Program-made: the position numbers and the translations under genes
Origin: Octopus sinensis
Taxonomy: Eukaryota
Direction of reading: 5' to 3'
DNA: 64,000 bases
Assembly (NCBI RefSeq): GCF_006345805.1
Contig: NW_021832228.1
Location: 124,001-188,000, forward strand
Notes under the pieces: generated by a model
What the model was told of the DNA's origin: nothing
The model's input: the letters and a program-made list of their open reading frames with translations, nothing else
The model's database searches: none
Part shown: positions 1-64,000 of the stretch, one piece after another
Position numbering within the stretch: position 1 is the first letter of the stretch
Layout of the letters: every line of letters begins with the position of its first letter

Positions 1-735
1 TTTCTCAAGCAAAAAACGACTATTCAATCTAACATATTCAACTATTGATACAGAAGTTATGAAATGGATGGAACATATCGAACTTCGTGGCGGATTTATG
101 GTCGATAATTCTATTCTTTTGAAAGCAAAAAAAGTCGCCGATCTACATGGAATTACTGATTTCAAGGCTAGCAATGGCTGGCTCTCTAAATTCAAGAAAC
201 GGAACAATATTAAGTTAAGAACTTTTCACGGAGAGTCTTATATGACTAACGTAAACTTTGAAGAATAAATAAATTCTTTTATTTCAGTAATTTTCACAAA
301 ATTGCAAGAATATGAACCTGCAAATATTTATTACGCCGACGAAACAGGAATATTCTACAAAAATATTCCTTCAAAAAGTGTTTGTCAGAAAAATTGCCCA
401 GGGCAAAAAATGCTAAAAGACCGGTTTATTGTATTTCTTATATTTTAGATTTTCTTTGTTGCTGTATGCAAATATGACGGGGACAGATAAAAAAGTCAAT
501 TGATGATTATTTTCATTAATTTTTTAAACAATTTAAGAATTTCTTAACTTTTCTACAATTTAAAATTATATCATTTTAGATTATTAATCAGAATTTAATA
601 ACATTTATAATTTTTAAATTATTTTACATATATAATTTTCAATTTGTGGTGAACAACCGGAAGTGCTCGCCAAATTCTAAATCTCGCCACGATTTGGTCG
701 GTCCCAAAAAATGGCGAGATTTAGAGGCTTGACTG
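1..735 (+). mobile_element. Tigger/pogo DNA transposon remnant (CENP-B HTH plus start of DDE, right TIR)
   Basis: ORF 59-268 has FKASNGWLSKFKKR..FHGE; downstream YADETG motif; ends ...GAGGCTTGACTG|TA at 735. Confidence 0.85.
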
Positions 736-779
736 TACCTTGTAGGACTCGGCAGTGCAGGCGCAAATAAGTTGCAAAC

Positions 780-900
780 ATGAATACAGTTGTTCTGACA
801 TAAATGGGCACAAGGAAACTCGCAGTTCGTCGTGCCGTTTTTTGTAGGAATAAATAACATATCGTGGCTGACAACTGGGAATGGAGTCCCCAATAGGAGT
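780..900 (-). pseudogene. Glia maturation factor / ADF-H-like exon fragment
   Basis: Minus frame reads LGDSIPSCQPRYVIYSYKKRHDELRVS, resembling GMF [24 protein letters not shown]. Confidence 0.5.
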
Positions 901-1333
901 TGATTTAGCAGAAAATAGCGATCTAAAGCATGCCGGATTGTCACTAGAAGATGCAGACGATCTATAGACAGGGATCGAAAAATCAAAATCTCAAGAAGAG
1001 CGTAGAGGTGTCTAACAGACAAAATTGACCAGGGTGTAGCACAAGCGACGAGAAAATTATGATCTTACTTTTCAATCAAAGCAGATAACCGTCAACCAAT
1101 ATTCGAGATTTCCTCACAATTTGTGTAATAAATCATGAATACGGAGAGAGGAAAATAAGTTAGTTATTTTATGATTATAAACATTAGACAATAAATTCTT
1201 GAACAGAGAGAACTCAAGTCCTGGCAAAGAATTTCGTTTGTCATTTCCCGCGGTAGTAATAAAGCAGTTGTCTTTGTCGATAAAGATTGGACGCTGTATT
1301 TTCCTAGCAATAATTAGATCTGATACCTTAGCT

Positions 1334-2771
1334 CAGGCATTCTCAACCTTTTTTTGTTCATCGCCCCCTTAGATATTTTATCGCCCCCTTGTCCACATAC
1401 AATTTAAAAATTTTTGGGCATTGTCCCTTAATTGGTTATTTTTTGTATATAACTCAAAAATCAAAATATAAAATAATAAATCAAATGTAAAAAATTGAAT
1501 TTTTATTAAAAATTATTAGTGAGACCCTGATACTGATGTTTACTCGCTAAATATTCTAAGCCCTCTTGGCTGAAGAGTATGCTCTGGATACTGGAATTCA
1601 GGCGTCGTGGGTTCAAATCCAGAAGAGGATTCGTTCTTTTGCCCGTGAGGTGACGAGTACATCTGGCACGACACAGTATGTCAAAAGGGATCTCCTTCCT
1701 ATCCGGCCTTAGAAAGGCGTTACGTGGTCCACCAAATTCACTTGGAGATTTCGACTGGATTTGGAAACGCCGAGGGGGCACCTAATGCTCACCGAAAAAG
1801 GACCAATAGCTCTCCTACCCCCTGGGACATCGTCGTCGCAGGACGATGCACTTTGCATAGGATTGAACCTTTCCGGAGGATCTCCGTCGAAGTGCGTCGG
1901 GATCACACGCTAATTAGTTTGTTCTTAACTGTGGTCTTGGTGTTTAATAAATAAATAAAATGTGGGGTTTAAATCCCATTAAAACAGCTTTACTATCTAC
2001 AATGACGCTTTCATCAATTTGTAATGAAAACTTACTTCGCTTAAGTCTTTCAATAAGGATTTCCTTTACATTGTCACCCATTTCATCAATTCTTCGACGA
2101 ATCACCTAAACGTGTTAGTTAATGGTTAAGACGGTGATTTTGTTTGGCTTAAATAATCATAATAATCGAATCATTGCTAAGAGGTAGACTTTTAATAATT
2201 TTAGAAGCATCTTGATGCATTTCATCCGATATTATTACTTCCAGTGATGGAATTATTGCATTTTCTGCGATAGTATGAGAACTGGAAGTTTTCGCAATAA
2301 TTTCAGCAATTTTATAAGAAGCGATGTGCGCACCCACAACTACATATAAATAAATGTTAAATAACCACCATGTACTGGCTTTGTGAATAACGATTTGATC
2401 GTTTTCTTATTTTCAAAATTGTATTTTAAATTTTGAAAATATTCAATCGGCTTTGACATTTTATCCGGGTGCTTGCGTTTTAGATGATCCTGTAATCGTG
2501 ATGGCTTCATCGCCTCATTTGAGAAAGAACATTGACAAATAAGACAATAAGGCTGTTTTGTATCTTCAGTACTTTGAATAAACCCATATTTTAAATATTC
2601 GTTTTGATAATGACGACTTTTCTTATTTGAGCGAGAAGACATCTAAGATACCAAACAAGAATGTAAAAACAGGGTGGTATTTTAAAATCGCCCCCTTGTA
2701 AAAAATTATCGCCCCCTTGTACAAAATTTTCGCCCCTAGGGGGGCGATTCGCCCCCGGTTGAGAACACCTG
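1334..2771 (-). mobile_element. hAT (Buster/Charlie-type) internally deleted element
   Basis: TIRs CAGGCATTCTCAACC / GGTTGAGAACACCTG; 8-bp TSD CCTTAGCT (1326-1333, 2772-2779); BED-like ORF 2340-2642 (YLKYGF..CLIC..MKPSRLQDHL); TCGCCCCC subterminal repeats. Confidence 0.92.
1560..1960 (+). mobile_element. tRNA-derived SINE, copy 1 (nested in the hAT)
   Basis: tRNA-like head with A box TGGCTGAAGAG and B box GGTTCAAATCC; A-rich tail; homologous along its length to 8530-8964 (-). Confidence 0.8.
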
Positions 2772-2990
2772 CCTTAGCTAATGACGTATAAAAGTTGTTT
2801 CATCAACATTTCCAGCGAACCCAGCCAGTAATCATACTACAATATAGAACTCCGTTTTTAATTAAATCAACTTTAATGAATATTAAATAGTTTGATAAAA
2901 ATTATGTATAGTCACTGTCAGTTCCAAGTCTGAATAATCGTAGTTTTATTAAACCCATAAATAATTTATTTTAAAAGGCATTATGGAATT

Positions 2991-5910
2991 ATGTCTAAAA
3001 CGTACCTGAAACGCTTGGAGGAGATAAAAATTACATCATTTAATGTTAGAGGGATCAGTAAGGAATGGAAAAGAAACTTGTTATGCTCGGATCTAGCGAA
3101 GTACGGTACGACCGTGGGATGTCTGCAGGAGACCAAAGTACAAACTGGATTGGATGAGTTACATGGGGACTACAGGCTTATTTTACTGCCATCGACATAA
3201 AGGCACTATGGACAGGGGTTTGCCGTGCACAGGAAGCTTACACGTGGGATATTTCGGTGCTGGAGTGTTTCCGATAGAATCAGTGTCCTTCAAATTCGGG
3301 TCGGTGTCAAACGCACGTCGAAGACCCTCATTTCCATAATCAACGTATATGCACCTCATAGTGGACGGGTCGCCAAAGATTCGGACGAACTAGACTTCTT
3401 CTACATGCAGCTCTCGGGAACATTTGCCGAACTGGAATCGTCATTTCTAGTTTTCGTTGCAGGAGACTGGAATGCTAAAGCGGGAATACGTCGAGAAAAT
3501 GAAACCACTATCGGAAGACACGGAAGAGGGATAAGGAACCTCCCCGGGGCCATGCTGGTTAACTTCTGCCGGGCGTTTGGTCTATTTCTGTGTAATACTG
3601 CGTTTGCACACGCTGCACGACACAAGTCCACCTGGACAGGCTGCCGTAGAAACGAGTCTGGAGACCTCGTACCGATTTACAATCAGATTGACTACATTCT
3701 TTGCAAACAGAAAGACAGAACACTACTACGGGATTCGAGGTCTTACGGAGGGGCCACCTTGGAAAGTGATCACAAGATCGTCGCTGCCCTGTTTGATATT
3801 AGAAGTCGTTTTGTACGCACTTCAGGAGCGAAGTCTCATGAGGTCAAACGACGAGGATACCTAGTTGAGAGATTATACTCTTCACATTCCACTCGAAATA
3901 TCTATCAAGATTCTATGGAACATTATCTACAAGCAATAGAGAGAGACCTTCCTCCAGGAGTCATCTGGACGCATGCAGAGGAAGGAATTCACCTGACTGC
4001 AGATGCTCACATTGGGAGACGACCGTACGATGTAAAGACCAATGCCATCCCGATGTCCTTGCAATGGCTGCAAAACAGAAGGCTCTCCGACTCTCGCTAG
4101 AGAACACAACGGATATGGTCAGAAAACTTTCCTTACAATCGGAACGCACCAGGATACAGAAAATGATCAAAAAGTTAAATAGCGAACACATGCAAACGTT
4201 TTGGATGCCAGGCTAAAAGAAGTGGAGAATCTAAAGGATTGTGCACAGATGTTCTTAGCAATGAGGTTGCTTAAGAGGAAGAAGCAAAAGATTAAACTAA
4301 AGATCGAGGACAACAACGGAAATATAATTTTTGATACTACGGAACAAGCAGAACTTATTGCTACTCATTTTGAGCGACTTTTTAATGTTGACGGGGAAAA
4401 GGTGGACCTAATCACTACTAATCCGGTAAACCTGGTAAATGAAATCACGGTGGAAGAAGTTATGAAAGCAACGAATAGACTGAAAAGTAATCGCTCTCCG
4501 GGATCGGATGGTATAAGTGCTGAGTTACTGAAATACGGTCCTAAAACACTGATGGAAATCATGGCCAAAGTACTAAACAAAATGTTTACAACCAATGACC
4601 TCCTTCCTTTGGGCAAAGGAATTCTGGTCCCGATTCAAAAACCGAATAAGAAGATGGGCTCTGTGGATAACCTGCGACCAGTCATTCTACTCAATAAGCT
4701 GAGAAAGGTCCTCGCTCTCATAATGCTAGACCGTATACAAGAGCCTGCGAACGAATTCCTGTCTTCGAACCACAGTGGGTTCAGGACGGGTAGATCTACT
4801 GCTGATGTGATCTGGAGACACAGGTGGCGTTGCGCTACTTGCCGAAGATTCGAGAGAGCGACTACAATTCTAGGGATCGACATGTCGAGAGCCTTCGACA
4901 CAATTTGCCGAGGAAAACTTATTAGTGTTTTGCGGGGATTCCTCGACGGGGACTGCGTCAGGATGATAGAAGTCCTATTGTCGAACACGGAATTGACAGT
5001 ACAAATTGGGAGTACGTCATCCAGAAATTTTTCGACGACAGTGGGTACCCCTCAGGGAGACTCCCTTTCCCCTTTGCTGTTCGTGATATACCTGGAGGCG
5101 GCTCTGCGTGATCTCAGGCTCTTTTATAACGGGCAAATCACCGAACTTGTATACGCTGACGATGTGGATTTTGTATCACACGACACAGCAGCCTTGAGGT
5201 GGTTACTTGATGTTGCCCCAGCAGAGCTTGGAAAATGGTTCCTCACTGTGAACACAACCAAAACGGAAATCACGGAAGTCGCACGCATGAGTTCAAGACT
5301 AGATGATGAATGGAGACGTTCCAGAAAACTGGGCACACTCCTCGGAGATAGTGAGGACATTGCCCGGAGGAAAGTACTATCGAGGGCCGCGTTGAACAGG
5401 CTGAAAACGGATTGGGTGGCTAACAGGCCGGTAACGATTGCGCTTCGTTTGCGCCTCTACAATGCATTTGTGAAACCGGTCTTGCTATACTACTCCTTCT
5501 GTTGGGGGATCTCTGCTTCCGAAATTAAAAACCTTAACTCCTTCCACCGAAGACAACTGCGTATATTATGTGGGGTACAATGGCCGACCCGGATCAACAA
5601 CGGGGCACTTTACCGTAAATGCTCAGCGCAACCTGTGATTCTGGATGTGATGGAAGCCCGATGGAGACTGTTCGGACATGTCCTACGGATGGACCAGACG
5701 TTACCCGCAAACTTGGCTATGGAAGAATATTTTGCCGCTAGTGGAAAGAAATTTCGGGGACGCCCGCGCATTACTCTACCGGAGGTGCTGGATGCTGACC
5801 TCAAATCAATCAACCGCAAGCTTAAAAATGGGGATGATCTGGACGCAATGAAAAACTTAGCATGCATTATCGAGAAAATCGTTTCAAGTGCCGCACGTGT
5901 GGAAATATAA
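2991..5910 (+). mobile_element. RTE-clade LINE, near full length (APE endonuclease + RT), disrupted by a stop and frameshifts
   Basis: SFNVRG, CLQETK, GDWNAK, NQIDYI, SDHK endonuclease motifs; QGDSLSP and YADD RT motifs; RLFGHVLRM..GRPR RTE C-terminus. Confidence 0.93.
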
Positions 5911-5959
5911 CTATTATGTTTCTACGGCAGTTGCTGATAATAATAATAATTATGGAATT

Positions 5960-7760
5960 AACTTGATTGGCCAGCAAGCCGGATGAAATAGCTATTACAA
6001 CGTATAACGGCCAACAGGATCCTTTGCACTGGGAAAGTAAATTCTCTATTATCCTTGAAGAGTAATAAACAGAGGTGGCCAAGTTTTTTCAGACAATTAA
6101 CTGTCTTGAGCACAAAGACACACAAAGTCTCAACAGCAATTGATCAAAACAAACAGCCGTATAACAAACGCTGATATTTCTTGAATTTCGAAAATTCAGC
6201 CCTATTAGCACAAACCCGGGGAGAGAGACGGATTCGTTGATGGCCGACTCGGAAAAAATATCAACAAACGTGGCATCTATAACTAATGGTTTACCAGTGT
6301 CTAAAGGGGACAACGCAGGTCTTTTTCCATCACTACGGTCCAGACCAATTGGCTTTAGGACAGAAGGATACCCTGTCTTTTCGAGACCTTTGAGAATGAT
6401 CTTGTTAAGAGCCGAATGGCGAAGAATACGACCAGCGCTTTTCTTAGATGAGAGGACATGAAGCCCATATGTGTTTATCGTTGATCCACATCAGCAGGTG
6501 TTATACATCGTGGGAAGTAGGTTAAGGCAAGAGCCAGAATACGATTGGCGACTGGCCCGAAAGAAAGCTGGCCCGTGCTGGTCCAAAAGATGCTCAAGCG
6601 AGTCAACATAATGTTTATAAATAATTTTATTCTACTCACGTTGGAGAAATTGCTCTGACGGTAAGACGATATCCTTCTCCTTCCACAGTAAATATGCGGA
6701 ATTAATATCAATATTTAAAGTTGATTCGGATTATTTTTCAAGAATTTTATGGACAAGAAGATATAATCATGTAAAAGATAAAAGAAAAGGGTGAAGAGAA
6801 AAGTCGAGCGCAGAACGCAGTGCCAGACTCCCAAAAGAAACATGAAGTTTGCCATGACTTCAACCAACGTCATCAAACTTGACATTAAAAACCATCTCAG
6901 CGGAAGAACGTACCAGAGTGTCGAAAAATCCGAAGCAGTAGGAATAGAAAAGCAGCGGGATCTCCTTAGGATATAATTGAAAAGATAATTTTCGAGAATG
7001 AAATAAGGAGGGTGGGAATCAATATCTGCAAGTTTATCACAAAGAGTAAAAAGAGCATTTTTCTTAATATTAAGAATATGGGTGACGGATTTAGATTAAA
7101 TGGTATAAATATTCAACTTTTCAAGCATAAAACCATAAATCGCTCCAACCAAATTTGAAATAGCAATGAAGATTGAAATCACTTGCACCGCAAAAGACAA
7201 AATAACAGCTAATTCGGGTAGTTTTGTTATCAGGGAAGATTGATATACAAAGAATGAATTAGCAATGTCGGACTCGCAACCGTTGGCGATACCCACCTCG
7301 AATTGGTAAGGAGCAAATTCTGAGCTGAGGTGGAAGTAGTTTTCAATTGCTATAGCCAAGATTAATTGATTTAAAATCACCTTTTTTAATAATCTGGTTA
7401 TTATTGGATCCTTGCTCTCTAAAAAGGTGAATTACTGACATTAAAAACTGTTTTGTAATAAAAATAAAGTTTTTTTATTAATTATTGTCAATTGCCTCCG
7501 CTGCGGAACCGGGCTCAGTTGCAAAGCAGGCGGAACTAACAAAACAGAAGAAATACCGGGTCCTGGCAAAGAATCACCAATTCACTGCAGTCGCGGTGGA
7601 AACCTCTGGAGTCATCGGCCCGCAGACGCTATCGTCTCTCCGCCGCCTTGGATCTAAGCTCGTGGTTGCCACGAAAAATCCCAACGAGTCGATCAGACTC
7701 TTTCAAAGGATCTCATTGGCCATCATGCGCGGGAATTGCTAGTCGATCCGCTGCGCATTT
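5960..7760. mobile_element. Cluster of degraded CRE-like (RT-RLE) retroelement fragments on both strands
   Basis: GLDRSDGKRP, IDATFVD, YQFEVGI and AVETSG..FQRISLAIMRGN motifs shared with the 46384-49283 element. Confidence 0.75.
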
Positions 7761-8049
7761 TAACTCTTTTCGTTTATTAACAATTTAACATCAGAAAAAA
7801 AAACATTTTAATTCAATTAAAAAAAACTTAAAAATTTTTAGTTTTTTTATTAATTATTGTCAATTATCTTAATTTATTAATGGCAAACCTAATGCCTAAT
7901 AAATTATGCCACGTGTGTTGCACGCTGTTGATTTACTTTGTGGTGCTCGTTTAATTATTTGCTACACTTTAATTTTTTATAATTGTATTCAGAAGGAATA
8001 ATTCAGGATGTATTTTCTTTTAATGCTTTAATTATTTGAAAGTTCATCA

Positions 8050-8312
8050 TTTTTGTGATATTTTTTGATTTTATTCCTTTAATCTCCTTTTTTACTTATT
8101 TATACTGTTTGTGATATTTTTTGATTTTATTCCTTTTACATGTTCTCTCTTTCTATCTTGATCTTATGTGGCTGGCCAGTGCGAGATTTCACATTAAGTT
8201 GCGATCTCCCGGAACGGCTGTATTGATTATTCCTTTAATCTCCTTTTTTACTTATTTCTTATTTATAGTTTTAGTGATATTTTTTGATTTTGTTCCTTTA
8301 ATCTCTTTTTTA
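8050..8312. repeat. Local degenerate direct repeat (TGTGATATTTTTTGATTTTATTCCTTTAATCTCCTTTTTTAC), about 4 partial copies
   Basis: Unit recurs at about 8052, 8110, 8225 and 8273. Confidence 0.7.
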
Positions 8313-8529
8313 CATACAAATTTCATGGCCAATTTGAAAAAATCAATATTTAAGAAAATGAAGTAAACACCTTTAAATTTTATGCCGGAAACCTCCTCAC
8401 TTTTAATAATTCTGCAAACAGCTGAAAAACGTAATACATTGATTTGTAGAATTATTCTTAATTGTTTCTTTTTCAAATCTAATTTATTAAACAAATCTCC
8501 GAGTCACCCTTACCTTAACCATAACCATT

Positions 8530-8964
8530 TATTTATTTTATTATTATTATTTAAAGACCAAACACGGGCAAAGCCAGTTAATTATAGTTATTCCCGTGAT
8601 CGCCGATCCAAACGAGGGAGATCCTTCTGAAAGGTTCGATCCTTCCCGCAAGATCGGCCTGAGACGACGATGTCCCAGGGTCTGAGAAGCTAAGAGTCCT
8701 TTTTCGGAAGGCATTAAGTGCCTCCTGAGCGTTGCCATATCTGAAGGAATTTCCAACTGACATGGTGGACCCCGTAACGCCACGCTAAGCCCGGAAGGTA
8801 AGAGATCCCCATTTCCAACTGTGTCGTGCCAGAAGTACTCGTTGCCTCACGGGCAGGGGAACGATAACGAGAATTAGCCCCAGGATGAAAACTGGCCTCC
8901 TTCGGAATCGAACTCACGGCCGTCCAAATCCATTATCCATAGCTTAGTCTTCAGCCAAGGGGGC
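8530..8964 (-). mobile_element. tRNA-derived SINE, copy 2
   Basis: Reverse complement starts GCCCCCTTGGCTGAAGAC..GAGTTCGATTCC; shares TGCCCGTGAGG, CTGGCACGACACAGT, CCGAAAAAGGAC and CCCTGGGACATCGTCGTC with copy 1; (TAA/TAAA)n tail. Confidence 0.8.
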
Positions 8965-9039
8965 AAGTTACAAACTCGTCGTTCTTAATTTAAATTCTTC
9001 TCAATTTAAAACCTCCAATTCACAAAGTCCGGCTCTGAC

Positions 9040-9725
9040 ATTCACGTCGCACTTTGTATTAAATATAAAAATACAACAAAAAACCAAATGTCAACAATAC
9101 GCTGCAAAACCTCATCTCCTGACTGAACTACAAGAATTTTTGAAAAATCCTCGTTTTCTTGGAAATAAAAGTAGAATTCAATATAAGAACAAAAGCCAAT
9201 AAACGGATGCCTGCAATTGGCCAGTTCCACCGAAAATGGACTCGAATGATTACCAAATGTCGGCCATTACTGTATAAAAGTTCAAAGCATCGACAGAATT
9301 CATACATAAACGTTCAGGCTAGTCACATCATCCAATAAAAATACCGCCATATATTTAAAAGTGCCCAATCCAGTTGCCGCAACGAGTTCTATAAAAATCC
9401 GGAAATGCCAAAATCGCATATTTTGACTGAACCCTCCAAATTGAATAAAATATTGGCAGGTTTTATGTCTACAGCAGATTTCCTTCAACATTCTGATTTC
9501 TGTGCATTATATTCTTTGATTTCAGATAAACCAGTCCGGAGGAGACCTTAAATATCAGCACATATTTGGGTACAGCGTAGGCCACACAGGACAGGACTCT
9601 GGTCGGGACTTTCAACTGGTATTTGTGTAGAATACACCCAAAACTGGAGTTCGTTGGTTCCATAAATATCAGTAAAAAGTCCTAAATTAGTCTTCTAGTA
9701 CATATTGGGGTAATTCCCACACCTG
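9040..9725 (-). pseudogene. MAP kinase kinase (STE7/MAP2K family), 5'-truncated, with micro-introns
   Basis: Exons read LIFMEP.., GLVYLKSKNIMHR / DIKPANILFNLEGSVKICDFGISGFL*, GTFKYMA / PERL, ADIW, VELANCRHPF; one splice donor lost and a premature TAG. Confidence 0.85.
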
Positions 9726-10833
9726 CCTGGTTCGCCGCCTGATTGATGCAGTAGTCATCAATGCAGCATTCAGTCACATTCTTGACATTCACATTCACAT
9801 AGGTAACAAGAACACCGTATAGACCAGTCTTATTCACCATGTACGCTCGAGCAAAATCAGCCCTTAAAGGGACTAAGCTGCTCAAGTCTGCATTTGTTAC
9901 CTCTCCTCCAGCCAATATTGCATTTTTGGTTATTCGACAGGATAGGTAACTTATCCTCTCAGTCACACTTAACCCTTCACTCCTCATCTTCCATTCACGA
10001 CTTATAGACCTCGGTTTATGTTGGCATATTCCTTTGCAGTCACCTTTCTCTTTTCGGATCATTACACCCTCGACTGAGATCCAGTAATATCTCCCGCAAT
10101 AAATAGCACAACATTCCTGGTCGAAAGTCAAAACAGACTTCCATTTGGTTGCATATTTTCCCTCCCCCAATGATGCTAGCCATATCTCCACCCCCTCGAC
10201 ACACACATCTTTGTGGCTTAACACGAAGGCACCCTTATTGTCTTTCAACAAGCAGAAGCTCCCTGAGCATTCGTTCGACTCAAATATATCACCCTCTATC
10301 TTCCCGCTCAAAGGATCCACCGGGTAACTAACAGGATGTATCAAAGTGGCGTTCACGCAATCTGACTCATACTTAGGCCATATGCATGACACTTGTGGAT
10401 AGGACACTAGGTTTTCACCTTTGTCAACTTGCCCGGACCTGTACATGTCGATTGCTCTCTTACAGACTTCGGGACTTGGCTTTTTAAAGTTGTGCCAGCT
10501 CTTTTTTACAATTGGCTCCCACAACGCAAAGGGGTAATTGCAGCTTGAGCATAAAGTCATCTCAGTACACACATGTCCGTAAGCTCTTGGCTTCAAGTGC
10601 GCGTCTTGAATGAAGTGGTATTTTTCGAAGTTGGACTCTACAGTTGTATCGAAGGACTGAACGATAGAACAGTCTAGCTCATGTGGGTCGAGCAAGCGAA
10701 AGTGATCATTTGGTCCGATGGAGGGTAGTCGTACAATTGACTCAGTTTCTCCACTTTCTTGGAGCTTTGAAAGATGGACAAGGCAAATAACAACCATTGC
10801 GATATTTATCTTCGCTTTATATATGTTTCTCAT
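9682..10833 (-). CDS. Rhabdovirus-like glycoprotein G (endogenous viral element); ectodomain only, no TM anchor
   Basis: Intronless 383 aa with N-terminal hydrophobic signal; Cys spacing HELDC, GHVC..LCSSC, PSPEVC, YPQVSCIW, HPVSYPVDPLSG, NECSGSFC, CAIYCG, YLSC parallels vesiculovirus G (GWMC..VTTC, PSVEQC, FPPQSC, PHHVLVDEYTG, GKCSNYIC). Confidence 0.85.
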   Translation of the reverse strand: MRNIYKAKINIAMVVICLVHLSKLQESGETESIVRLPSIGPNDHFRLLDPHELDCSIVQSFDTTVESNFEKYHFIQDAHLKPRAYGHVCTEMTLCSSCNYPFALWEPIVKKSWHNFKKPSPEVCKRAIDMYRSGQVDKGENLVSYPQVSCIWPKYESDCVNATLIHPVSYPVDPLSGKIEGDIFESNECSGSFCLLKDNKGAFVLSHKDVCVEGVEIWLASLGEGKYATKWKSVLTFDQECCAIYCGRYYWISVEGVMIRKEKGDCKGICQHKPRSISREWKMRSEGLSVTERISYLSCRITKNAILAGGEVTNADLSSLVPLRADFARAYMVNKTGLYGVLVTYVNVNVKNVTECCIDDYCINQAANQAGVGITPICTRRLI

Positions 10834-10855
10834 TTTTCTTTTGTGTTGTAGTTTT

Positions 10856-10880
10856 TATATCCTGTTTTTTTGACTCTCTG
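10856..10880 (-). promoter_or_regulatory. Putative rhabdoviral gene-end/gene-start junction (GAGAGTC-A7-CAGGATAT)
   Basis: Exactly seven A (10865-10871), overlapping AACAG, about 30 nt upstream of the G ATG and about 55 nt after the upstream ORF stop. Confidence 0.55.
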
Positions 10881-10928
10881 TATTAGCCGGCGAGTTTAAG
10901 AGGTTAATCGAATCAAGTGTTTTATGGC

Positions 10929-11162
10929 CTAATAACAAGAGGGATCAAGATCACACCTTATACTGGATTGCTTGATAGTTGAGTTGTCTAGCCCTGCAAC
11001 CAACTCCTCAGAATGCAATTTCCCAAGGACAACATTCACTCCGGATAATAAATATTCCTGAAATGATAAATTCCTTGTGGCTACGTGGGTTTGAGATGGG
11101 AGATGAAGCACCAACTTGACAGAGCCGTTGTGCCCCGAGTCTTTAATGTCGTATTTGAATGT
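10929..11162 (-). pseudogene. Probable 3' part of the upstream viral gene (matrix-protein position)
   Basis: Open frame of about 77 codons TFKYDIKDSGHNGSVKLVLHL...DPSCY*, intronless, same strand, directly before the A7 junction; identity inferred from position only. Confidence 0.4.
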
Positions 11163-11879
11163 CTATATAGTGTATAACAAGCACAACTACTGAAGGGAAT
11201 TTTAAAAAGTAGTCGGCTAGATAATTCAACATGTGGAAAAATTTTAAACTTATTTATTACAAAAATTTTAATTTTCAAAATAGATTTAATTATTTAATTT
11301 ATTTTAAAAATCAGCAAGTCCCATTTTTTAGAACATAAAGAATTAAAAAACCAATTATTGTAATTAATCTTATATTATAAAAATTTAGGAATTACTAAAA
11401 TATTTTAATATATTTTATTTAAAATAAATTTAAAATATAACATGTGAATTTGCCTTGCACATGACTTCAGAATTGACTGTTTCCCAATTAAATCAAGTTC
11501 ATTTTAATTAAAAAAACTAAAAAGTTTGCCGAACTGATGCGAGGATTCAACCGAATGACTTTGACATGCTTCAAAAACTGTGTGATTTCATTTACAACTT
11601 CGTCTGCTACTGGAAAAGAGGTGAGTAAAGTCGTATTTATTTAGACGACGTGCGTAAACATGTGCTTTGACAAATTATTGAATGCAAATCAGAGAATTTC
11701 AATGGGATTTCAGGAATATAACTTGAGTAATGCAGGCACTTGATTTATCCTTATATTCTTTCGTAAATAAATTTATGAATTTATTCTTTGCTAAGTGATG
11801 GAAATTGTAAGATCACAATTTTAAAACAAAGTCTCAATTCGTTTTATAAAGACGAGGCCATTTTGAATATACAATCAAA

Positions 11880-12723
11880 ATAGTATTCATTTTGAAAGAC
11901 GGAACGAGACCAATTCTACGCTGGTTGAATAAGGGCTACCCCTAGGACCTAAAAAATCATTAATTTTGGACTGTCTAGTCTTCTGGCAAAGCCGTAGGAC
12001 GCTTTTTTCTAGTTCATATAAGTTTTTTCAGAATCTTTTTTCTATATCGGAATCTTTTTTCTCCCCATAAATGCGTTTAAATGATATTTTGTTTCTTTCT
12101 TTCCAACGCTGAAGCCAACCTGAAGTAGGAATAAAGTCATCCATTTTCATTGTTTTAGCAAAGCTAGTAGGCTTTGTGGGTTATTATGTTACCAATTATT
12201 GGTACATTTTTGGTCCTGGTTTGAGCAAACCAAACGGACAATGCAGTTTCTACGTTCTTTTCTTTCCCATCGCGTCGTCTTTTTCGACTCAAATTGGTGC
12301 AATTAGATTCAGCCAATAGCATAATTTCTTCTCTATTCTTCAAAATCCGTGAGACTTGAGACTGAGAACAGTTGAATCTTGTAGATAGAGCTGATTGAGT
12401 TTGACCTCCTTGAATAAACAAATTGATTATTTCCAATTTTTGAGAAAGTGTAAGATCACGACGTAACGAAGATGACATGTGTAATAATAATTAAATTTTA
12501 AAATTACAAATTATAATTATGCAATTATGCGAAAATTTTTATACGAAAAAATAGTAAATGTTCCCAATGAGAGTATGCAATTAACCGAATTATGCAATTA
12601 ACCGATATGCAATTAGCCGATATTTTTTCAATGAAAACCATATAAGTTATGGTTTTAAACATGAATTTATGCCATTAACCGATTTATGCAATTAACCGAT
12701 ATGCAATTAACCGATGTTTACTG
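11880..12723 (-). mobile_element. Tigger/pogo element 5' part (psq HTH + CENP-B HTH)
   Basis: ORF 12164-12478 LTLSQKLEII..SQSQVSRILKNREEI; FIPTSGWLQRWK; terminus ..ACTG|TA at 12723; about 6 ATGCAATTAACCGA subterminal repeats. Confidence 0.88.
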
Positions 12724-13419
12724 TATACAAATTTTAGTTTGTTGCCGAAGTACAAAACGTTCCGTCCGTTTATAAACATTCAATGCGAAATTTATTTTGA
12801 AAGGTTTATAATGTGCTTCCAAATTGATGAATCACTGCCAATATCATATTTATTTCTATCTTCAAGTGTAGACTACTTGGAGACGAGAATGCTTGATTTA
12901 TGCTAGAGTATGTCCATATCTATTTAATAGCCTAGTAGTGATTCTGAGTGGCAGTTGTTTGCCGGAACTTTCACATTGACCACTGTGAGTGCCTTCTGAT
13001 GTTAAGATATTAAGAAATGGCACAAATATTAACATTCTTTCTTCTAATACTAATATTCAATTGTGTAATTAATTTAGCCATTTCCGTTATTGAATTCTTT
13101 GTCCGTTAATTCGGTTTTTTTCCAAAGTTCAATTTTTTGCCTAAATTTTTATTCAAACCTTTCTACGCATTTAAGTTAGCGACTTCGTCCAAGATACCCG
13201 AACATAGTGGATTAGTGTATTCCAAAGGAACTTAATCATCAGTATTGCTAAAACCACCAGACGACCAAGGCTATGTGCCGACTGAGTAATTTTTATATTA
13301 TTTATACAAGCTTGCAATGAGTCAAATGTGGGGACAACGTGATATGCTGAGATATCAGGAAATGACACAAATATGACCATTCTTTGGTCAGTAAGAAGGA
13401 AAATGTTAATGGACAGTTC

Positions 13420-14685
13420 TCCCATGTCTTGAAGACTCTGCTTTAAACTCTGTGAAAGATATTTAAGGAAGAGATGGGCGGATCCCTTGTCGACGACTGT
13501 GCCGGACACCCCCTGAGCCACTTTAATGGAGGACCCGTGGCTACGATGAGTAATACCCCAACCATAGATATCGAGCCTGGACATCCTTGGTCAACTCCAT
13601 GGCATCGAGTGACCCCATTCCGCGATAAGGCCTCACTTTGACGTCGTTGATGAGGACAGTCTCCACGGGGGATTCGGAGGTGGCAGCAAACATGGATCCC
13701 ATCATGACTAGTGCATGTGGCTGAATGGGGCACCTGTGGAGGCTCCCAGGGCAATTGCCTTGGCGATGTGTCCCGGGGACTGGACTCCCCCATCGGCAAT
13801 GACTGGCACTCCGAATTGTCTGGCCAACTGACTGAGTGGTACACAGCACTGGCCTGTCCTTGACCAACAGCCATGACTGGGGGATTAGTGGGTGACTGAC
13901 CTTCCTGGGTGATACAAATAGATCCCGACCCCATCCTACTCGCAGACCATCCACGCCTGCATTGATGAGGTTGATGGTCTGGGAGGCAGTCACCACTGTT
14001 CTATTGCCACAATGTTTTAACAATTTCCTCCTCCTTACCCTCCACTTGCGGGTAGTTCTGCTTTATGAACTTGACCATTTCTAATTGAAAAACCGAGTTG
14101 CCTTTGGAGGAGTCCTTCATTGGTCAATTAGTGCCACATACCACCACAATTACATCCACTTGTGCCTCCACTAGCAGAACCACTCTTTCACGGTCACACT
14201 CACGAGTGCTCACGGCGGCCCCACACATCAATTGATTTTTATTAGTCATATTCATTATCGACTACCTTTGGTCCACCACTGAGTTGGGGAATTCACAGTT
14301 TTTTATTATGTCTTTTCTGGTGACCAGTGCAACCAGACAGTACTCTTTTTCCACGATTGGCAGTTTTCCTTTCTTTAAATTTCGGAGGGTCTTGTAGGCG
14401 TCTTGGAAATTGATTCCGTCGTTAGAAGTGACCAATGACTCTCCGGGGTCATCACCTGCAGTGACAAGTCGAGGCAAACCACTTCCATCCTCGTCTGGTC
14501 GGACACACAGAACAAATCAATGTCCCGTTGAGGCACCAGGCCCAACAACCGTCCATTCAGTGTCACCGAAAAGCCAGAAAAGCCATGTTTATTGACCAGG
14601 ATTTTGTATTCTGCCACAGTAGTGCTGGGGGAGACGACAACTGGGTTCATAATGAAGCCCTGTTTAGAGGATTTGACTAGTCGGG
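13420..14685 (-). pseudogene. IMPDH: Inosine-5'-monophosphate dehydrogenase, truncated and frameshifted
   Basis: KQGFIMNPVV CBS region, KKGKLPIV, DSSKGNSVFQ, DGLRVG/MGSGSICITQE catalytic loop, [34 protein letters not shown]. Confidence 0.92.
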
Positions 14686-14699
14686 GGGACGGAAAAAGG

Positions 14700-14960
14700 C
14701 CACACTCTCCATGGAAGAATTTTGGATATCAGCAATGTCGATGTTTGGAGTCGTTTTGTATGTTGTAGTTGGTGGATGCGAAAATGGTGGAGCAAGGACA
14801 TGTTCTTGTGATTTCGTTTAATGCGCAACAAGTGATGGGTGTGGTGGACAAATCGAATAAATTGGTGGAGGGAGATATGGTCGTGTGTGATGTATTAAAG
14901 AGAATAGGAACAAGCACGTTTGGGCTTTATGTAGGAATCAGAGTTCTCTCGATCCTATGA
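14700..14960 (+). pseudogene. Possible S1-domain (RRP5-like) fragment
   Basis: KLVEGDMVVCDVLK..TFGLYV weakly resembles S1 repeats. Confidence 0.25.
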
Positions 14961-16234
14961 CTGCCTGGAAGTTGATTGACGTTTCGTTTATGCCTACCGA
15001 ACAGTGGATTTGATTGATAAGTTATATTATATTATTTCTTAATTCGAGTCTAATTAGCTTTTCTTATTTTTTGATAATATTTTATGCTGATTTATCAAGA
15101 ATTATTGTGAAATCCGCCACCCTTTTATGGGCTAAATTATTATTGCACTCATATTTTGAACAGCCATAATCGAAAGTGGAATTCAACAAGGCGGCCCTCT
15201 GGGTTTACTCCTAATCTCTCTCGTAAATCAAAAAACCCTAAGATCTGGTAAAACTGATCTTAAAGTATGATTCTGGATGATTGTGCATTTGAAAGAACCG
15301 CTGAAATCATTCTAAGAAAGCTAGAATAACTGTGTCGAATTTTTAAGCTCTCGCATTCGAAATTCAACTGTGGAAATTGCAAGATCTTGAATATCAGTTT
15401 CCCTTAAAGCGATCGGTATGGCCAACGCAGCTGCGAAATGATTGGCACGGTTCTATCTCAATACAAGAGCAGCTAATATAGTTTAGTATAGATGATTGCC
15501 TTGCTCTTGAGTAAACTTGGTTTACCTATATTATCTGATACAACTTGCCAATCAACAATAAATTGTTAGTAATATAATTGGAAGTCACGTTTGTAAACTT
15601 CTTTCCGCCCAGAACACAGGAGCATCACTCAAAAGCCCTGAAGTCTCATAAAAACGGGCCAAAGGAAGAAATAAGAGCTATGTCGAAATGGTTTTTATTC
15701 TCCCGGCAGTCTAGATGTCAGGAGTATAGTGACATTCTACAAAAAGCTTGTTTTGAGCATCTGGTCATTTTGGAGAGGGTTGCCGACGACCCATCTGACA
15801 TGGCCAAACAAATTTTCCCAGCTATAGTCTAAGGTAATTTCTTTGCTATCCGTCAATAAGAATTTTTCGTCAGACCTGTGACAATAATTAATAATTATTT
15901 GTTTTAGTGACAATTAGATTCATAGTCTCCTGTCGTGTTTTGTTGTCTATGACGTATATCTGTTACACAAATCAACAACAAAAGAGTTGAATACAACCAG
16001 CCTTATATACACCAGGACTGGGTCAAAAACCATACAACGTGTCTGGTTAAGATACTTTGTGACTACATTTGAGTAAGATTAATTATCATATTTAAGTATA
16101 AAACGCGTGATAACAATTTCTCCTTAAAAGTTATGAATATTTTGTTAAAAGTAGAGTTTTGATGACTTCCGGAGTCTTTGGATCAGAGAGTTTTTCGTTC
16201 ATTCGAAGATTGGATGGTCTAATCACCAAAAAAG

Positions 16235-16330
16235 CAGGTGATCCGCGGGAGACGTCGTGGCTCTTCCAGAGGATTTCGTGTGCAATTGTCCGCGGAAATT
16301 CACACGCTATCCTAGGGTCATACTAATTAA
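16235..16330 (+). mobile_element. CRE-like element 3' end fragment
   Basis: GDPRETSWLFQRISCAIVRGNSHAI*. Confidence 0.7.
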
Positions 16331-16719
16331 TCCAATCGATTTTGTTCCTTTTGGTTTTGATGAGCTGTGCAATACTCAAAAACTGTCAAAGTTTATAAAC
16401 TGTATAATTCCTTTTTTGTTCTCTGCAGAAGTGTTTCCAGACTGCATGTATACTGTTTAAAATCTTTACGTAGATGGACGGTGGATTTGGCATTATTCCA
16501 GTTGTCGGAACTTGTACAGTCGTCATTTTATATGACAGCTTCAGATCTTGTTATTAATATGGAATACTATTTTAGAGTAATGTGTCAATCTCAACAATAT
16601 ATTTTTTGTCTATTTTTGATTTTATTAAAGAACTGGAAAATCATAATAAAATAATGCCGACGCCGGTAATAAAAACTTTTTTTTATAAATAGTACCGCTA
16701 TCGTTTATTGGAAAATCAA

Positions 16720-18580
16720 AAAATGACTTTTTTGACGTGTACATGGACTGTAAAAAGGATTATTTTAAAAATATTGATGAAGTAGTGGATAATGTAATAA
16801 CATGATTGCTTATATATTTAGATATACCAAAAATTGAAGTGTATTTTTTCTATTCGATTTATCAAATTGACATTACCTTCATCTTTTGAAAGTAGTCAGC
16901 TATACTCATACTTTGGAGTATAACTCGGTTTTAATCAAAAACAGATTGAACGTGAATTAAAAATATATTTCATGTCACAAGATATTAAAACTTTTAATAA
17001 AACATGTATTTTGGAAGATAAGATTACTGCTAAAATTTTAACATTTAAGAATCGCCAATTTATGAGTAATTTTGAAATTAACTTCATAGATTTAATTAAC
17101 ACAAATATAGGGGAAATAAAGCAAAAATATAATGTAATGATATTGTTTTAATATCGAGAAAGATTTACAACGTCCTAAATGTTGGCAAAATTAAACTTTC
17201 TGAAGGATGCCAAGTTATAGCACATGTATTCCCAAATTGTAAGGAATATTTTGTAAACGTTTTATTGAAACTCATTCTAAAAAACGATTTCAAATCCGTC
17301 AAGTTTATGAGAAATGTATTTGGAGTTGATTTTAAAACTCTTTGATTTTAAAATCCAGTAAACCGCTCCTGAATGTTGCTGCGAGTAAAGGATTAAAAGT
17401 ATTTTGACTATAAAGTTGTTATTTTTGGATATAATCAGAACACTCCTCGAAGGAGGGGCTTTAGTCGATTTGTATGACTGTAATGGAAACAGTCCTCTTC
17501 ACTGTGCTCTCAATGCAAAACAATACTCAGCAGCAGAGGTTGAAAATGTACCTATTTTCAGATATTAGTAGAATGGGGGCATCACTAAGTATTCCAGATC
17601 GGCACGGGCGTACTCCTTTAGAACTGTTTCCTTCATCAGTTTTAGCAGAAAGTTAGGAAATTTACATACATTTTTAATTTATAAAAAATCATAGCCAAAT
17701 CGACAATTGACTTAACGAAATTATATTCACCTGATTCTCTGCTTGAAATTATATTCACCTGATTCTCTGCACGAAATTATATTCACCTGATTGGTAGGAA
17801 AATGATAACAAATTTGAACACGAGGTTTTTTAATTAAAATGAACTTTGAATAGAATTCAAGGAATTACGACACTACTACATCTGGCTGTGTCGATTGATT
17901 CTGAGGACTGCGTCAAAACTTTACTAAATCTTGGTGCTAATGTTGACATGGTTGATAAAAACAGGCAAAATGTTCTTTATGAAGTTAAATCTACAGCAGT
18001 CCTAAAGGTATTTTAAAAGAACTCGATAAACCAAATAATTATAAGCAAACAAATCAATAGAAATGAAAGAGACTACGATGGAAATACACCTCTTCATTGG
18101 TTTGCTTGTCGAAAGGGAGAAAATACGTCTAAGCTTGTCAATCTTCTATTGGAAGACGGTTATGATATAGCTGCAAGAAATGCTGAGGTTTGATTAGGGT
18201 GTAATTCAAGTCAATGTTACCCATCCATGTTTCTGCATTAAACGGTTGTGAGGCTCTATGTTTGACGTTTTTGGATCACGACAAAAACTCAATCTTTAAA
18301 GCAATATCAAACGAGGATCAAAGAAACCCAAAGAGTCTTTTATTTTATTCAATAATTGGAGGTCACATTTCTTGTGTAAAAATGTACTCGAACAGACTAT
18401 TATGCGATAGGTTACAAGAACATGGTTTTTGTTTTAAGGAAGACGAGCTAAGAATACTTCTTTGTATGGCTTCGGCAAACGAAATAAAATGGCTGATTTG
18501 TCTAATTTTACATTTCAGTAATGATATATTTGAAGTTATGGAATATCTATTGGGAGAAGGTGCGGATCCAATGAGTAGTG
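16720..18580 (+). pseudogene. Ankyrin-repeat protein, multi-exon, partly degraded
   Basis: DCNGNSPLHCA, DRHGRTPLEL, TLHLAVS..VKTLLNLGANVD, DYDGNTPLHW, LPIHVSALNG, EYLLGEGADP; 5' boundary uncertain. Confidence 0.75.
17717..17792. repeat. 28-bp tandem repeat, about 2.7 copies
   Basis: GAAATTATATTCACCTGATT(CTCTGC) at 17717, 17745 and 17773. Confidence 0.9.
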
Positions 18581-18584
18581 AGAG

Positions 18585-19590
18585 TAGTGTTGGATTCCTC
18601 AGTTCTGGGATGTTCAAAATTGGGGAATTGGTTCAAATCGAGTACAATTTAGTGTTTCATTGGTAGACCGCAGGTTGTGGGGGTTATAACTCGACTGGAA
18701 CGTCAAAACTTTGTGATTCTTAATTAGTTCGAAAAGGTGGATTTTCAGAGGTGATTTTAGATTGTTAAGAAAAAGAACAATTCGATAACAGTGAGGAAAG
18801 TGAGTGCCAATGCAGTGACTTTTTACTCGGATAACCAGGCAATAACAGTGGCCAGTTCGGTCAAAGTCATCAAAGGGCCTTTGGAAGTAAGTATATTACG
18901 TAATCAGTAGAATGAGACGGGAACAGTTACAACAGTTACATGTATATACAAGAATTATGTGTTTGTCAAGTCATCCAGTCTGCAACATAATTCTGGGTTA
19001 TTTGTGGTGGTTAGACGGAATCTGCGTCGATTGGATGGTAGTGAGTGTTAGTCGGGGGTTGGACAGTGAGGCACGGAGGAATGCAGTCGAGGGTAAACTG
19101 GGTGGTTTTGGGTCTCCATTCCCGATGGCTTCGCCAATGCACTACGCCACCGCATCTACCAAAGTAGGGTCTTAGAGGAATGTGAGGGATCGTCGTCTTA
19201 TCGGGAATGCCGTCATGATCATTAAAGGACCACTGAAAGGGAATATTGGTATCATTAAGGACGCGAGTGAAAAGACTGCACAAGTTGAGCTTCACTGTAG
19301 TTGTCGTACCATCAATGTGGATCGTGGCAATTTAATGGCCATTCGTGCTGCTAATGATAACTCCTATGATTTGTCCACACAAGAAGGCAAAACGTTGTCG
19401 ATTACTCCCACTGTGAGCAATATTCCTGTCCCTGTGGGGGGAAGGACTCCTTTATATCCGCAGACCCCGTCCTACCCCGAGATTCCGGCATATCCGCAGA
19501 CACCATCTTACCCACAAACACCGATGATAGAGACAGAGGGAGGAGCAACCCCTCATCATTTGATGGAGGAGGGCATGTCTAATTCGTATT
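18585..19590 (+). pseudogene. SUPT5H: SPT5 transcription elongation factor fragment (KOW domains + CTR repeats)
   Basis: GELVQI, VGVITRLERQNF, VKVIKGP, RDRRLIGNAVMIIKGPLKGNIGIIKDASEKTAQVELH, GGRTPLYPQTPSY; NGN domain absent; in-frame stop near 18725. Confidence 0.88.
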
Positions 19591-19839
19591 GGCTGTGTAT
19601 GTTAATTTGTAGAGTTCAGTCGAGTCCTGCTACATTTGGGAGAATTAATTGGCAGTCCCCATTGGATACTCCATGTTTGTGTTTTGTAATATTGTTGTAG
19701 CTCATCTACTATTTGCTCAAGACTTTGACACCTTATTCTACTGTGTCGGTCTCGTGGTGGCTGCTTCCACCAATAAGTCGTTCATTGATTGCGTGATTCG
19801 CCGCCATTAAATTGTCTTAGTCGAATTTCACAGAGAAGA

Positions 19840-20050
19840 AACAGTCTGTCGTAGAAATTCGATAAAATTTGTTTATGAATGTTTTTTAAAAGCAAGGGAA
19901 GAATTTATTCCAGTCTCTGGACCTATTCTTAAAAACGTTGCTATAAAAGTAGTTAGGAATTCCGAACTGTATTCCATTCAGAGGTTCAATGGTTTGCTTG
20001 AAAAATTTAAGAAAAGACACAATTTGTCATTTAAGATAATAATTAGTAAA
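19840..20050 (+). mobile_element. Tigger CENP-B HTH fragment
   Basis: IPVSGPILK..NGLLEKFKKRHNLSF. Confidence 0.7.
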
Positions 20051-20759
20051 AAATTCGTGTGATATTTCTTGCCTTGGAATAATTTTTAATTTTTTTTTAC
20101 AAGAAAATATTTTTTGTTAAACTATTTTTACTGTATTATCTCTACCCGACTGTATATCTAAAAACGAAAATATAATCTAAATCTGTCAAAAAATTAAAAA
20201 TAAAAAGTTTTCGCAAAGGAATTAAAAATGTATTCATATAGCTAAATTAGGATTATACCAACAATTTTATCTTGCAGTAATTCTTAAGATCAATGGAAAT
20301 TCTTGATGGTTACTTTGACAAAAATATTAATCAAACAAAAATAATTAAAACACGTGATTCGAATTAGTTAATTTTGTACTGTGAGAATCTATCAACGAAG
20401 TAAATTGCATACACCAGTTATTAAAAAATTTGTTTTTGTTGGGAAATGAGTTCTAAACGAGTTGTTTTAGATAAATTTCTACAATATCTTTCGACGGGAT
20501 TGTCACAAATAATGAAAAACGGATTTTTTAACACTCTTTTGAACTCCATCGTTGTTAAATTAGTCAAGAACAGTCAGTTTATCGACCAAAAAGATAGTGT
20601 TGAGTATATTGTGCGATGTCAAAATAATAATCTATCCCAAATTGTTGAAAATAAGCAAATAATAAGAGCTGTTATTTGCCACGAACAAGAATTGTTGACT
20701 AAGAACAAAAAAGCCATCTGCTGACCTGGTCTCTAAAGCCAGGCTGATAAAATGTCTCT

Positions 20760-21780
20760 TGAAAGAATTTGGCAAAAAAAGTACTGCCTCATATTCGCCT
20801 GATCTAGCTGCTCTCATCTGTTCCTATTTCTCAAAATAGTTTAAATAATTGTTAATTTGGTTTAAAAAAACTGTTAGAAATTAAATTAGAAGTAATGTTA
20901 GAAAATTAGTTTCAGTCAGAATCCTCCAAGTTTTGCGTATTCTAAATCAATATTGGCGCTTATTTCTATGTATATTCTTTTTTCTGACATCAGTTCTTCT
21001 ATAAATATATTAGAGTGAAATAAAAATAGTGTTGTTAAATGATCCAGGGAATGGTTAGAGACCAATAATAATGGATATTAGTTAAATGGAATTCATGTCA
21101 TTCCATTCATCGTCAAATGTATCAAATGAGGTTGTATCAATTTCATTTTCCAGCTTACCTGAGCAAATATTGAGAAAAACAGACCTTCCGCTATTTTTAG
21201 ATCTGATTCCATTTTTTGCATGCGATTTAAATATTCTTCATTGGATTTGGTCGCCTAAGTGAGTGTGTTAGCGGGGAATGTCATAAATAGGTAACACAGC
21301 AACTTTCTAGCCTATCGATGTCTTGCTGACACTTATTAAACACCCTATTGAACTCTGCTGCCCTTTCTCGCTCTTAAATTCAAATAAACTCGACAAATTA
21401 TGCCGCATAGCAAAGCTTCATATTACCTCATACAAATCTTCTCTCAGTTTCTTAATTGTAGCCTCGTATTCTTCTACCTTGTTATATGCCTACAATAAAT
21501 ATGTCAGTTTAATTAATTAAAGTTAGCACCAGGGACCTAGTGGGGATAAGAAAGGAAAGATTGTTAGCTCGGTACCTCAAGAAAATTAATCTCAAGATAT
21601 TCGAGATTGTTTTGAACAACATTGTTTGCATATTTTAATCTTAACAATCTGTTTTTAAATTCCAAGATCTTAATTTTTTCTTCCAGCACTTTCTTTTGTC
21701 TTTAATTATTAGTGGTAGTTAATAGGTTACCTGTCACTTTCGCAGAATTTTTCATAGTTTTGCATTACAAAAATTTCAAT
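20760..21780 (-). pseudogene. Unidentified coiled-coil multi-exon gene fragment
   Basis: Short exons such as AYNKVEEYEATIKKLREDLYE and EEYLNRMQKMESDLKIAE separated by tiny GT-AG introns. Confidence 0.35.
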
Positions 21781-21919
21781 TTGTTAATAGAATTTAATAT
21801 ATTTCCAATCTATGTTATCCTCTTAGAAAATAATACTTATAAATTAAATTACTTAATAAATTATAATTAATCCAAAAAATGACCTCACTTAATTCTTTTA
21901 ATGCATTATTAAGTTGAAC

Positions 21920-22490
21920 TGAAACTTATTTCGGGGTTAGCTGCCTCGATGTGGATTTACCTCGAACTTGCCACCACCAGCAAACACGAGTATCTGTGTC
22001 AAGATTTCGACGGAAGATGCCTGATTATCAGTCCTTCTTCTCTGAATTCTCTTACTTACTCTCTGGTGATTTGTTTTTGGTATTTTAACCTGTTGGCCTT
22101 GACAGAGGAGATGGAAAACGTCCTGATGGGGTCACAATTTTTCTATTTGAAGAGGGGAAACCCCTAGTCTGGAACACAACTTATATCGACACTCTCTGCC
22201 CGTCTAACATTGCCGGGAGCGCAGTGGACAAACTGTATGCCGCGGAAAAAACGATGAGGGCAAAGAAGAGAAAATAGGAAGCGCTGCGCGACCGATTTGC
22301 GTTCTATCCGATTGTGGTCGAGACAACTGGAGGAATAAGTTGGAAATCGCTTCGCTTCCTAAAGAAACTTGGACGCTTAGCTACGACACACGTGTGACCC
22401 GGTGGCTTCTCCAGTTGATCTCTGTTGCGATTGTGAAAGGCAACGAAGCCTCGATAATGTCGGCGGGGTCCACTTCGGATGAATGACTGT
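21920..22490 (+). mobile_element. CRE-like RLE domain, degraded 3' end
   Basis: GLDRGDGKRPDGVT, PIVVETTGG, ISVAIVKGN. Confidence 0.8.
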
Positions 22491-23499
22491 GTTAACTTTT
22501 AACTATATCTGTTTTTGTTATAAAAATAAAATTATTAAACTGTGGATAAATTTAAAGAAAACGCCGAAATTCCATTTTTGATAAATCTCTGTTTTGGGGG
22601 AATTTTTTTTAATAGGTGCTCAAATAGAGATCATATTGTAATTACAAATTTATAATATTGATTTGAACAAAAAATAGAATGTGACTATATTGTCAAGAAT
22701 AACAATCTTATATCCTATCATTATTTCAGAAATAGTTTTCTAATAAAATCGACTGTAAGCTCGATATTCTTTCTAAATATAGTCAACTGATTATTACAGG
22801 CACTTTCGCGATGCCATGGATCATGACAAAGCTTGTGCAGCACAGGAAACAATACGAGTAATTAGCTTATTCCATACGAGTAGTGCATCGAGATCGTCCC
22901 CGTCCTTCAGTTCTCTACCATCCTTCTTTAGGTCTCTATCCAGCGTACCCGGGAGAGTATTTCTTGGTCGCCCACGGAAACGATGGCCCCCAGCTTCGAA
23001 ATAGTTCTCCATAGCGGCGTTTGCCGGTGCATCCAAATCCATCCTTAGAATATGTCCAAACAGCCTCCATCTGCATTCAGTAATTTCGAGCGAGATTGGT
23101 TTGCTTGATGTTCTGGCATAAACTGTTCTGCCACTCAGTCTTGAATGCCACTTGGAGTACGTCGAAGGTGATCTCTATGGAAAGAGTCTAGGTTGTCATT
23201 GTCTGTAGCGGAAAGTCCCCAAGTTCCGGCGTTATATAGGAGTATTGGCTTCACTAATGAATTGTATAGTCGTATCCGTGTTTTTGTGCTGAGTCCTTTG
23301 CGTTTTAGCCAATTTTCCTTTAAGCTGCGTAGTGCACTGTCTGAAAATTCATCATGTGATATTTTTTGAGTTTATTCCTATAATCTGTTTATATATATTT
23401 TTTTTAAATATTTATTTTATTTGATTGCTCTTATTTGACTGGTTTGCAATATTTTGAATTGCCAAAGCAAAGGCATTCACAAAGGCATTGAAAGACCGG

Positions 23500-23885
23500 A
23501 GGGGTGTCTCTGCATTTCAAAGGCATTCACAAATTCTCCGAGGATGTAGTTCACTCGACCCAGCAATGTCACTGCAGACACAACCATCATGTGGAGGGGA
23601 CCATATATATGAGTCAATATCCTCACTCCCAGAACTGCCTCAACAACACAACTTGATTGACGTGTAGTTGGTCAGTCACAACGTCGACTGAATAGCCATA
23701 GTAAGTGGCCATCTCCTCTCTCACCAGTCCCCACAGACCATTGTAGTCCATGCTGGCCATAGTAGAGCATATTCGCGACTTGCCTTTATTCCCCATCCTT
23801 GCAGTCCCCGGGAAAAGCAAACAGTTCATAAAATATGAAATCGACTGGGCATTCACAGTGCCAATAACACGACGAAATACATGTT
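23500..23885 (-). pseudogene. CLUH: Clustered mitochondria protein (Clu) fragments inside the RTE copy
   Basis: HVFRRV..ISYFMNCL..LWGLVREEMATYY..VVLLRQF joined to IYGPLH..LLGRVNYILGEF (TPR), matching two non-adjacent Clu regions. Confidence 0.7.
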
Positions 23886-24209
23886 CTTTCTAGCCTAATG
23901 ATTGCAAGAACTTTCCGTATGCTATTTATAAGAATTACTGGCCTCAGATTCTCCACTTTTCCTTTAGCTTTGTTTGGTTTTGGACAGGGACCAGTATTCC
24001 TCGTCCAAGGGGTAAATGGTTGTTTGTTTTAAACATTCCGTTGAAGAGGTCCGCAATGAGGACATTTAGCTTTTCACTTCCATATTTGAGTAGCTCTGGT
24101 CCTAGTCCGTCTGGTCCTGGGCTTTTATTGTTTTTGAGTTTAGCACATGCTCTTTGCACTTCTGCAGGAGTTATTTCCAACTCCAATTTCCGGTATATCC
24201 ATCAATTCC

Positions 24210-25103
24210 TGTCACCGTTGAGTTATATGACTGGTTATCTGGTCTATAATCGAAATCCATTTATAATCGAGGTTTTTAGACAAACAGGTGGAGGACATCA
24301 TATATTTCAAGGATTGGTTTAGTCTTTCCACGTGCCCCTGCTATAGGCTCCTATGGGCTAAATTGCAGGTATGGTGTTCATAAGCTTTCTCGCCTGACAT
24401 TGGCAGCATGATTTGAAAACTGACATAACCTCACTTCTTAAAGATCCATAAACATTATCTTTAAGGAGAAAAAGCAGCTTGTCTCGACCTGGGTGTCCAT
24501 TTTTTAAATGGAGAATTTCAATAAACAGTTTCTTTTCTTCTACTTCCTCGAGACCGAAGGTACGTAATAAGATTCCGGAAGTTTTGAAGTAAACAATGTC
24601 ATTTTTGGAGTGCGACGATCTAAATAATGATGCCGTTCTCCTAAAATTTGACTCATTTTGATTCTGAATCACTTCATCTGGCATTTCACCATCCTTAAGA
24701 AATGCTATAATTTCCGACTTTTTCTGTAGGGTCAATAAAACGAACTTCATAACAAAAAATTATGTAAAGTGTTCGGAAAATTTCGATTTTCATATGAGGT
24801 CAGCCATTCTAAAAAATTAAAATTTTCTTTCTTTTTTAAATTAAAAAATTTAAAGTGATGATTTTTGTGATTATATACAGAAAGTTAAATTAATCAGAAA
24901 TTAATCGGCCAGCAAGCCGGATGGAACAGCTGTTCCCACGCACAACGGCCAACAGGATCCTTTGGATTGTGATTATATTAATTTAATTTTTTGATAATCT
25001 ATAATTTTGAGGTTTCGTTTTAGCGTAGCAACGGCACGGCGTTAACGGCAAAATCGATTTTGCGCGATCTTTCTCAGCCTGCAATCACTCTCAACCGGTG
25101 ACA
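24210..25103 (-). mobile_element. Ginger-like integrase DNA transposon, internally deleted
   Basis: Termini TGTCACCG(G)TTGAG..GTGACA; 5-bp TSD ATTCC (24205-24209, 25104-25108); ORF 24358-24750 with H-x4-H..C-x2-C zinc finger (HLKNGHPGRDK..CCQCQ), then QGHVERLNQSLK. Confidence 0.85.
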
Positions 25104-26719
25104 ATTCCTTTGCTGTTGGATCGAAACAGTTTCTCGAAGTTGCCGGAGATTAGTTCTGCTAATTCTGCGGAGTCTGCAATTCGTCTTCCATTTTTGTCAT
25201 TTATGATTAGTGGTTGTCTGTATTTACGTCCTCGTAATAATCTGATCGCCTCATAATACCTTCCATTGTCTTTCAAGGCTTCCATGGCCTTAATCTGTAT
25301 CTCAGCCTCCTTCCTTGACATATAGGAGACACACTTCTTGATCTTCTTCTTAATATTCGATCTTTCCCGACCAAGTTTTTCTTTGATGTGCTTGTCCTCC
25401 GTATTTAAATATTGTAGCCAAATAGATTTTTGTTTCTAAACAAGGAGCGATATCTTTGTTGTTCCATTTGGTGATGTGGTAACCATTTCTGTGTCCATGA
25501 GCTGTTTCTCCGCTGCTCCTCGTATTGATTCCTGGATTTGTCCCAGAGTTTGGGGAATGTTGATTTGTTTCCACACTTCCCAAATACGTATCAAGGCATT
25601 TCCTATTGTTATCTCCCATTTGTTGTATTGAGAGTCCATTTAAGTCGAATATTCTCTTCCTAAGGATATCCTGCCTTCCTTTGATATTTGTTTTGTTTTT
25701 GTTTAGATGTTTATTCAGTGATATTCTTGCAATGACCATTTTGTGGTCACTGTCAATGTTTGACCCACCATATGACCTTGCGTCAGTGAAAAGAGCTTTG
25801 TCTTTAGATCGACAGATTATATAATCTATCTGGTTGTAAATGTTTATAAATTCGCCGGATAAATTCTTCCTAAACCCCGTCCAAGTAGTTTTGTGTTTTG
25901 CATGAATGCAGTGTTGCAAATAAATAGACCGTTTGCCTGACAAAAATCGGCAAGTAATATTCCTGCCACGTTCCTTATTCCCCTCCCGTGATTTCCCATA
26001 AAGGTTTCATCCGTGTTTCTTCGTAATCCCACTTTGGCGTTAAGGTCGCCAGCAATGATAGTTATTGCCGAGTGAACAAGTTCAGAATAAGCTTCAGACA
26101 GGCAAGAGTAGAACAAGTCTATCTCAGTGGGGTCTTTTTTAATCCATCCACTGTGGGGTGCGTATACGTTTATAACGGATAGTAAGCTTTTAGATGGGCA
26201 AAGCTTATTCATGCTGATCTGAAATACACAAATCCGATCATTTATGCTATAACAACGATGAACCATTGGTTTCAATTCCTTCTTTATTACAAATCCTTGG
26301 CCAAAGTGTCTGCATTCACTGATAGCCCGACAGTTCCTCTTCTAATCCCCCATGCAGTTTTGTCTCCTGTAAACATCCAACAGAGACTTTGTATATTTTC
26401 AGATCTTCGCACAATGCTGTTCTTTTCCAAGATTTAGCGATTCCTCTGACATTAAACGAGAGTTGCGAAAAAAGTGTTAGTTTCCTGAGCTTTTTTGACT
26501 CCATCTTTAAAGAACCACGTCACAAGTTCAATCGAAAAAGTAAAAAAAAATTATTTCTGAATAATATTGGAAAATCTAAGAAAATTAAAATTGCGTTTGT
26601 ACGATTTAATTAAACCTTGATCTAGTGGTTGCAAAACAACGTTGCATCCCGTGGTAAAAATATTATTTAATTTTGGTTTAATTTAATTAAAACTGAATGT
26701 AAATGTTATAAAATTCACC

Positions 26720-27320
26720 TTATGTCTTAGTGAGGACAATTAAAGGAAGGCTTTGATCGAGTTGAAGGCGATTGGACTGCTTGATCTCCAAAAGAAAGTG
26801 GGGGAAGAAGTGTTGTGTGTGATGAAGAAGTCCTGTCGAATTGAGGGACCTGCCTTTGGTCGTCGAGTCAAGAGAGAAAGTCTCCGTGATTCCAGAATAA
26901 CAGAAAGAATAGAAAAACATGAAAAAATGGAATCCGAGAGACTAAGAAGACAACAATTTTAGTTAAAATGTAAAAATTCTGATTTTCAGGAATTTTTGGG
27001 GAGAATTCAGCAACATCAAAAGCAATTCCGTAAAAATATGCGAATTCGCGCAACCAAACTGGGCAAAGTGAGCAAGGCCGTGTTAAACCACCACCTGACG
27101 AATGAACGAGAGCAAAAGAAAGAAGAGGATCGAATTCGGCGGGAAAGAATGGGTCGATTGATGGGAAATAAATAATTTAACACGTTTTTAAAAAGAGGAT
27201 GAAGTGGAATACCGAAAGTTGATAGATCAAAAGAAGGACACCCGATTGAAATACTTGTTGGAACAAACGGACGAATATATAGGGAATATGGCCAAGTTAT
27301 TGCAGTCCCACATGTGTGAT
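26720..27320 (+). pseudogene. Brahma/SMARCA2/4 HSA-region fragment
   Basis: [78 protein letters not shown]. Confidence 0.88.
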
Positions 27321-27854
27321 TGGGGGAGGAAGGACAGGACTGTTATTCCATTGCTTAGAAAATAAAAATTAAATTAGTCTTGTATTAGTAACAACTTCTT
27401 GTGTGAAAATGACCAAAATGGAAGCCGAATGAATAAATTCGTCAAGAAATTAAGTGAACGAGTGATAGTTTTGTTGCAAGACTTTCCTCCACTTCTGGCC
27501 AAAGATTGGGGTTACCAGGATGATAAATTCAGGCGAACAAGTCAATCGGATTTTGGTGATTTTGGCAAAGAAAAAAAATTGCGTTTTTCTTTAAAAAATA
27601 AATCAAAATATCATAATCATTATTTTTTAAAACTATTGTTGTGTTAATAATTTTAGCAAAATTATTTATTAATCCGGGAAATCATTAAATTAAAAACATT
27701 TATTTTAAATTCTTTTTTCTAAATAGTTTCTCCAATTCTGATTCTGCGGAACCGGATGTCTACTTCAGCCACACTCGAAAATAAAAATTAGATGGAGCAG
27801 AGATACATGTCTTCGTTTGGGTCGTCTTCCTCTGGATTAATTAGTTTCCTAATA

Positions 27855-28499
27855 CAGTCGGACCTCGGTTTGAGCCACTTGGTGGCTCATAAACCGAGGT
27901 TGTATCATAAACCGAGGTTCGCTAATAATCCTAAATAACAGTACTTTAAGTAAAAAATAGTTCACAAGAAACAGATAGAAACAGTTCATAAGTTATACTT
28001 TTTTGAAATAATGCGTAATCTTTTCTCCAAAACGATTTTTATCCCGTAAATTAATCATTATTTTTTCCTTAGGGCGTAGAAATCATTTAATAATTTTGGA
28101 GAAAGTTTGCATATAATTTCCTTCATATTATTAATAAGAGTCAGTGGATCTATAATGTCTGTTGATTCAGGCCCATTATAAAAATTTATTTCGCTTTCAA
28201 GCAATTCTTCGACAAAGACTTTGTTCACCATTTCTGTCGATTTTTTATGAGAACTAGCATTATCCAACAACATTAATATTTTTCGGTTTTCAGAAAGCAT
28301 TCTGGTATTTAATTTAAAAACCCAGCTTTTAAAAATTTCAGTTGTCATCCACGTATTTTTAGAAGAAGAGTACATGACGTTAAAAACATCAGGATTGAAT
28401 TGTTTTAAGCACCAAAGGTTTCGATATTTGCCGATAATTAAAGGCTCCAGTTTCTCTCCAAGATAACTGCAGCATAGAAGCAGGCTAACCCTTTCCTTT
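27855..28499 (-). mobile_element. Tigger/pogo 3' part (DDE_1) with TIR
   Basis: TA|CAGTCGGACCTCG terminus; ERVSLLLCC..KLEPLIIGK, WMTTEIF..ILMLLDNASSH. Confidence 0.85.
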
Positions 28500-29799
28500 C
28501 GCCGAATTCGATCCTCTTCTTTCTTTTGCTCTCGTTCATTCGTCAGAAACGAGAATATTTAATATAAATACAACATTGATAGCAATATTGAATTAAATAC
28601 GAATTAAAAAAATCCACAACACAAAAAAATAATATTACGTGCCACGCGAATCCAACATTACTGCAGTTTTCTGAAATGGCCGTCCACAACAACAAAATAT
28701 GGAAAGCACTTTTCTGATTCTTTTCTTTTTCGTACATTTGGGAGAACAAAGAATGGGAGGTCAATCAAGACACAAACTGAGGTCGATGCGGAGCGAGGAT
28801 TCCAGATAGTTAGCACAGGGAAACTTGCCAGCAATGCTAATAGCGTTGATGATAGCCTTCTGGGGAGAATGTTTGAGGGCGGATAAAAAGCAGTCCTCCA
28901 GTTGCCACTCTATCAAGTCCAGAGTTTCACTTTGGCTTCCTTCTGGTTGTTAAGGGGCCCGTTTTAAAGTCTTACATTTCAATTCAATATATCTTGTTTA
29001 TAAACGTAATTTATCTTTCTACACAAAAAAATCATTCACATTTCAACAAATTCAGTCATCTCGGTGTCCGGATCGTTGTTAGAAAAACTCTGCAGATCCA
29101 GACATTTCCTGACATTACTCACCAAAAAGAATTGGACTGCATCTTTTCAAAATTTACACAAACAGAAAAAATGAAAAAAAAATAAATTTCACAAAATTAG
29201 ACATAAACTTTAATTTTTAATCAAAAATACGCACTTTTGGACTAAAGCAAGAAAATTCAATAATTTATCAAAAATACTAAAAAAATATAAATATAGTGAA
29301 GATATTTTACAAGTACAAAAAATAAATAAACGACAAGATTAAAAAAATTAAGTATTGATGAAAAGAACAAAAAGACAAATTATTATATTTATTATACATG
29401 ATTTTGCACAACTAAATTAATCAACTCAAATATATATTTTCTATTCATATCTGATAATGATTACAACACAACAAAGATCAACAAATCGTTGTGACCTCGG
29501 TCATATCAGGACTTCTTCCTTTCTCATACAAATCGGGACATTTGTAAATAAAAAATTCCATTTTAGATCATTTCAGTTTCAGTAATAATCACATCCAGCT
29601 TTAATGACACATTTATTCTACATGGAAGAGAATATATTCAGTTCTGTGGAGCAACGTCGCTGATTTTCAGTATCCTGCACTTTCTATTTTATTTTCTCAA
29701 AATAAATACAAAATTCGGACCTTCTCGTCAAAGATTTATCGAAATGATAATATATTTTGGATTTACAATTATATATTTTATAACCATAGTCATTTAGGA

Positions 29800-31947
29800 C
29801 AGTGTTTCTCAACCTTTTTTTCCCTGAGGCCCATTTTCAGGGTCATATAAAATCTCAGGCCCATTGCCTTTAATAAAACTTTGATTAACAAAAAAGTATT
29901 TTTATTAACATAAAAAATCTTATTAAAATGTCAATGACTACACTGCTCTTGATGTCTATCTATCAATTTGTCAAGTTGAATTTCCAGATCTTGGTTCAAC
30001 CTCAAACGTAAGTCTCCTCTCTTCTCAATCTGCAATTGATTGCGTTTTTTTGTGAGTAAATCGTTTGTTGCAGAAAATCCTATCTCAACCAACCAAGTGG
30101 TGGGAAAGCCAAGTACAAACGGAACAACTTTTTCAAAGAGTAATGGATGAATCGATTCTACTTTCATCCATCCATATAAGCCATCCCTTTCAATATTTTT
30201 CATTAATACTTTGTTCTCCTTCAGTTCAAGAAGTTCTCCAGCAATAATAGGATCAATGTCTTTTTCACTTAATACGTCAAAATGTGCTATATCTATAATC
30301 CAACTAGGCGGATTCATTTCGATGATATCTTTAAATCTTCTAGTCATATCTTCTTTCAAGCATTTCAAGTGGTCAGTGCAGCTTGCGATTACTTCTGAGC
30401 TCGGAGCAGTTTTGGCAAAATTACAAAAATAAGCAAATTCATTTTTTTGAAGATGCATCTTCCAGAGACATAACTTGTTCAAAAAAGAGCGTACTTTCTC
30501 AGCACTATCTATCAGATTAGCATTTCGCCCTTGCAGTGTCATGTTCAGTTGGTTGACATGTGCGAATAAGTCAGCCAGGTAAAAAATCCTTGCTTTTGTA
30601 TCGTTGTTATTTATCACTGAAAACAAAGTCTCAGCTTTATCTTTCTGCTTCTTGCTACAAGCTTGTGTTTTCATGTCATGAACAAAAATAAGAACCATAT
30701 CCCACATTTCAGCAAGACGAACTAGGGAATTTCCTTTGGAAAGCCATCTCACTTCAGTGTGCATGAGGAGTCTCTGGTGGTCCTCATGTTCACATAAATG
30801 TTGAAATAGGCGGTCATGCAAAGCATTGGCTTTGACAAAATTCACTGTTGAAACAGCGACTTTCAATGCATGTTCCATGTCATCATTGAGAGATTTAGCA
30901 CAAAGATGTTCTCGATGGATGATGCAATGAATTGCCAATATATGAGGGGCAACTTTTTTTAATTTAGCTACAAAGCCATTCTGTTTGCCGGTCATAGCGC
31001 TGGCACCGTCTGTTGCAATCTGCAACAGATTTGACAGAGGGATCCCATTATCGTACAGATAGTCGTAAACAGCCGCATATATAGTGTCGCTTCGTGTGTC
31101 AATCAACTTTTTTATAAATAACATTTCTTCATGAATTGCCATTGCATCAATATATCGGACATAAGTAAGTAATAAGGCAGAATTGTTGATTGTTGTCTCA
31201 TGTCTCACACAAGCTGTTTCTCGAGGTTTTCTGCCATTTCAATTTGCCTTCTCTTCACTGTGTCATTAGACAATGGGATTTTTTGTAGAATGTTGGCAGC
31301 CTGTTCTCCTAGCAGTTCTTTAGCACAGATCAACATTGCTGGCTTCACCAGACGTTCTGCAATTGTATGTGGCTTCCCCACCTTAGCAACCAGTTCACTC
31401 ACTGCATAACTGACTTTTAGTGTCTTGTTATTATGCTCATTTGCTTTTTTTAAGCAGAATTCTAAAGTTTTTGGAGCATTCTTTTGGCGTAACTCCACTT
31501 TCTTCCTGAAATAGCTGCGCTCCTTTCCAACAGAAGCAGGATGCTTCAACTGTTGATGGGCGAACAATTTTGATTTCTTCATGGAAACATTTGTCATTAC
31601 TAAGCCACAGTCCACACATTCAGGCCTCTTAGAATCAGCACTTGATGGGATGAAGCCTAGTAATAAAAAATCAGTCTGGTATTTGCGTGTAGTCTTCCTT
31701 TTTTCCTTGTGTACTTTTGACATGAACTATACAATCAGGCCTATAATATTTAAATTTAAATATGACAATATCATTAAATTAAAAACAAATCAAATCAATT
31801 TGAAAATAATAACGAATAAAGATTTATTAGTATTAGTATTAACATATTTTCTTTGAGGCCCACTCCAGGCCCAATTAAATCTTCAGGCCCATTTCAAAAT
31901 TTCTCAGGCCCACAAGTGGGCCTGGGGCCCAACGTTGAGAAACACTG
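29800..31947 (-). mobile_element. Near-complete hAT (Buster / ZBED5-SCAND3-like) transposon
   Basis: TIRs CAGTGTTTCTCAAC; 8-bp TSD ATTTAGGA (29792-29799, 31948-31955); ORFs 31205-31723 and 29931-31208 with ATDGASAM, HCIIHRE, HTEVRWLSKG, TTWLVEIGFS; AGGCCC subterminal repeats. Confidence 0.95.
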
Positions 31948-32984
31948 ATTTAGGAGCTGATAGTGAGCCTTGTACTACAATATTGGCAGAGGGATAATCT
32001 TTGTTACAGCAGTATTAATGTTTTTATAATTTTTTAGTTATTCTGTTGTTTTGGTACAATACTCAATGCTTATTGTGTTTATATGTCGTATGTCGACGTA
32101 TATGTATAAAATAATTGACTTTTTAACGTTTTTGGTCTTTTTTATTTTGATTTAATTAAAATATTCAAACATAGATATTAATAGATAATCTTGTTACTAC
32201 AATCAATGTGGTGTAACCACCGATTAGAATAACAATTGGTTATTTTTATTAAAAATGTTGAAATATTTAAACACTTTGATATAAGATTATTTAAGCAGTT
32301 TAAAAAAATTATTCAACTAGGCCAAGGGCAGTCTCTAGGTGATTCTGGTGATCTTCTGAGAAAGTAAAAACAGCCACAAAACTGTTTCATCAAAACATTT
32401 CAGGGCACGAGGGAATTTTAAATTGAACAGCTTTTTGGGAACATGACTGGACTCGACACAAAGTTGACCTCATCCTCAGGGAAAGGCAGAGACTCGGAAT
32501 TGTCCTGTCGTGTATAAGACAAGACAAACAAGTGATTCCATGTCGTATAGTGTGAATAAATGCTCCCATATCTCGGCTGGGGAGAGTTGATGGGGCATAT
32601 TTAGTTGTACTTTCTGCAGGCAAATATCATTCGAAAATGTTTATTAAGTCCTTTTATTAAGGATATGTAATTACCTACTGGCTTGGTTCTCTTTAGTGCT
32701 GAGAATAAATATATTTCGTTCTTCCGGTCAAGTAATGTCCTTTCCACAATGACACACAAAGAATAACTTATTTAAATAATAATTTATTATTTTTTATACA
32801 TAACGCCAATCAAATCAAACTCGCCTCACTAAACGCAGCCGCATAACCACACGTAGGGGACTGGTTAGATTCCGTCCCACTATCCTCAGCCGGTTTACTT
32901 TTGGATGATGAGTCAGTTCGTCTCCGTACCTGTTTAGGACAAAATCTCTTTAAACCATTGGTTGATAATTAATGTGTTAATAGA

Positions 32985-33710
32985 TTAATCGGCCTGACGG
33001 ATCGCCAAACTGTTCCCCATGAGAACGGCAATCGAAAACCGCTGGAAAAACCAGTCCACCTCGCATGGAGATTTTTTCCGCAAGCTTGCGTAGGAAGTTT
33101 TCCGTCTTTAGACCAAGAGAACCCGACGTTTCTACCGCTATCGGGATCACGAAAAACTCATTCGTAAGGGCGGAACATTTGGTTAGGTTTAAATCTTCAG
33201 CAGCAGATTTAGCTTCCAGAGGAAGTTAGCTGTGAAGCAGAAAATGTATCCAAATAGGTTGCGTCCCATACGATACCTTTTCCAATTTTAAAAGGAAATA
33301 AAGTCATCCGTCAGGACGTTTCCCGTCATGGTTTGAGGACCAAAGGAAATCACGCCGAGTTAAGGGTGCTCCATATGATCTCACCTCTTTAAATAATAGC
33401 AATTAAAAAAAGTAAAAAAGCCTGCCGGACAGACACAAAAATTAGCATATTTTAAGGTAATTGGACCAATTTCGGCTATTTTGATAGATAGATAAGGGTT
33501 TATTTTGCAAAGGGATATCAGACATAAAAGAAATTAAGGGCCAGTAATGGCCTTACACGCAGGGTCGTCCGGGGCTATTTTCTTCTCTTCTCTAGAAACT
33601 TTTAAACTTGGGTTTCAACAAGCTCGCCAATCATAGGAAAGACTTCGCGCCAGCTCGGTATTTTCTCTCTTAGATTTACGCCGAATGCCACCTTGAGCGC
33701 TAATCTCGTA
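32985..33710 (-). mobile_element. Degraded CRE-like fragments
   Basis: DGKRPDG, WDAT, IAVLMGN, RPLLAL remnants. Confidence 0.6.
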
Positions 33711-33773
33711 TTAATGCCTGGTCGTATTAATGGACTTGTTTCATTAGTTAAATCTAAAAATAATAAGATAATA

Positions 33774-34496
33774 TGTCGCATGCACAACGCGCACTACGCC
33801 CCGAGCGCACATTATCGATTAGTCATATTGTAATTTTTATAAATTTTTTCGAAATTATTGAATATAATGACACAAATGGCACTTTAAAAATATTATAATA
33901 TATTTATTAATTTGTTAATATCTTTTTTTCATCAAATTTTAATTAAATATTACGCACGCTATATACTATGGATTGTTCACGTTTGGTTTTCCAAAACAAA
34001 AGAAGTTATATAAGAAATGTGACCGGTTGAATACGAGCCCAGGTTGATTAGGGTCAGGGTTAGGGGTTTGGGTTAGGGTCAGGGGTTAGCGTCAGTTTTA
34101 GGGTCAGGGATTAGGGTTAGGGTCTGTTTTCTTTAGTGGCTTTTTATGATGAATATGTTTATAAATAACGTTGAAATCATTTATAGTTAGAGTTAAAGTT
34201 AAGGTTAGAGTTAAAGTTGTTACAAACTTGCCAAAAAATTTGATGTAAATTATAATTTGCTAATGTTGCAATTTATAATATCAAAAATAAAAATAATTCA
34301 CATTATAATTTGCTAATGTTGTAAATAATTTTACTATTTTAAAGCAAACATGGTTCAAATATAAAACATCATTTTTTCAAAAATTTAAAGTTCAATCATT
34401 AGTTCGGAACGTTTGCCTTTATTTTAATTGGCCTTTTGAATTATTAGCGAATCAATAATGTGCGCTCAGGGCGTAGGGCGCGTTGTGCATGTGACA
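33774..34496. mobile_element. Non-autonomous TGTC-terminated MITE with internal TTAGGG-like array
   Basis: About 42-bp TIR TGTC(G/A)CATGCACAACGCGC..GAGCGCACATTAT; 5-bp TSD TAATA (33769-33773, 34497-34501). Confidence 0.9.
34040..34125 (+). repeat. Degenerate telomere-like (TTAGGG/TCAGGG)n array
   Basis: TTAGGGTCAGGGTTAGGGGTTTGGGTTAGGGTCAGGGG... Confidence 0.9.
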
Positions 34497-35489
34497 TAAT
34501 ATCATCACATTGTTTTTTGCATCGAGAAGTATTGGTTGTAAAAACATTACCTATGAATTTAAAATCTGTCTTGAATGATATTATCCGAATGATTAACAAT
34601 ATAAAAAGTCGAACCAAAAAATCTCACATTTTTACTACTATTTATGATGAAATGGGGTCAAACTTTACAAATTTGTTACTTCATACCGAAATTCGATGGC
34701 TATCAAGGGGTAGAGCATTAACGAGTGTTTTTTAATTAAAGGACGAAATGTATGAGTTTTTTAAATTGGAAGGGCATTCTGAATTTGTTGAAAAATTTCA
34801 GAATCCAATTTGGTCTTTAAAACTTGCGTATTTATCTGACATTTTACAAATATTAAACGAGGTTAATGCAAGTATGCAAGGACGTTCTGAGACTATATTA
34901 TTGTCGACGGACAAATTAAATTCTTTGAAAATGAAAATCAGTTTTTGGAGAAAAAGGGTTTTAGATGGCGATTATAATATGTTTCATAGTACATATAGTT
35001 AATTTAATAATTTTGGAAGACAAAATGGATACTTATTTTCCAGACTTAGAAATTAAAAATTCGATTGGGTTATTAGTTTTTTAATATATTTATATACGAA
35101 ATTTTTTTATTGTCCCTGAATCAAAAAACTTGTCTATTAAAGAAAATGAAGAACTTATTGCGCTATTTAATCATCGATCCTTATGATTAAAAATGACGGA
35201 GTTAGACATTGGAGAATTCTGGATATATATTCGAAACATATATCCCAGTTTATCAAAACAAGCACTGACCATAATTTTACAGTTTTCAACGACCTATTTA
35301 TGCGAAGCAGATTTTTCTAAGCTGCATAATATGAAACATAACAAACGCGAAAGTTTGAGAAACATTGATGCTGAAATGCGGGTGGCTCTGTCAACCATTC
35401 GACCTGATATTGATGATATATGCAACAACAATAATAATTAAGATTTCATTTTCATAGTAATTTTGTGGAAATTAGAGCACCTATTTAAT

Positions 35490-36325
35490 TAGTACCAGTG
35501 GATAAGATGGAATGGCATTTCCCACGCAAGATGGCTATTGATATGCGTTGGAAAAGCCATGTTCGTTCCCGATGATCATTTCTCCTTCTGCTTGCCAGGT
35601 CCCCCAGTTTAATAAGGAATTTTTTAGTTCTGAGACCGAGGACTTCCGACGTCTCCACTGCGATCAGGACAAAGAGATGACTTTAAGATAATGCACTGTA
35701 TTTCTTGATTTTTAGCGTTTCGGCCAGGTTAGCTGCGGAGCCCGGCTCTGCGGCTGACGTAAAGATGTTTCCGGCTGAGAAGGTGTCCGTGCAAGTTGCG
35801 TCCCAGATGAGCGACTTGCCATTTTCGAAAGGGAAAGTCGTTAGGCCGTCAGGACGTTTACCATCCACACGAATCAGGCCGACCGGTTCCAACTGTGATG
35901 GGAATCCGGCATTTTCGAGGGTTCGATCAACTATGTCGTTCAGGGCAGTGTGTCAGGGAAAGAATTTTCATTATTAATAAAAATTTGGGCATAAAATTAC
36001 CAATTTTTGTACTTTTAAAACTTTTTTTGTTAGAAAATTATATTTAAAATTAATCAAATTAGGTCAAGAGAAAAATCGTCATTGGCAGATAGCCAGAGTA
36101 TTGCCTCTGACTATAGCTATAGATATTCGTTCGATTAAATACCGGTGCTCACATGGGTTGCCGGTAACCCTTTCGATTAATGAGGCAATGCGCTGGAGTA
36201 GGGTCCGAGTAGAAGACCCCTGTATTCCTGACATCTCAACAGCCAGGGGGACAAACACTCTGCCATTCCCAATTCCAGCGTATTTCTCTGCTTTTCTCTT
36301 CTCAGCCCGTTCAGGAAAGGGATAA
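35490..36325 (-). mobile_element. Two CRE-like RLE 3' fragments
   Basis: EPVGLIRVDGKRPDG..WDATCTDT..KIKKY; FQRISIAILRGN; FVPLAVEMSG. Confidence 0.8.
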
Positions 36326-36334
36326 TTTTATGCT

Positions 36335-37222
36335 TCTTATTTCTGATGCTGCAAGGTATATGATGGCGGGTATTGTTTTAATGAATTGAGCGATTATTAA
36401 AATACAGTTAGAAAAGGCAGAAGGATTGTTTAAGACTACGCAGGTTAGGGCGCTTTCCCAGCCTCACGGATTGCGAATCTGGTTGCATTGTTTTAATTCA
36501 TTTACGATTTAGCCGGGAAAGTTTTAAAAAATCTATATCCTAATCTTTTTTATGTCAATTGCGTCGCCTATATTTTACATAATTGTTCAATGGAGGTCAG
36601 AAAATCTTATCCAAAAGTCGATAATGTGATAGCTAGCGTACAAGCTTCTATTAGGAAGAACAAAAAGCGACAATTGTTGTTTTCAGAAATTGGAATTCCA
36701 CCAAAAGTCGTATTTACTAGATTGGGTACCTGGTTAAAAGCTGCATCTCATTATTCAAAAAATTTAATCAAATTAATATTATCGAGTTAATTGAGAACGA
36801 GGGAATTTTAGTAACCTCTACGAAGAGTGCATTGAAAAATGAGAGATTAGTACAAAGTTTATGTGCAATTTCGCATTGCTATTCACATGTTACAGGTTGT
36901 TCTTAGATTTATAGAAAAAATATTAAAATTTGAGAGTAACGAATGCACAATAGACTACGCATATTCGACTCTTAGTGTAATGGAATTTGGGAAAGATGAA
37001 ATAGCGGTTAAAAATATTTGGAGAAGAGAATTTCGGAAATAAGTTTTGTCTTTATTGTCTCGTATAAAAGTATAAACTAAAAACTTTACAAGTTAAAGTT
37101 GAGAAAAAATAAAGTTAATTTTTTTTAATTTTAAAGTTAAAAATTTTGGTTTATAGGTTAATAAAGTTAACTTTTTAAGGTTAAATTTTTCTAATTTTAA
37201 GGTTAAAAAATGTTCGCCCTAG
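36335..37222 (+). mobile_element. CGGBP1-like / hAT-related transposase remnant
   Basis: ISDAARYM, NCVAYILHNC, PPKVVFTRLGTWLKAA; ends ..TTCGCCCTA; homologous to 41290-42372. Confidence 0.7.
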
Positions 37223-37799
37223 TTATAACACATACTAGCAGACCTACTCTAATATTTGTTTTGTCTTTATCTCCTTGATTGTAGAACTCTTTAAGATTGC
37301 TTAAATTGTCAAATAAACAAAAGTTTTGTTCAGAAAGCATTGTGTTATAGTTGACTTCGAAAATCACAGCAGGATGCTTTTTTTACTTTCAACTTTTTCT
37401 TCTAAATATCGTCTCAGTTCTCCAGATTCCATGCTGTAAATAGCAATTAAGTCTAACTTTTTAAAGAATTTTTCTTCACAATTAAATCAATAGATTGAAA
37501 ATTGCTGCCTTGAATCAAAAATGATGATGAGAAGTGAAAACTGACCAGCAGATTGACGATTGTATAATGACTCCATCTGACCCTAGCTCCCTTCAAGCCC
37601 CGCTGAAACAACTTTGCGCAAAAACATTTCGAAAGTAGTAACACGAGTTTGAAAAATGCTGTAAAGTTATGATTAAATACTGGATTCGGGTTGTGCCTAG
37701 AGATTCTAATCAAGGACCATTTGCAGCGCTTTTTCCAGATGAGCAAATTCAGTAGGAGAAGCTTCTGGAAGGTTTCTTAATTTGCTAATTTCACGTTCG

Positions 37800-38372
37800 G
37801 TAGTGGTGACATCATCCCCAAAACTTAAAGAGTGAACATCAAGAGCTGCAAGCTTTTTGTGAATTACTTGTATGCTACGCCTTCTTTTAGCTTGAGAGGT
37901 AGCTCTTGTCTTTTCCTGACACGAGTATGACTAGACCTTTTTATTGCCGAATCTTGAGAAGAGCGTGATTTCAAAATCGCAAAGATTTTTCTACGACAAA
38001 ACTTTGGGAGGAAAATGCAAATTTCTTACCATTTTTTGACTCGAAAATGCTTAGAGCTTTACGTAGAGTTTTTGCTAGAGGCTCCAGTAGCTTTCCATCT
38101 TAACGTTCTTTAAGCTCTCCTTGAAGCGTGATCAAAGCGTCAAAGTAAATCAAGTAAAAATGGAGAAGCGTGTTACTTTGATGATTCGATTAAAAAAGCC
38201 TTAGGAGAACAGAGTTGTAATGCTGGAAGATAAAGACTATTCGATTAGTAAATCACTCGTGCATGAAATGAACCGGATCTACTCTATTGAAGGAGGAAGA
38301 GATCTTATTGAGCGGTTTCAGAGTGAAGCTCTTCTTAAGTTTGATGCTTATGATCAAAAGAGAAAGAAGTGA
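37800..38372 (+). pseudogene. Decayed intronless ORF convergent with and overlapping surE, possibly bacterial hypothetical protein
   Basis: 3' frame ..MLEDKDYSISKSLVHEMNRIYSIEGGRDLIERFQSEALLKFDAYDQKRKK* ends near 38372, overlapping the surE stop at 38354; 5' limit unclear. Confidence 0.35.
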
Positions 38373-39108
38373 TCATCGAAAGTTTTTTTCTTTTGATCTA
38401 TGTGGCAGTAGCCGGTGAGCTCCCCCACATATAAAGGAACGGCTGGAATGTAGCATTCATCAAGCAAGGCAATATCACTGTTCAAATGTTCATCATAAAG
38501 GTGATCGTCCCCGCCAAAATAGAATTCTGCATGTTCTTCCGCATGCTTCTCTTGCTGTGAGATTCCAAGCCATGAGCAGAAATTTTGACAAGCCATTTTA
38601 CACCTTTTAAATTGATCGGGTGGGACACTGGGAAAGTTCACATTTAATATTGACTCTTCAGGTATGGGATGGTCTCAAAGGTAGTGAATGCTTTTTAAAA
38701 TTTAAGGTTGCACATGAGGGAAGTTTTGTGTTTTATCACACATATAAGAAAAAAATACCTTGAATACCGCTCATTATTGCTTCAGTAATTGTTTCAACAG
38801 TTCCATCATATAAAACGTTGCGTCCTGCGTTAAATCCAAGCTTGATGCTGATATAACGAAATCGGGATATTCTTTAAGCAAACGATGAAGCACAAATTTA
38901 ACAAAGTCCACAGGTTTCCCATCAATCATGTACAAGTATTGGTGTAAAAATCAACGGACTTTGTTTGAAGAGGGGAATCAGACGTTATACAAACGCCCGC
39001 ACCTGATTGTTCAGACAAGAAAGGAGCAACTGCAAGGTTGCATATTTCAAAAAGCATTTTAGAGTGAATTCCATTGTTATTTGTAAGTAAAAAATAGGTT
39101 TTTACATG
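38354..39108 (-). pseudogene. surE: Bacterial-type 5'/3'-nucleotidase SurE, frameshifted and intronless
   Basis: Across frames: FLLTNNNGIH (LLTNDDGI), VAP..EQSGAG..IT, IDGKPVDFVK, PDFVIS, GFNAGRNVLYDGTV, HPIPEESILNVNFP, SDIALLDECYIPAVPL. Confidence 0.8.
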
Positions 39109-39959
39109 ATGACAGTGTGATATTGTACAGAACCATAGAACCAACTCAGACTGCCAGGCATTCCAATAAAAATCCAGGAATGATTGGCGAAACTGTGCTA
39201 TTAAATAGAGGACAAGACGGTTTTGGCATTAGTAGTCGGAACCTCCTTTGACTCGATCAGGAATCTTCATACATAAGTTACTTAGTTTGTATTATCATTC
39301 ATTACGTATTTTTTATTATCATTTCTGATAACCTCAGATAGTTTACGCCGATTTTAATCAACTTCCATATGATAACAACAGTATACGGCGGCGGTTGGCT
39401 GAACAAAGTAAATATTTCCGACCTTTTTTATAATTTACAATTGAGACCTTTACGTATGCAATTAAATTATACACATCGTAATAGTATGACTTGATGCTTA
39501 AAAACAATTATTCAATAAACGCATGTGAAACAGATTTTGACAAAATATTTTTAACGAATTTTCAACTAGATTTAATGAAATAGATAACTACGTGTTATAT
39601 ATGTCCAAAATTCTTCATTTCGTTGCTAAATATTTTGATGGTTTGATCATCGTCCAGGAAAATAACCGCCACTGTGGGTGCAAAGTCAAGCTTTGTATAA
39701 GCGATAAGGAATTTCTGTGCTGGAGAGCTAATATCTACGATCAGAAAACTAGAATTCTTTTTTCATTCATGCGAGCTTTGTCAACAATCATAAGATTTAC
39801 TTTTCCACAAAAAAGGAGCTTAATGAAACTGTTCATTTACTGATAAAAAAAAGTTTGATTTTTAAAAGTTGATTTGATTCTTTATTTAATATCTATGAAT
39901 TTATAGAAATTCAGAATGGAGCAAATTTTAGATTCATATCTTAGAATATTTAGATTCAT

Positions 39960-40748
39960 ACCTATCCGACATTCCTAACCCTAAAATGGAAGACTCGATC
40001 ATTCTCGCCTACGCAGAAGACCTACTCATTGGATCAAGTGATCAAGACCTCTTGAAAGCTTCCAAAAGAGCACAAGATCTCTTATTTCAAATTCGTCCAC
40101 TACCCTATTTACGTCAGACAAAAGACTCGGAAGACTCACTATTGATCTCTTTCTGGACAACGAAAAGATCCCATTCACGAAGAACCCTAATATCCTTGGA
40201 ATCACTTTTGACACCCACAAGAACAAATGTATGGAAACAATTACTGCCAATTTAGAGAAGGCCATCGGATCCAGTCAGAGAAAGATTGGGCTAATCAAAT
40301 CAATATTTGGCGGACTAAAGAAACCGTTCCCGGCTCTCAGCCTCTCTACAAACAATTCATCAAACCGACATAAGAAAATAATCTCTCACGGTCAAACCGC
40401 CTTAAAATTGAGACTACACTATGCCGAGTCGCGGGTAGCATAATGAAAATTTTCAATTTGAACAATATTATTCCAAGTCTGCTTGACCACCTAATTAAGA
40501 AAGATGGAAAGAGCTTCTTGGCCATTCAATAAGACCAACTGTCATAAGACCATCATATGTCAATTAGCAAACAGAAGCACATCACCCCAATCCAATTCCT
40601 TACAAAAACTGTCACCGTCCGTTCCCCACTTGCGTTGGGTCCAGAGTTCAAAATCGGGAAAAGCTGGGAAAAATCTTCAGGATCGTTGGAATCACCTAAT
40701 TAATTACTCTAATTAACGGTTGGTGTTTCTTGGGTTAAATAAAAAAAT
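39960..40748 (+). mobile_element. Degraded Jockey/I-like LINE 3' RT fragment
   Basis: LAYAEDL, NPNILGITFD; ends ..RIVGIT* followed by an A tail; related to 51213-52000. Confidence 0.65.
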
Positions 40749-40769
40749 GTTTAGAATCACTCAAATAGA

Positions 40770-41160
40770 TAGTTAAATTGCGGTTGGCAACTACTTCAGA
40801 AGGCTCTGCGGCAAAGTCGCTGCCAGAAGGGTTGCAATGAGAATCGGGATCGAGGTCTCACCCACGCAAGTCGGTGTTAGTGTACGTGGCGGCTTGTCCA
40901 TGGGCAAACGTGTCACTACTGATTTCATCGCTGTGAAGCTGGATGTCACCAACGCTTTCAAAAACGTGCGCCGCGATGCTATTTTGGAAAGATGTTCTCA
41001 AAGAGCACCGGAAATAATCCATCTTGTTCGGAGAGCAGTCTCGTATATGGGAATGAGATCATCCGTTCGCAGACTGACGTGCCACAGGGTGACTTCTCTC
41101 TGCGATAACAATCGATGAGGCAGCTCGACTTGCTGTCTCTCCTTTCAATCTTCGGTAATG
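40770..41160 (+). mobile_element. CRE-like RT fragment
   Basis: IAVGNYFRRL, QVGVSV, KLDVTNAF. Confidence 0.75.
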
Positions 41161-41289
41161 AAAAAATAATTAAATTCTATTGTTTATACGTCGAGATTTA
41201 TACATTGACTAAAATTGTAGATTAGCCATTATATTGTAAAATATGCGATATTTGTGTAACATTCCATAAAAATGGTTTGTAGAAAAACA

Positions 41290-42372
41290 CAAATTGACGC
41301 AAAAACATAAATCGCATATGAACGAGCCTAAAAAGAGCATTCAAAGGTTTTTTCCCACTACTGTTGTTACTAATGATTTTTCGCTCAATCTAACTAAAGC
41401 ATTTGTTTCAGCAAATATTCCATTATATAAATTACGGAATCCTGCCTTAATAATTTTTACCTTCAGAATCAAAATGTCGAAACAATGTCAAAATTTTGGC
41501 AGAAAGACGTGTTAGTGAGATTATCCAATTGTTAATTAATGAAAGGATTTTCTTAATTGTTGATGAGTCTGATGCCGGTAAAGATAAATTTGTCAATATT
41601 CTTATTGATACACAATTGTGGTTTAAGGATAAAACTAAGTTACCCTACAGTGGATAACTTAATTGCCTCCATTACAGGACTTGTTTCCAAAAATAATAGT
41701 CGAAGGCAACTATTTTCTGAAATAGGACTACCTCCAGAACCTATTGTTACTAGATGGGGAAGCTGGCTTCGAGCAACCAAGTACTACGTGGAACATTTTC
41801 CCAGAGTGTTGGAAATATGCAATTCGTAAAAAGGAGAATCCCTATTGATTCGGAGGGCAAAATAATCAATAAACCATGAAGGACTTGTTAATCATTTAAA
41901 AGAAATATGGAATCAGTATTCTCCACTTGCAGATGTTCTTCCTGAAATTGAGTCCACAAACTTTTCAATCGAGAAGGCTATCAATTTTTTGAAAATACTC
42001 GATCTGAAAGAAGATACCTGCGAAATAAAAGAATATATTGATAAAAGAATGAATAAGAATGAAATTATGAAAATTGTTAACGGAGAAGAAAATTTTTCGC
42101 CTATGGAAAAGTTGCGACTACTCCAATGTCAGGCAACTACATGTTCTGTGGAGCGTTCATTTTCAATTCTCCATAAAATTTAGGCAAAAGATCGGAATTT
42201 TAAACCGGAGAACCTTAAATTTTATATGATTCTTTATAACTCCTGATTTAAAAAAAATTCTCGGCTCTTTTTAGGTCAACTTTTTGGTCAACTTTCGTTT
42301 TTTGTGGTTCAATTTAGATGACTTTTAGAGGTCAATTTTTGATATTTTTGGGTCAACTTTGTGGTTGCCCTA
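41290..42372 (+). mobile_element. CGGBP1-like / hAT-related transposase remnant
   Basis: AFVSANIPLYKL, IVDESD, PPEPIVTRWGSWL, TTCSVERSFS; GGTCAAC subterminal repeats; ends TTGCCCTA. Confidence 0.78.
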
Positions 42373-42993
42373 TTTACAACCTACAAAAAACTACGATAGA
42401 TTGTAAATCAAAACTTCCAGAATATCCTTTTAAAAATATTATTGAACTTTTAACCTTTTAATGCTCAGTGATTTGTTTTTCTTTAAATAATAATTTTAAT
42501 AAAATATAGTTTCTAAATATCTTTAAGAATTTATAGAATTTCCAATTTACACGTTTTTTGAGTAACTCTTAATTTTTCCTACAAGATCCTCCCTGTCACA
42601 AAATTCAGCAGCGGATTCAACTAGGAGTTGAGACTCCGGGCACTTTTTGGATTAACATTATTGTCCCGGTGATGTTCTTTGTTAAAGCATCCTATTTTAA
42701 TCGTAAAATATAATTTGTTGATATTCAGTGGAAGAAATATTTTTTATTGACTATGATGAAAAATTCATAATCCAATCATTATTCAGGAGGAACAAGAGAA
42801 GCGTTGCACAATATTTTGCGACAAAAAAGACATTTGGCTTTCGATAAAAGCTTTTCACCAAACTTTGAAAATCCCTATAACAGATATTCGCCCAAGTATT
42901 TTCGTTTCTGTATTATTAATTGTAATTTTTTATACTTTCTTTAGAGTTATTTCGATTAAACGTTTTGATATTCATTAATTCAGATATAATAAA

Positions 42994-43675
42994 TGTCACC
43001 GTCTTGAAGGGACCCCCAGGGTTGAACGGAAAATTAAGAATTAAAAAGGCAAAAGTAAATGGCAGGCATAAATTATATGTAAAAAATAGTATTTTAATTA
43101 TTTTTATAATAATTCTAATGTTTAATTTATTATTTTAGAATGGCTTGTCTAAAATTTTATTTTTACATATCAAATTATGACATGCAATGCGACATTGTGA
43201 CCTTACTCATGAGGGTTAGGGGTAGGGTAGGGTTAGGGTAGGGTTAGGGGCAGGATTAGGGGCAGGATTAGGGGCAGGATTAGGGCTAGGTTTAGGGTAG
43301 GGTTAGGGTCAGGATTAGGGTTAGGTTTAGGGTAGGGTTAGGATTAGGGTTAGGCAACATCTATGAAGTGGTGGAAATGGGTATAAGTGGGTTTACGATT
43401 GGTTACTTTACTTTGTTTTTAACTATATATAATTGGCTTTGTAAATTGTAATGACATTCATTTGAAATATTTATTATATTATTTATAATTAGTCTATTTA
43501 TTTTTCTGAAATTAAGGCAGTACTAATGTAATCATAATTTTACTAATATAGAAATATTTTGAGGTCATGCAAGTATCTCTGGAATCCTCTTTTGGGTATT
43601 TCAATTATTAAGTGTATGAAATATCTAATTAGGGTAGGGTCCCTTCAAACTTGGGGTCGTTCGATGCCTGTGACA
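42994..43675. mobile_element. Non-autonomous TGTCAC-terminated MITE with internal TTAGGG-like array
   Basis: Left TGTCAC..TTGAAGGGACCC and right GGGTCCCTTCAA..GTGACA; 5-bp TSD ATAAA (42989-42993, 43676-43680). Confidence 0.8.
43212..43355 (+). repeat. Degenerate telomere-like (TTAGGG/TAGGG/CAGGA)n array
   Basis: About 140 bp GGGTTAGGGGTAGGGTAGGGTTAGGG... Confidence 0.92.
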
Positions 43676-43779
43676 ATAAATATACTAAACAAATTCTAAA
43701 AAATAACTATTTTCCGTTTTTTAATAATAGAAAATCAAATTGAAATCAAAAAAATCAAAAAATAATTCACATTTTTTTA

Positions 43780-44703
43780 ATCAAATCCTCCTCCAATTGT
43801 GACACATCAGAACCGTCACTACAAACGGTACCAAACTCGACAGAATCTCCTAAAAAATCTTAAAAAGATTATAACCAATAACTGTCTGTGTATCAGTTCC
43901 TTTAGTCATATTATTATAATATTCTCTAAATACTATAAAGTTCAGAATCAAACTTAAAATATAATTCCCTCAAATCATCAAAACGTCCCAGCAACTCATC
44001 AAAACCAATCCCAATAGTAGATGAAACACAAACTGTCTGAAACAAAACAATCTTTAAAAATACCTCAATCGTCTCATAAAAATGATCAAGAACCGAATCA
44101 AGTAGCCTAATGTCGTTAGATGCATGTGATGGATATTGGTCAAGAGCTTCCCAGTAAACATCAGGGTTTCTTATCCACTCCAAGACGACTCCAGTGCCAT
44201 CCAAATCACACTGAAATTCATCAATATGTTTAGACCTTATTTAAACAAAGTAATAACGGCAAATTATATTTACCAATCATTGAACTGGTTTGGATTACTT
44301 ATTTTTTCCTTTTTTGGATTCGATCAGTCGAATAACTTGGTCGAATCGAGTGGCATATAGATTAAGAGAACAGAAAATTGCTCCATTTGAACCAGGATTG
44401 TAGTCCTTCCTTACTTTTGTATACGAGATGTTATCTCGTATATCTAAAGGAGTGATTATTATTATCATACCAATATTTGGGATGTATGGAAGATTGACTA
44501 ATGTTGGATCGAAATTTATAACGAATGGTGATGTTCCCGCAATTTTAAGTTTAGAATTTAACATCTACTCAATAATGGTTTTGAAAAACGTTTATAAATG
44601 TTGTTTTCCCTGACCCTGCCATTCCAAGGACTAGAATTACTGTGGGTAAATCTTCTGGTTGTTTTAAAGCTGGGGAAATTGATTTTTGCTTAGATTCTGG
44701 CAT
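43780..44703 (-). pseudogene. GPN1: GPN-loop GTPase 1, internally deleted
   Basis: VILVLGMAGSGKTTF, PFVINFDP, DIRD, NPGSNGAIFCSLNLYATRFDQV, LCLNK/CD, VCVSSTIGIGFDE; DTPGQ segment not found; micro-introns. Confidence 0.85.
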
Positions 44704-45299
44704 TATGACTAGTATTAAAAACACAACAAATGACAGCGTTAAAATTTATTCTATTTTATTTATATTAATATAATTATATTAAAATATTCTATTTATATTA
44801 AACAATTTTAATATAAAATTTTACTTTTTTTAATTTTATTTAATATTCCAAAACTTTTTTTCCAATTCTTGAAGGACTTATCGTTGGATAATTTTTATAA
44901 TTACTTAAAAATTATCTATTGGCGTATAGGTTAATAATTAAAAATAAAATAAGCTTAAGATTCTTTATTCAATCAGGTTTGTTATTACCTCACCCAATAC
45001 ACATGTCACTTGCTGAAATAAAGGTTTCCCCTGCATTCAGTTGATTTTGTGAACATTAGATTTTATTCAGCGCAAGAGAGGACTCGAGATTTGAGAGAAG
45101 ATCGTGCCAGGGCAGGCAGCGAGAGATACAGAGGAGCTTAGACGTGTGAATTCAGCCTTTAGGGAAAAATGTATTGTGAAGGATGAGGAAAAGAAATCTG
45201 AGTATGATTTTTTGAAATTTAATATCTTTGCTGACCCATATTTTCGTAAAAATTAGAACAGAAAAATTTGATTAAATCTTTTAGTTAAAAATTATCCTG

Positions 45300-46165
45300 A
45301 GTTAGAAAACTACATTACTCAAAAATCGGATAGTATATTTTAATGCCTATTCCTGCTGCGTTTTCATGCTCTCTTGATAATCTTGAATATCCACTCTCCC
45401 CCACCATGAAGTCCCCCAACTATTAGACTGGAAGAATATTTAGTACCTCTTTTTGATCAGCCAATATTTTAGTGTATTTTCAACTCCATAACCAACTAAA
45501 AGTGCCAAATGTATCATATTCTTTGGATCGTATTTATTAATTTTTAATATTCTTGCGGAGTTTTAAAAATATTACCTTTTGTATAGAACATAAAAGCAAA
45601 TGAAGTGGGATCTAAATTGACAGTCACTGGGCCAATTTCTGTAACTATTTTTTAAAGTTGGTAATTTGTTAAATTTTTCATGCTAACGTATCCTTTGTCT
45701 TTCAATCTTAATTTGTTATAGTGAAATCTACACTTGACTGTCTACAAACGTATTAAACAAACCGAACCCTCCCCTCATAAGGATACTCTTCTTGAGTGTC
45801 GAGACCTCCAACTGTAAGAATATATTGAATAATGTTTTCAAACATTCCCCCCAGCAGCCGAAATTTTTAAACGGGAATGTGCAGTCGATAACATTTTGTT
45901 CACTGAAAGCAACCAGCTTGTTAAACTTTAATGCATATTGGCTTTCTAAACTCGCAACCTAAAAATAAACTAAACCGTCCCAAAAGCATAACAAGATCCG
46001 CATTTAAATTGGTCCCTAACAGGAGTTACTACATTTTGTTGAGTCCAATTTAAATATTCAGGAAGATCGTAAATATTGTCCAATTTATCAAAAACGAAAT
46101 TTTGAGAATTATTTTGAATAAATTTATAGTCAGATGAGTTTTGTATCTTGATTAGAATTCTCAAT
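45300..46165 (-). pseudogene. Papain-family (cathepsin L-like) cysteine protease, frameshifted
   Basis: LPEYLNW..VTPVRDQFKCGSCYAF, FSEQNVIDC, GCWG, YPYEG, GPVTV, HLALLVGYG, YWLIK, WGESGY. Confidence 0.88.
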
Positions 46166-46216
46166 GATAGAGAAAAATTATTTAGCCAAATTAATATTAC
46201 ATTCTAAAAAAGTTTT

Positions 46217-49200
46217 GCACGTTGTTGCTGTTGTTGTTCATTTCATTCTCTCTTTCAATTTTTTGTTCTTTGTTTTCTTTCTCTTTTCACTTCTTTTCAA
46301 TCTTTTTTCGTTCTATCTAACCCACTCTCTTTCATCTCATTCTTTCTTTCCTATCTCATCTTACTTTATATCTCTCTATCCCCATGTCATTTTGTTTTTC
46401 TTGTAAATCTGTTAATTCTCGCAAAACTGGTCGCTCCTGCGCCTCTTGCAGTCAGTTTTTCCACCTCTCGTGTGTTAAACTCACTAAACGTGATTCGGCG
46501 TCAATCCTTTCTTGGAAGTGCCCCTCATGCCTCCCACACACGTGGATCCCTAAGCCTTCTCCCCACCCGGCGCCCATCCCGCCTGACAAGTTTCTGTCGC
46601 TTCTTTCCGAATCCCGAAGCCTCCGCGTAATCCCTGCAAGAATTCCCAAATCTGCGCGAATCTGCGTTGCTGATACGCTATCCGACATAATCGATCAGTC
46701 CCTTAAAAGCAATCTTCCAGAAACTTGGTGCAAACTATTTTCGTTTCCTTCTGTTTGTCTGGGAGCTGCCCCTCGTAAAACGGAGTCAGTAAATAGGACA
46801 TCGGCCGCTCAGCAGATTAAAGACCGCTGCAGTTCGTTCATAAAGGCACCCTTCGACTTATCATGGATCACGCCAGATCGCCCCTCGACCGCGAAATCTC
46901 GCGGGCCTCTTAAACAAGACGAAGGGGTACGCTTAGCCCGGTCAGTTAACAGCAAACTAATGCAGGGAGATGTCTCTGCTGCTGTTCATTTTATTTCATC
47001 CACGGCATCCATTGCCCCGCATACTGATTCCGTTCTGAATTCACTCCAGTTGAAACATCCTCCCGCTCCACCTGATATCCGTGAACCCCCTCACATAGCC
47101 AAAACCGAACGAATTGTTTCCTCCAGTGACGTGTTAGCCTGCCTTGGATCATTTCCACCGAGCAGTAGCGGGGGAGTAGATGGCCTAAAGCCGATACACC
47201 TAAAGGATCTTGTCGCGCCCATGACAGGGGAATCTGGTGCACGCCTCCTGTCCTCGATTGCATCCTTGTGCAGCAGAATTGTCTCTGGAAATATCCCATC
47301 TTTTGCACGCGATTTACTGTTCTCGGCCAAACTGACGGCACTTAATAAAAGTGATGGGGGCATCAGACCCATCGCTGTGGGAAACACATTCAGGAGTCTC
47401 TCTGCAAAAATTATCCTCAGTGTTGTCCTCCCTGATTTGAGCTCTCAGCTGCTGCCACATCAGTTCGGTGTCGGTGTTCGCGGTGCTTGTGAGGCTTCTG
47501 CCCATGGGGTGAGGGAGTTGGTCATCAATGGCAATCCAAAAATCCCATATCTTGTTAAGCTGGACGTGCGCAACGCTTTTAACAGTGTTCGCAGAGACCA
47601 CATCCTGGAAGTTGTGCACACCCGCTGCCCGGCACTCTACCCAATTGTCCATCTATCTTATGCGCGTTCCTCGAATCTCCTTTTTGGAAAAAATCTGTTG
47701 TCCTCAGCGTCTGGGGTTCAGCAAGGGGACCCATTGGGACCTCTCCTATTTGCCCTCGCAGTGGACCTTATTGCTCAAAGGCTTTTGTGCCCGTTAAATT
47801 TCTGGTATCTCGACGATGTCACCTTAGGTGGCTCGCTTGAAAATATTCATAACGACGTTGCTGATATTATTTCGGGTTTTAGCCAAATTGGCTTATCCCT
47901 TAATGGCTCCAAGTCGGAATTTACCCTGCTTTCCCTCGATCATTCTTTATTTTATCCTGCCTTCACGTCCCTGTCCGAGAAAGTTGTCGGTCTCTCTGCG
48001 ACAGACCCGGACGATCTGGTCATCCTTGGTTCACCAATCTCTGGTCGAGGTATTTCCGCCGCCATTGAGCGTAAAAAACGCCAGCTGGCTCAAACACTGG
48101 AGCGTATCTCCCAACTGGGCGCACATGTCGGGCTATTCCTTATAAAGAATTACCTATTCATCCCCCGCCTAACCTACCTATTCCCTCGTCTCCATGCTTT
48201 CGGGAACCAGACCTCTTGTCCGACCTGGACTCCGTAATCTGGAAGTCAGTTGGGAAGCTTCTTAATGTTGACTTTGGCGGGGACCTACTTACCCGCGCAA
48301 TGTTACCCCTCCGTTTCGGAGGCATCGGTATCCGCTCGTGCAAAGACATTTCTATCCCATGCTACCTATCTTCGCTCTCGGTATCAAGAAATTTTGTCAG
48401 TTCTGTTCTTTTTCGCTCCCCTGAACGTTTTGAACTGACTGAATTTTCTTCTGCCCTCGCTGCCTGGACCGCCTCAGGTCTTTCCTTCCCCGTGGAGGAT
48501 CACTTGCAGAGGAGTTGGGACTCCATCCGCTGCAAAGAAGTGGTAAAGTCCCTTAAAGGAAGCGCCGATCAAGTTAAACTCGCATCGTTGAATGCAGCCT
48601 GTCACCCGCATTCTGGAGACTGGTTGAAAGCCATCCCTCTGTCCACCGCTGGTCTCCTCTTGGATGATGAATCGACTCGAATCGGGACCTGTCTTCGTCT
48701 GGGAATTCCCCTTTGCCACCCTCACCGGTGCAAGTGCGGCCACATGATTGGCCCCGATGGTCTCCACCCCCTTTCGTGCCGCTTAAGCACCGGGCGTATC
48801 CCGAGACACGCTGGCCTGAACCACGTCGTCAAACAGGCCCTCAATGCCGCAGGCTTCCTTTCTGTTCTGGAGCCTGCCGGCCTCGACCGTGGCGACGGCA
48901 AGCGTCCAGACGGAATGACAGTCTTTCCATTCTCGGAGGGGAAATGTCTCGTTTGGGACGTTACCTGCGCGGACACCTTTGCCCCCGGGACCGTTGCTCA
49001 GTCTGCGTCCTCCCCCGGCTTCGCTTCCCGTCGGGCTGAGGAGACGAAGCGGAAGAAATACGCCTCTCTCTCACCAAATTACCACTTTGTCCCGATTGCT
49101 GTGGAGACAAGTGGGGTGATAGGGACGGGCGGAGTATCGTTTTGTCCGAAATTAGGAAGCGCATCAACAAGGGCACGAAGGACCACCGCGAAATCAGCTG

Positions 49201-49330
49201 GCTGTACCAGAGGATATCGATCGCAATCTTGCGAGGTAACCCGCTTGCAATCCGAGGTGCAGCCACTGCTGACTCTTAATTAGCTATTTTGGTTAAGTTT
49301 TTTTTCGATTGATTATTTCCATTAAAATTT
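46217..49330 (+). mobile_element. Near full-length CRE-like non-LTR retrotransposon (PHD + RT + CCHC + RLE), two frameshifts
   Basis: N-terminal C4HC3 PHD (CFSC..CASC..FHLSC..WKCPSC); IRPIAVG, KLDVRNAFN, GVQQGDPLGP, WYLDD; CKCG..HPLSC, RH, KRPDG, WDVT, E..K..KY; pyrimidine-rich 5' UTR. Confidence 0.92.
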
Positions 49331-49529
49331 ACAACTATTATTAAAAAATTAATTTAATAAACTAATTTGCCTGCTGTTAATTTTTATACTTAATTATGAA
49401 AAGAGAAAACGTGTTGTCAATTTGATCAGTGTAAACTCGGAAAGATGAAATAATCGACTGTTTTTGATTGAGGTTAATAACGGTTCTCAAATTTGCAAAA
49501 TGTCTTTTTTACTCTTTTCAAACTCTTTT

Positions 49530-50280
49530 TACGTTGGGTATCTTCAACGTTAAAGGATTAAAGTCGTCGGTGAAAAGGAGGTCACTTTGCCAGGATGACT
49601 ATCTGCTCCCTGCAATGTCAAAGAAGGACTAAACGAACAAAATGCTTACCATGACTTCATGTTGCTTCCCCGTGGATATCAGACTATGGTAATATATCAA
49701 AAGAATATTGAAAATGAATTACAGATTTGGATCTAACTCCACAATTTTACATTTATATATACCTACATCTCAAAAAGCATCTAAAAACCCAAGGCAATTG
49801 GATTACTCCTACAGTTCACTATTTACAACCCTTATGGAAATATCCCTATTTATTTTAGATAGATTTGAATGCGAAGGTTGGAAAAGAAGCCTGAGAATCA
49901 AACTTCACGGGTACCCACGGAAGAAGAAGGAGAAACATGCCTGCAACAACCATGGCCAGCATTCACTTGCAACACGGAATTTCGGCACGTTGCATGGCAT
50001 ATCACGACTTGGACGGGAGAATTTCGGAGTCGGAAAGACATGTAATCAAAATATATAATCAAATTGACTACTTTCTGTTTCGATTAAGACTGGTTAGATT
50101 TGAATTGGATATCACTCCGACAAAAACCCAGAAAGCTGTGAAAAAGTATAAAACCTCCCATATAACCACTCAAAATAGTTCAAAAAAATTTCAACGCCTA
50201 CGAAACCCTAATCAACCCCGATAAACGTGATTTATACGACAAGTACGGGAAGAGATGGAGAAAGACATCAAAAGGTCATA
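49530..50280 (+). mobile_element. Degraded RTE endonuclease fragment
   Basis: IFNVKG, IYNQIDY remnants. Confidence 0.6.
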
Positions 50281-50634
50281 CATCGGGATTTCATGATTGT
50301 ATGCATTGAATTGAATATAATGCTTTCAATGAATGAATTCTCTGAAAAATTATTAGAACGTTACGGTTCACATTTGTCAACCGAAAACATACGTTAACAT
50401 ATACACAGTATGCTTTACAAAGTGACACTGTCGAATGGAAGTTTAGAGAGTCAATTGTCCAGAGATTAAATTACAAAGAGCTGAATTTGGGAGAGCATGG
50501 GAGCGGGAGCTTTGTGCTCGTTCAATTGCAGCCAAAAGATCGTGACAACGATCAGATGGGGAGATTGTTGAGGGTCTTTTAGTTACTGTAATCACAGCAT
50601 CCAAACAACACCACGTGAAGGTGACCCACATCGT

Positions 50635-50864
50635 CGAACCGGGTCCAGCTTGCTCAGATTCGCACGGGACATCATCCACTGATTTTCGAAACATACCGTT
50701 CCTTCACCCCCGAAGACCTCTTCCCCTGTCCTGGACCGCCTCACTTGTCTCCGCCTATTGGGATTCGGGATCTCTGGGAGCGCCCGATCTTCGCGTCTCG
50801 CTACCTGATTGCAGCCGGCTTCCTACGTGTTAGTGAAGCCGGGGTAACATAACTAACTAACTAA
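50635..50864 (+). mobile_element. I/Jockey-like LINE 3' end with (AACT)n tail
   Basis: RVQLAQIRTGHHP..DLWERP..YL..GFL followed by AACTAACTAACTAA. Confidence 0.65.
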
Positions 50865-50899
50865 TTTGGGAGAAAACTTCTTGAATATCAAGGAGAGTT

Positions 50900-51195
50900 G
50901 CAAACAATATTGTTTGCTGATAAAAGAAATTTCAGCTTGCATATTCGTCGTTCAAAATAATTAATTATTCAAAAGGTTGGTCAAAAGTTGGATCACGTGC
51001 ATCGTCAATTCAGCGACTTCAAAAGGTCCAAATATCCATGTAATTGGAGCTATTTCAGTGCATGGGCTTATCCATTATGAAATACAAAGAGTCTCTTTTA
51101 AGTCTGATGGTGCAAAAGAGTTTTCGGGAACTGTCTTCGCAAAGCTTATGAAATAAACAACTCCGAGGCCGTAGTTATAATTGACAATGCTATTC
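50900..51195 (+). mobile_element. Tc1/IS630 transposase fragment
   Basis: GWSKVG, KGPNIHVIGAISVHG, VVIIDNA. Confidence 0.65.
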
Positions 51196-51212
51196 AGGAT
51201 TGGAAGAAATCC

Positions 51213-52000
51213 TTGGTGAAGAAGACCACAATGCATCGAATTCTTCGATTGGCGACATATACTCCTATGGTCAATCTGTTATTACTATATGCAGACGATT
51301 TTATCGTCGCATCAAGGGATGTGAGCATAATAAAAGCAACGGATAGAATACAGGATAACCTCAACAATCTGAGTTCATGGCTATATAAAAACGAACTGGA
51401 TGCAAGTCCGGAAAAATCTATTTTGTCTCTGTTTACGAAAAACAGAAGACTTGGGAAAGTCTCAATTGAAGCGAAGTTAGACGGGGAAATTATACCGCAG
51501 AGCAAAACCCAGAAGATTCTTGGTGTTACATTCGACACCTTTCTAACCTTCTCAACCCACGTCGAAAATTTAGTTATGGCGGGTGCAAGAAAGATTAACT
51601 TCCTGAATGCCTTCCTGAAGAACGCAGGAGAATGCAAAGGCCTATATGGCCTAAACAACATATATAATCAATACTTGGAACCTACGATCGGCTATGCGTG
51701 CGGAATCTGGGGAACAAACTTAAGTGCAAACAATCAATCAAAAATCGACAAAATTCGGTTGAAAGCGGCAAACCTGCTAAACATTTTCTCCGATAAAGAG
51801 ATTATCCCAAAAGCCTGGAACAACAGAGAGGTTCGTCCTGAAAATCCCCGTCCGTACCGAAAATGCGTCGGGACAACGGCGGAACATCGGGAGAGGCTGC
51901 GCGAACTGCTGAGGGAGGCTGGGATCACCTGAATTCTTCTTTCTTTTGGCTATGACGGTGGTTTTCTGGTTCAATAAATATAAAATAAATAAATCCAATT
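51213..52000 (+). mobile_element. Jockey/I-like LINE 3' RT fragment with A-rich tail
   Basis: LLYADD, KILGVTFD..LTFSTHV, YACGIWG. Confidence 0.85.
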
Positions 52001-55000
52001 GAAACTATTTTTATACGTTGTCGATTAGTTAAATTGTAGATTATAAAGTTGAGCTTGCAAATTATAAAATTCAAGTTGTTTTGGTATAAATATTGGCGCT
52101 AATTTAACAGGCAAATAGTCTACTAATTCCCTAAGATTCCATGTTTAGTGGAATTTACAAAGGAAAAGAAAAACACAACGCGGACATCCACCACGTGTTT
52201 TCCCGTGCACGAAAATCGAGCGTAACCCACATTATATCAAATTTTGTGGACAATGATTGTACTGGATTTATTATTTTTCCCCAATGATGTGGATTGTAGC
52301 AAAATTCCCATGTTTTTATGTTCAATTTTTATTTTAAGATAGTATTGGTTAAAACAATAACCAACATGGTCATATTCCTAGAGAGAATGGCTCACAGCCA
52401 CTAAACTGAGAAAATGCCTTATACATTCATTAAAATAGTGCCAGATGTGAATTTTATTTCATCTTCTTAAAACATTTTACGATTCCTGATACGTCAACAG
52501 TTATGCAGCTGTTCATAAAATATAAATATTGAAAACTGAATTAGAGTGTATGACAAAGTTATACGAATTTGCAAATCTCCAAATAAATATGCGAATATTA
52601 AGCACAAAGCTGAAAAATCAAATCCCTCCACAATTTTAGTCGGATTAGTTAAAATGTTATCAATGGATTGTGATTCAAATCGCTCACTTGCCATTAAGAT
52701 TTATATGACCATCTCTCAAATCACGAAAACTCAAACTTATCGCATGTTAGTTAAATATTTTAAATATTTCTGCATTAATTGGAGATTATTAGTATCAGAC
52801 TCATATACTCCTTCGGTAAACATGCCAATAGAAGTAGGCAATACTCAATTATCCACAATAATTCTACACAAACAGTATCACTGAGTGAGTTTATTTTAAT
52901 TTAGAAGGTGATCATTCTTCGAATTATTAAAATGTTGGTGGTAACAATTATCTCAAGTTTTTTGCAATTAACAAAAAGCATTGTCGTATAAAGCTTTGGT
53001 GACGTGATCGTATTTTAGTATTGGTTAAAACGATAACCAACATGGTTATATTCCTGGAGAAAATGGCTCACGCCCTGAAAAAATTAGACTGTTTGATTAA
53101 ATAAAGAACTCTTTAAAAACAATGGCGTATAATTTCATAAAAATCGTGGCCACTGGTTGTTCTAATAGAAATACTTGCAGGTGGTCAAGACATGCAAAAC
53201 CATCTCCGTTGTTTGAACTCCCAAAACTATCGAGGAGCAAAGGGAACTAGAAGGGATTAACAGAACTTATCCAGAACAGGGTGGCACAAGAGAGATTTCG
53301 TATACACATATTTATGACAAAAGTGTTGTGATGGGTTCAATGGTATGGAAAGATAAGCATGAAGAGGATACAAATAGAAAATAAAATTTTCAATCGATAA
53401 ATAGTTTAGACCAGACCAATTTCGTAGTTAGACCAGATTAATAAAATTAAAATAACGGAATTTAAAATAATAATTCCGGAATTTAAAATCATTAAAACAC
53501 AAAACTTGAATAATCGAATGAATATCAATAAAATTAAATATAAATTAAAACAAAATTAAAAGACCACCACACAAAATGACAACAAAAACGCACGGGATAA
53601 CTTTTATTCTAATAGGGGTATCCATTAAAAAATGTTTCTCTGGTCCAATTTTTTAGTCTTTTTCAAAATAAATTTGACCTCTTTATTCCAGACACGGACC
53701 TAACCTGAATGAGGAAAATTTGTAAACATCGAATCTTGGCTGGCTACAGAAAATCACAAACAATGAGAAAATGCACTCTTTCTTATTAACCAAATAATGC
53801 GGAAAGTCAGAGCTGATTCTAGAGACGATAGGGCTCGGAAAAATCAAACAAAACTAAATTGACTCACATATACATTTGCTCTCGGAAATATTCACCACTT
53901 CGCTTGGACGGAGGACTGTTATCTTCTTTCGTCAATAAAAAAATTGATGATTTTTTTTGACATATTTTCTTAATAAGAAGAATCTTACTCAAAGTCCTTT
54001 ATATTAGATGATTATCACTAATTTTTTCTGTCAAAAAAAAACTCAAATCAATTTTTAAAAGTAAGTTGTAAGGAACTGGATGTGTCTACGCAGATTAACC
54101 TTGAAGTTAGTTTATAACTGTTTTTTGTAACGGCCAACGAGACCTCTGGATATTTGGAAGGGCCATTTTTGTTTTATGTTGGCTCTAATGAGGTCTTCGA
54201 CTCATTTTGGAATACGCCTTTCACAAAATTACTTAACCACAATAGTCCACAATTCTTGTTTACCTTCTTTTATAATAACTACTCCTGACTTTCCACATTT
54301 ACACTGGGAATTGAATATTTTCCAATTTTACTTTGATCTTCAAATGATCGAACTTGTAATGAATTTTGTTTCATTTTTCAACCATAGGCTAAATTCTTCA
54401 ATTAAAAGGGTTATTTGGAATTTACCTTATAAGTTTATTAATAAAAAGAAACTAATTAATTGTGGTATTCGGTGACTACTCCATCCCATTTCATCACACA
54501 CGGAATGACATGGACTTACTAACTAATAGATTAATTTACCAAATAGGGTGTCTTTACAAAAAAAAGTTCAAACACAAAGTTTACTATACAATTTCGCTAT
54601 TAAAAATTAAATTTCATTCCAAATATAGGCAGTGGAATGGTTGAATATATAAAGAAAAATATTTAATTTATTTATCAAATTCAAAAAATTCAGGAAAATC
54701 AACAATGTAAAAAATAGCACATTATCAGTAATTTCATAAATATTTGTTTAGACCAAAATAAACTAACCACATTTCTACAACATAATAGATTAGTTCATAA
54801 ATTTAAAAAAGCACAGTAGTTGTCCATATTCCCTTTTTAAGAATAAGTAGACTTTATTAAATAACTGTCAGCGAATATATAGCAAATATCATGAAAATAG
54901 ACGTAGAATGCAAATAATAATAAAAAATGAAACGCTCATAAAGAGTACTTCAGGGTACCCCAGAGTGATGAATGTAAAATCGTCAGTTTGATTTACAGTA

Positions 55001-55149
55001 TGCAAACTGTCCTTATTTTCGACAAAAGTCGACTGCTCTTCTTCGAAATCGCAAAATTCACAGCAAGAATCTGAATCGATTGGAGCCGAGACAACTAGTG
55101 GTGAAAAAACCACCACATTCGAAGCCACCAATTCGCACTTTGAGGACAT

Positions 55150-55430
55150 AAGACACGTCGAACTCTCAAGATTTCGAGGTTGGCATCACCCTTTATTTCT
55201 CGACTATAAAAATAAACAAAATAAGGACGTTGATCCGTCCTGTACAATCTGCTATGACGGACGACACACAGTAACGCACGTCGTCCTGGAATGCAAAAAC
55301 CTCACTGCTATAAGAATATCATATAAGATTAACTCCCTCCTTAACTTATGGTATGATCCTAAGAGGTTTGTCAGTTTTCTTCATGCTGCATTTCTCCCAA
55401 TTTCACGGGGAATGGTGTTAAATAAATAAA
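55150..55430 (+). mobile_element. LINE C-terminal CCHC domain fragment
   Basis: LSRFRGWHHP..CTIC..TVTHVVLEC..LWYDP followed by an A-rich tail. Confidence 0.7.
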
Positions 55431-56114
55431 AATCTTATTGATTTGACATTCGAATACAATTTAAAAGATATCCTAAAAAGATGAATCTCTTTAATTTTTG
55501 TCGTCAACCAACGAAAAAATTCCGCAAAAATTATCATCAAAGGGTTCCGCAAACATCTTAAAGTTGAAACCATTTCTCTAATAGATGGAGAGAAATTAAT
55601 TGATTTGAAATTATGAACATTATTAACCACAGCTAAAAATTTACAAGCCAAAACAATATCATACAATAATTAAAAATACAATAAAACCGAGTATATAAAT
55701 AGTACATAGTTTATTTATTACAATGTCTTTTACCTATGCAATGCTCGGTTTTGATTTTGTTTCATTTATAGGAATACTTTTTTGCGGGTCTATATACGGT
55801 ACAATAAGAGGGGTTTATGTTTGAGTGTGAATATATCTATAATTATGACGGTCATTCATACTACTTTGCAAAAAACGCTGATTTAGGAACTTCTTACAAA
55901 GACAATTGTGTTATGGAGGGGTACTACCCGGTTGATATAACAAGCGATGCAGAAAATAGCGTAGTTGAAAGTTAGCAAACTATTTGCATTCGAGGTGTCC
56001 TCAGAAAGGACTATTTTATTGGAATACATATCAAATCTAATCCTGACTAACATAAAGCATAATCTATAGGTATATACAAACTTCTTAGAAGGCATAAGTT
56101 CCAATGGTCTAGTG

Positions 56115-57543
56115 CAGTGGTTCTCAACGGTGGGCGATTCGCCCCCTAGGGGCGATTTTTCTGCCAAGGGGGCGATGGCTGATTGCTAATATTTGAAAAA
56201 TTAAAATCTTATGTTAGAAGTCGATAATCTTTGAAAAAATAAAGATTTTTTCTAGAATTAAAAAAGAATTTTGAAAATAAAAACACCTTACCGTCAATCT
56301 TTAATAAAAATATATCTCAAAATGTCTCTGGATTATCTTATTCATATAAAGTTGCAGAGATATCTTGATAGATAGGATAGTATTGGGTTCGATGAAGTTA
56401 GTATATTGGGAGATTGATCATGGGAACTATCAAACAATGTGGGTGTGTCGTGGAGTGAGGCAGCTGCCAGGCAAGAGTTACAGTGCCATATTGGGATGCT
56501 GGAAGCGGATTTCTTCGAAATCTTGAGACATCCAATATGGAAGTAAGCATGGCAGTTGGCGCAGTAAATGCCGTTTTTGCGGCAGTTAATTTTACTGCAT
56601 TTACCACATGGTAATGCATTTACCACATCGTGGAAAAGGGATGACATGTAAAAATAGGAAAGAAGTATTAAGAAAGATAACAGAAATACCGACGAAAGTA
56701 TTAAATTATACAAAAAATTTGAAAAATAACAAATAAATGAAAAATGTACACCACTTTTTATAAAGATATTTCGATGATGATTCTATTTTGCAAGAAGAGT
56801 TATTATTTGCAAAATCTTTAGTCACGGATACTACAGGATTGTCAATATTAAATGTTTGAATCTTATTTATTCTTAAATGATATTCCATTTGAACATATTT
56901 TATCGTGCGCAACTGATGGCGCAATGGCTATGGTTGGAAAATATCGTGGTTTTTTAGCTTTTCTAAAACAAAAATCTCCAATGTCTACTTCAATTCATTG
57001 TATTTTACATCGGCATCATTTAATTGCAAAAAAATTATCTGAAGAATTGAATGCATCAATGCAAATTGTTATCAAAGTTATCAATAAAATTAAAAGAAAC
57101 AGCAAGTACGATCGTATTTTTCGTGAATACTGCACTAACCAAAATGAAGATTATGTTAGGTTACTTTTACATACCGAAGTAAGATGGTTATCTAAGGGAA
57201 ATTGTCTTGAAAGATTTGTGATATTATTTGATGCAATTGTTGATTTTTTAAGATTACAAGAAGAATTTAAATTGTTTAATTCCTGCAAAATTCATAGAAA
57301 AAATATTTTTTATTTAAATTGGATTTTAAAAAATTAAAAAAGAGGCGACATTAGAATTACACTAACGAAAAGAAGTACAAATTTTGAAAAACTTGTCAAT
57401 CTTCATCAACCACAAGGATCTCATTAAAACTCTTATTTTTTAAATAAAAATTTTTACTAATGAAATAAGGGGGCGATATAAAAATTGGAGGGGCGAAAAA
57501 AATTCCAAGGGGGCGATACAAAAATAAAGGTTGAGAACCACTG
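56115..57543 (+). mobile_element. hAT (Buster-type) deleted element containing a CRE-like PHD fragment (about 56342-56640, minus strand)
   Basis: TIR CAGTGGTTCTCAAC; 8-bp TSD GTCTAGTG (56107-56114, 57544-57551); ATDGA, HCILHR, HTEVRWLSKG. Confidence 0.93.
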
Positions 57544-58064
57544 GTCTAGTGAGTGTTGCCGTAATTAAACACATAAGTGGAAAATGGACTCTCTTAAAAG
57601 AATCTTCACAAAACTTTTATATTTGCAAAAAAGGTATAATAGTCCATGTAATTAAAAGTTAAAATATCATCGTCAGGCGTTAACATAACCTCAAATAAAC
57701 TTCTATTATATTTATTCTGTATACCGAAACTACAATATTTTGGGTTCTCTGAAGTTTTTCAAGGTTTGGAATAGATAAGCAGGAGCCTCAAGCAGGGACA
57801 GCGTAGTTCATTGTTGTTCTGATAAACTGCTTGTATACAGTTACTAGACTCTCCTTATCCTGCCCAAATGACGTCCCCGCAATAGCTCGAAGCACATTGA
57901 GTTTTTTTCTGGGATTTTTCACAGATGTATAAAACATGTTTCGAGAAAGATAAACAGCAATCAAATTTCAGACCCAAGATTTTGGGGGATTTTTCAACTG
58001 GGAGAGGAATGTTGTCTAGGAATAGTTTAGGCCCAAGTTTACGAGATTTTTCGTAATCTCAGGT

Positions 58065-59133
58065 CGAAAGTTTTCCCAATCAATGGGCCAACCTTAAAGC
58101 TTATTACACGTAAAATTATGTATAGAAATTCAAATCATAATTTCACTGCTTCTAATGGATGGCTTTACAGATTCAAGATACTATTCGAATTAAAATTCAG
58201 AATATTACATGGCGAATCACGATCAACCAATAAAGGAGGTGAGAAAACATCCGATCAACTTTCAATGATTTTCTTGAAAAACTATGGGGGAAAAAACATT
58301 TTCAACTGTGATGAAACTCCATTATTTTATAAAGCTGTTTCCAAAAAGAGGTTTGTTAAAAGCAATGAGTCACACAACGGACATAAAATAAGAAAAGAAC
58401 GTATGAAACTTCTTTTGTGTTGCAGTTACACAGGAGAAAAATATAAACCGCTTATAATTGGGAGTATTAAAAAGTGTGAATCTGAAAGAAATTGGCATTA
58501 AATATGATGCTTCGATTTAACGAGGAAATGAGGGAGAAAAGAAGGAAAATAGCATCGTTAATTGACAATGCAACTTTCATACGTCGACGTAATTTTTTTT
58601 CCAAAAAATACAAGTTCCTTAATTCAGCCAGGTAACCAATTGGATTCTATTTCATGTTCGAAATTGGCATGGGACGAGATTACAATACAACATTGCTTTG
58701 AAAAAGCTTTGGAATATGACTGTCGGGAAAAAGAGGACATCGGAGAAAGTCTGATTAATCCCGATATTGTGGAAAATGCGATTTTGAAGAGTTTCTGGGA
58801 TGATAACAGTAGTAATAAAGAGGACTGCAGCGAACAATTTCTGGAACATTTGGATGATCAACAAGTTATAAACAATGTGGAATGCGCATTCACAATGCTA
58901 CTAAATGTTATTAAGCAAGAGACTCCGGAAAATGTACTTGATCTATTCAGATTCAAAGCAAATATTATGAGTTCGATACGAAAAAAAACAGTCGATTAAA
59001 ATTAACTGATTTTTTATTAAAAATTTTAGTTATCCGTTATATTATTAACGTAGGATATCGAACAGGAGAGACCTAAATTTAATGAAAAACCTCAAAAATT
59101 GGGGAAAAATTTTCCCAATTCGAGGTCGCACTG
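58065..59133 (+). mobile_element. Tigger/pogo transposon remnant with right TIR
   Basis: FTASNGWL, FNCDET, KERMKLLLCC, IDNA, FFPKNTSSLIQP; ends CGAGGTCGCACTG|TA. Confidence 0.85.
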
Positions 59134-59214
59134 TATATGTCTACTATAGACATTAAGTAAGAAAAATGATCATTTTGATTTTTAAATCTACAATAATAAC
59201 TAATAAACTTTCAA

Positions 59215-59640
59215 CTTTTTAAAAACAATGAAATCGACTTGAAACCTTCCATTAGGTAAATCAGTGACAATATTGCTTGAATCGTCATACTGTTTCATTG
59301 GCACAGCAAACATGCATATATTACACTCCCTTAAGACTTGGCGAATGATGTTTCGCTTGATTACAAAAAATCTCCTTCTGCAAAGTGCATCCAGAGCATT
59401 ATCCTCACAATGGTTTGTTTCGTGAATTTTTTGAAAACTTATTTTTATTTCTTTAATGCTTGTTAAAGTTATAACAAGATTGTAAAGTCGATTAGTATTT
59501 TGAAAAATAGTTTTCTGTCAATAAGAATAAAATTTTCATCTTTCTTTTTCAATCGGAATTTTCTAACTTTCGAAATATCCACGTTTTTCCTTCAAGAACG
59601 GATTTCTGTAAAATTGTACTTTGAATAATCTTTACTCATT
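59215..59640 (-). mobile_element. Second Ginger-like integrase N-terminal fragment
   Basis: HETNHC..RNIIRQVLRECNIC..RFQVDFI (zinc finger plus first catalytic Asp). Confidence 0.65.
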
Positions 59641-60039
59641 TGGGCCATTAGGTTAACATAATTATTTTAACGTGGATTATTATTTTATAGCGAGCTGTCA
59701 TAATTACAGTCTCGGCTTGGTTTCACTTTAGGTTCTTAAATATATAAACAAAATTAAATACAAAGTTTAAGCAAGTAATAATCGATCATTAAGCATTTTA
59801 GTTTGATCTTACTTTGATTTTATCGATTATCATTTTTTTGAATCGAAAAAAAATTTGATGCAAGTTAGGTAAGTAACTAAATGATATTCGAGAGCCTAAG
59901 GATCAGCTGCGTATTGAATAGCAGTTTAGAATAAAGGATTATGAATTTTATTTTCCCATGCGTTATTGGTCAGGCTGTTTGAATAAATCAGGGCGAGTGA
60001 AATAGGCACCACAAGACCTTAGATTGTTTCTAAGAATGA

Positions 60040-60931
60040 ATGTGTCTGGAAAAGTTTGTGTAGGCAAAAAATCCTACAGTTCCGAGTTCCCCCACGTTTT
60101 CTGCACAGTGGGGTACCACCCGACGAACTGCGAAGGACTTACCAGACAGGATGTCCTCGATCTAAAAGACCTGGCACTCCTCAATCGAGATAAAATTATA
60201 TCCATTGGGGAAATTGGACTCGGTAAGTGACCCTCTCCATTTCTAGATTATATGAGGACTAATTTCTGTTCTCAAGAAAGTCAAAAAGGTTGTTTTTTAA
60301 ATTAGTCTAGTTTAGAGGGCTAGAAATGCAGTTGGATGTGTTTTCGGGGCTTGATTTGTCACTGTTCTTGCACTGTAGAGACAGTCATGACGATTTGCTG
60401 GAGATTTTGTGTCGGAATAAGTCAATGTTGGCCTGTGGTGGTGTGGTAGGTCTTTGTGATGAGTTTATCAGGTCCATTCGTTTGATGGCACAGCAGAACA
60501 GGCTCAGAAGATTCTGGAATTGGGTCTTTATATTGGAATAAATGGATGGTAGGCCGTCAACTAATAATTTCCAGTTCTTTAAAGACTAGTGATAATTTAA
60601 AGGTGTTGGAGGGACTTCCTGTGGATAGAATCCTGGTGGAGACGGGTTATATTGTGTCGGGTGATGATAGATGCTTCCTGGTGTGGGATAAAGAGGACGT
60701 GGGAGGCTGATCAGTTCGTGCAGACTCGGTGGTCGACAGTGAGGAATGACAGGTGGACAGAAACATGCATGATTCGTGGGCGGAATGAGCCTGCGTGTAT
60801 TGCGTGAGTTGTTTCCTTATTGGTTTAGACAAGTTATTGAGGTTATCTCTGCTGTTAAATGCATTCCTGTACATCAATTGGCCAGTGTTGTGTACCACAA
60901 TTCTTTGTCTCTCTTTTTCTTTCGACAATAA
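60040..60931 (+). pseudogene. TATDN1: TatD DNase (TATDN1-like), apparently 5'-truncated, with about 6 micro-introns
   Basis: TVGYHP, IGEIGL/DY, LFLHCR, GGV/VHSFDG, GLYIGING/CSLKT, ILVET/DA, GRNEP, stop at 60929-60931; N-terminal DIG.N motif not found. Confidence 0.88.
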
Positions 60932-61036
60932 TTGTCTGTTTTATTTATTTACATCATTCTGGAGTGTCTTATTAATTTTTTCCAATAGTTGATTGACTCT
61001 TTATTCTCTAATAAAAAGTCGTTCTTAACACAATTA

Positions 61037-62062
61037 TTAATTTATCAAAACAATTTTTTTAAACAAAAAGTTAGTGAGATAATTTTTTTGCATCTTGGCG
61101 CAAAGTTTTTGAAATCTTGATGTCATTGAAGAGAGTGCTACTCTTAGCTCATTAGTCACTACTAAACGAGTTCGATATCTAGATTTCATTGCAGCCTGTG
61201 CAGAAAATCCAGTTTTGCATAAATATGAGGAAGCAAATGGCAACAAAACTTTTATTGCTTTATTTGACAAAATTTCATATTCCATACTTACATTCAACCA
61301 AAAATAAATTAGCGGTTCTCTCTCGAATTTTTGTTTCAATAATGTATCACATGACAATTTTATCAATTTTTCTTTTTCAAAAGTTGTCAATTTCTTCATC
61401 AATAAATGGACTCTGTCTCCATTCGAACTTTTTACAGTCGAGATCTTAAAAATAATGAGTAAAATGCTTCAACAAACAATCCAAATGTTCAGCAAATATG
61501 TCTTTGTGCGCTTCAATGTTCACTATGGCGTAGAAGGTAGTTAAAAGTGAAAACATACCAATTTTTCATAAATGCTTTTATTTTGTCCTTTTGAGCTAAT
61601 AAATGTAGTTGTTGTCCCTGCATTGATCTATTCAATATACTCAATTTCCCAAAAATGTCAACCAAATAGGCAAATTTGACAATAAAGTCATCATCCCTGA
61701 ACAATTTTGCATCTTCAATATCATTTTCATAAAGAAAATCTGCAACTTGATCTTTGAGTTCAAACACACTTCGAATCACTTTTGTAAGAAATAGCCAGCC
61801 CATGTCACAATAGTATAAAAGCAAAGTATATGTAGAATTCATATCTTCACTCAGCTTTGCAAAAGCTTAGCTTTTAAAGGACTGTGTTTAATGTAGTTTA
61901 TAACTTTTGTAATTTGCGCAAAAATATCGTTCAGTTCTGGAGTCATATTCTTTCACGATTTTGATATAGATAATCACGATTTTTATATAGATCTAATTTT
62001 CTAAAAAAATGTTTCTGATATGCTTTTGGCGTCTCCCTTGACACGAATCAGCGCCTCCCTAG
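61037..62062 (-). mobile_element. hAT transposase 3' fragment
   Basis: FAYLVDIFGKL, AIKVLLPFASSYLCKTGFS, ELRVALS. Confidence 0.8.
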
Positions 62063-62479
62063 GGATTCTTTGTCTCTCTTTTTCTCTCGATAATAATTTT
62101 CTCTTCTATTTATTCACATAATTTTGGAGTGTCGTATTAATGTTTTCCAATAATTGATTAACTCTTTTTATTCTCTATTAAAAAGTCGTCTTTAACAACT
62201 TTGTGTCTTATAGGCCTTTCACACTGTAGGGAGACAATTGATATACTAAGAACAATTCTACATTTGTGCAACAAAGTGGTTTACCAACAGACTTTGTTTG
62301 GAATGGATTAAGACTAATCGATTGGGGGACAATTGAGGTTAAATTATAGCTGGTTGAGAGTAATGCGGCAACTCATAAAGAAGAGACACGTGATTAGAAA
62401 TAGGTGGAGTAGACGGGGACATTGATTTGATGACCAGTCACATCAATATTATACAAATGAATGTAAAAACACAAAAATT

Positions 62480-62839
62480 TTATTGATTTTGAGCAATTTC
62501 TTTTTTAATTTTAAGGACGTGTCTGCGAATACAGTCGAAAGAGACAGTCAATTTGAAATGCTGGGAAATGGCAACTTTAAGTTTAGAAATGCTTATTTTA
62601 GGATTATTCTGAATGATGGTGGACAGGAACACATCGTGACACCCTTCCAACTTGAACTGCCTCCTTCCACCCATCTTGTCGTCGTGGTAGCCCTCCCTTA
62701 ACCACCTGTAGACCGTCCTAATGTTCACTCCGAGTGTCTCAGCTAGGGGTCGCCAGTTTCCAGAATTATTGTAGACCTCAAATATCAATTTTTTCATTTC
62801 CATTGACTCTTTCTTCTTCAAGTACTTGCGGCTAGCCAT
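62480..62839 (-). mobile_element. Tc1/IS630 transposase N-terminal HTH fragment
   Basis: LAETLGVNIRTVYRW..GGRRQFKL..NPKISI. Confidence 0.65.
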
Positions 62840-62899
62840 GCAATAACAAGAAATTTAAATAAATTAATTATAAATAAAATAATATATTAATATAATCTT

Positions 62900-63617
62900 G
62901 TGGAGGATGGATTTAAACAAATTATTCCTCGACTTTTTAACCGTCTACATCGCAGCCCCCTCCGCCATCCAAAAGTCCTACGGAATAGAACGAAGGTTTG
63001 CAGTCCCCCTCCCTCCGTCTTCCTCGCCGGCCACCATTGGGGACTCTTTGACCTCGTCGACTCCCTCGACAAACTCAGGGACAGACGGTCTCTGGTCGGA
63101 GTCGTCTCTCTGGGGGAGTCCTCCTATGTCCTCAACTTTGACAAGTTCAAATTCTCAGTCATTCGGATTGAAATGTCAGTTGAAGAATATTCACATTTCT
63201 GAGGACGTGAAATACTCCTCTCTCTCTCAGTCGACCTCTTCTTCGGTCCCTCTGGCCATTTGATGAGATTCTGTTCTCGGAGACTGAAAGTAATCTCGAA
63301 ACCTTCCAAGAAGACCCAGCAGAACAACTCCGAGAGTGAAGTCCTCATTTATTGCAGGCAGTATATCCTCCAACTCCCAAATATGCATTCTCCACAAACT
63401 CCAGCACTCTGTCCCCAAATATACCCATTGACGTTGGGAATATCTTTCGGAGGCTCTCTGCCAAACTTCTGTGCCATGCAATCGTCCCCTTTTTGTCTCA
63501 AGTGTTTCTCCCAGGACAACTCGCTTATCCCATTGTACATCTCTCATACGCTTCCCCGAGTATCCTCATGTTCGACGATGTTCCCATCTCTTCGGCCACC
63601 GGGGTCCAACAGGGAGA
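62900..63617 (+). mobile_element. Degraded CRE-like RT fragment
   Basis: PIDVGNIFRRL, IVHLSYASPS, SATGVQQGD. Confidence 0.75.
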
Positions 63618-64000
63618 TGGCTATGCGACAACTCGCCTATAGTCGAGTTGTCGCCTAACTCGCCTAAATTTATTTGGCGACAACTCGCCTACTTAAAATA
63701 AATAAAAAATTTTATTTTTACCAGATTAAATCTAATTAATTAAAATTTCAACAATTTTTTTACTTTAATCCTTATTATGACTGACTTTAAACTGCTTAAA
63801 AGCCAAAGAGTGGCAAACTTTACTACTACAACCGGAACTATTGTATAATACAGGTAGAAAAAAAGACGGTCTTACCTATTGGAGGTGCAGAAATCGAGAA
63901 TGCAGGACGAGGTGCACGGTGGATGCTCAAAACAAGTTGAGCACAAAAAATGCTCATAATCATTGCCCCTTTGAGGATCATGAGATAAAAAGCATGAAAC
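63618..64000 (+). mobile_element. MULE-like element 5' end with FLYWCH domain
   Basis: CAACTCGCCTA subterminal repeats; TYWRCRNRECRTRC..HNH. Confidence 0.65.

Follow-up and report, generated by a model that had tools for sequence, protein, structure and literature searches.

Rhabdovirus fossils are common in animal genomes. Those described from arthropods are fragments of negative-strand genomes lying in repeat-rich DNA, captured several times independently and with most copies broken (PMC2987831; PMC10689555). Parasitic flatworms, themselves living in other animals, harbour rhabdoviruses of their own, which were exogenous and not found in host genomes (PMC9241645). The locus described here lies in a 64,000-nt stretch of the Octopus sinensis assembly (the window). 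Our preferred reading, to which we give a probability of roughly 0.7, is that a rhabdovirus fragment was recently patched into a kinase gene copy that is itself broken, in the genome of an animal with very short introns (mini-introns), likely a dicyemid, and that the fragment is likely without function. The parts of the insert and of the kinase copy given below are on the minus strand.

The insert interrupts a copy of a MAP2K-type kinase gene with mini-introns. The 5' part of this copy, together with its upstream region, lies at 11034..11919 (start codon near 11232, deletions of about 24 and 7 nt) and the 3' part at 8963..9697, with a 19-nt deletion and lost splice sites. Insert-free copies of the gene, found with blastn on contigs C1794 and C12637, define both the insertion site and the empty site, and the one on C1794 is intact (306-aa model, nine GT-AG introns of 22-29 nt). 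In the copy flanking the insert, 17 of 725 columns hold private substitutions, and three to four deletions are private as well; six of these substitutions are absent from the short-read contigs among the 40 of 121 matches listed and may be assembly errors, so the estimate of kinase decay is an upper bound. This copy is truly broken. The initial impression that almost every other coding remnant of the window is in the same state was overstated, since transposon frames 553, 617 and 403 codons long are open there, and the host genes of the window look broken partly because of their introns of 21-29 nt. The window is dense in copies of transposons and gene fragments, it has SPT5 and IMPDH copies of its own, and its long frames lie on both strands.

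Comparison with the insert-free copies (blastn) places the foreign viral insert at 9698..11038, with a length of 1336-1341 nt, the right junction being ambiguous between 11033/11034 and 11038/11039. The element had been drawn up to 11165 in the first-pass annotation, and this end has to be withdrawn, as 11034/11039-11165 is host kinase sequence. About 99-104 nt of the host gene were replaced (measured against C1794 and C12637), and neither a target-site duplication nor a poly(A) tail is present at the insert. The insert is most of a rhabdovirus G gene plus 200 nt upstream of it. At its 5' end, a frame of 34 codons and a stop (10929..11033) continues in frame from kinase exon 3; it has no family match and could represent the last part of the viral gene preceding G (M). 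The G frame would be the second one, 96 nt behind the stop of this kinase-virus fusion frame. A possible remnant of a viral gene junction, with an A7 run followed by the motif A5-CT-..AACAC, lies at 10843..10872; it is similar to the TG-A7-CT-AACA junctions seen in a related element on contig C9340, though not identical with them. The 200 nt upstream of the G ATG gave no significant match to other fetched loci (best E 0.18) and none to families, and nine query frames found no further rhabdovirus pieces in the window or in the 10 kb on either side.

A separately assembled short-read contig spans 9668-11068 without gaps at depth 43 and contains the complete insert, flanked on each side by host sequence; its single differing letter, at 10837, is outside the open frame, which it confirms base for base. 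The joint 9697->11039 is also present in the short-read contigs. These data bear on the suspicion that virus and host were merely joined in a chimeric assembly, a reading that we regard as very improbable. In its favor, the assembly mixes two organisms, the short-read contig has 30 host letters past each end of the listed joint where 31 would be required, and the sequence was found in one sample only (the run is possibly the source sample). However, an RNA virus is not expected in a DNA library unless it is integrated (the run was taken as DNA, its kind being guessed), the contig ends where assembly from 31-mers would be predicted to break off, at a branch point on either side, and ten other contigs carry related, decayed G pieces amid host repeats. 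Depths of 43 for the insert contig, 83 for the window-type right flank and 132 for the insert-free joint, which are no copy numbers, suggest insert-free twins of the same haplotype. Among the matches listed, run X3 from the same sample gave short partial matches only and X2 the insert-free form only, at a depth of about 3; we draw no conclusion from these blanks. No RNA sample was listed as containing the sequence.

The G frame (9682..10833) contains 383 codons without stop or frameshift, as had been noticed at first sight, corresponding to 378 viral residues, one mixed codon and four host codons followed by the stop. Its proposed origin from a rhabdoviral G is confirmed by Pfam, profile and fold, and the profile and structure searches suggested in the first-pass annotation both gave matches (Pfam and Foldseek, respectively). 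Pfam identifies the fusion domain (PF00974, Rhabdo_glycop_FD) at residues 86-189 (10267..10578; E 6.4e-8, 33.7 bits against a curated cut-off of 22) and the central domain (PF24833, Rhabdo_glycop_CD) at residues 291-366 (9736..9963; E 1.1e-7, 32.4 bits against 27.2), the latter incomplete and covering profile positions 25-102 of 124. With a profile made from the in-genome G copies alone, nine of nine matches were G proteins of vesiculoviruses or lyssaviruses (best E 6.7e-9). Foldseek comparison of the G model with the PDB also put vesiculo- and lyssavirus G on top (E 5.8e-14, with herpes gB at 6.5e-4), the top viral rows being rhabdovirus G wherever named, and a weak fold match to the G of Schistocephalus solidus rhabdovirus came at rank 36. 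The model itself has a mean pLDDT of 56 and a TM-score to known G of only about 0.34 (global, low), with values of about 64-88 in the fusion-domain region and below 50 for residues 349-383; the single-sequence fold reached 30.6.

The phmmer match to Chandipura G in the PDB (E 0.072) is no more than suggestive, the word-index protein search gave no candidate related to G either with the single query (0 of 1381) or with alignment A1 (0 of 4130), and scans of viral and metagenome contigs with the single G protein found no relative among 2 and 55 stretches, respectively. The best match among 1.84 billion representatives is the glycoprotein of the Huanggang Rhabd tick virus 1 cluster (P0001/P0003), with E 6.9e-7. 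A retroviral env, which the ESM Atlas clusters put first (0.95, PF00429 in 32-61% of members), was rejected owing to its weak recognition value (807) and its contradiction by the Pfam, profile and Foldseek results.

The frame starts with a hydrophobic core (residues 9-19, mean hydropathy 2.96), and a signal peptide at 10753..10833 is plausible from the hydropathy scan; the protein also has three N-glycosylation sequons. The other end of the protein has been lost. Past the N terminus the best 19-residue hydropathy window is 0.98, compared with 2.45 in the sister G on C9340, so that the annotated absence of an anchor holds. So does the host origin of the stop, since 9682-9697 is identical in the insert-free copies: the last four codons and the stop of the frame are the 3' half of kinase intron 3, and the TAG is the acceptor of this intron. 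A viral frame continuing beyond the stop in another frame was considered and rejected, the DNA there being kinase. The profile match spans VSV G 4-336 and some 30 further viral residues follow, which would put the end of the protein near VSV G residue 365. The last viral stretch aligns weakly (E 0.11) with the start of a 197-residue C-terminal frame of the C9340 G. The trimerisation domain of VSV G runs to residue 405 (PMC3280520). Its C-terminal part (to 405) and the stem are absent from the insert's G, so roughly the last fifth of the ectodomain is missing as well as the anchor, and what remains falls short of an entire soluble spike. The lateral domain presumably lacks its end too. The product of the frame derives from G, but it is not a functional spike.

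The architecture of the frame nevertheless invites the idea that the truncated G was kept, is expressed from the kinase promoter behind which it landed, and is secreted to block receptors as a decoy or to interact with the host. The confirmed open frame, the hydrophobic N terminus with sequons and no anchor, the sense orientation behind a host promoter region and the better modelled fusion-domain region all speak for it, whereas the missing C-terminal part of the trimerisation domain and stem, the low pLDDT of residues 349-383, the position of G as a second frame behind the fusion frame, and the finding of a single copy, with no orthologue found and with the depth hint of insert-free twins, speak against it. 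We regard it as quite improbable. The initial annotation had offered two alternatives, and of these the recent integration of an unknown rhabdovirus is supported, while the retained secreted ectodomain is weakened by the end before VSV residue 405 and by the insert-free twins.

The preferred reading, a recent patch, could have come about as follows. A host reverse transcriptase would have copied viral RNA, and the cDNA would have been captured by end joining at a DNA break in a kinase copy that had probably decayed before; capture by end joining fits the deletion of target sequence with neither duplication nor poly(A). The window itself contains LINE-type frames. The frame would then be open because little time has elapsed. 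In simulations, a viral frame as old as the kinase decay stays open with a probability of 0.013-0.029 and one a quarter as old with 0.34, so youth accounts for the open frame without selection. An open frame of 378 codons in a decayed locus is also expected under selection, and youth and constraint are not told apart by these data, given that with substitutions alone the probability of remaining open is 0.31. Should the kinase promoter still be active, G would be translated, if at all, as a downstream frame, and the product, with no anchor and with its final domain segments missing, is predicted to fold poorly. Co-option appears unlikely and the insert is probably inert.

To which animal the locus belongs is a separate question. 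The assembly is a mixture of a mollusc and a bilaterian with mini-introns, and the contig of the window belongs to the latter. Two types of 18S were found, one of 1667 nt (45% GC; C1618) and one of about 2.6 kb (64% GC), 78-84% alike in matching blocks; the GC-rich one we take to be cephalopod-like. Molluscan haemocyanin is found on chromosome-scale contigs, and a 588-nt repeat at 97.6% identity ties the contig of the short 18S to the window. The COX1 search gave one full-length type only, in two places with equal score (among full-length matches). The SPT5 gene on C8595 has five of six introns of 21-26 nt, the other one being of 61. Contig C9061 bears a second Pax6-type gene whose four introns, as judged by eye, measure 26, 26, 25 and 25 nt; one of them lies close to where the paired domain ends, and two interrupt the homeodomain. 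The paired box of this gene matches PAX6 at E 2.7e-56 compared with 6e-46 for PAX5. C9061 is linked with the window through shared repeats alone (194 nt at 94.8% with a contig bearing a viral element). Dicyemids are 30-cell animals of cephalopod kidneys.

Introns this short in animals are reported only from myxobolids, where they are of 22-27 nt, and from Dicyema (PMC13644364). The mean intron of Dicyema is described as 26.2 nt and its Pax6 as having introns at the positions just given for the paired domain and homeodomain; Pax6 is confined to bilaterians (PMC2222250). The mini-intron animal is thus likely a dicyemid, from intron size, Pax6 type and co-assembly with a mollusc and not from a match to a named dicyemid. 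Alternatively, the insertion might be real in another parasite, such as a myxozoan with its equally short introns, or the virus might be the mollusc's and taken up by the parasite. Rhabdoviruses have reportedly been found in cephalopod transcriptomes. The Pax6-type paired box with its Dicyema-like intron positions, the mollusc co-assembly and the grouping of the small-contig L pieces away from the L on chromosome-scale C23 argue against this alternative, which we consider unlikely.

Related viral pieces are abundant in the mini-intron genome, with 18 matches to G on 11 contigs and most of the 33 matches to L. All of the other 17 G matches are partial or broken; nine carry internal stops, and the query is not covered in full by any of them. 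The matches derive from several distinct viruses, with at least four G lineages (20-70% identical to one another) and three L sub-lineages that can be told apart. The nearest copies of the insert's G (C12699, C12418) differ from it by pN 0.17-0.20 and pS 0.83-0.92, values that point to separate viruses, the low pN/pS reflecting viral evolution. One L piece (L029), not in cis with the G of the window, is closest to rhabdovirus polymerases: it matches 6UEB, which we take to be rabies L, at E 1.7e-69 and VSV L at 4.8e-62, the next match being at 5.9e-19. The element on C9340 consists of four units separated by TG-A7-C junctions and ending in G and L; neither of the two frames ahead of G matches a Pfam family, an N frame was looked for further upstream without success, and the junction motif of the window is non-canonical in comparison. 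The L tree was rooted at the midpoint, contains no reference viruses of known classification and has three rows filling less than half of the columns; in it, six small-contig L pieces cluster (91/82, not starred), with the L piece of chromosome-scale C23 falling outside. A rhabdovirus clade of dicyemids is, taken alone, probable. It is much likelier than the combined proposal that such a clade exists and that a dicyemid has turned the captured G of this locus into a secreted anchorless protein, made from a hijacked kinase promoter and ended by an intron acceptor, which would ward off those viruses as a decoy or act on the surface of the host kidney. This combination we find hardly credible.

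The repeated capture of several viruses also brings to mind antiviral memory of the piRNA type, with the insert as a template for small RNAs in a repeat-rich region and the open frame incidental. Genes of the PIWI clade are present on small contigs (best solved-structure match Piwi-like 1 at E 1.3e-24, compared with Argonaute-2 at 6e-13), one of which shares a 259-nt repeat with the window at 92.7%, and the density of transposon and gene-fragment copies fits. Such a mechanism has been proposed for insect nrEVEs (PMC10689555). On the other hand, the kinase promoter reads the insert in the sense direction and would give no antisense RNA, and the long frames of the window lie on both strands. We consider this reading improbable. 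Our literature search found no paper on piwi in Dicyema.

The value of the recent, probably inert insertion that we favor lies in its likely host, a little-known group of parasites for which no viruses or viral fossils were found in the titles and abstract openings of the open-access literature. This hidden genome appears to record repeated germline infection by rhabdoviruses, and the insert with its many relatives would be a fossil record of the viruses infecting the group. If true, a dicyemid clade could explain some of the rhabdoviruses said to come from cephalopod transcriptomes, and these pieces provide marker sequences to ask which of the two, the cephalopod or the parasite in its kidney, is the host of such viruses. 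It would be a mistake to attribute viral elements or 'pseudogenes' on the small contigs of this assembly to the mollusc. The insertion has a known empty site and may still segregate, so that it could be dated and genotyped.

Compared with G of the vesiculoviruses and lyssaviruses, a class III fusion protein (VSV 5I2M, Chandipura 4D6W, rabies 7U9G), the insert's G has the Pfam fusion and central domains in common, but it is only 12-18% identical, ends near residue 365 of the 452-residue VSV ectodomain and lacks stem, anchor and tail. The glycoprotein of the Huanggang Rhabd tick virus 1 cluster is full length and anchored and is 23% identical to it, a match that yields no host or genus assignment. 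As in the arthropod elements, a negative-strand fragment sits here in repeat-rich DNA among several independent captures, most of them broken; the difference lies in the host, likely a dicyemid, in the site, a mini-intron kinase gene copy, and in the L pieces, which group in the L tree apart from arthropod EVE-like L sequences. The flatworm viruses offer another parallel, a rhabdovirus within a parasite of another animal, from which the present case differs in that the viral sequence is integrated.

The window holds, on its reverse strand at 9682-10833, the 383-codon frame described by the first-pass annotation, open throughout, and its derivation from a rhabdovirus glycoprotein (G) was borne out by both profile and structure searches. 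Two rhabdovirus G families of Pfam were matched above their cut-offs, and a profile for which seven in-genome G frames were the sole input gave nine matches among solved structures. All nine are G proteins of vesiculoviruses or lyssaviruses (best E 6.7e-9). A structure was also predicted, with an alignment of eight rows as input (mean pLDDT 55.9); it matched VSV G (E 5.8e-14) and, in a viral library, named G proteins of rhabdoviruses. TM-scores in these matches are about 0.34 and identities 12-19%. A search of 1.84 billion representatives returned two matches, a tick rhabdovirus G (23% identity), the sole viral one, and a repetitive anemone protein. A retroviral env reading, ranked first by Atlas clusters with a recognition value graded weak, was rejected.

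Within the frame, residues 9-19 are hydrophobic and there are three glycosylation sequons. No C-terminal anchor was found in it, as had been proposed, whereas the tick virus G and a sister G on contig C9340 both have one. The profile match runs from residue 4 to residue 336 of VSV G, and about 30 further viral residues lie beyond it; judging from this alignment, the viral part would break off near VSV 365. Since the trimerisation domain of VSV G is given as ending at 405 and the ectodomain as 452 residues (PMC3280520), the window G is a partial ectodomain. Residues 349-383 are poorly modelled in the predicted structure. The insert lies in sense to the kinase gene around it, and a kinase-virus fusion frame ends in a stop 96 nt ahead of the G start.

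A DNA search of the genome showed the window flanks adjoining without the insert on two other contigs, C1794 (88% identity) and C12637 (94%). These insert-free copies place the viral DNA at 9698 to 11033 or 11038, so the element end first annotated at 11165 has to be withdrawn, 11034-11165 being host sequence. About 99-104 nt of host sequence were replaced, and neither a target-site duplication nor a poly(A) tail is present at the insert. Motifs suggest that the flank is a MAP2K-type kinase gene, presumably MKK4-like. The copy on C1794 is intact (306 residues, nine GT-AG introns of 22-29 nt each); in the window the insert took out the greater part of exon 3 together with the 5' half of intron 3. 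The G frame enters the rest of intron 3, gains four codons and stops at the acceptor TAG, and the stop is thus supplied by host DNA, as the annotation had stated. Private to the window copy are three further deletions (19, 7 and about 24 nt) and lost splice sites. A 1-nt deletion in it is absent from most read depth. More than one strain or species of parasite in the sample could also have contributed the kinase copies. The kinase 3' end (window 8963-9257) has at least seven further fragmentary copies elsewhere (89-91% identity), some on contigs that also bear pieces of rhabdovirus polymerase (L).

Insert sequence was found in one sample only, and short-read run X1, in which it is covered, may come from the source sample. 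One X1 contig spans 9668-11068 without gaps at depth 43. It reaches 30 host letters past each end of the listed joint, one letter short of the bridging rule; cutting at two branch points would leave such an overhang on a contig built from 31-mers. That the insert is a chimera and not an insertion is very improbable. The single differing letter lies outside the frame, at window 10837, four bases before the G start codon; it has full depth in the short-read contig and is probably an assembly error. Depth is 132 at the insert-free joint and 83 at the window-type right flank, which, depth being no copy number, only hints at insert-free twins of the window haplotype.

The viral fragment sits in the kinase copy with a target deletion. 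A host retroelement may have reverse-transcribed viral RNA (reverse transcriptase frames lie at 4249-5910 and 46384-48237), from a template that, should a gene junction lie in the 200 nt upstream, would have exceeded the G mRNA, and the cDNA would then have been captured at a double-strand break. Over 725 alignment columns, 17 substitutions are private to the window kinase copy. For a frame as old as this decay, the probability of being open is 0.31 on substitutions alone and 0.013-0.029 with the local deletion rate added; at a quarter of that age it is 0.34. The insertion is therefore either younger than the decay of its kinase copy or under selection. We favour youth as the cause of the open frame (probability about 0.7): depth hints at insert-free twins, the ectodomain is incomplete, and the relatives are partial or broken. 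Of the two possibilities offered by the annotation, recent integration of a rhabdovirus is accordingly retained, and a retained secreted ectodomain is disfavoured by its incompleteness, a secreted decoy being quite improbable. A small-RNA role, for which the PIWI-clade genes found would speak, is unlikely too. Which animal hosts the insert is a question separate from these four readings.

The G query gave 18 matches in the genome (35 candidates scored), on 11 contigs of 25-379 kb and none of chromosome scale. Compared with the two nearest copies (70% identity), the window G is saturated at synonymous sites, with pN 0.17-0.20, and these therefore represent separate viruses, not duplicates; the remaining pieces are 20-42% identical. 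The sister element on C9340 (L054:4116-9818) has four units separated by TG-A7-C junctions, the first two frames without family match, the last two a broken G with anchor and a broken L; the same contig bears two more pieces, one of a different G and one of L. On C12418, a G piece is interrupted by a hAT-like transposon, and a 260-codon frame upstream of it (L010:464-1243) resembles nucleocapsid proteins weakly (PF00945, E 0.056). The L family has at least 33 matches; C23, of chromosome scale, has four of them, and the other 29 are spread over 15 contigs. One L piece is far nearer to rhabdovirus polymerases than to those of other mononegaviruses. In a midpoint-rooted tree of 42 rows, six small-contig L pieces group together (91/82, not starred) in three sub-lineages, and the C23 piece and 35 database sequences fall outside that group. 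Decayed L and nucleocapsid pieces on chromosome-scale contigs (L038-L040, C23:23.14 Mb; L041, C9:72.7 Mb) sit in the mollusc genome itself, and the L piece from there groups apart from the parasite-side ones. Rhabdoviruses were reportedly found in cephalopod transcriptomes in 2023, going by the reference list of a 31-phylum virome survey.

The assembly is a co-assembly of two animals, a mollusc and one with mini-introns. The chromosome-scale contigs bear molluscan haemocyanin, with C5 and C28 accounting for 35 of its 37 matches, and 18S genes of about 2.6 kb with 64% GC; a 16.5-kb contig has an 18S of 1667 nt with 45% GC. There are two forms each of SPT5 and of Pax6. The short-18S locus and the window have a 588-nt repeat in common (97.6% identity). 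Each of the 19 viral loci tested on small contigs likewise has repeats that recur in the window, in its neighbours, or on the kinase and SPT5 contigs. Of five chromosome-scale controls, four had no such repeats and one had only apparent rDNA. The second genome, on small contigs (C8699, which holds the window, C1794, C8595, C9061, C1618 and others), has introns of 21-29 nt and its own 18S, SPT5, Pax6 and PIWI-clade genes. Near 7200 of L094, on C8699 outside the window, about 300 nt match the short-18S locus at 97% and the long one at 74%, apparently a parasite rDNA fragment by similarity.

The presence of a second Pax6-type gene (E 2.7e-56 to PAX6) favours a bilaterian host. Its introns, read by eye, are of 26, 26, 25 and 25 nt. 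One lies close to where the paired domain ends and two lie within the homeodomain, a placement described likewise for Dicyema (PMC2222250); among animals, introns so short are reported from myxobolids and Dicyema japonicum only, in the account of PMC13644364. For the Dicyema genome 36.7% GC, 49% repeats and a mean intron of 38 nt are given (PMC6736024), and GC in the window is 27-48% in most 1-kb bins. The short 18S is compatible in size with the 1561 nt given for a dicyemid 18S from universal primers (PMC7710466). Set against dicyemids by such published descriptions, the second animal is probably one of them.

The rest of the window looks like duplicated gene fragments gathered among transposons. 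A frameshifted IMPDH copy, apparently with mini-introns, lies at 13000-14900 on the reverse strand, and a partial SPT5 at 18570-19700 on the forward strand; the latter and the mini-intron SPT5 of C8595 share 94% identity. Long open transposon frames belong to a PHD-RT retroelement (46384-49283), a LINE-type RT (4249-5910) and what we take to be a hAT-like transposase (29931-31723), and a 260-nt repeat has two inverted copies (1631-1889 and 8613-8864, 77% alike).

Among the papers listed from mainly open-access literature, titles and opening abstract text yielded no viruses or endogenous elements of dicyemids, and the available text of the 31-phylum virome survey names Dicyemida in its tree only (bioRxiv 10.1101/2023.11.03.565523). 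For parasitic flatworms, the rhabdoviruses described are exogenous ones that do not occur in the host genomes (PMC9241645). The insert belongs to the non-retroviral endogenous viral elements, a class already known (PMC2987831, PMC10689555), and is in itself an ordinary viral fossil, found in a setting that is unusual and testable.

Follow-up and report, generated by a model that had tools for sequence, protein, structure and literature searches.

Ginger2/Tdd elements carry TGTNR ends and are flanked by target-site duplications (TSDs) of 4 or 5 bp (PMC2836005, in the part available; PMC10045372). In this study, we compared with them three elements, E1, E2 and E3, which lie in a window of 64,000 nucleotides, the whole stretch of DNA that was analysed. 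Going by the available part of PMC2836005 (Bao, Kapitonov and Jurka 2010), Ginger2/Tdd is like E1-E3 in its TGTNR termini and terminal inverted repeats (TIRs), in its AT-rich targets (2/3 elements here) and in having non-autonomous derivatives, for example Ginger2-1N1_NV; it is like the E1 lineage in its single HHCC-DDE integrase without RT, and TDD-4/5 share the 5-bp TSD. The same part of that source also marks differences. Animal Ginger2 has 4-bp TSDs in RTATAY sites, whereas those of E1-E3 are 5 bp; Ginger2 is without the YPYY motif, whereas a YPYY-like motif apparently stands ahead of the zinc finger in E1; the TIRs of E1-E3 are at or under the lower end of the Ginger2/Tdd range; and telomere-like arrays, present in E2 and E3, go unmentioned for Ginger2/Tdd in that part of PMC2836005. 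Ginger TIRs are expected to reach ~40 bp or more, and those found here were 47 bp in E2, ~37 bp and imperfect in E3, and 13/14 nt in E1.

Ginger1 is like E1 in its TGTNR termini and apparently in a YPYY-like N-terminal motif (by eye), and its transposase gene can contain introns. However, its TSDs are 4-bp CCGG/CCGT, and those of E1-E3 are the 5-bp ATTCC, TAATA and ATAAA; it also has GPY/F and OTU/Ulp1, none of which was seen in the E1 relatives.

Oxytricha telomere-bearing elements (TBE) are, like E2 and E3, DNA transposons tied to telomeric repeats, and their telomeric repeats lie at the element tips. In the accounts available, TBE belong to Tc1/mariner, whereas the lineage here is Ginger-like and its repeats are internal and degenerate. 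In Repbase, comparable G-rich arrays occur within non-autonomous DNA elements from other animals. Our literature search on arrays in MITEs and non-autonomous DNA transposons, for which subscription journals, Repbase and Dfam were mostly outside scope, returned none for Ginger; given this coverage and the Repbase entries, the result is not evidence of absence. Short ITS are defined operationally by at least 4 units with <1 mismatch per unit, as given in the available part of PMC7215372. The E2 and E3 arrays resemble them as TTAGGG tracts that lie internally, comprise 12-24 units and show <1 change per unit, and the E3 array also in a possible in-register microhomology at its junction (PMC7215372, same part). 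In contrast, mammalian short ITS are described there as single insertions at repaired breaks, and the arrays here lie inside transposons and have an 11-13 bp higher-order structure.

Termini and target-site duplications

TGTCRC...GYGACA pairs flanked by 5-bp target duplications number exactly three in the window (Table 1). Their termini, coordinates and TSDs were those given in a preliminary description of this DNA, and no shuffle among 300 yielded more than one such pair. Left-type hexamers numbered 23 and right-type hexamers 21, and an equal 5-bp flank within 12 kb was found in 3 pairs. In 300 block-wise dinucleotide shuffles of the window, a null that is favourable because the searched pattern was taken from the finding itself, pairs at ≤1.5 kb numbered 0 in 299/300 and 1 in 1/300, and pairs at ≤12 kb numbered 0 in 279/300 and 1 in 21/300. 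Among TSD lengths of 2-9 bp, 5 bp alone suits all three elements, and 2 bp also suits E2. All six ends (6/6) read TGTCA or TGTCG. The inverted match of E1 is by itself no better than chance (equalled by 219/2000 random stretches) and is short because the 3' end of E1 has been lost; the E3 TIR score was equalled by 5/2000 random stretches.

Table 1. Coordinates of the three elements and of features within and around them (positions in the window).
Feature	Position	Strand	Remarks
E1	24210-25103	-	894 bp; TSD ATTCC at 24205-24209 and 25104-25108; 5' end at 25103
E1 integrase, N-terminal piece	24358-24750	-	begins with the start codon at 24750; YPYY-like motif ahead of the HHCC zinc domain
E1 integrase, second piece	24213-24340	-	ERLNQ ... 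YNSTV; contains a frameshift
LINE 3' stub in E1 5' region	24865-24978	-	flanked by 12-bp direct repeat (24865-24876, 24967-24978)
Degenerate LINE hosting the E1 insertion	22830-26311	-	flanks colinear with copy at 3201-5910
E2	33774-34496 (33769-34501 with TSDs)	+	723 bp; TSD TAATA on both flanks
E2 TIRs	33774-33820, 34450-34496		47 bp, 91%
30-mer like the E1 5' terminus	34018-34047	+	21/30; directly ahead of E2 array
E2 TTAGGG/TCAGGG array	34048-34123	+	~12 units; differs from perfect TTAGGG by 11 edits
Second E2 array, A-rich, 6-bp	34181-34218	+	TTAAAG/TTAGAG
E3	42994-43675 (42989-43680 with TSDs)	+	682 bp; TSD ATAAA on both flanks
E3 TIRs	42994-43030, 43640-43675		~37 bp, imperfect
13-mer common to E1 and E3	24802-24814 (E1), 43133-43145 (E3)	- (E1)	only two occurrences in window
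E3 start codon and 8 further codons	43187-43213	+	residues 1-9 of P0001 (XP_029653938.1); end at array start
E3 TTAGGG-like array	43212-43354	+	~24 units; higher-order period of 11-12 bp; differs from perfect TTAGGG by 20 edits

The three elements had been called a family. Shared ends and TSDs stand behind the word, but BLASTN of E1, E2 and E3 against each other gave no clear homology beyond an 18/20 patch between E1 and E3, the terminal sequences and the array, so the term was too strong. Within the window there was no second full copy of any of the three, no autonomous element was seen, and the E2 and E3 flanks had no empty-site paralogue. E2 and E3 are both intact, with continuous flanks. 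The element termini folded no better than shuffles, the Rfam search of 20000-50000 of the window gave no match, and the tRNA gene search found none.

The integrase relic and its relatives

The N-terminal piece of E1 is 44% identical to residues 1-137 of P0001, ends in a premature stop at 24360-24358, and its HHCC matches Pfam Integrase_H2C2 (E 5.1e-07). The second piece is 89% identical to P0054 over 37 aa. Upstream of it ~100 codons were deleted, including both catalytic aspartates; after YNSTV, 156 codons of P0054 are absent, and the left terminus of E1 starts at the YNSTV codons, that is, within integrase coding sequence. Both HHCC and ERLNQ, which the preliminary description had joined in one integrase, are present, yet their frames differ and the D..D core that should separate them has been deleted, and no continuous, working integrase is encoded. 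E1 is a dead, internally deleted Ginger-like copy, not a driver, and its part as integrase source falls away.

The LINE stub inserted in E1, which we take to belong to a restriction-like-endonuclease clade, resembles LINE C-terminal stubs at 5965-6039, at 7689-7772 and elsewhere in the window. In the LINE that hosts E1, presumably of RTE type, residues 8-67 end at 25124 and residues 87-152 begin at 24177. The frame comparison of this empty site showed colinear flanks, but the LINE is otherwise frameshifted and the gap is ~10 nt off the reference.

A full HMMER search with the E1 ORF retrieved 42 relatives at E≤0.001, and a word-based homologue search with it found nothing among 239 candidates. 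The relatives are stand-alone HHCC-DDE integrases of 400-480 aa, with names from microsporidia and Octopus-labelled records; our tree spans the fetched relatives only. In a Pfam scan of 17 of them, rve was found in 17/17 and Integrase_H2C2 also in 14/17, RT or RNase H in 0/17, and OTU or Ulp1 in none; no GPY/F motif was seen in the alignment of E1 and relatives. A Ginger transposase is like a Gypsy integrase without RT or RNase H, and here H2C2 is found in E1 and the DDE core in 17/17 relatives. Together with the TGTNR ends and the 5-bp TSD, these results agree with the earlier classing of E1 as Ginger-like. A YPYY-like pattern (Y/F-P...F...YY) was observed by eye before the zinc finger in E1 and relatives. 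The named relatives are KRBA2/SCAND3-like, as are the annotated relatives of Ginger2, and the KRBA2/SCAND3-like clade falls in Ginger2 (PMC3575427). Among Atlas structural neighbours, the KRBA2 family had a TM of 0.69, and Gypsy- and Polinton-like clusters score too. Database names and structural neighbours lean towards Ginger2 for the E1 lineage. A scan of contigs gave 16 loci at 24-38% identity, all in bacterial records, with no telomere-like array, and with a TSD-flanked TIR pair in none among the pairs listed.

Probable link between E3 and the integrase

P0001 is the best relative of E1, and E3 matches its N-terminus 9/9. For the 61 fetched proteins together, no exact match outside E1 is longer (the next is 7 aa), and such a match is expected 3.2e-4 times across all proteins and both strands. 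The Met of P0001 lies 13 residues ahead of a conserved IIxYL motif, and in 27/30 anchorable relatives the distance is 12-15. The 13-mer common to both elements stands 64 nt ahead of the E1 ATG and 54 nt ahead of the E3 ATG. When 147 nt anchored at the ATG were aligned, E1 against E3 beat 1495/1500 GC-matched stretches and 1488/1500 block shuffles, and between the E1 5' end and the E3 left end the 8 terminal bases are alike, with p 0.03 past base 6. Because E3 encodes the first nine residues of P0001, we believe that it is probably an internal-deletion derivative of the integrase lineage of E1. This probable direct connection between E3 and an integrase, read from the nine residues, is new.

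The alignment signal is mostly the one 13-mer, and the remainder is unremarkable (236/3000). An equally long match was given by 75/3000 AT-rich stretches, and the E2 minus strand also has an A/T-rich 13-mer match. A hand-anchored alignment scored 3/3000 and was discounted because it was picked after inspection. Two further readings of E3 failed: a frame beginning 5 nt upstream resembles the family N-terminus no more closely than random peptides do (1047/1340), and a resumption of the integrase core or C-terminus past the array was ruled out, the family HMM placing those frames at background.

For E2 the evidence points less far. Its TIRs past base 6 are unlike those of E1 and E3 (p 0.04-0.97 across 8 E2 pairs), and the ATG-anchored comparison with E1 gave no signal (1136/1500 score as well). 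The E2-E3 5' arms are marginal, equalled by 11/1500 GC-matched stretches and 111/1500 block shuffles; the 3' arms are dissimilar (322/1500 score as well); and alignments of the sequences before and after the array, tried at four lengths, were equalled by 246-971/1500 block shuffles, too many for significance. No coding remnant of the integrase was found in E2 by exact peptide match and family HMM, and the family HMM gave nothing on E2 or E3, where the best overlapping domains rank 70 and 119 of 1532. The 30-mer ahead of the E2 array is possibly a nested end. We regard E2 as probably a remoter cousin of E1 and E3, by a weak link. The tie between MITEs and integrase proposed earlier is supported for E3, with 9/9 residues and 5' colinearity with E1, but not for E2, which offers shared termini and weak similarity.

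Telomere-like arrays

As the preliminary description had proposed, each non-coding element holds a central TTAGGG-like array; these are the only two dense arrays of this kind in the window. They lie 274/373 nt (E2) and 218/321 nt (E3) from the element ends. TTAGGG is the best-fitting unit for both among 9 units tried. Both deviate from perfect TTAGGG by ~14%, have patterned variants and hold at most ~2 perfect consecutive units; E2 has 11 edits in 76 nt (0.87 per unit) and E3 has 20 in 143 nt (0.84), and both arrays thus hold at least 4 units with <1 mismatch per unit. G-tracts of at least 3 number 10 in E2 and 17 in E3. The arrays are the top two G4Hunter peaks of the window (1.96 and 2.08; the next is 1.76), in keeping with the G-quadruplex capability suggested for them, as a predicted potential. 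TAGGGTT half-sites number 1 and 6 in the two arrays, and TTAGGGTTAG, which we take to be the POT1-type 10-mer motif, 1 and 2.

Origin of the elements and arrays

On balance, we think it probable that E1-E3 are non-autonomous derivatives of one Ginger-like lineage, and that the arrays are a resident minisatellite hitchhiking in it. Autonomous members would encode one HHCC-DDE integrase of 400-480 aa; an intact copy beyond the window would supply it in trans, and it would bind the ends of E1-E3. It would cut at the terminal CA and join to a 5-bp staggered target cut, leaving the 5-bp duplication; this step we infer from integrase chemistry, and the ends and TSDs themselves are observed. E1 is a dead copy after two internal deletions, both seen in the sequence. 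As the peptide identity suggests, E3 would be a MITE from a sister autonomous family of P0001 type, deleted from about codon 10 onward, and E2 probably a remoter, weakly linked cousin. The array would most likely be a G-rich minisatellite of the parents, situated either downstream of the ORF or within an intron close to codon 10, and the E3 deletion was probably resolved at an AGGGTT microhomology common to the R-V codons and the array. A resident array is favoured because positions are alike in E2 and E3, the 14% degeneracy is patterned and the E3 codons are unchanged. Each transposition would then carry the array along and, as a side effect, scatter interstitial telomere-like tracts that are degenerate and G4-prone. 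Most likely they just ride along with the transposons, and dispersal through transposition holds only if the arrays are older than the insertion. A resident array could lie in the 3' part, which E1 has lost entirely.

We considered it unlikely, though deserving of weight, that the array is filler, added at a break in a transposon of the same origin and then spread by MITE amplification. Abortive gap repair after excision would have ended at the AGGGTT-like R-V codons, and telomerase extension or copying of subtelomeric variant repeats would have preceded rejoining of the 3' end. The coding match halts exactly at the array, the next P0001 residues, R-V, would fit AGG GTT, one telomeric unit, TTAGGG is the best unit for both arrays, and in mammals short ITS are documented to insert at double-strand breaks, with microhomology in register (PMC7215372). 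However, the event would have had to happen twice, independently and at like positions in the two elements, or once long ago, with the TIRs diverging afterwards. Fresh repeats should also be near perfect, whereas the arrays are degenerate while the E3 coding stub is unchanged; nine codons stayed unchanged at 15% divergence in only 2.9% of simulations, an argument that presumes faithful telomerase and carries only moderate weight.

It is rather improbable that E2 and E3 both, or one of them, have no kinship with the integrase, being other 5-bp-TSD MITEs or solo-LTR-like, with the P0001 exon borrowed from an E3 copy; for E2 alone, without clear DNA homology to E1, this reading is much stronger and stands at about an even chance. 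The first 9 residues of P0001 are atypical as a family N-terminus (492/1340 random ATG peptides score as well); in the same scoring E1 ranks 1/1340 and 20/30 true members fall in the top 6%, and for 12 residues at offset 13 of P0001, 77/1167 random peptides score as well. A possible GT donor stands where the match terminates, and the identity may therefore stem from a gene model for XP_029653938.1 that is spliced or chimeric. A borrowed exon, however, must place its Met at the modal offset of the family by chance, and the E1-E3 colinearity at that ATG is independent of any gene model. The inverted ends of LTRs are short, and a solo LTR, with TG..CA ends and a 4-6 bp TSD, would have nothing longer, whereas the TIRs of E2 and E3 (47 and 37 bp) exceed them and E1 holds part of an integrase. 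TG..CA ends with 3-6 bp TSDs do occur in LTR retrotransposons as well (PMC10045372).

The common lineage, as we prefer to read it, adds a Ginger-like group of mixed features, with a 5-bp TSD in an apparent animal host and a YPYY-like motif on a Ginger2-like core. Its named relatives are mostly microsporidian, which may point to transfer between parasites. E3 appears to preserve the junction at which a MITE was born, at the start of the integrase. If such MITEs are abundant, interstitial DNA that is telomere-like and G4-prone would arise by transposition as well as by break repair.

The arrays could in principle have a function, as telomere-protein sites or as seeds of breakage or healing, developmental DNA elimination being one example; a role in chromosome breakage would matter much more. 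The arrays are the top G4Hunter peaks and fall within the short-ITS definition; the introns of 24-27 bp in the IMPDH gene suggest a host like a dicyemid or a myxobolid (PMC13644364), chromatin elimination has been reported in dicyemids (PMC6543705), and in C. elegans telomerase mutants repair uses degenerate ITS tracts as its templates (PMC9071541). A homologue search with the SPT5 fragment gave no named relative of the host among 248 candidates. On these points one could picture a tiny-intron parasite, possibly with somatic DNA elimination, in which Ginger-like MITEs of a lineage shared with microsporidia spread telomere seeds as breakage or healing points, the integrase gene having been replaced by telomeric repeats, at a telomere-like seed among its own codons, in several MITE families. 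We hold both this picture and an array function in general to be highly improbable, as perfect half-sites and POT1-type sites are few, E2 and E3 are unbroken, dicyemid elimination is reported to go with the formation of circular DNA, and telomeres are unmentioned in the dicyemid papers searched.

The second, A-rich array of E2 is possibly a decayed form of the first.

Three elements with common ends

The three elements of the preliminary description, named here E1, E2 and E3, were found again with all their ends, target-site duplications (TSDs) and positions. The window has 23 hexamers of the left and 21 of the right type, and exactly three TGTCRC...GYGACA pairs with identical 5-bp flanks were obtained among them, which are E1, E2 and E3. 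At least two such pairs occurred in 0/300 block-wise dinucleotide shuffles of the window, a null that is favourable because the search pattern came from the finding itself. The only duplication length common to the three was 5 bp, and no second full copy of any of them was found within the window. As a family, they stand on common ends and 5-bp TSDs, but apart from the ends and the array they have little likeness to one another.

The three elements are a real feature and a variant of a known transposon kind. Through its relatives, E1 falls within the Ginger definition. The TSD and the C-terminal domains set it apart from Ginger1. Its features fit Ginger2/Tdd, save for the YPYY-like motif, as these are described in excerpts of the comparison literature (PMC2836005, PMC3575427, PMC10045372). 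Our literature search, with Repbase and Dfam outside its scope, listed no study that describes telomere-like arrays for Ginger MITEs.

E1, a dead integrase element

The HHCC domain lies in a minus-strand ORF of E1 starting at 24750 (Pfam E 5.1e-07), and a search of 1.84 billion representatives returned 42 relatives. The rve core was present in 17/17 of the longer relatives scanned, and RT or RNase H in 0/17. The names among 30 relatives looked up were Octopus sinensis-labelled KRBA2-like models, microsporidian proteins (Dictyocoela, Nosema, Cucumispora, Nematocida and Enteropsectra) and one JGI 'hypothetical protein'; the rest were unnamed. Vairimorpha was a further microsporidian name, in addition to these 30. 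Octopus-labelled models aside, named proteins among the fetched relatives (P0001-P0069) were almost all microsporidian, and horizontal transfer between parasites is possible. Ginger is noted in microsporidia in an excerpt of one study (PMC5751038). An N-terminal tree of the relatives gave no resolved branching around E1.

E1 covers residues 1-137 and 238-274 of its best relative, P0001 (XP_029653938.1). In P0001 numbering, both catalytic aspartates (145, 206) were lost and the glutamate (242) alone was kept; one premature stop and one frameshift were also present. With these lesions the idea of E1 as the integrase source has to be given up: judged from its sequence, it is dead and unable to supply integrase. 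The second integrase piece is 89% identical to another relative, P0054, which continues 156 residues beyond YNSTV, and the left terminus of E1 starts at the YNSTV codons. Therefore, this terminus is either the junction of a deletion or a cryptic end, hence its 'TIR' of 13/14 nt. E1 was inserted within a LINE that we take to be RTE-type, and a LINE stub of 102 bp, bordered by a 12-bp duplication, entered E1 after its own insertion.

Elsewhere in the window is another integrase fragment of this class, more distant and spanning HHCC to the first aspartate (HMM scores 44 and 27); no TGTC ends were found near it.

E3 and the integrase lineage

The link between MITEs and integrase proposed earlier was strengthened for E3. 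At 43187-43213, 194 nt from its left end, E3 encodes P0001 residues 1-9 exactly, and the match stops where the array starts. It was the longest exact match to the 61 fetched proteins outside E1 (chance expectation 3.2e-4), and the P0001 Met is at the usual family offset (27/30 anchorable relatives, 47 tried). An ATG-anchored E1-E3 alignment of 147 nt, the single length tried, was bettered or equalled by 5/1500 GC-matched stretches and 12/1500 block shuffles; for local alignment the counts were 17/936 and 92/1000. This DNA signal came mostly from one 13-mer. We believe that E3 was probably derived from the integrase lineage of E1.

Telomere-like arrays and a possible mechanism

T[TC]AGG is dense at two places in the window, with 12 and 9 per 100 nt against 4 at the next. 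These two clusters are within E3 and E2, and random placement would put both inside elements in ~0.1% of cases. Among nine units tried, TTAGGG fitted best, with 14% edits per base in both arrays. Variants (TCAGG, GCAGG and TAGGG) alternate with these units at periods of 11-13 bp, and the longest perfect TTAGGG run was about two units at most. TAGGGTT half-sites number 1 and 6 in the two arrays, and TTAGGGTTAG sites number 1 and 2. The top two G4Hunter peaks of the window are the E2 and E3 arrays, which agrees with the G-quadruplex capability suggested before; G4 formation and protein binding are predictions only.

In simulations, nine codons survived without change in 9.7% of cases when divergence was 10%, and in 2.9% when it was 15%, so the array degeneracy is probably older than E3. 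A second, decayed array was also present in E2. Because of this older degeneracy, the similar place of the array in two different MITEs and the second array of E2, a resident minisatellite is favoured over fresh telomerase repeats. AGG GTT could encode residues 10-11 of P0001 (R-V), and this sequence would serve just as well as microhomology for a deletion or as a seed for telomerase. Alternatively, the array could be filler at the break, which we consider unlikely. From the directly observed ends, duplications, E1 lesions, peptide identity and array structure, we lean, with moderate confidence, towards one explanation: an integrase would act in trans on element ends and join them at a 5-bp staggered target cut, internal deletion would follow microhomology or abortive gap repair, and a resident array would hitchhike with the element.

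It is quite improbable, less so for E2, that the elements have no relation to the integrase. In favour of this, P0001 residues 1-9 are atypical as a family N-terminus (equal score in 492/1340 random peptides); 5/30 true family members score about as poorly. A chimeric P0001 gene model is also possible because the E3 match stops at a possible splice donor. 

E2 has the best TIRs of the three (47 bp, 91%), unlike those of E1 or E3 past base six, and no integrase coding remnant was found in it by peptide matching to the fetched proteins or by the family HMM; a MITE-integrase link is possible for it. Its 5' arm was marginally like that of E3 in the co-oriented comparison only (11/1500 and 111/1500); counts for the 3' arms and for four orientations used as controls were 138-1461/1500. 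The 30-mer directly before the E2 array matched the E1 5' end at 21/30, the best non-self match in the window. A score of 20/30 to this end was reached by 0/200 shuffles and 0/188 random stretches, and another element end gave a 20/30 background match; for the 30-mer, a nested end and a chance match are both possible. Membership of E2 in the integrase lineage is less certain.

That the arrays are functional telomere seeds is very improbable, and a telomere function is unsupported.

Host context

Dicyemids are parasites of cephalopods. The window holds a frameshifted IMPDH gene with ultra-short introns, and introns as short as these in animals are reported from myxobolids and Dicyema only, according to an excerpt of one paper (PMC13644364). 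Because of these introns and the close integrase relatives labelled Octopus, a dicyemid-like host is plausible. Chromatin elimination and circle formation have been reported in dicyemids (PMC6543705, in excerpt); this would be compatible with arrays as breakage or healing points and adds no support. Frameshifts are frequent throughout the window, and some of them may come from errors of the assembly.

Other features of the window

Positions of the elements and other features in the window
Feature	Position	Strand	Remark
E1	24210-25103	-	894 bp, TSD ATTCC
E2	33774-34496		723 bp, TSD TAATA, array 34048-34123
E3	42994-43675		682 bp, TSD ATAAA, array 43212-43354
Second integrase fragment	59200-59560	-	
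IMPDH gene, frameshifted	13171-14760	-	GT-AG intervals of 24, 26, 27 bp between in-order coding segments
Glycoprotein frame	9682-10854	-	390 aa
Inverted ~400-bp copies	1560-1975 / 8613-8964	+ / -	74-77% alike
47-bp inverted duplication	27095-27141, 28500-28546		perfect
pogo-like DDE_1 frame	28058-28558		
3' stubs, restriction-like-endonuclease LINEs	5965-6039, 7689-7772, 16267, 22409, 33044, 35550, 36135, 49208		many; E1's internal stub among them
Longer PHD-RT element	46321-49283		
SPT5 fragment	19176-19700	+	KOW5 E 3.6e-20, plus C-terminal repeats
hAT-like fragments	2340-2642, 29931-31726, 56852-57337, 61037-61866		Pfam: BED finger, dimerisation domain; others by eye
Subterminal repeats	1329-1387, 57490-57548		with hAT-like fragments

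A homolog search with the SPT5 fragment was uninformative. The inverted ~400-bp copies are probably a SINE: their head looks tRNA-like by eye, and they have an AATA tail. ARAGORN found no tRNA gene. One copy of the 47-bp duplication is in a fragment that we take to be an SNF2/Brahma HSA-like region and the other at the start of the pogo-like frame, a possible gene-piece capture. The glycoprotein frame matched two domains of the rhabdovirus glycoprotein, the fusion and the central one (Pfam E 6.6e-08, 9.9e-08), and by these matches it is an endogenous viral element, notable in such a host.
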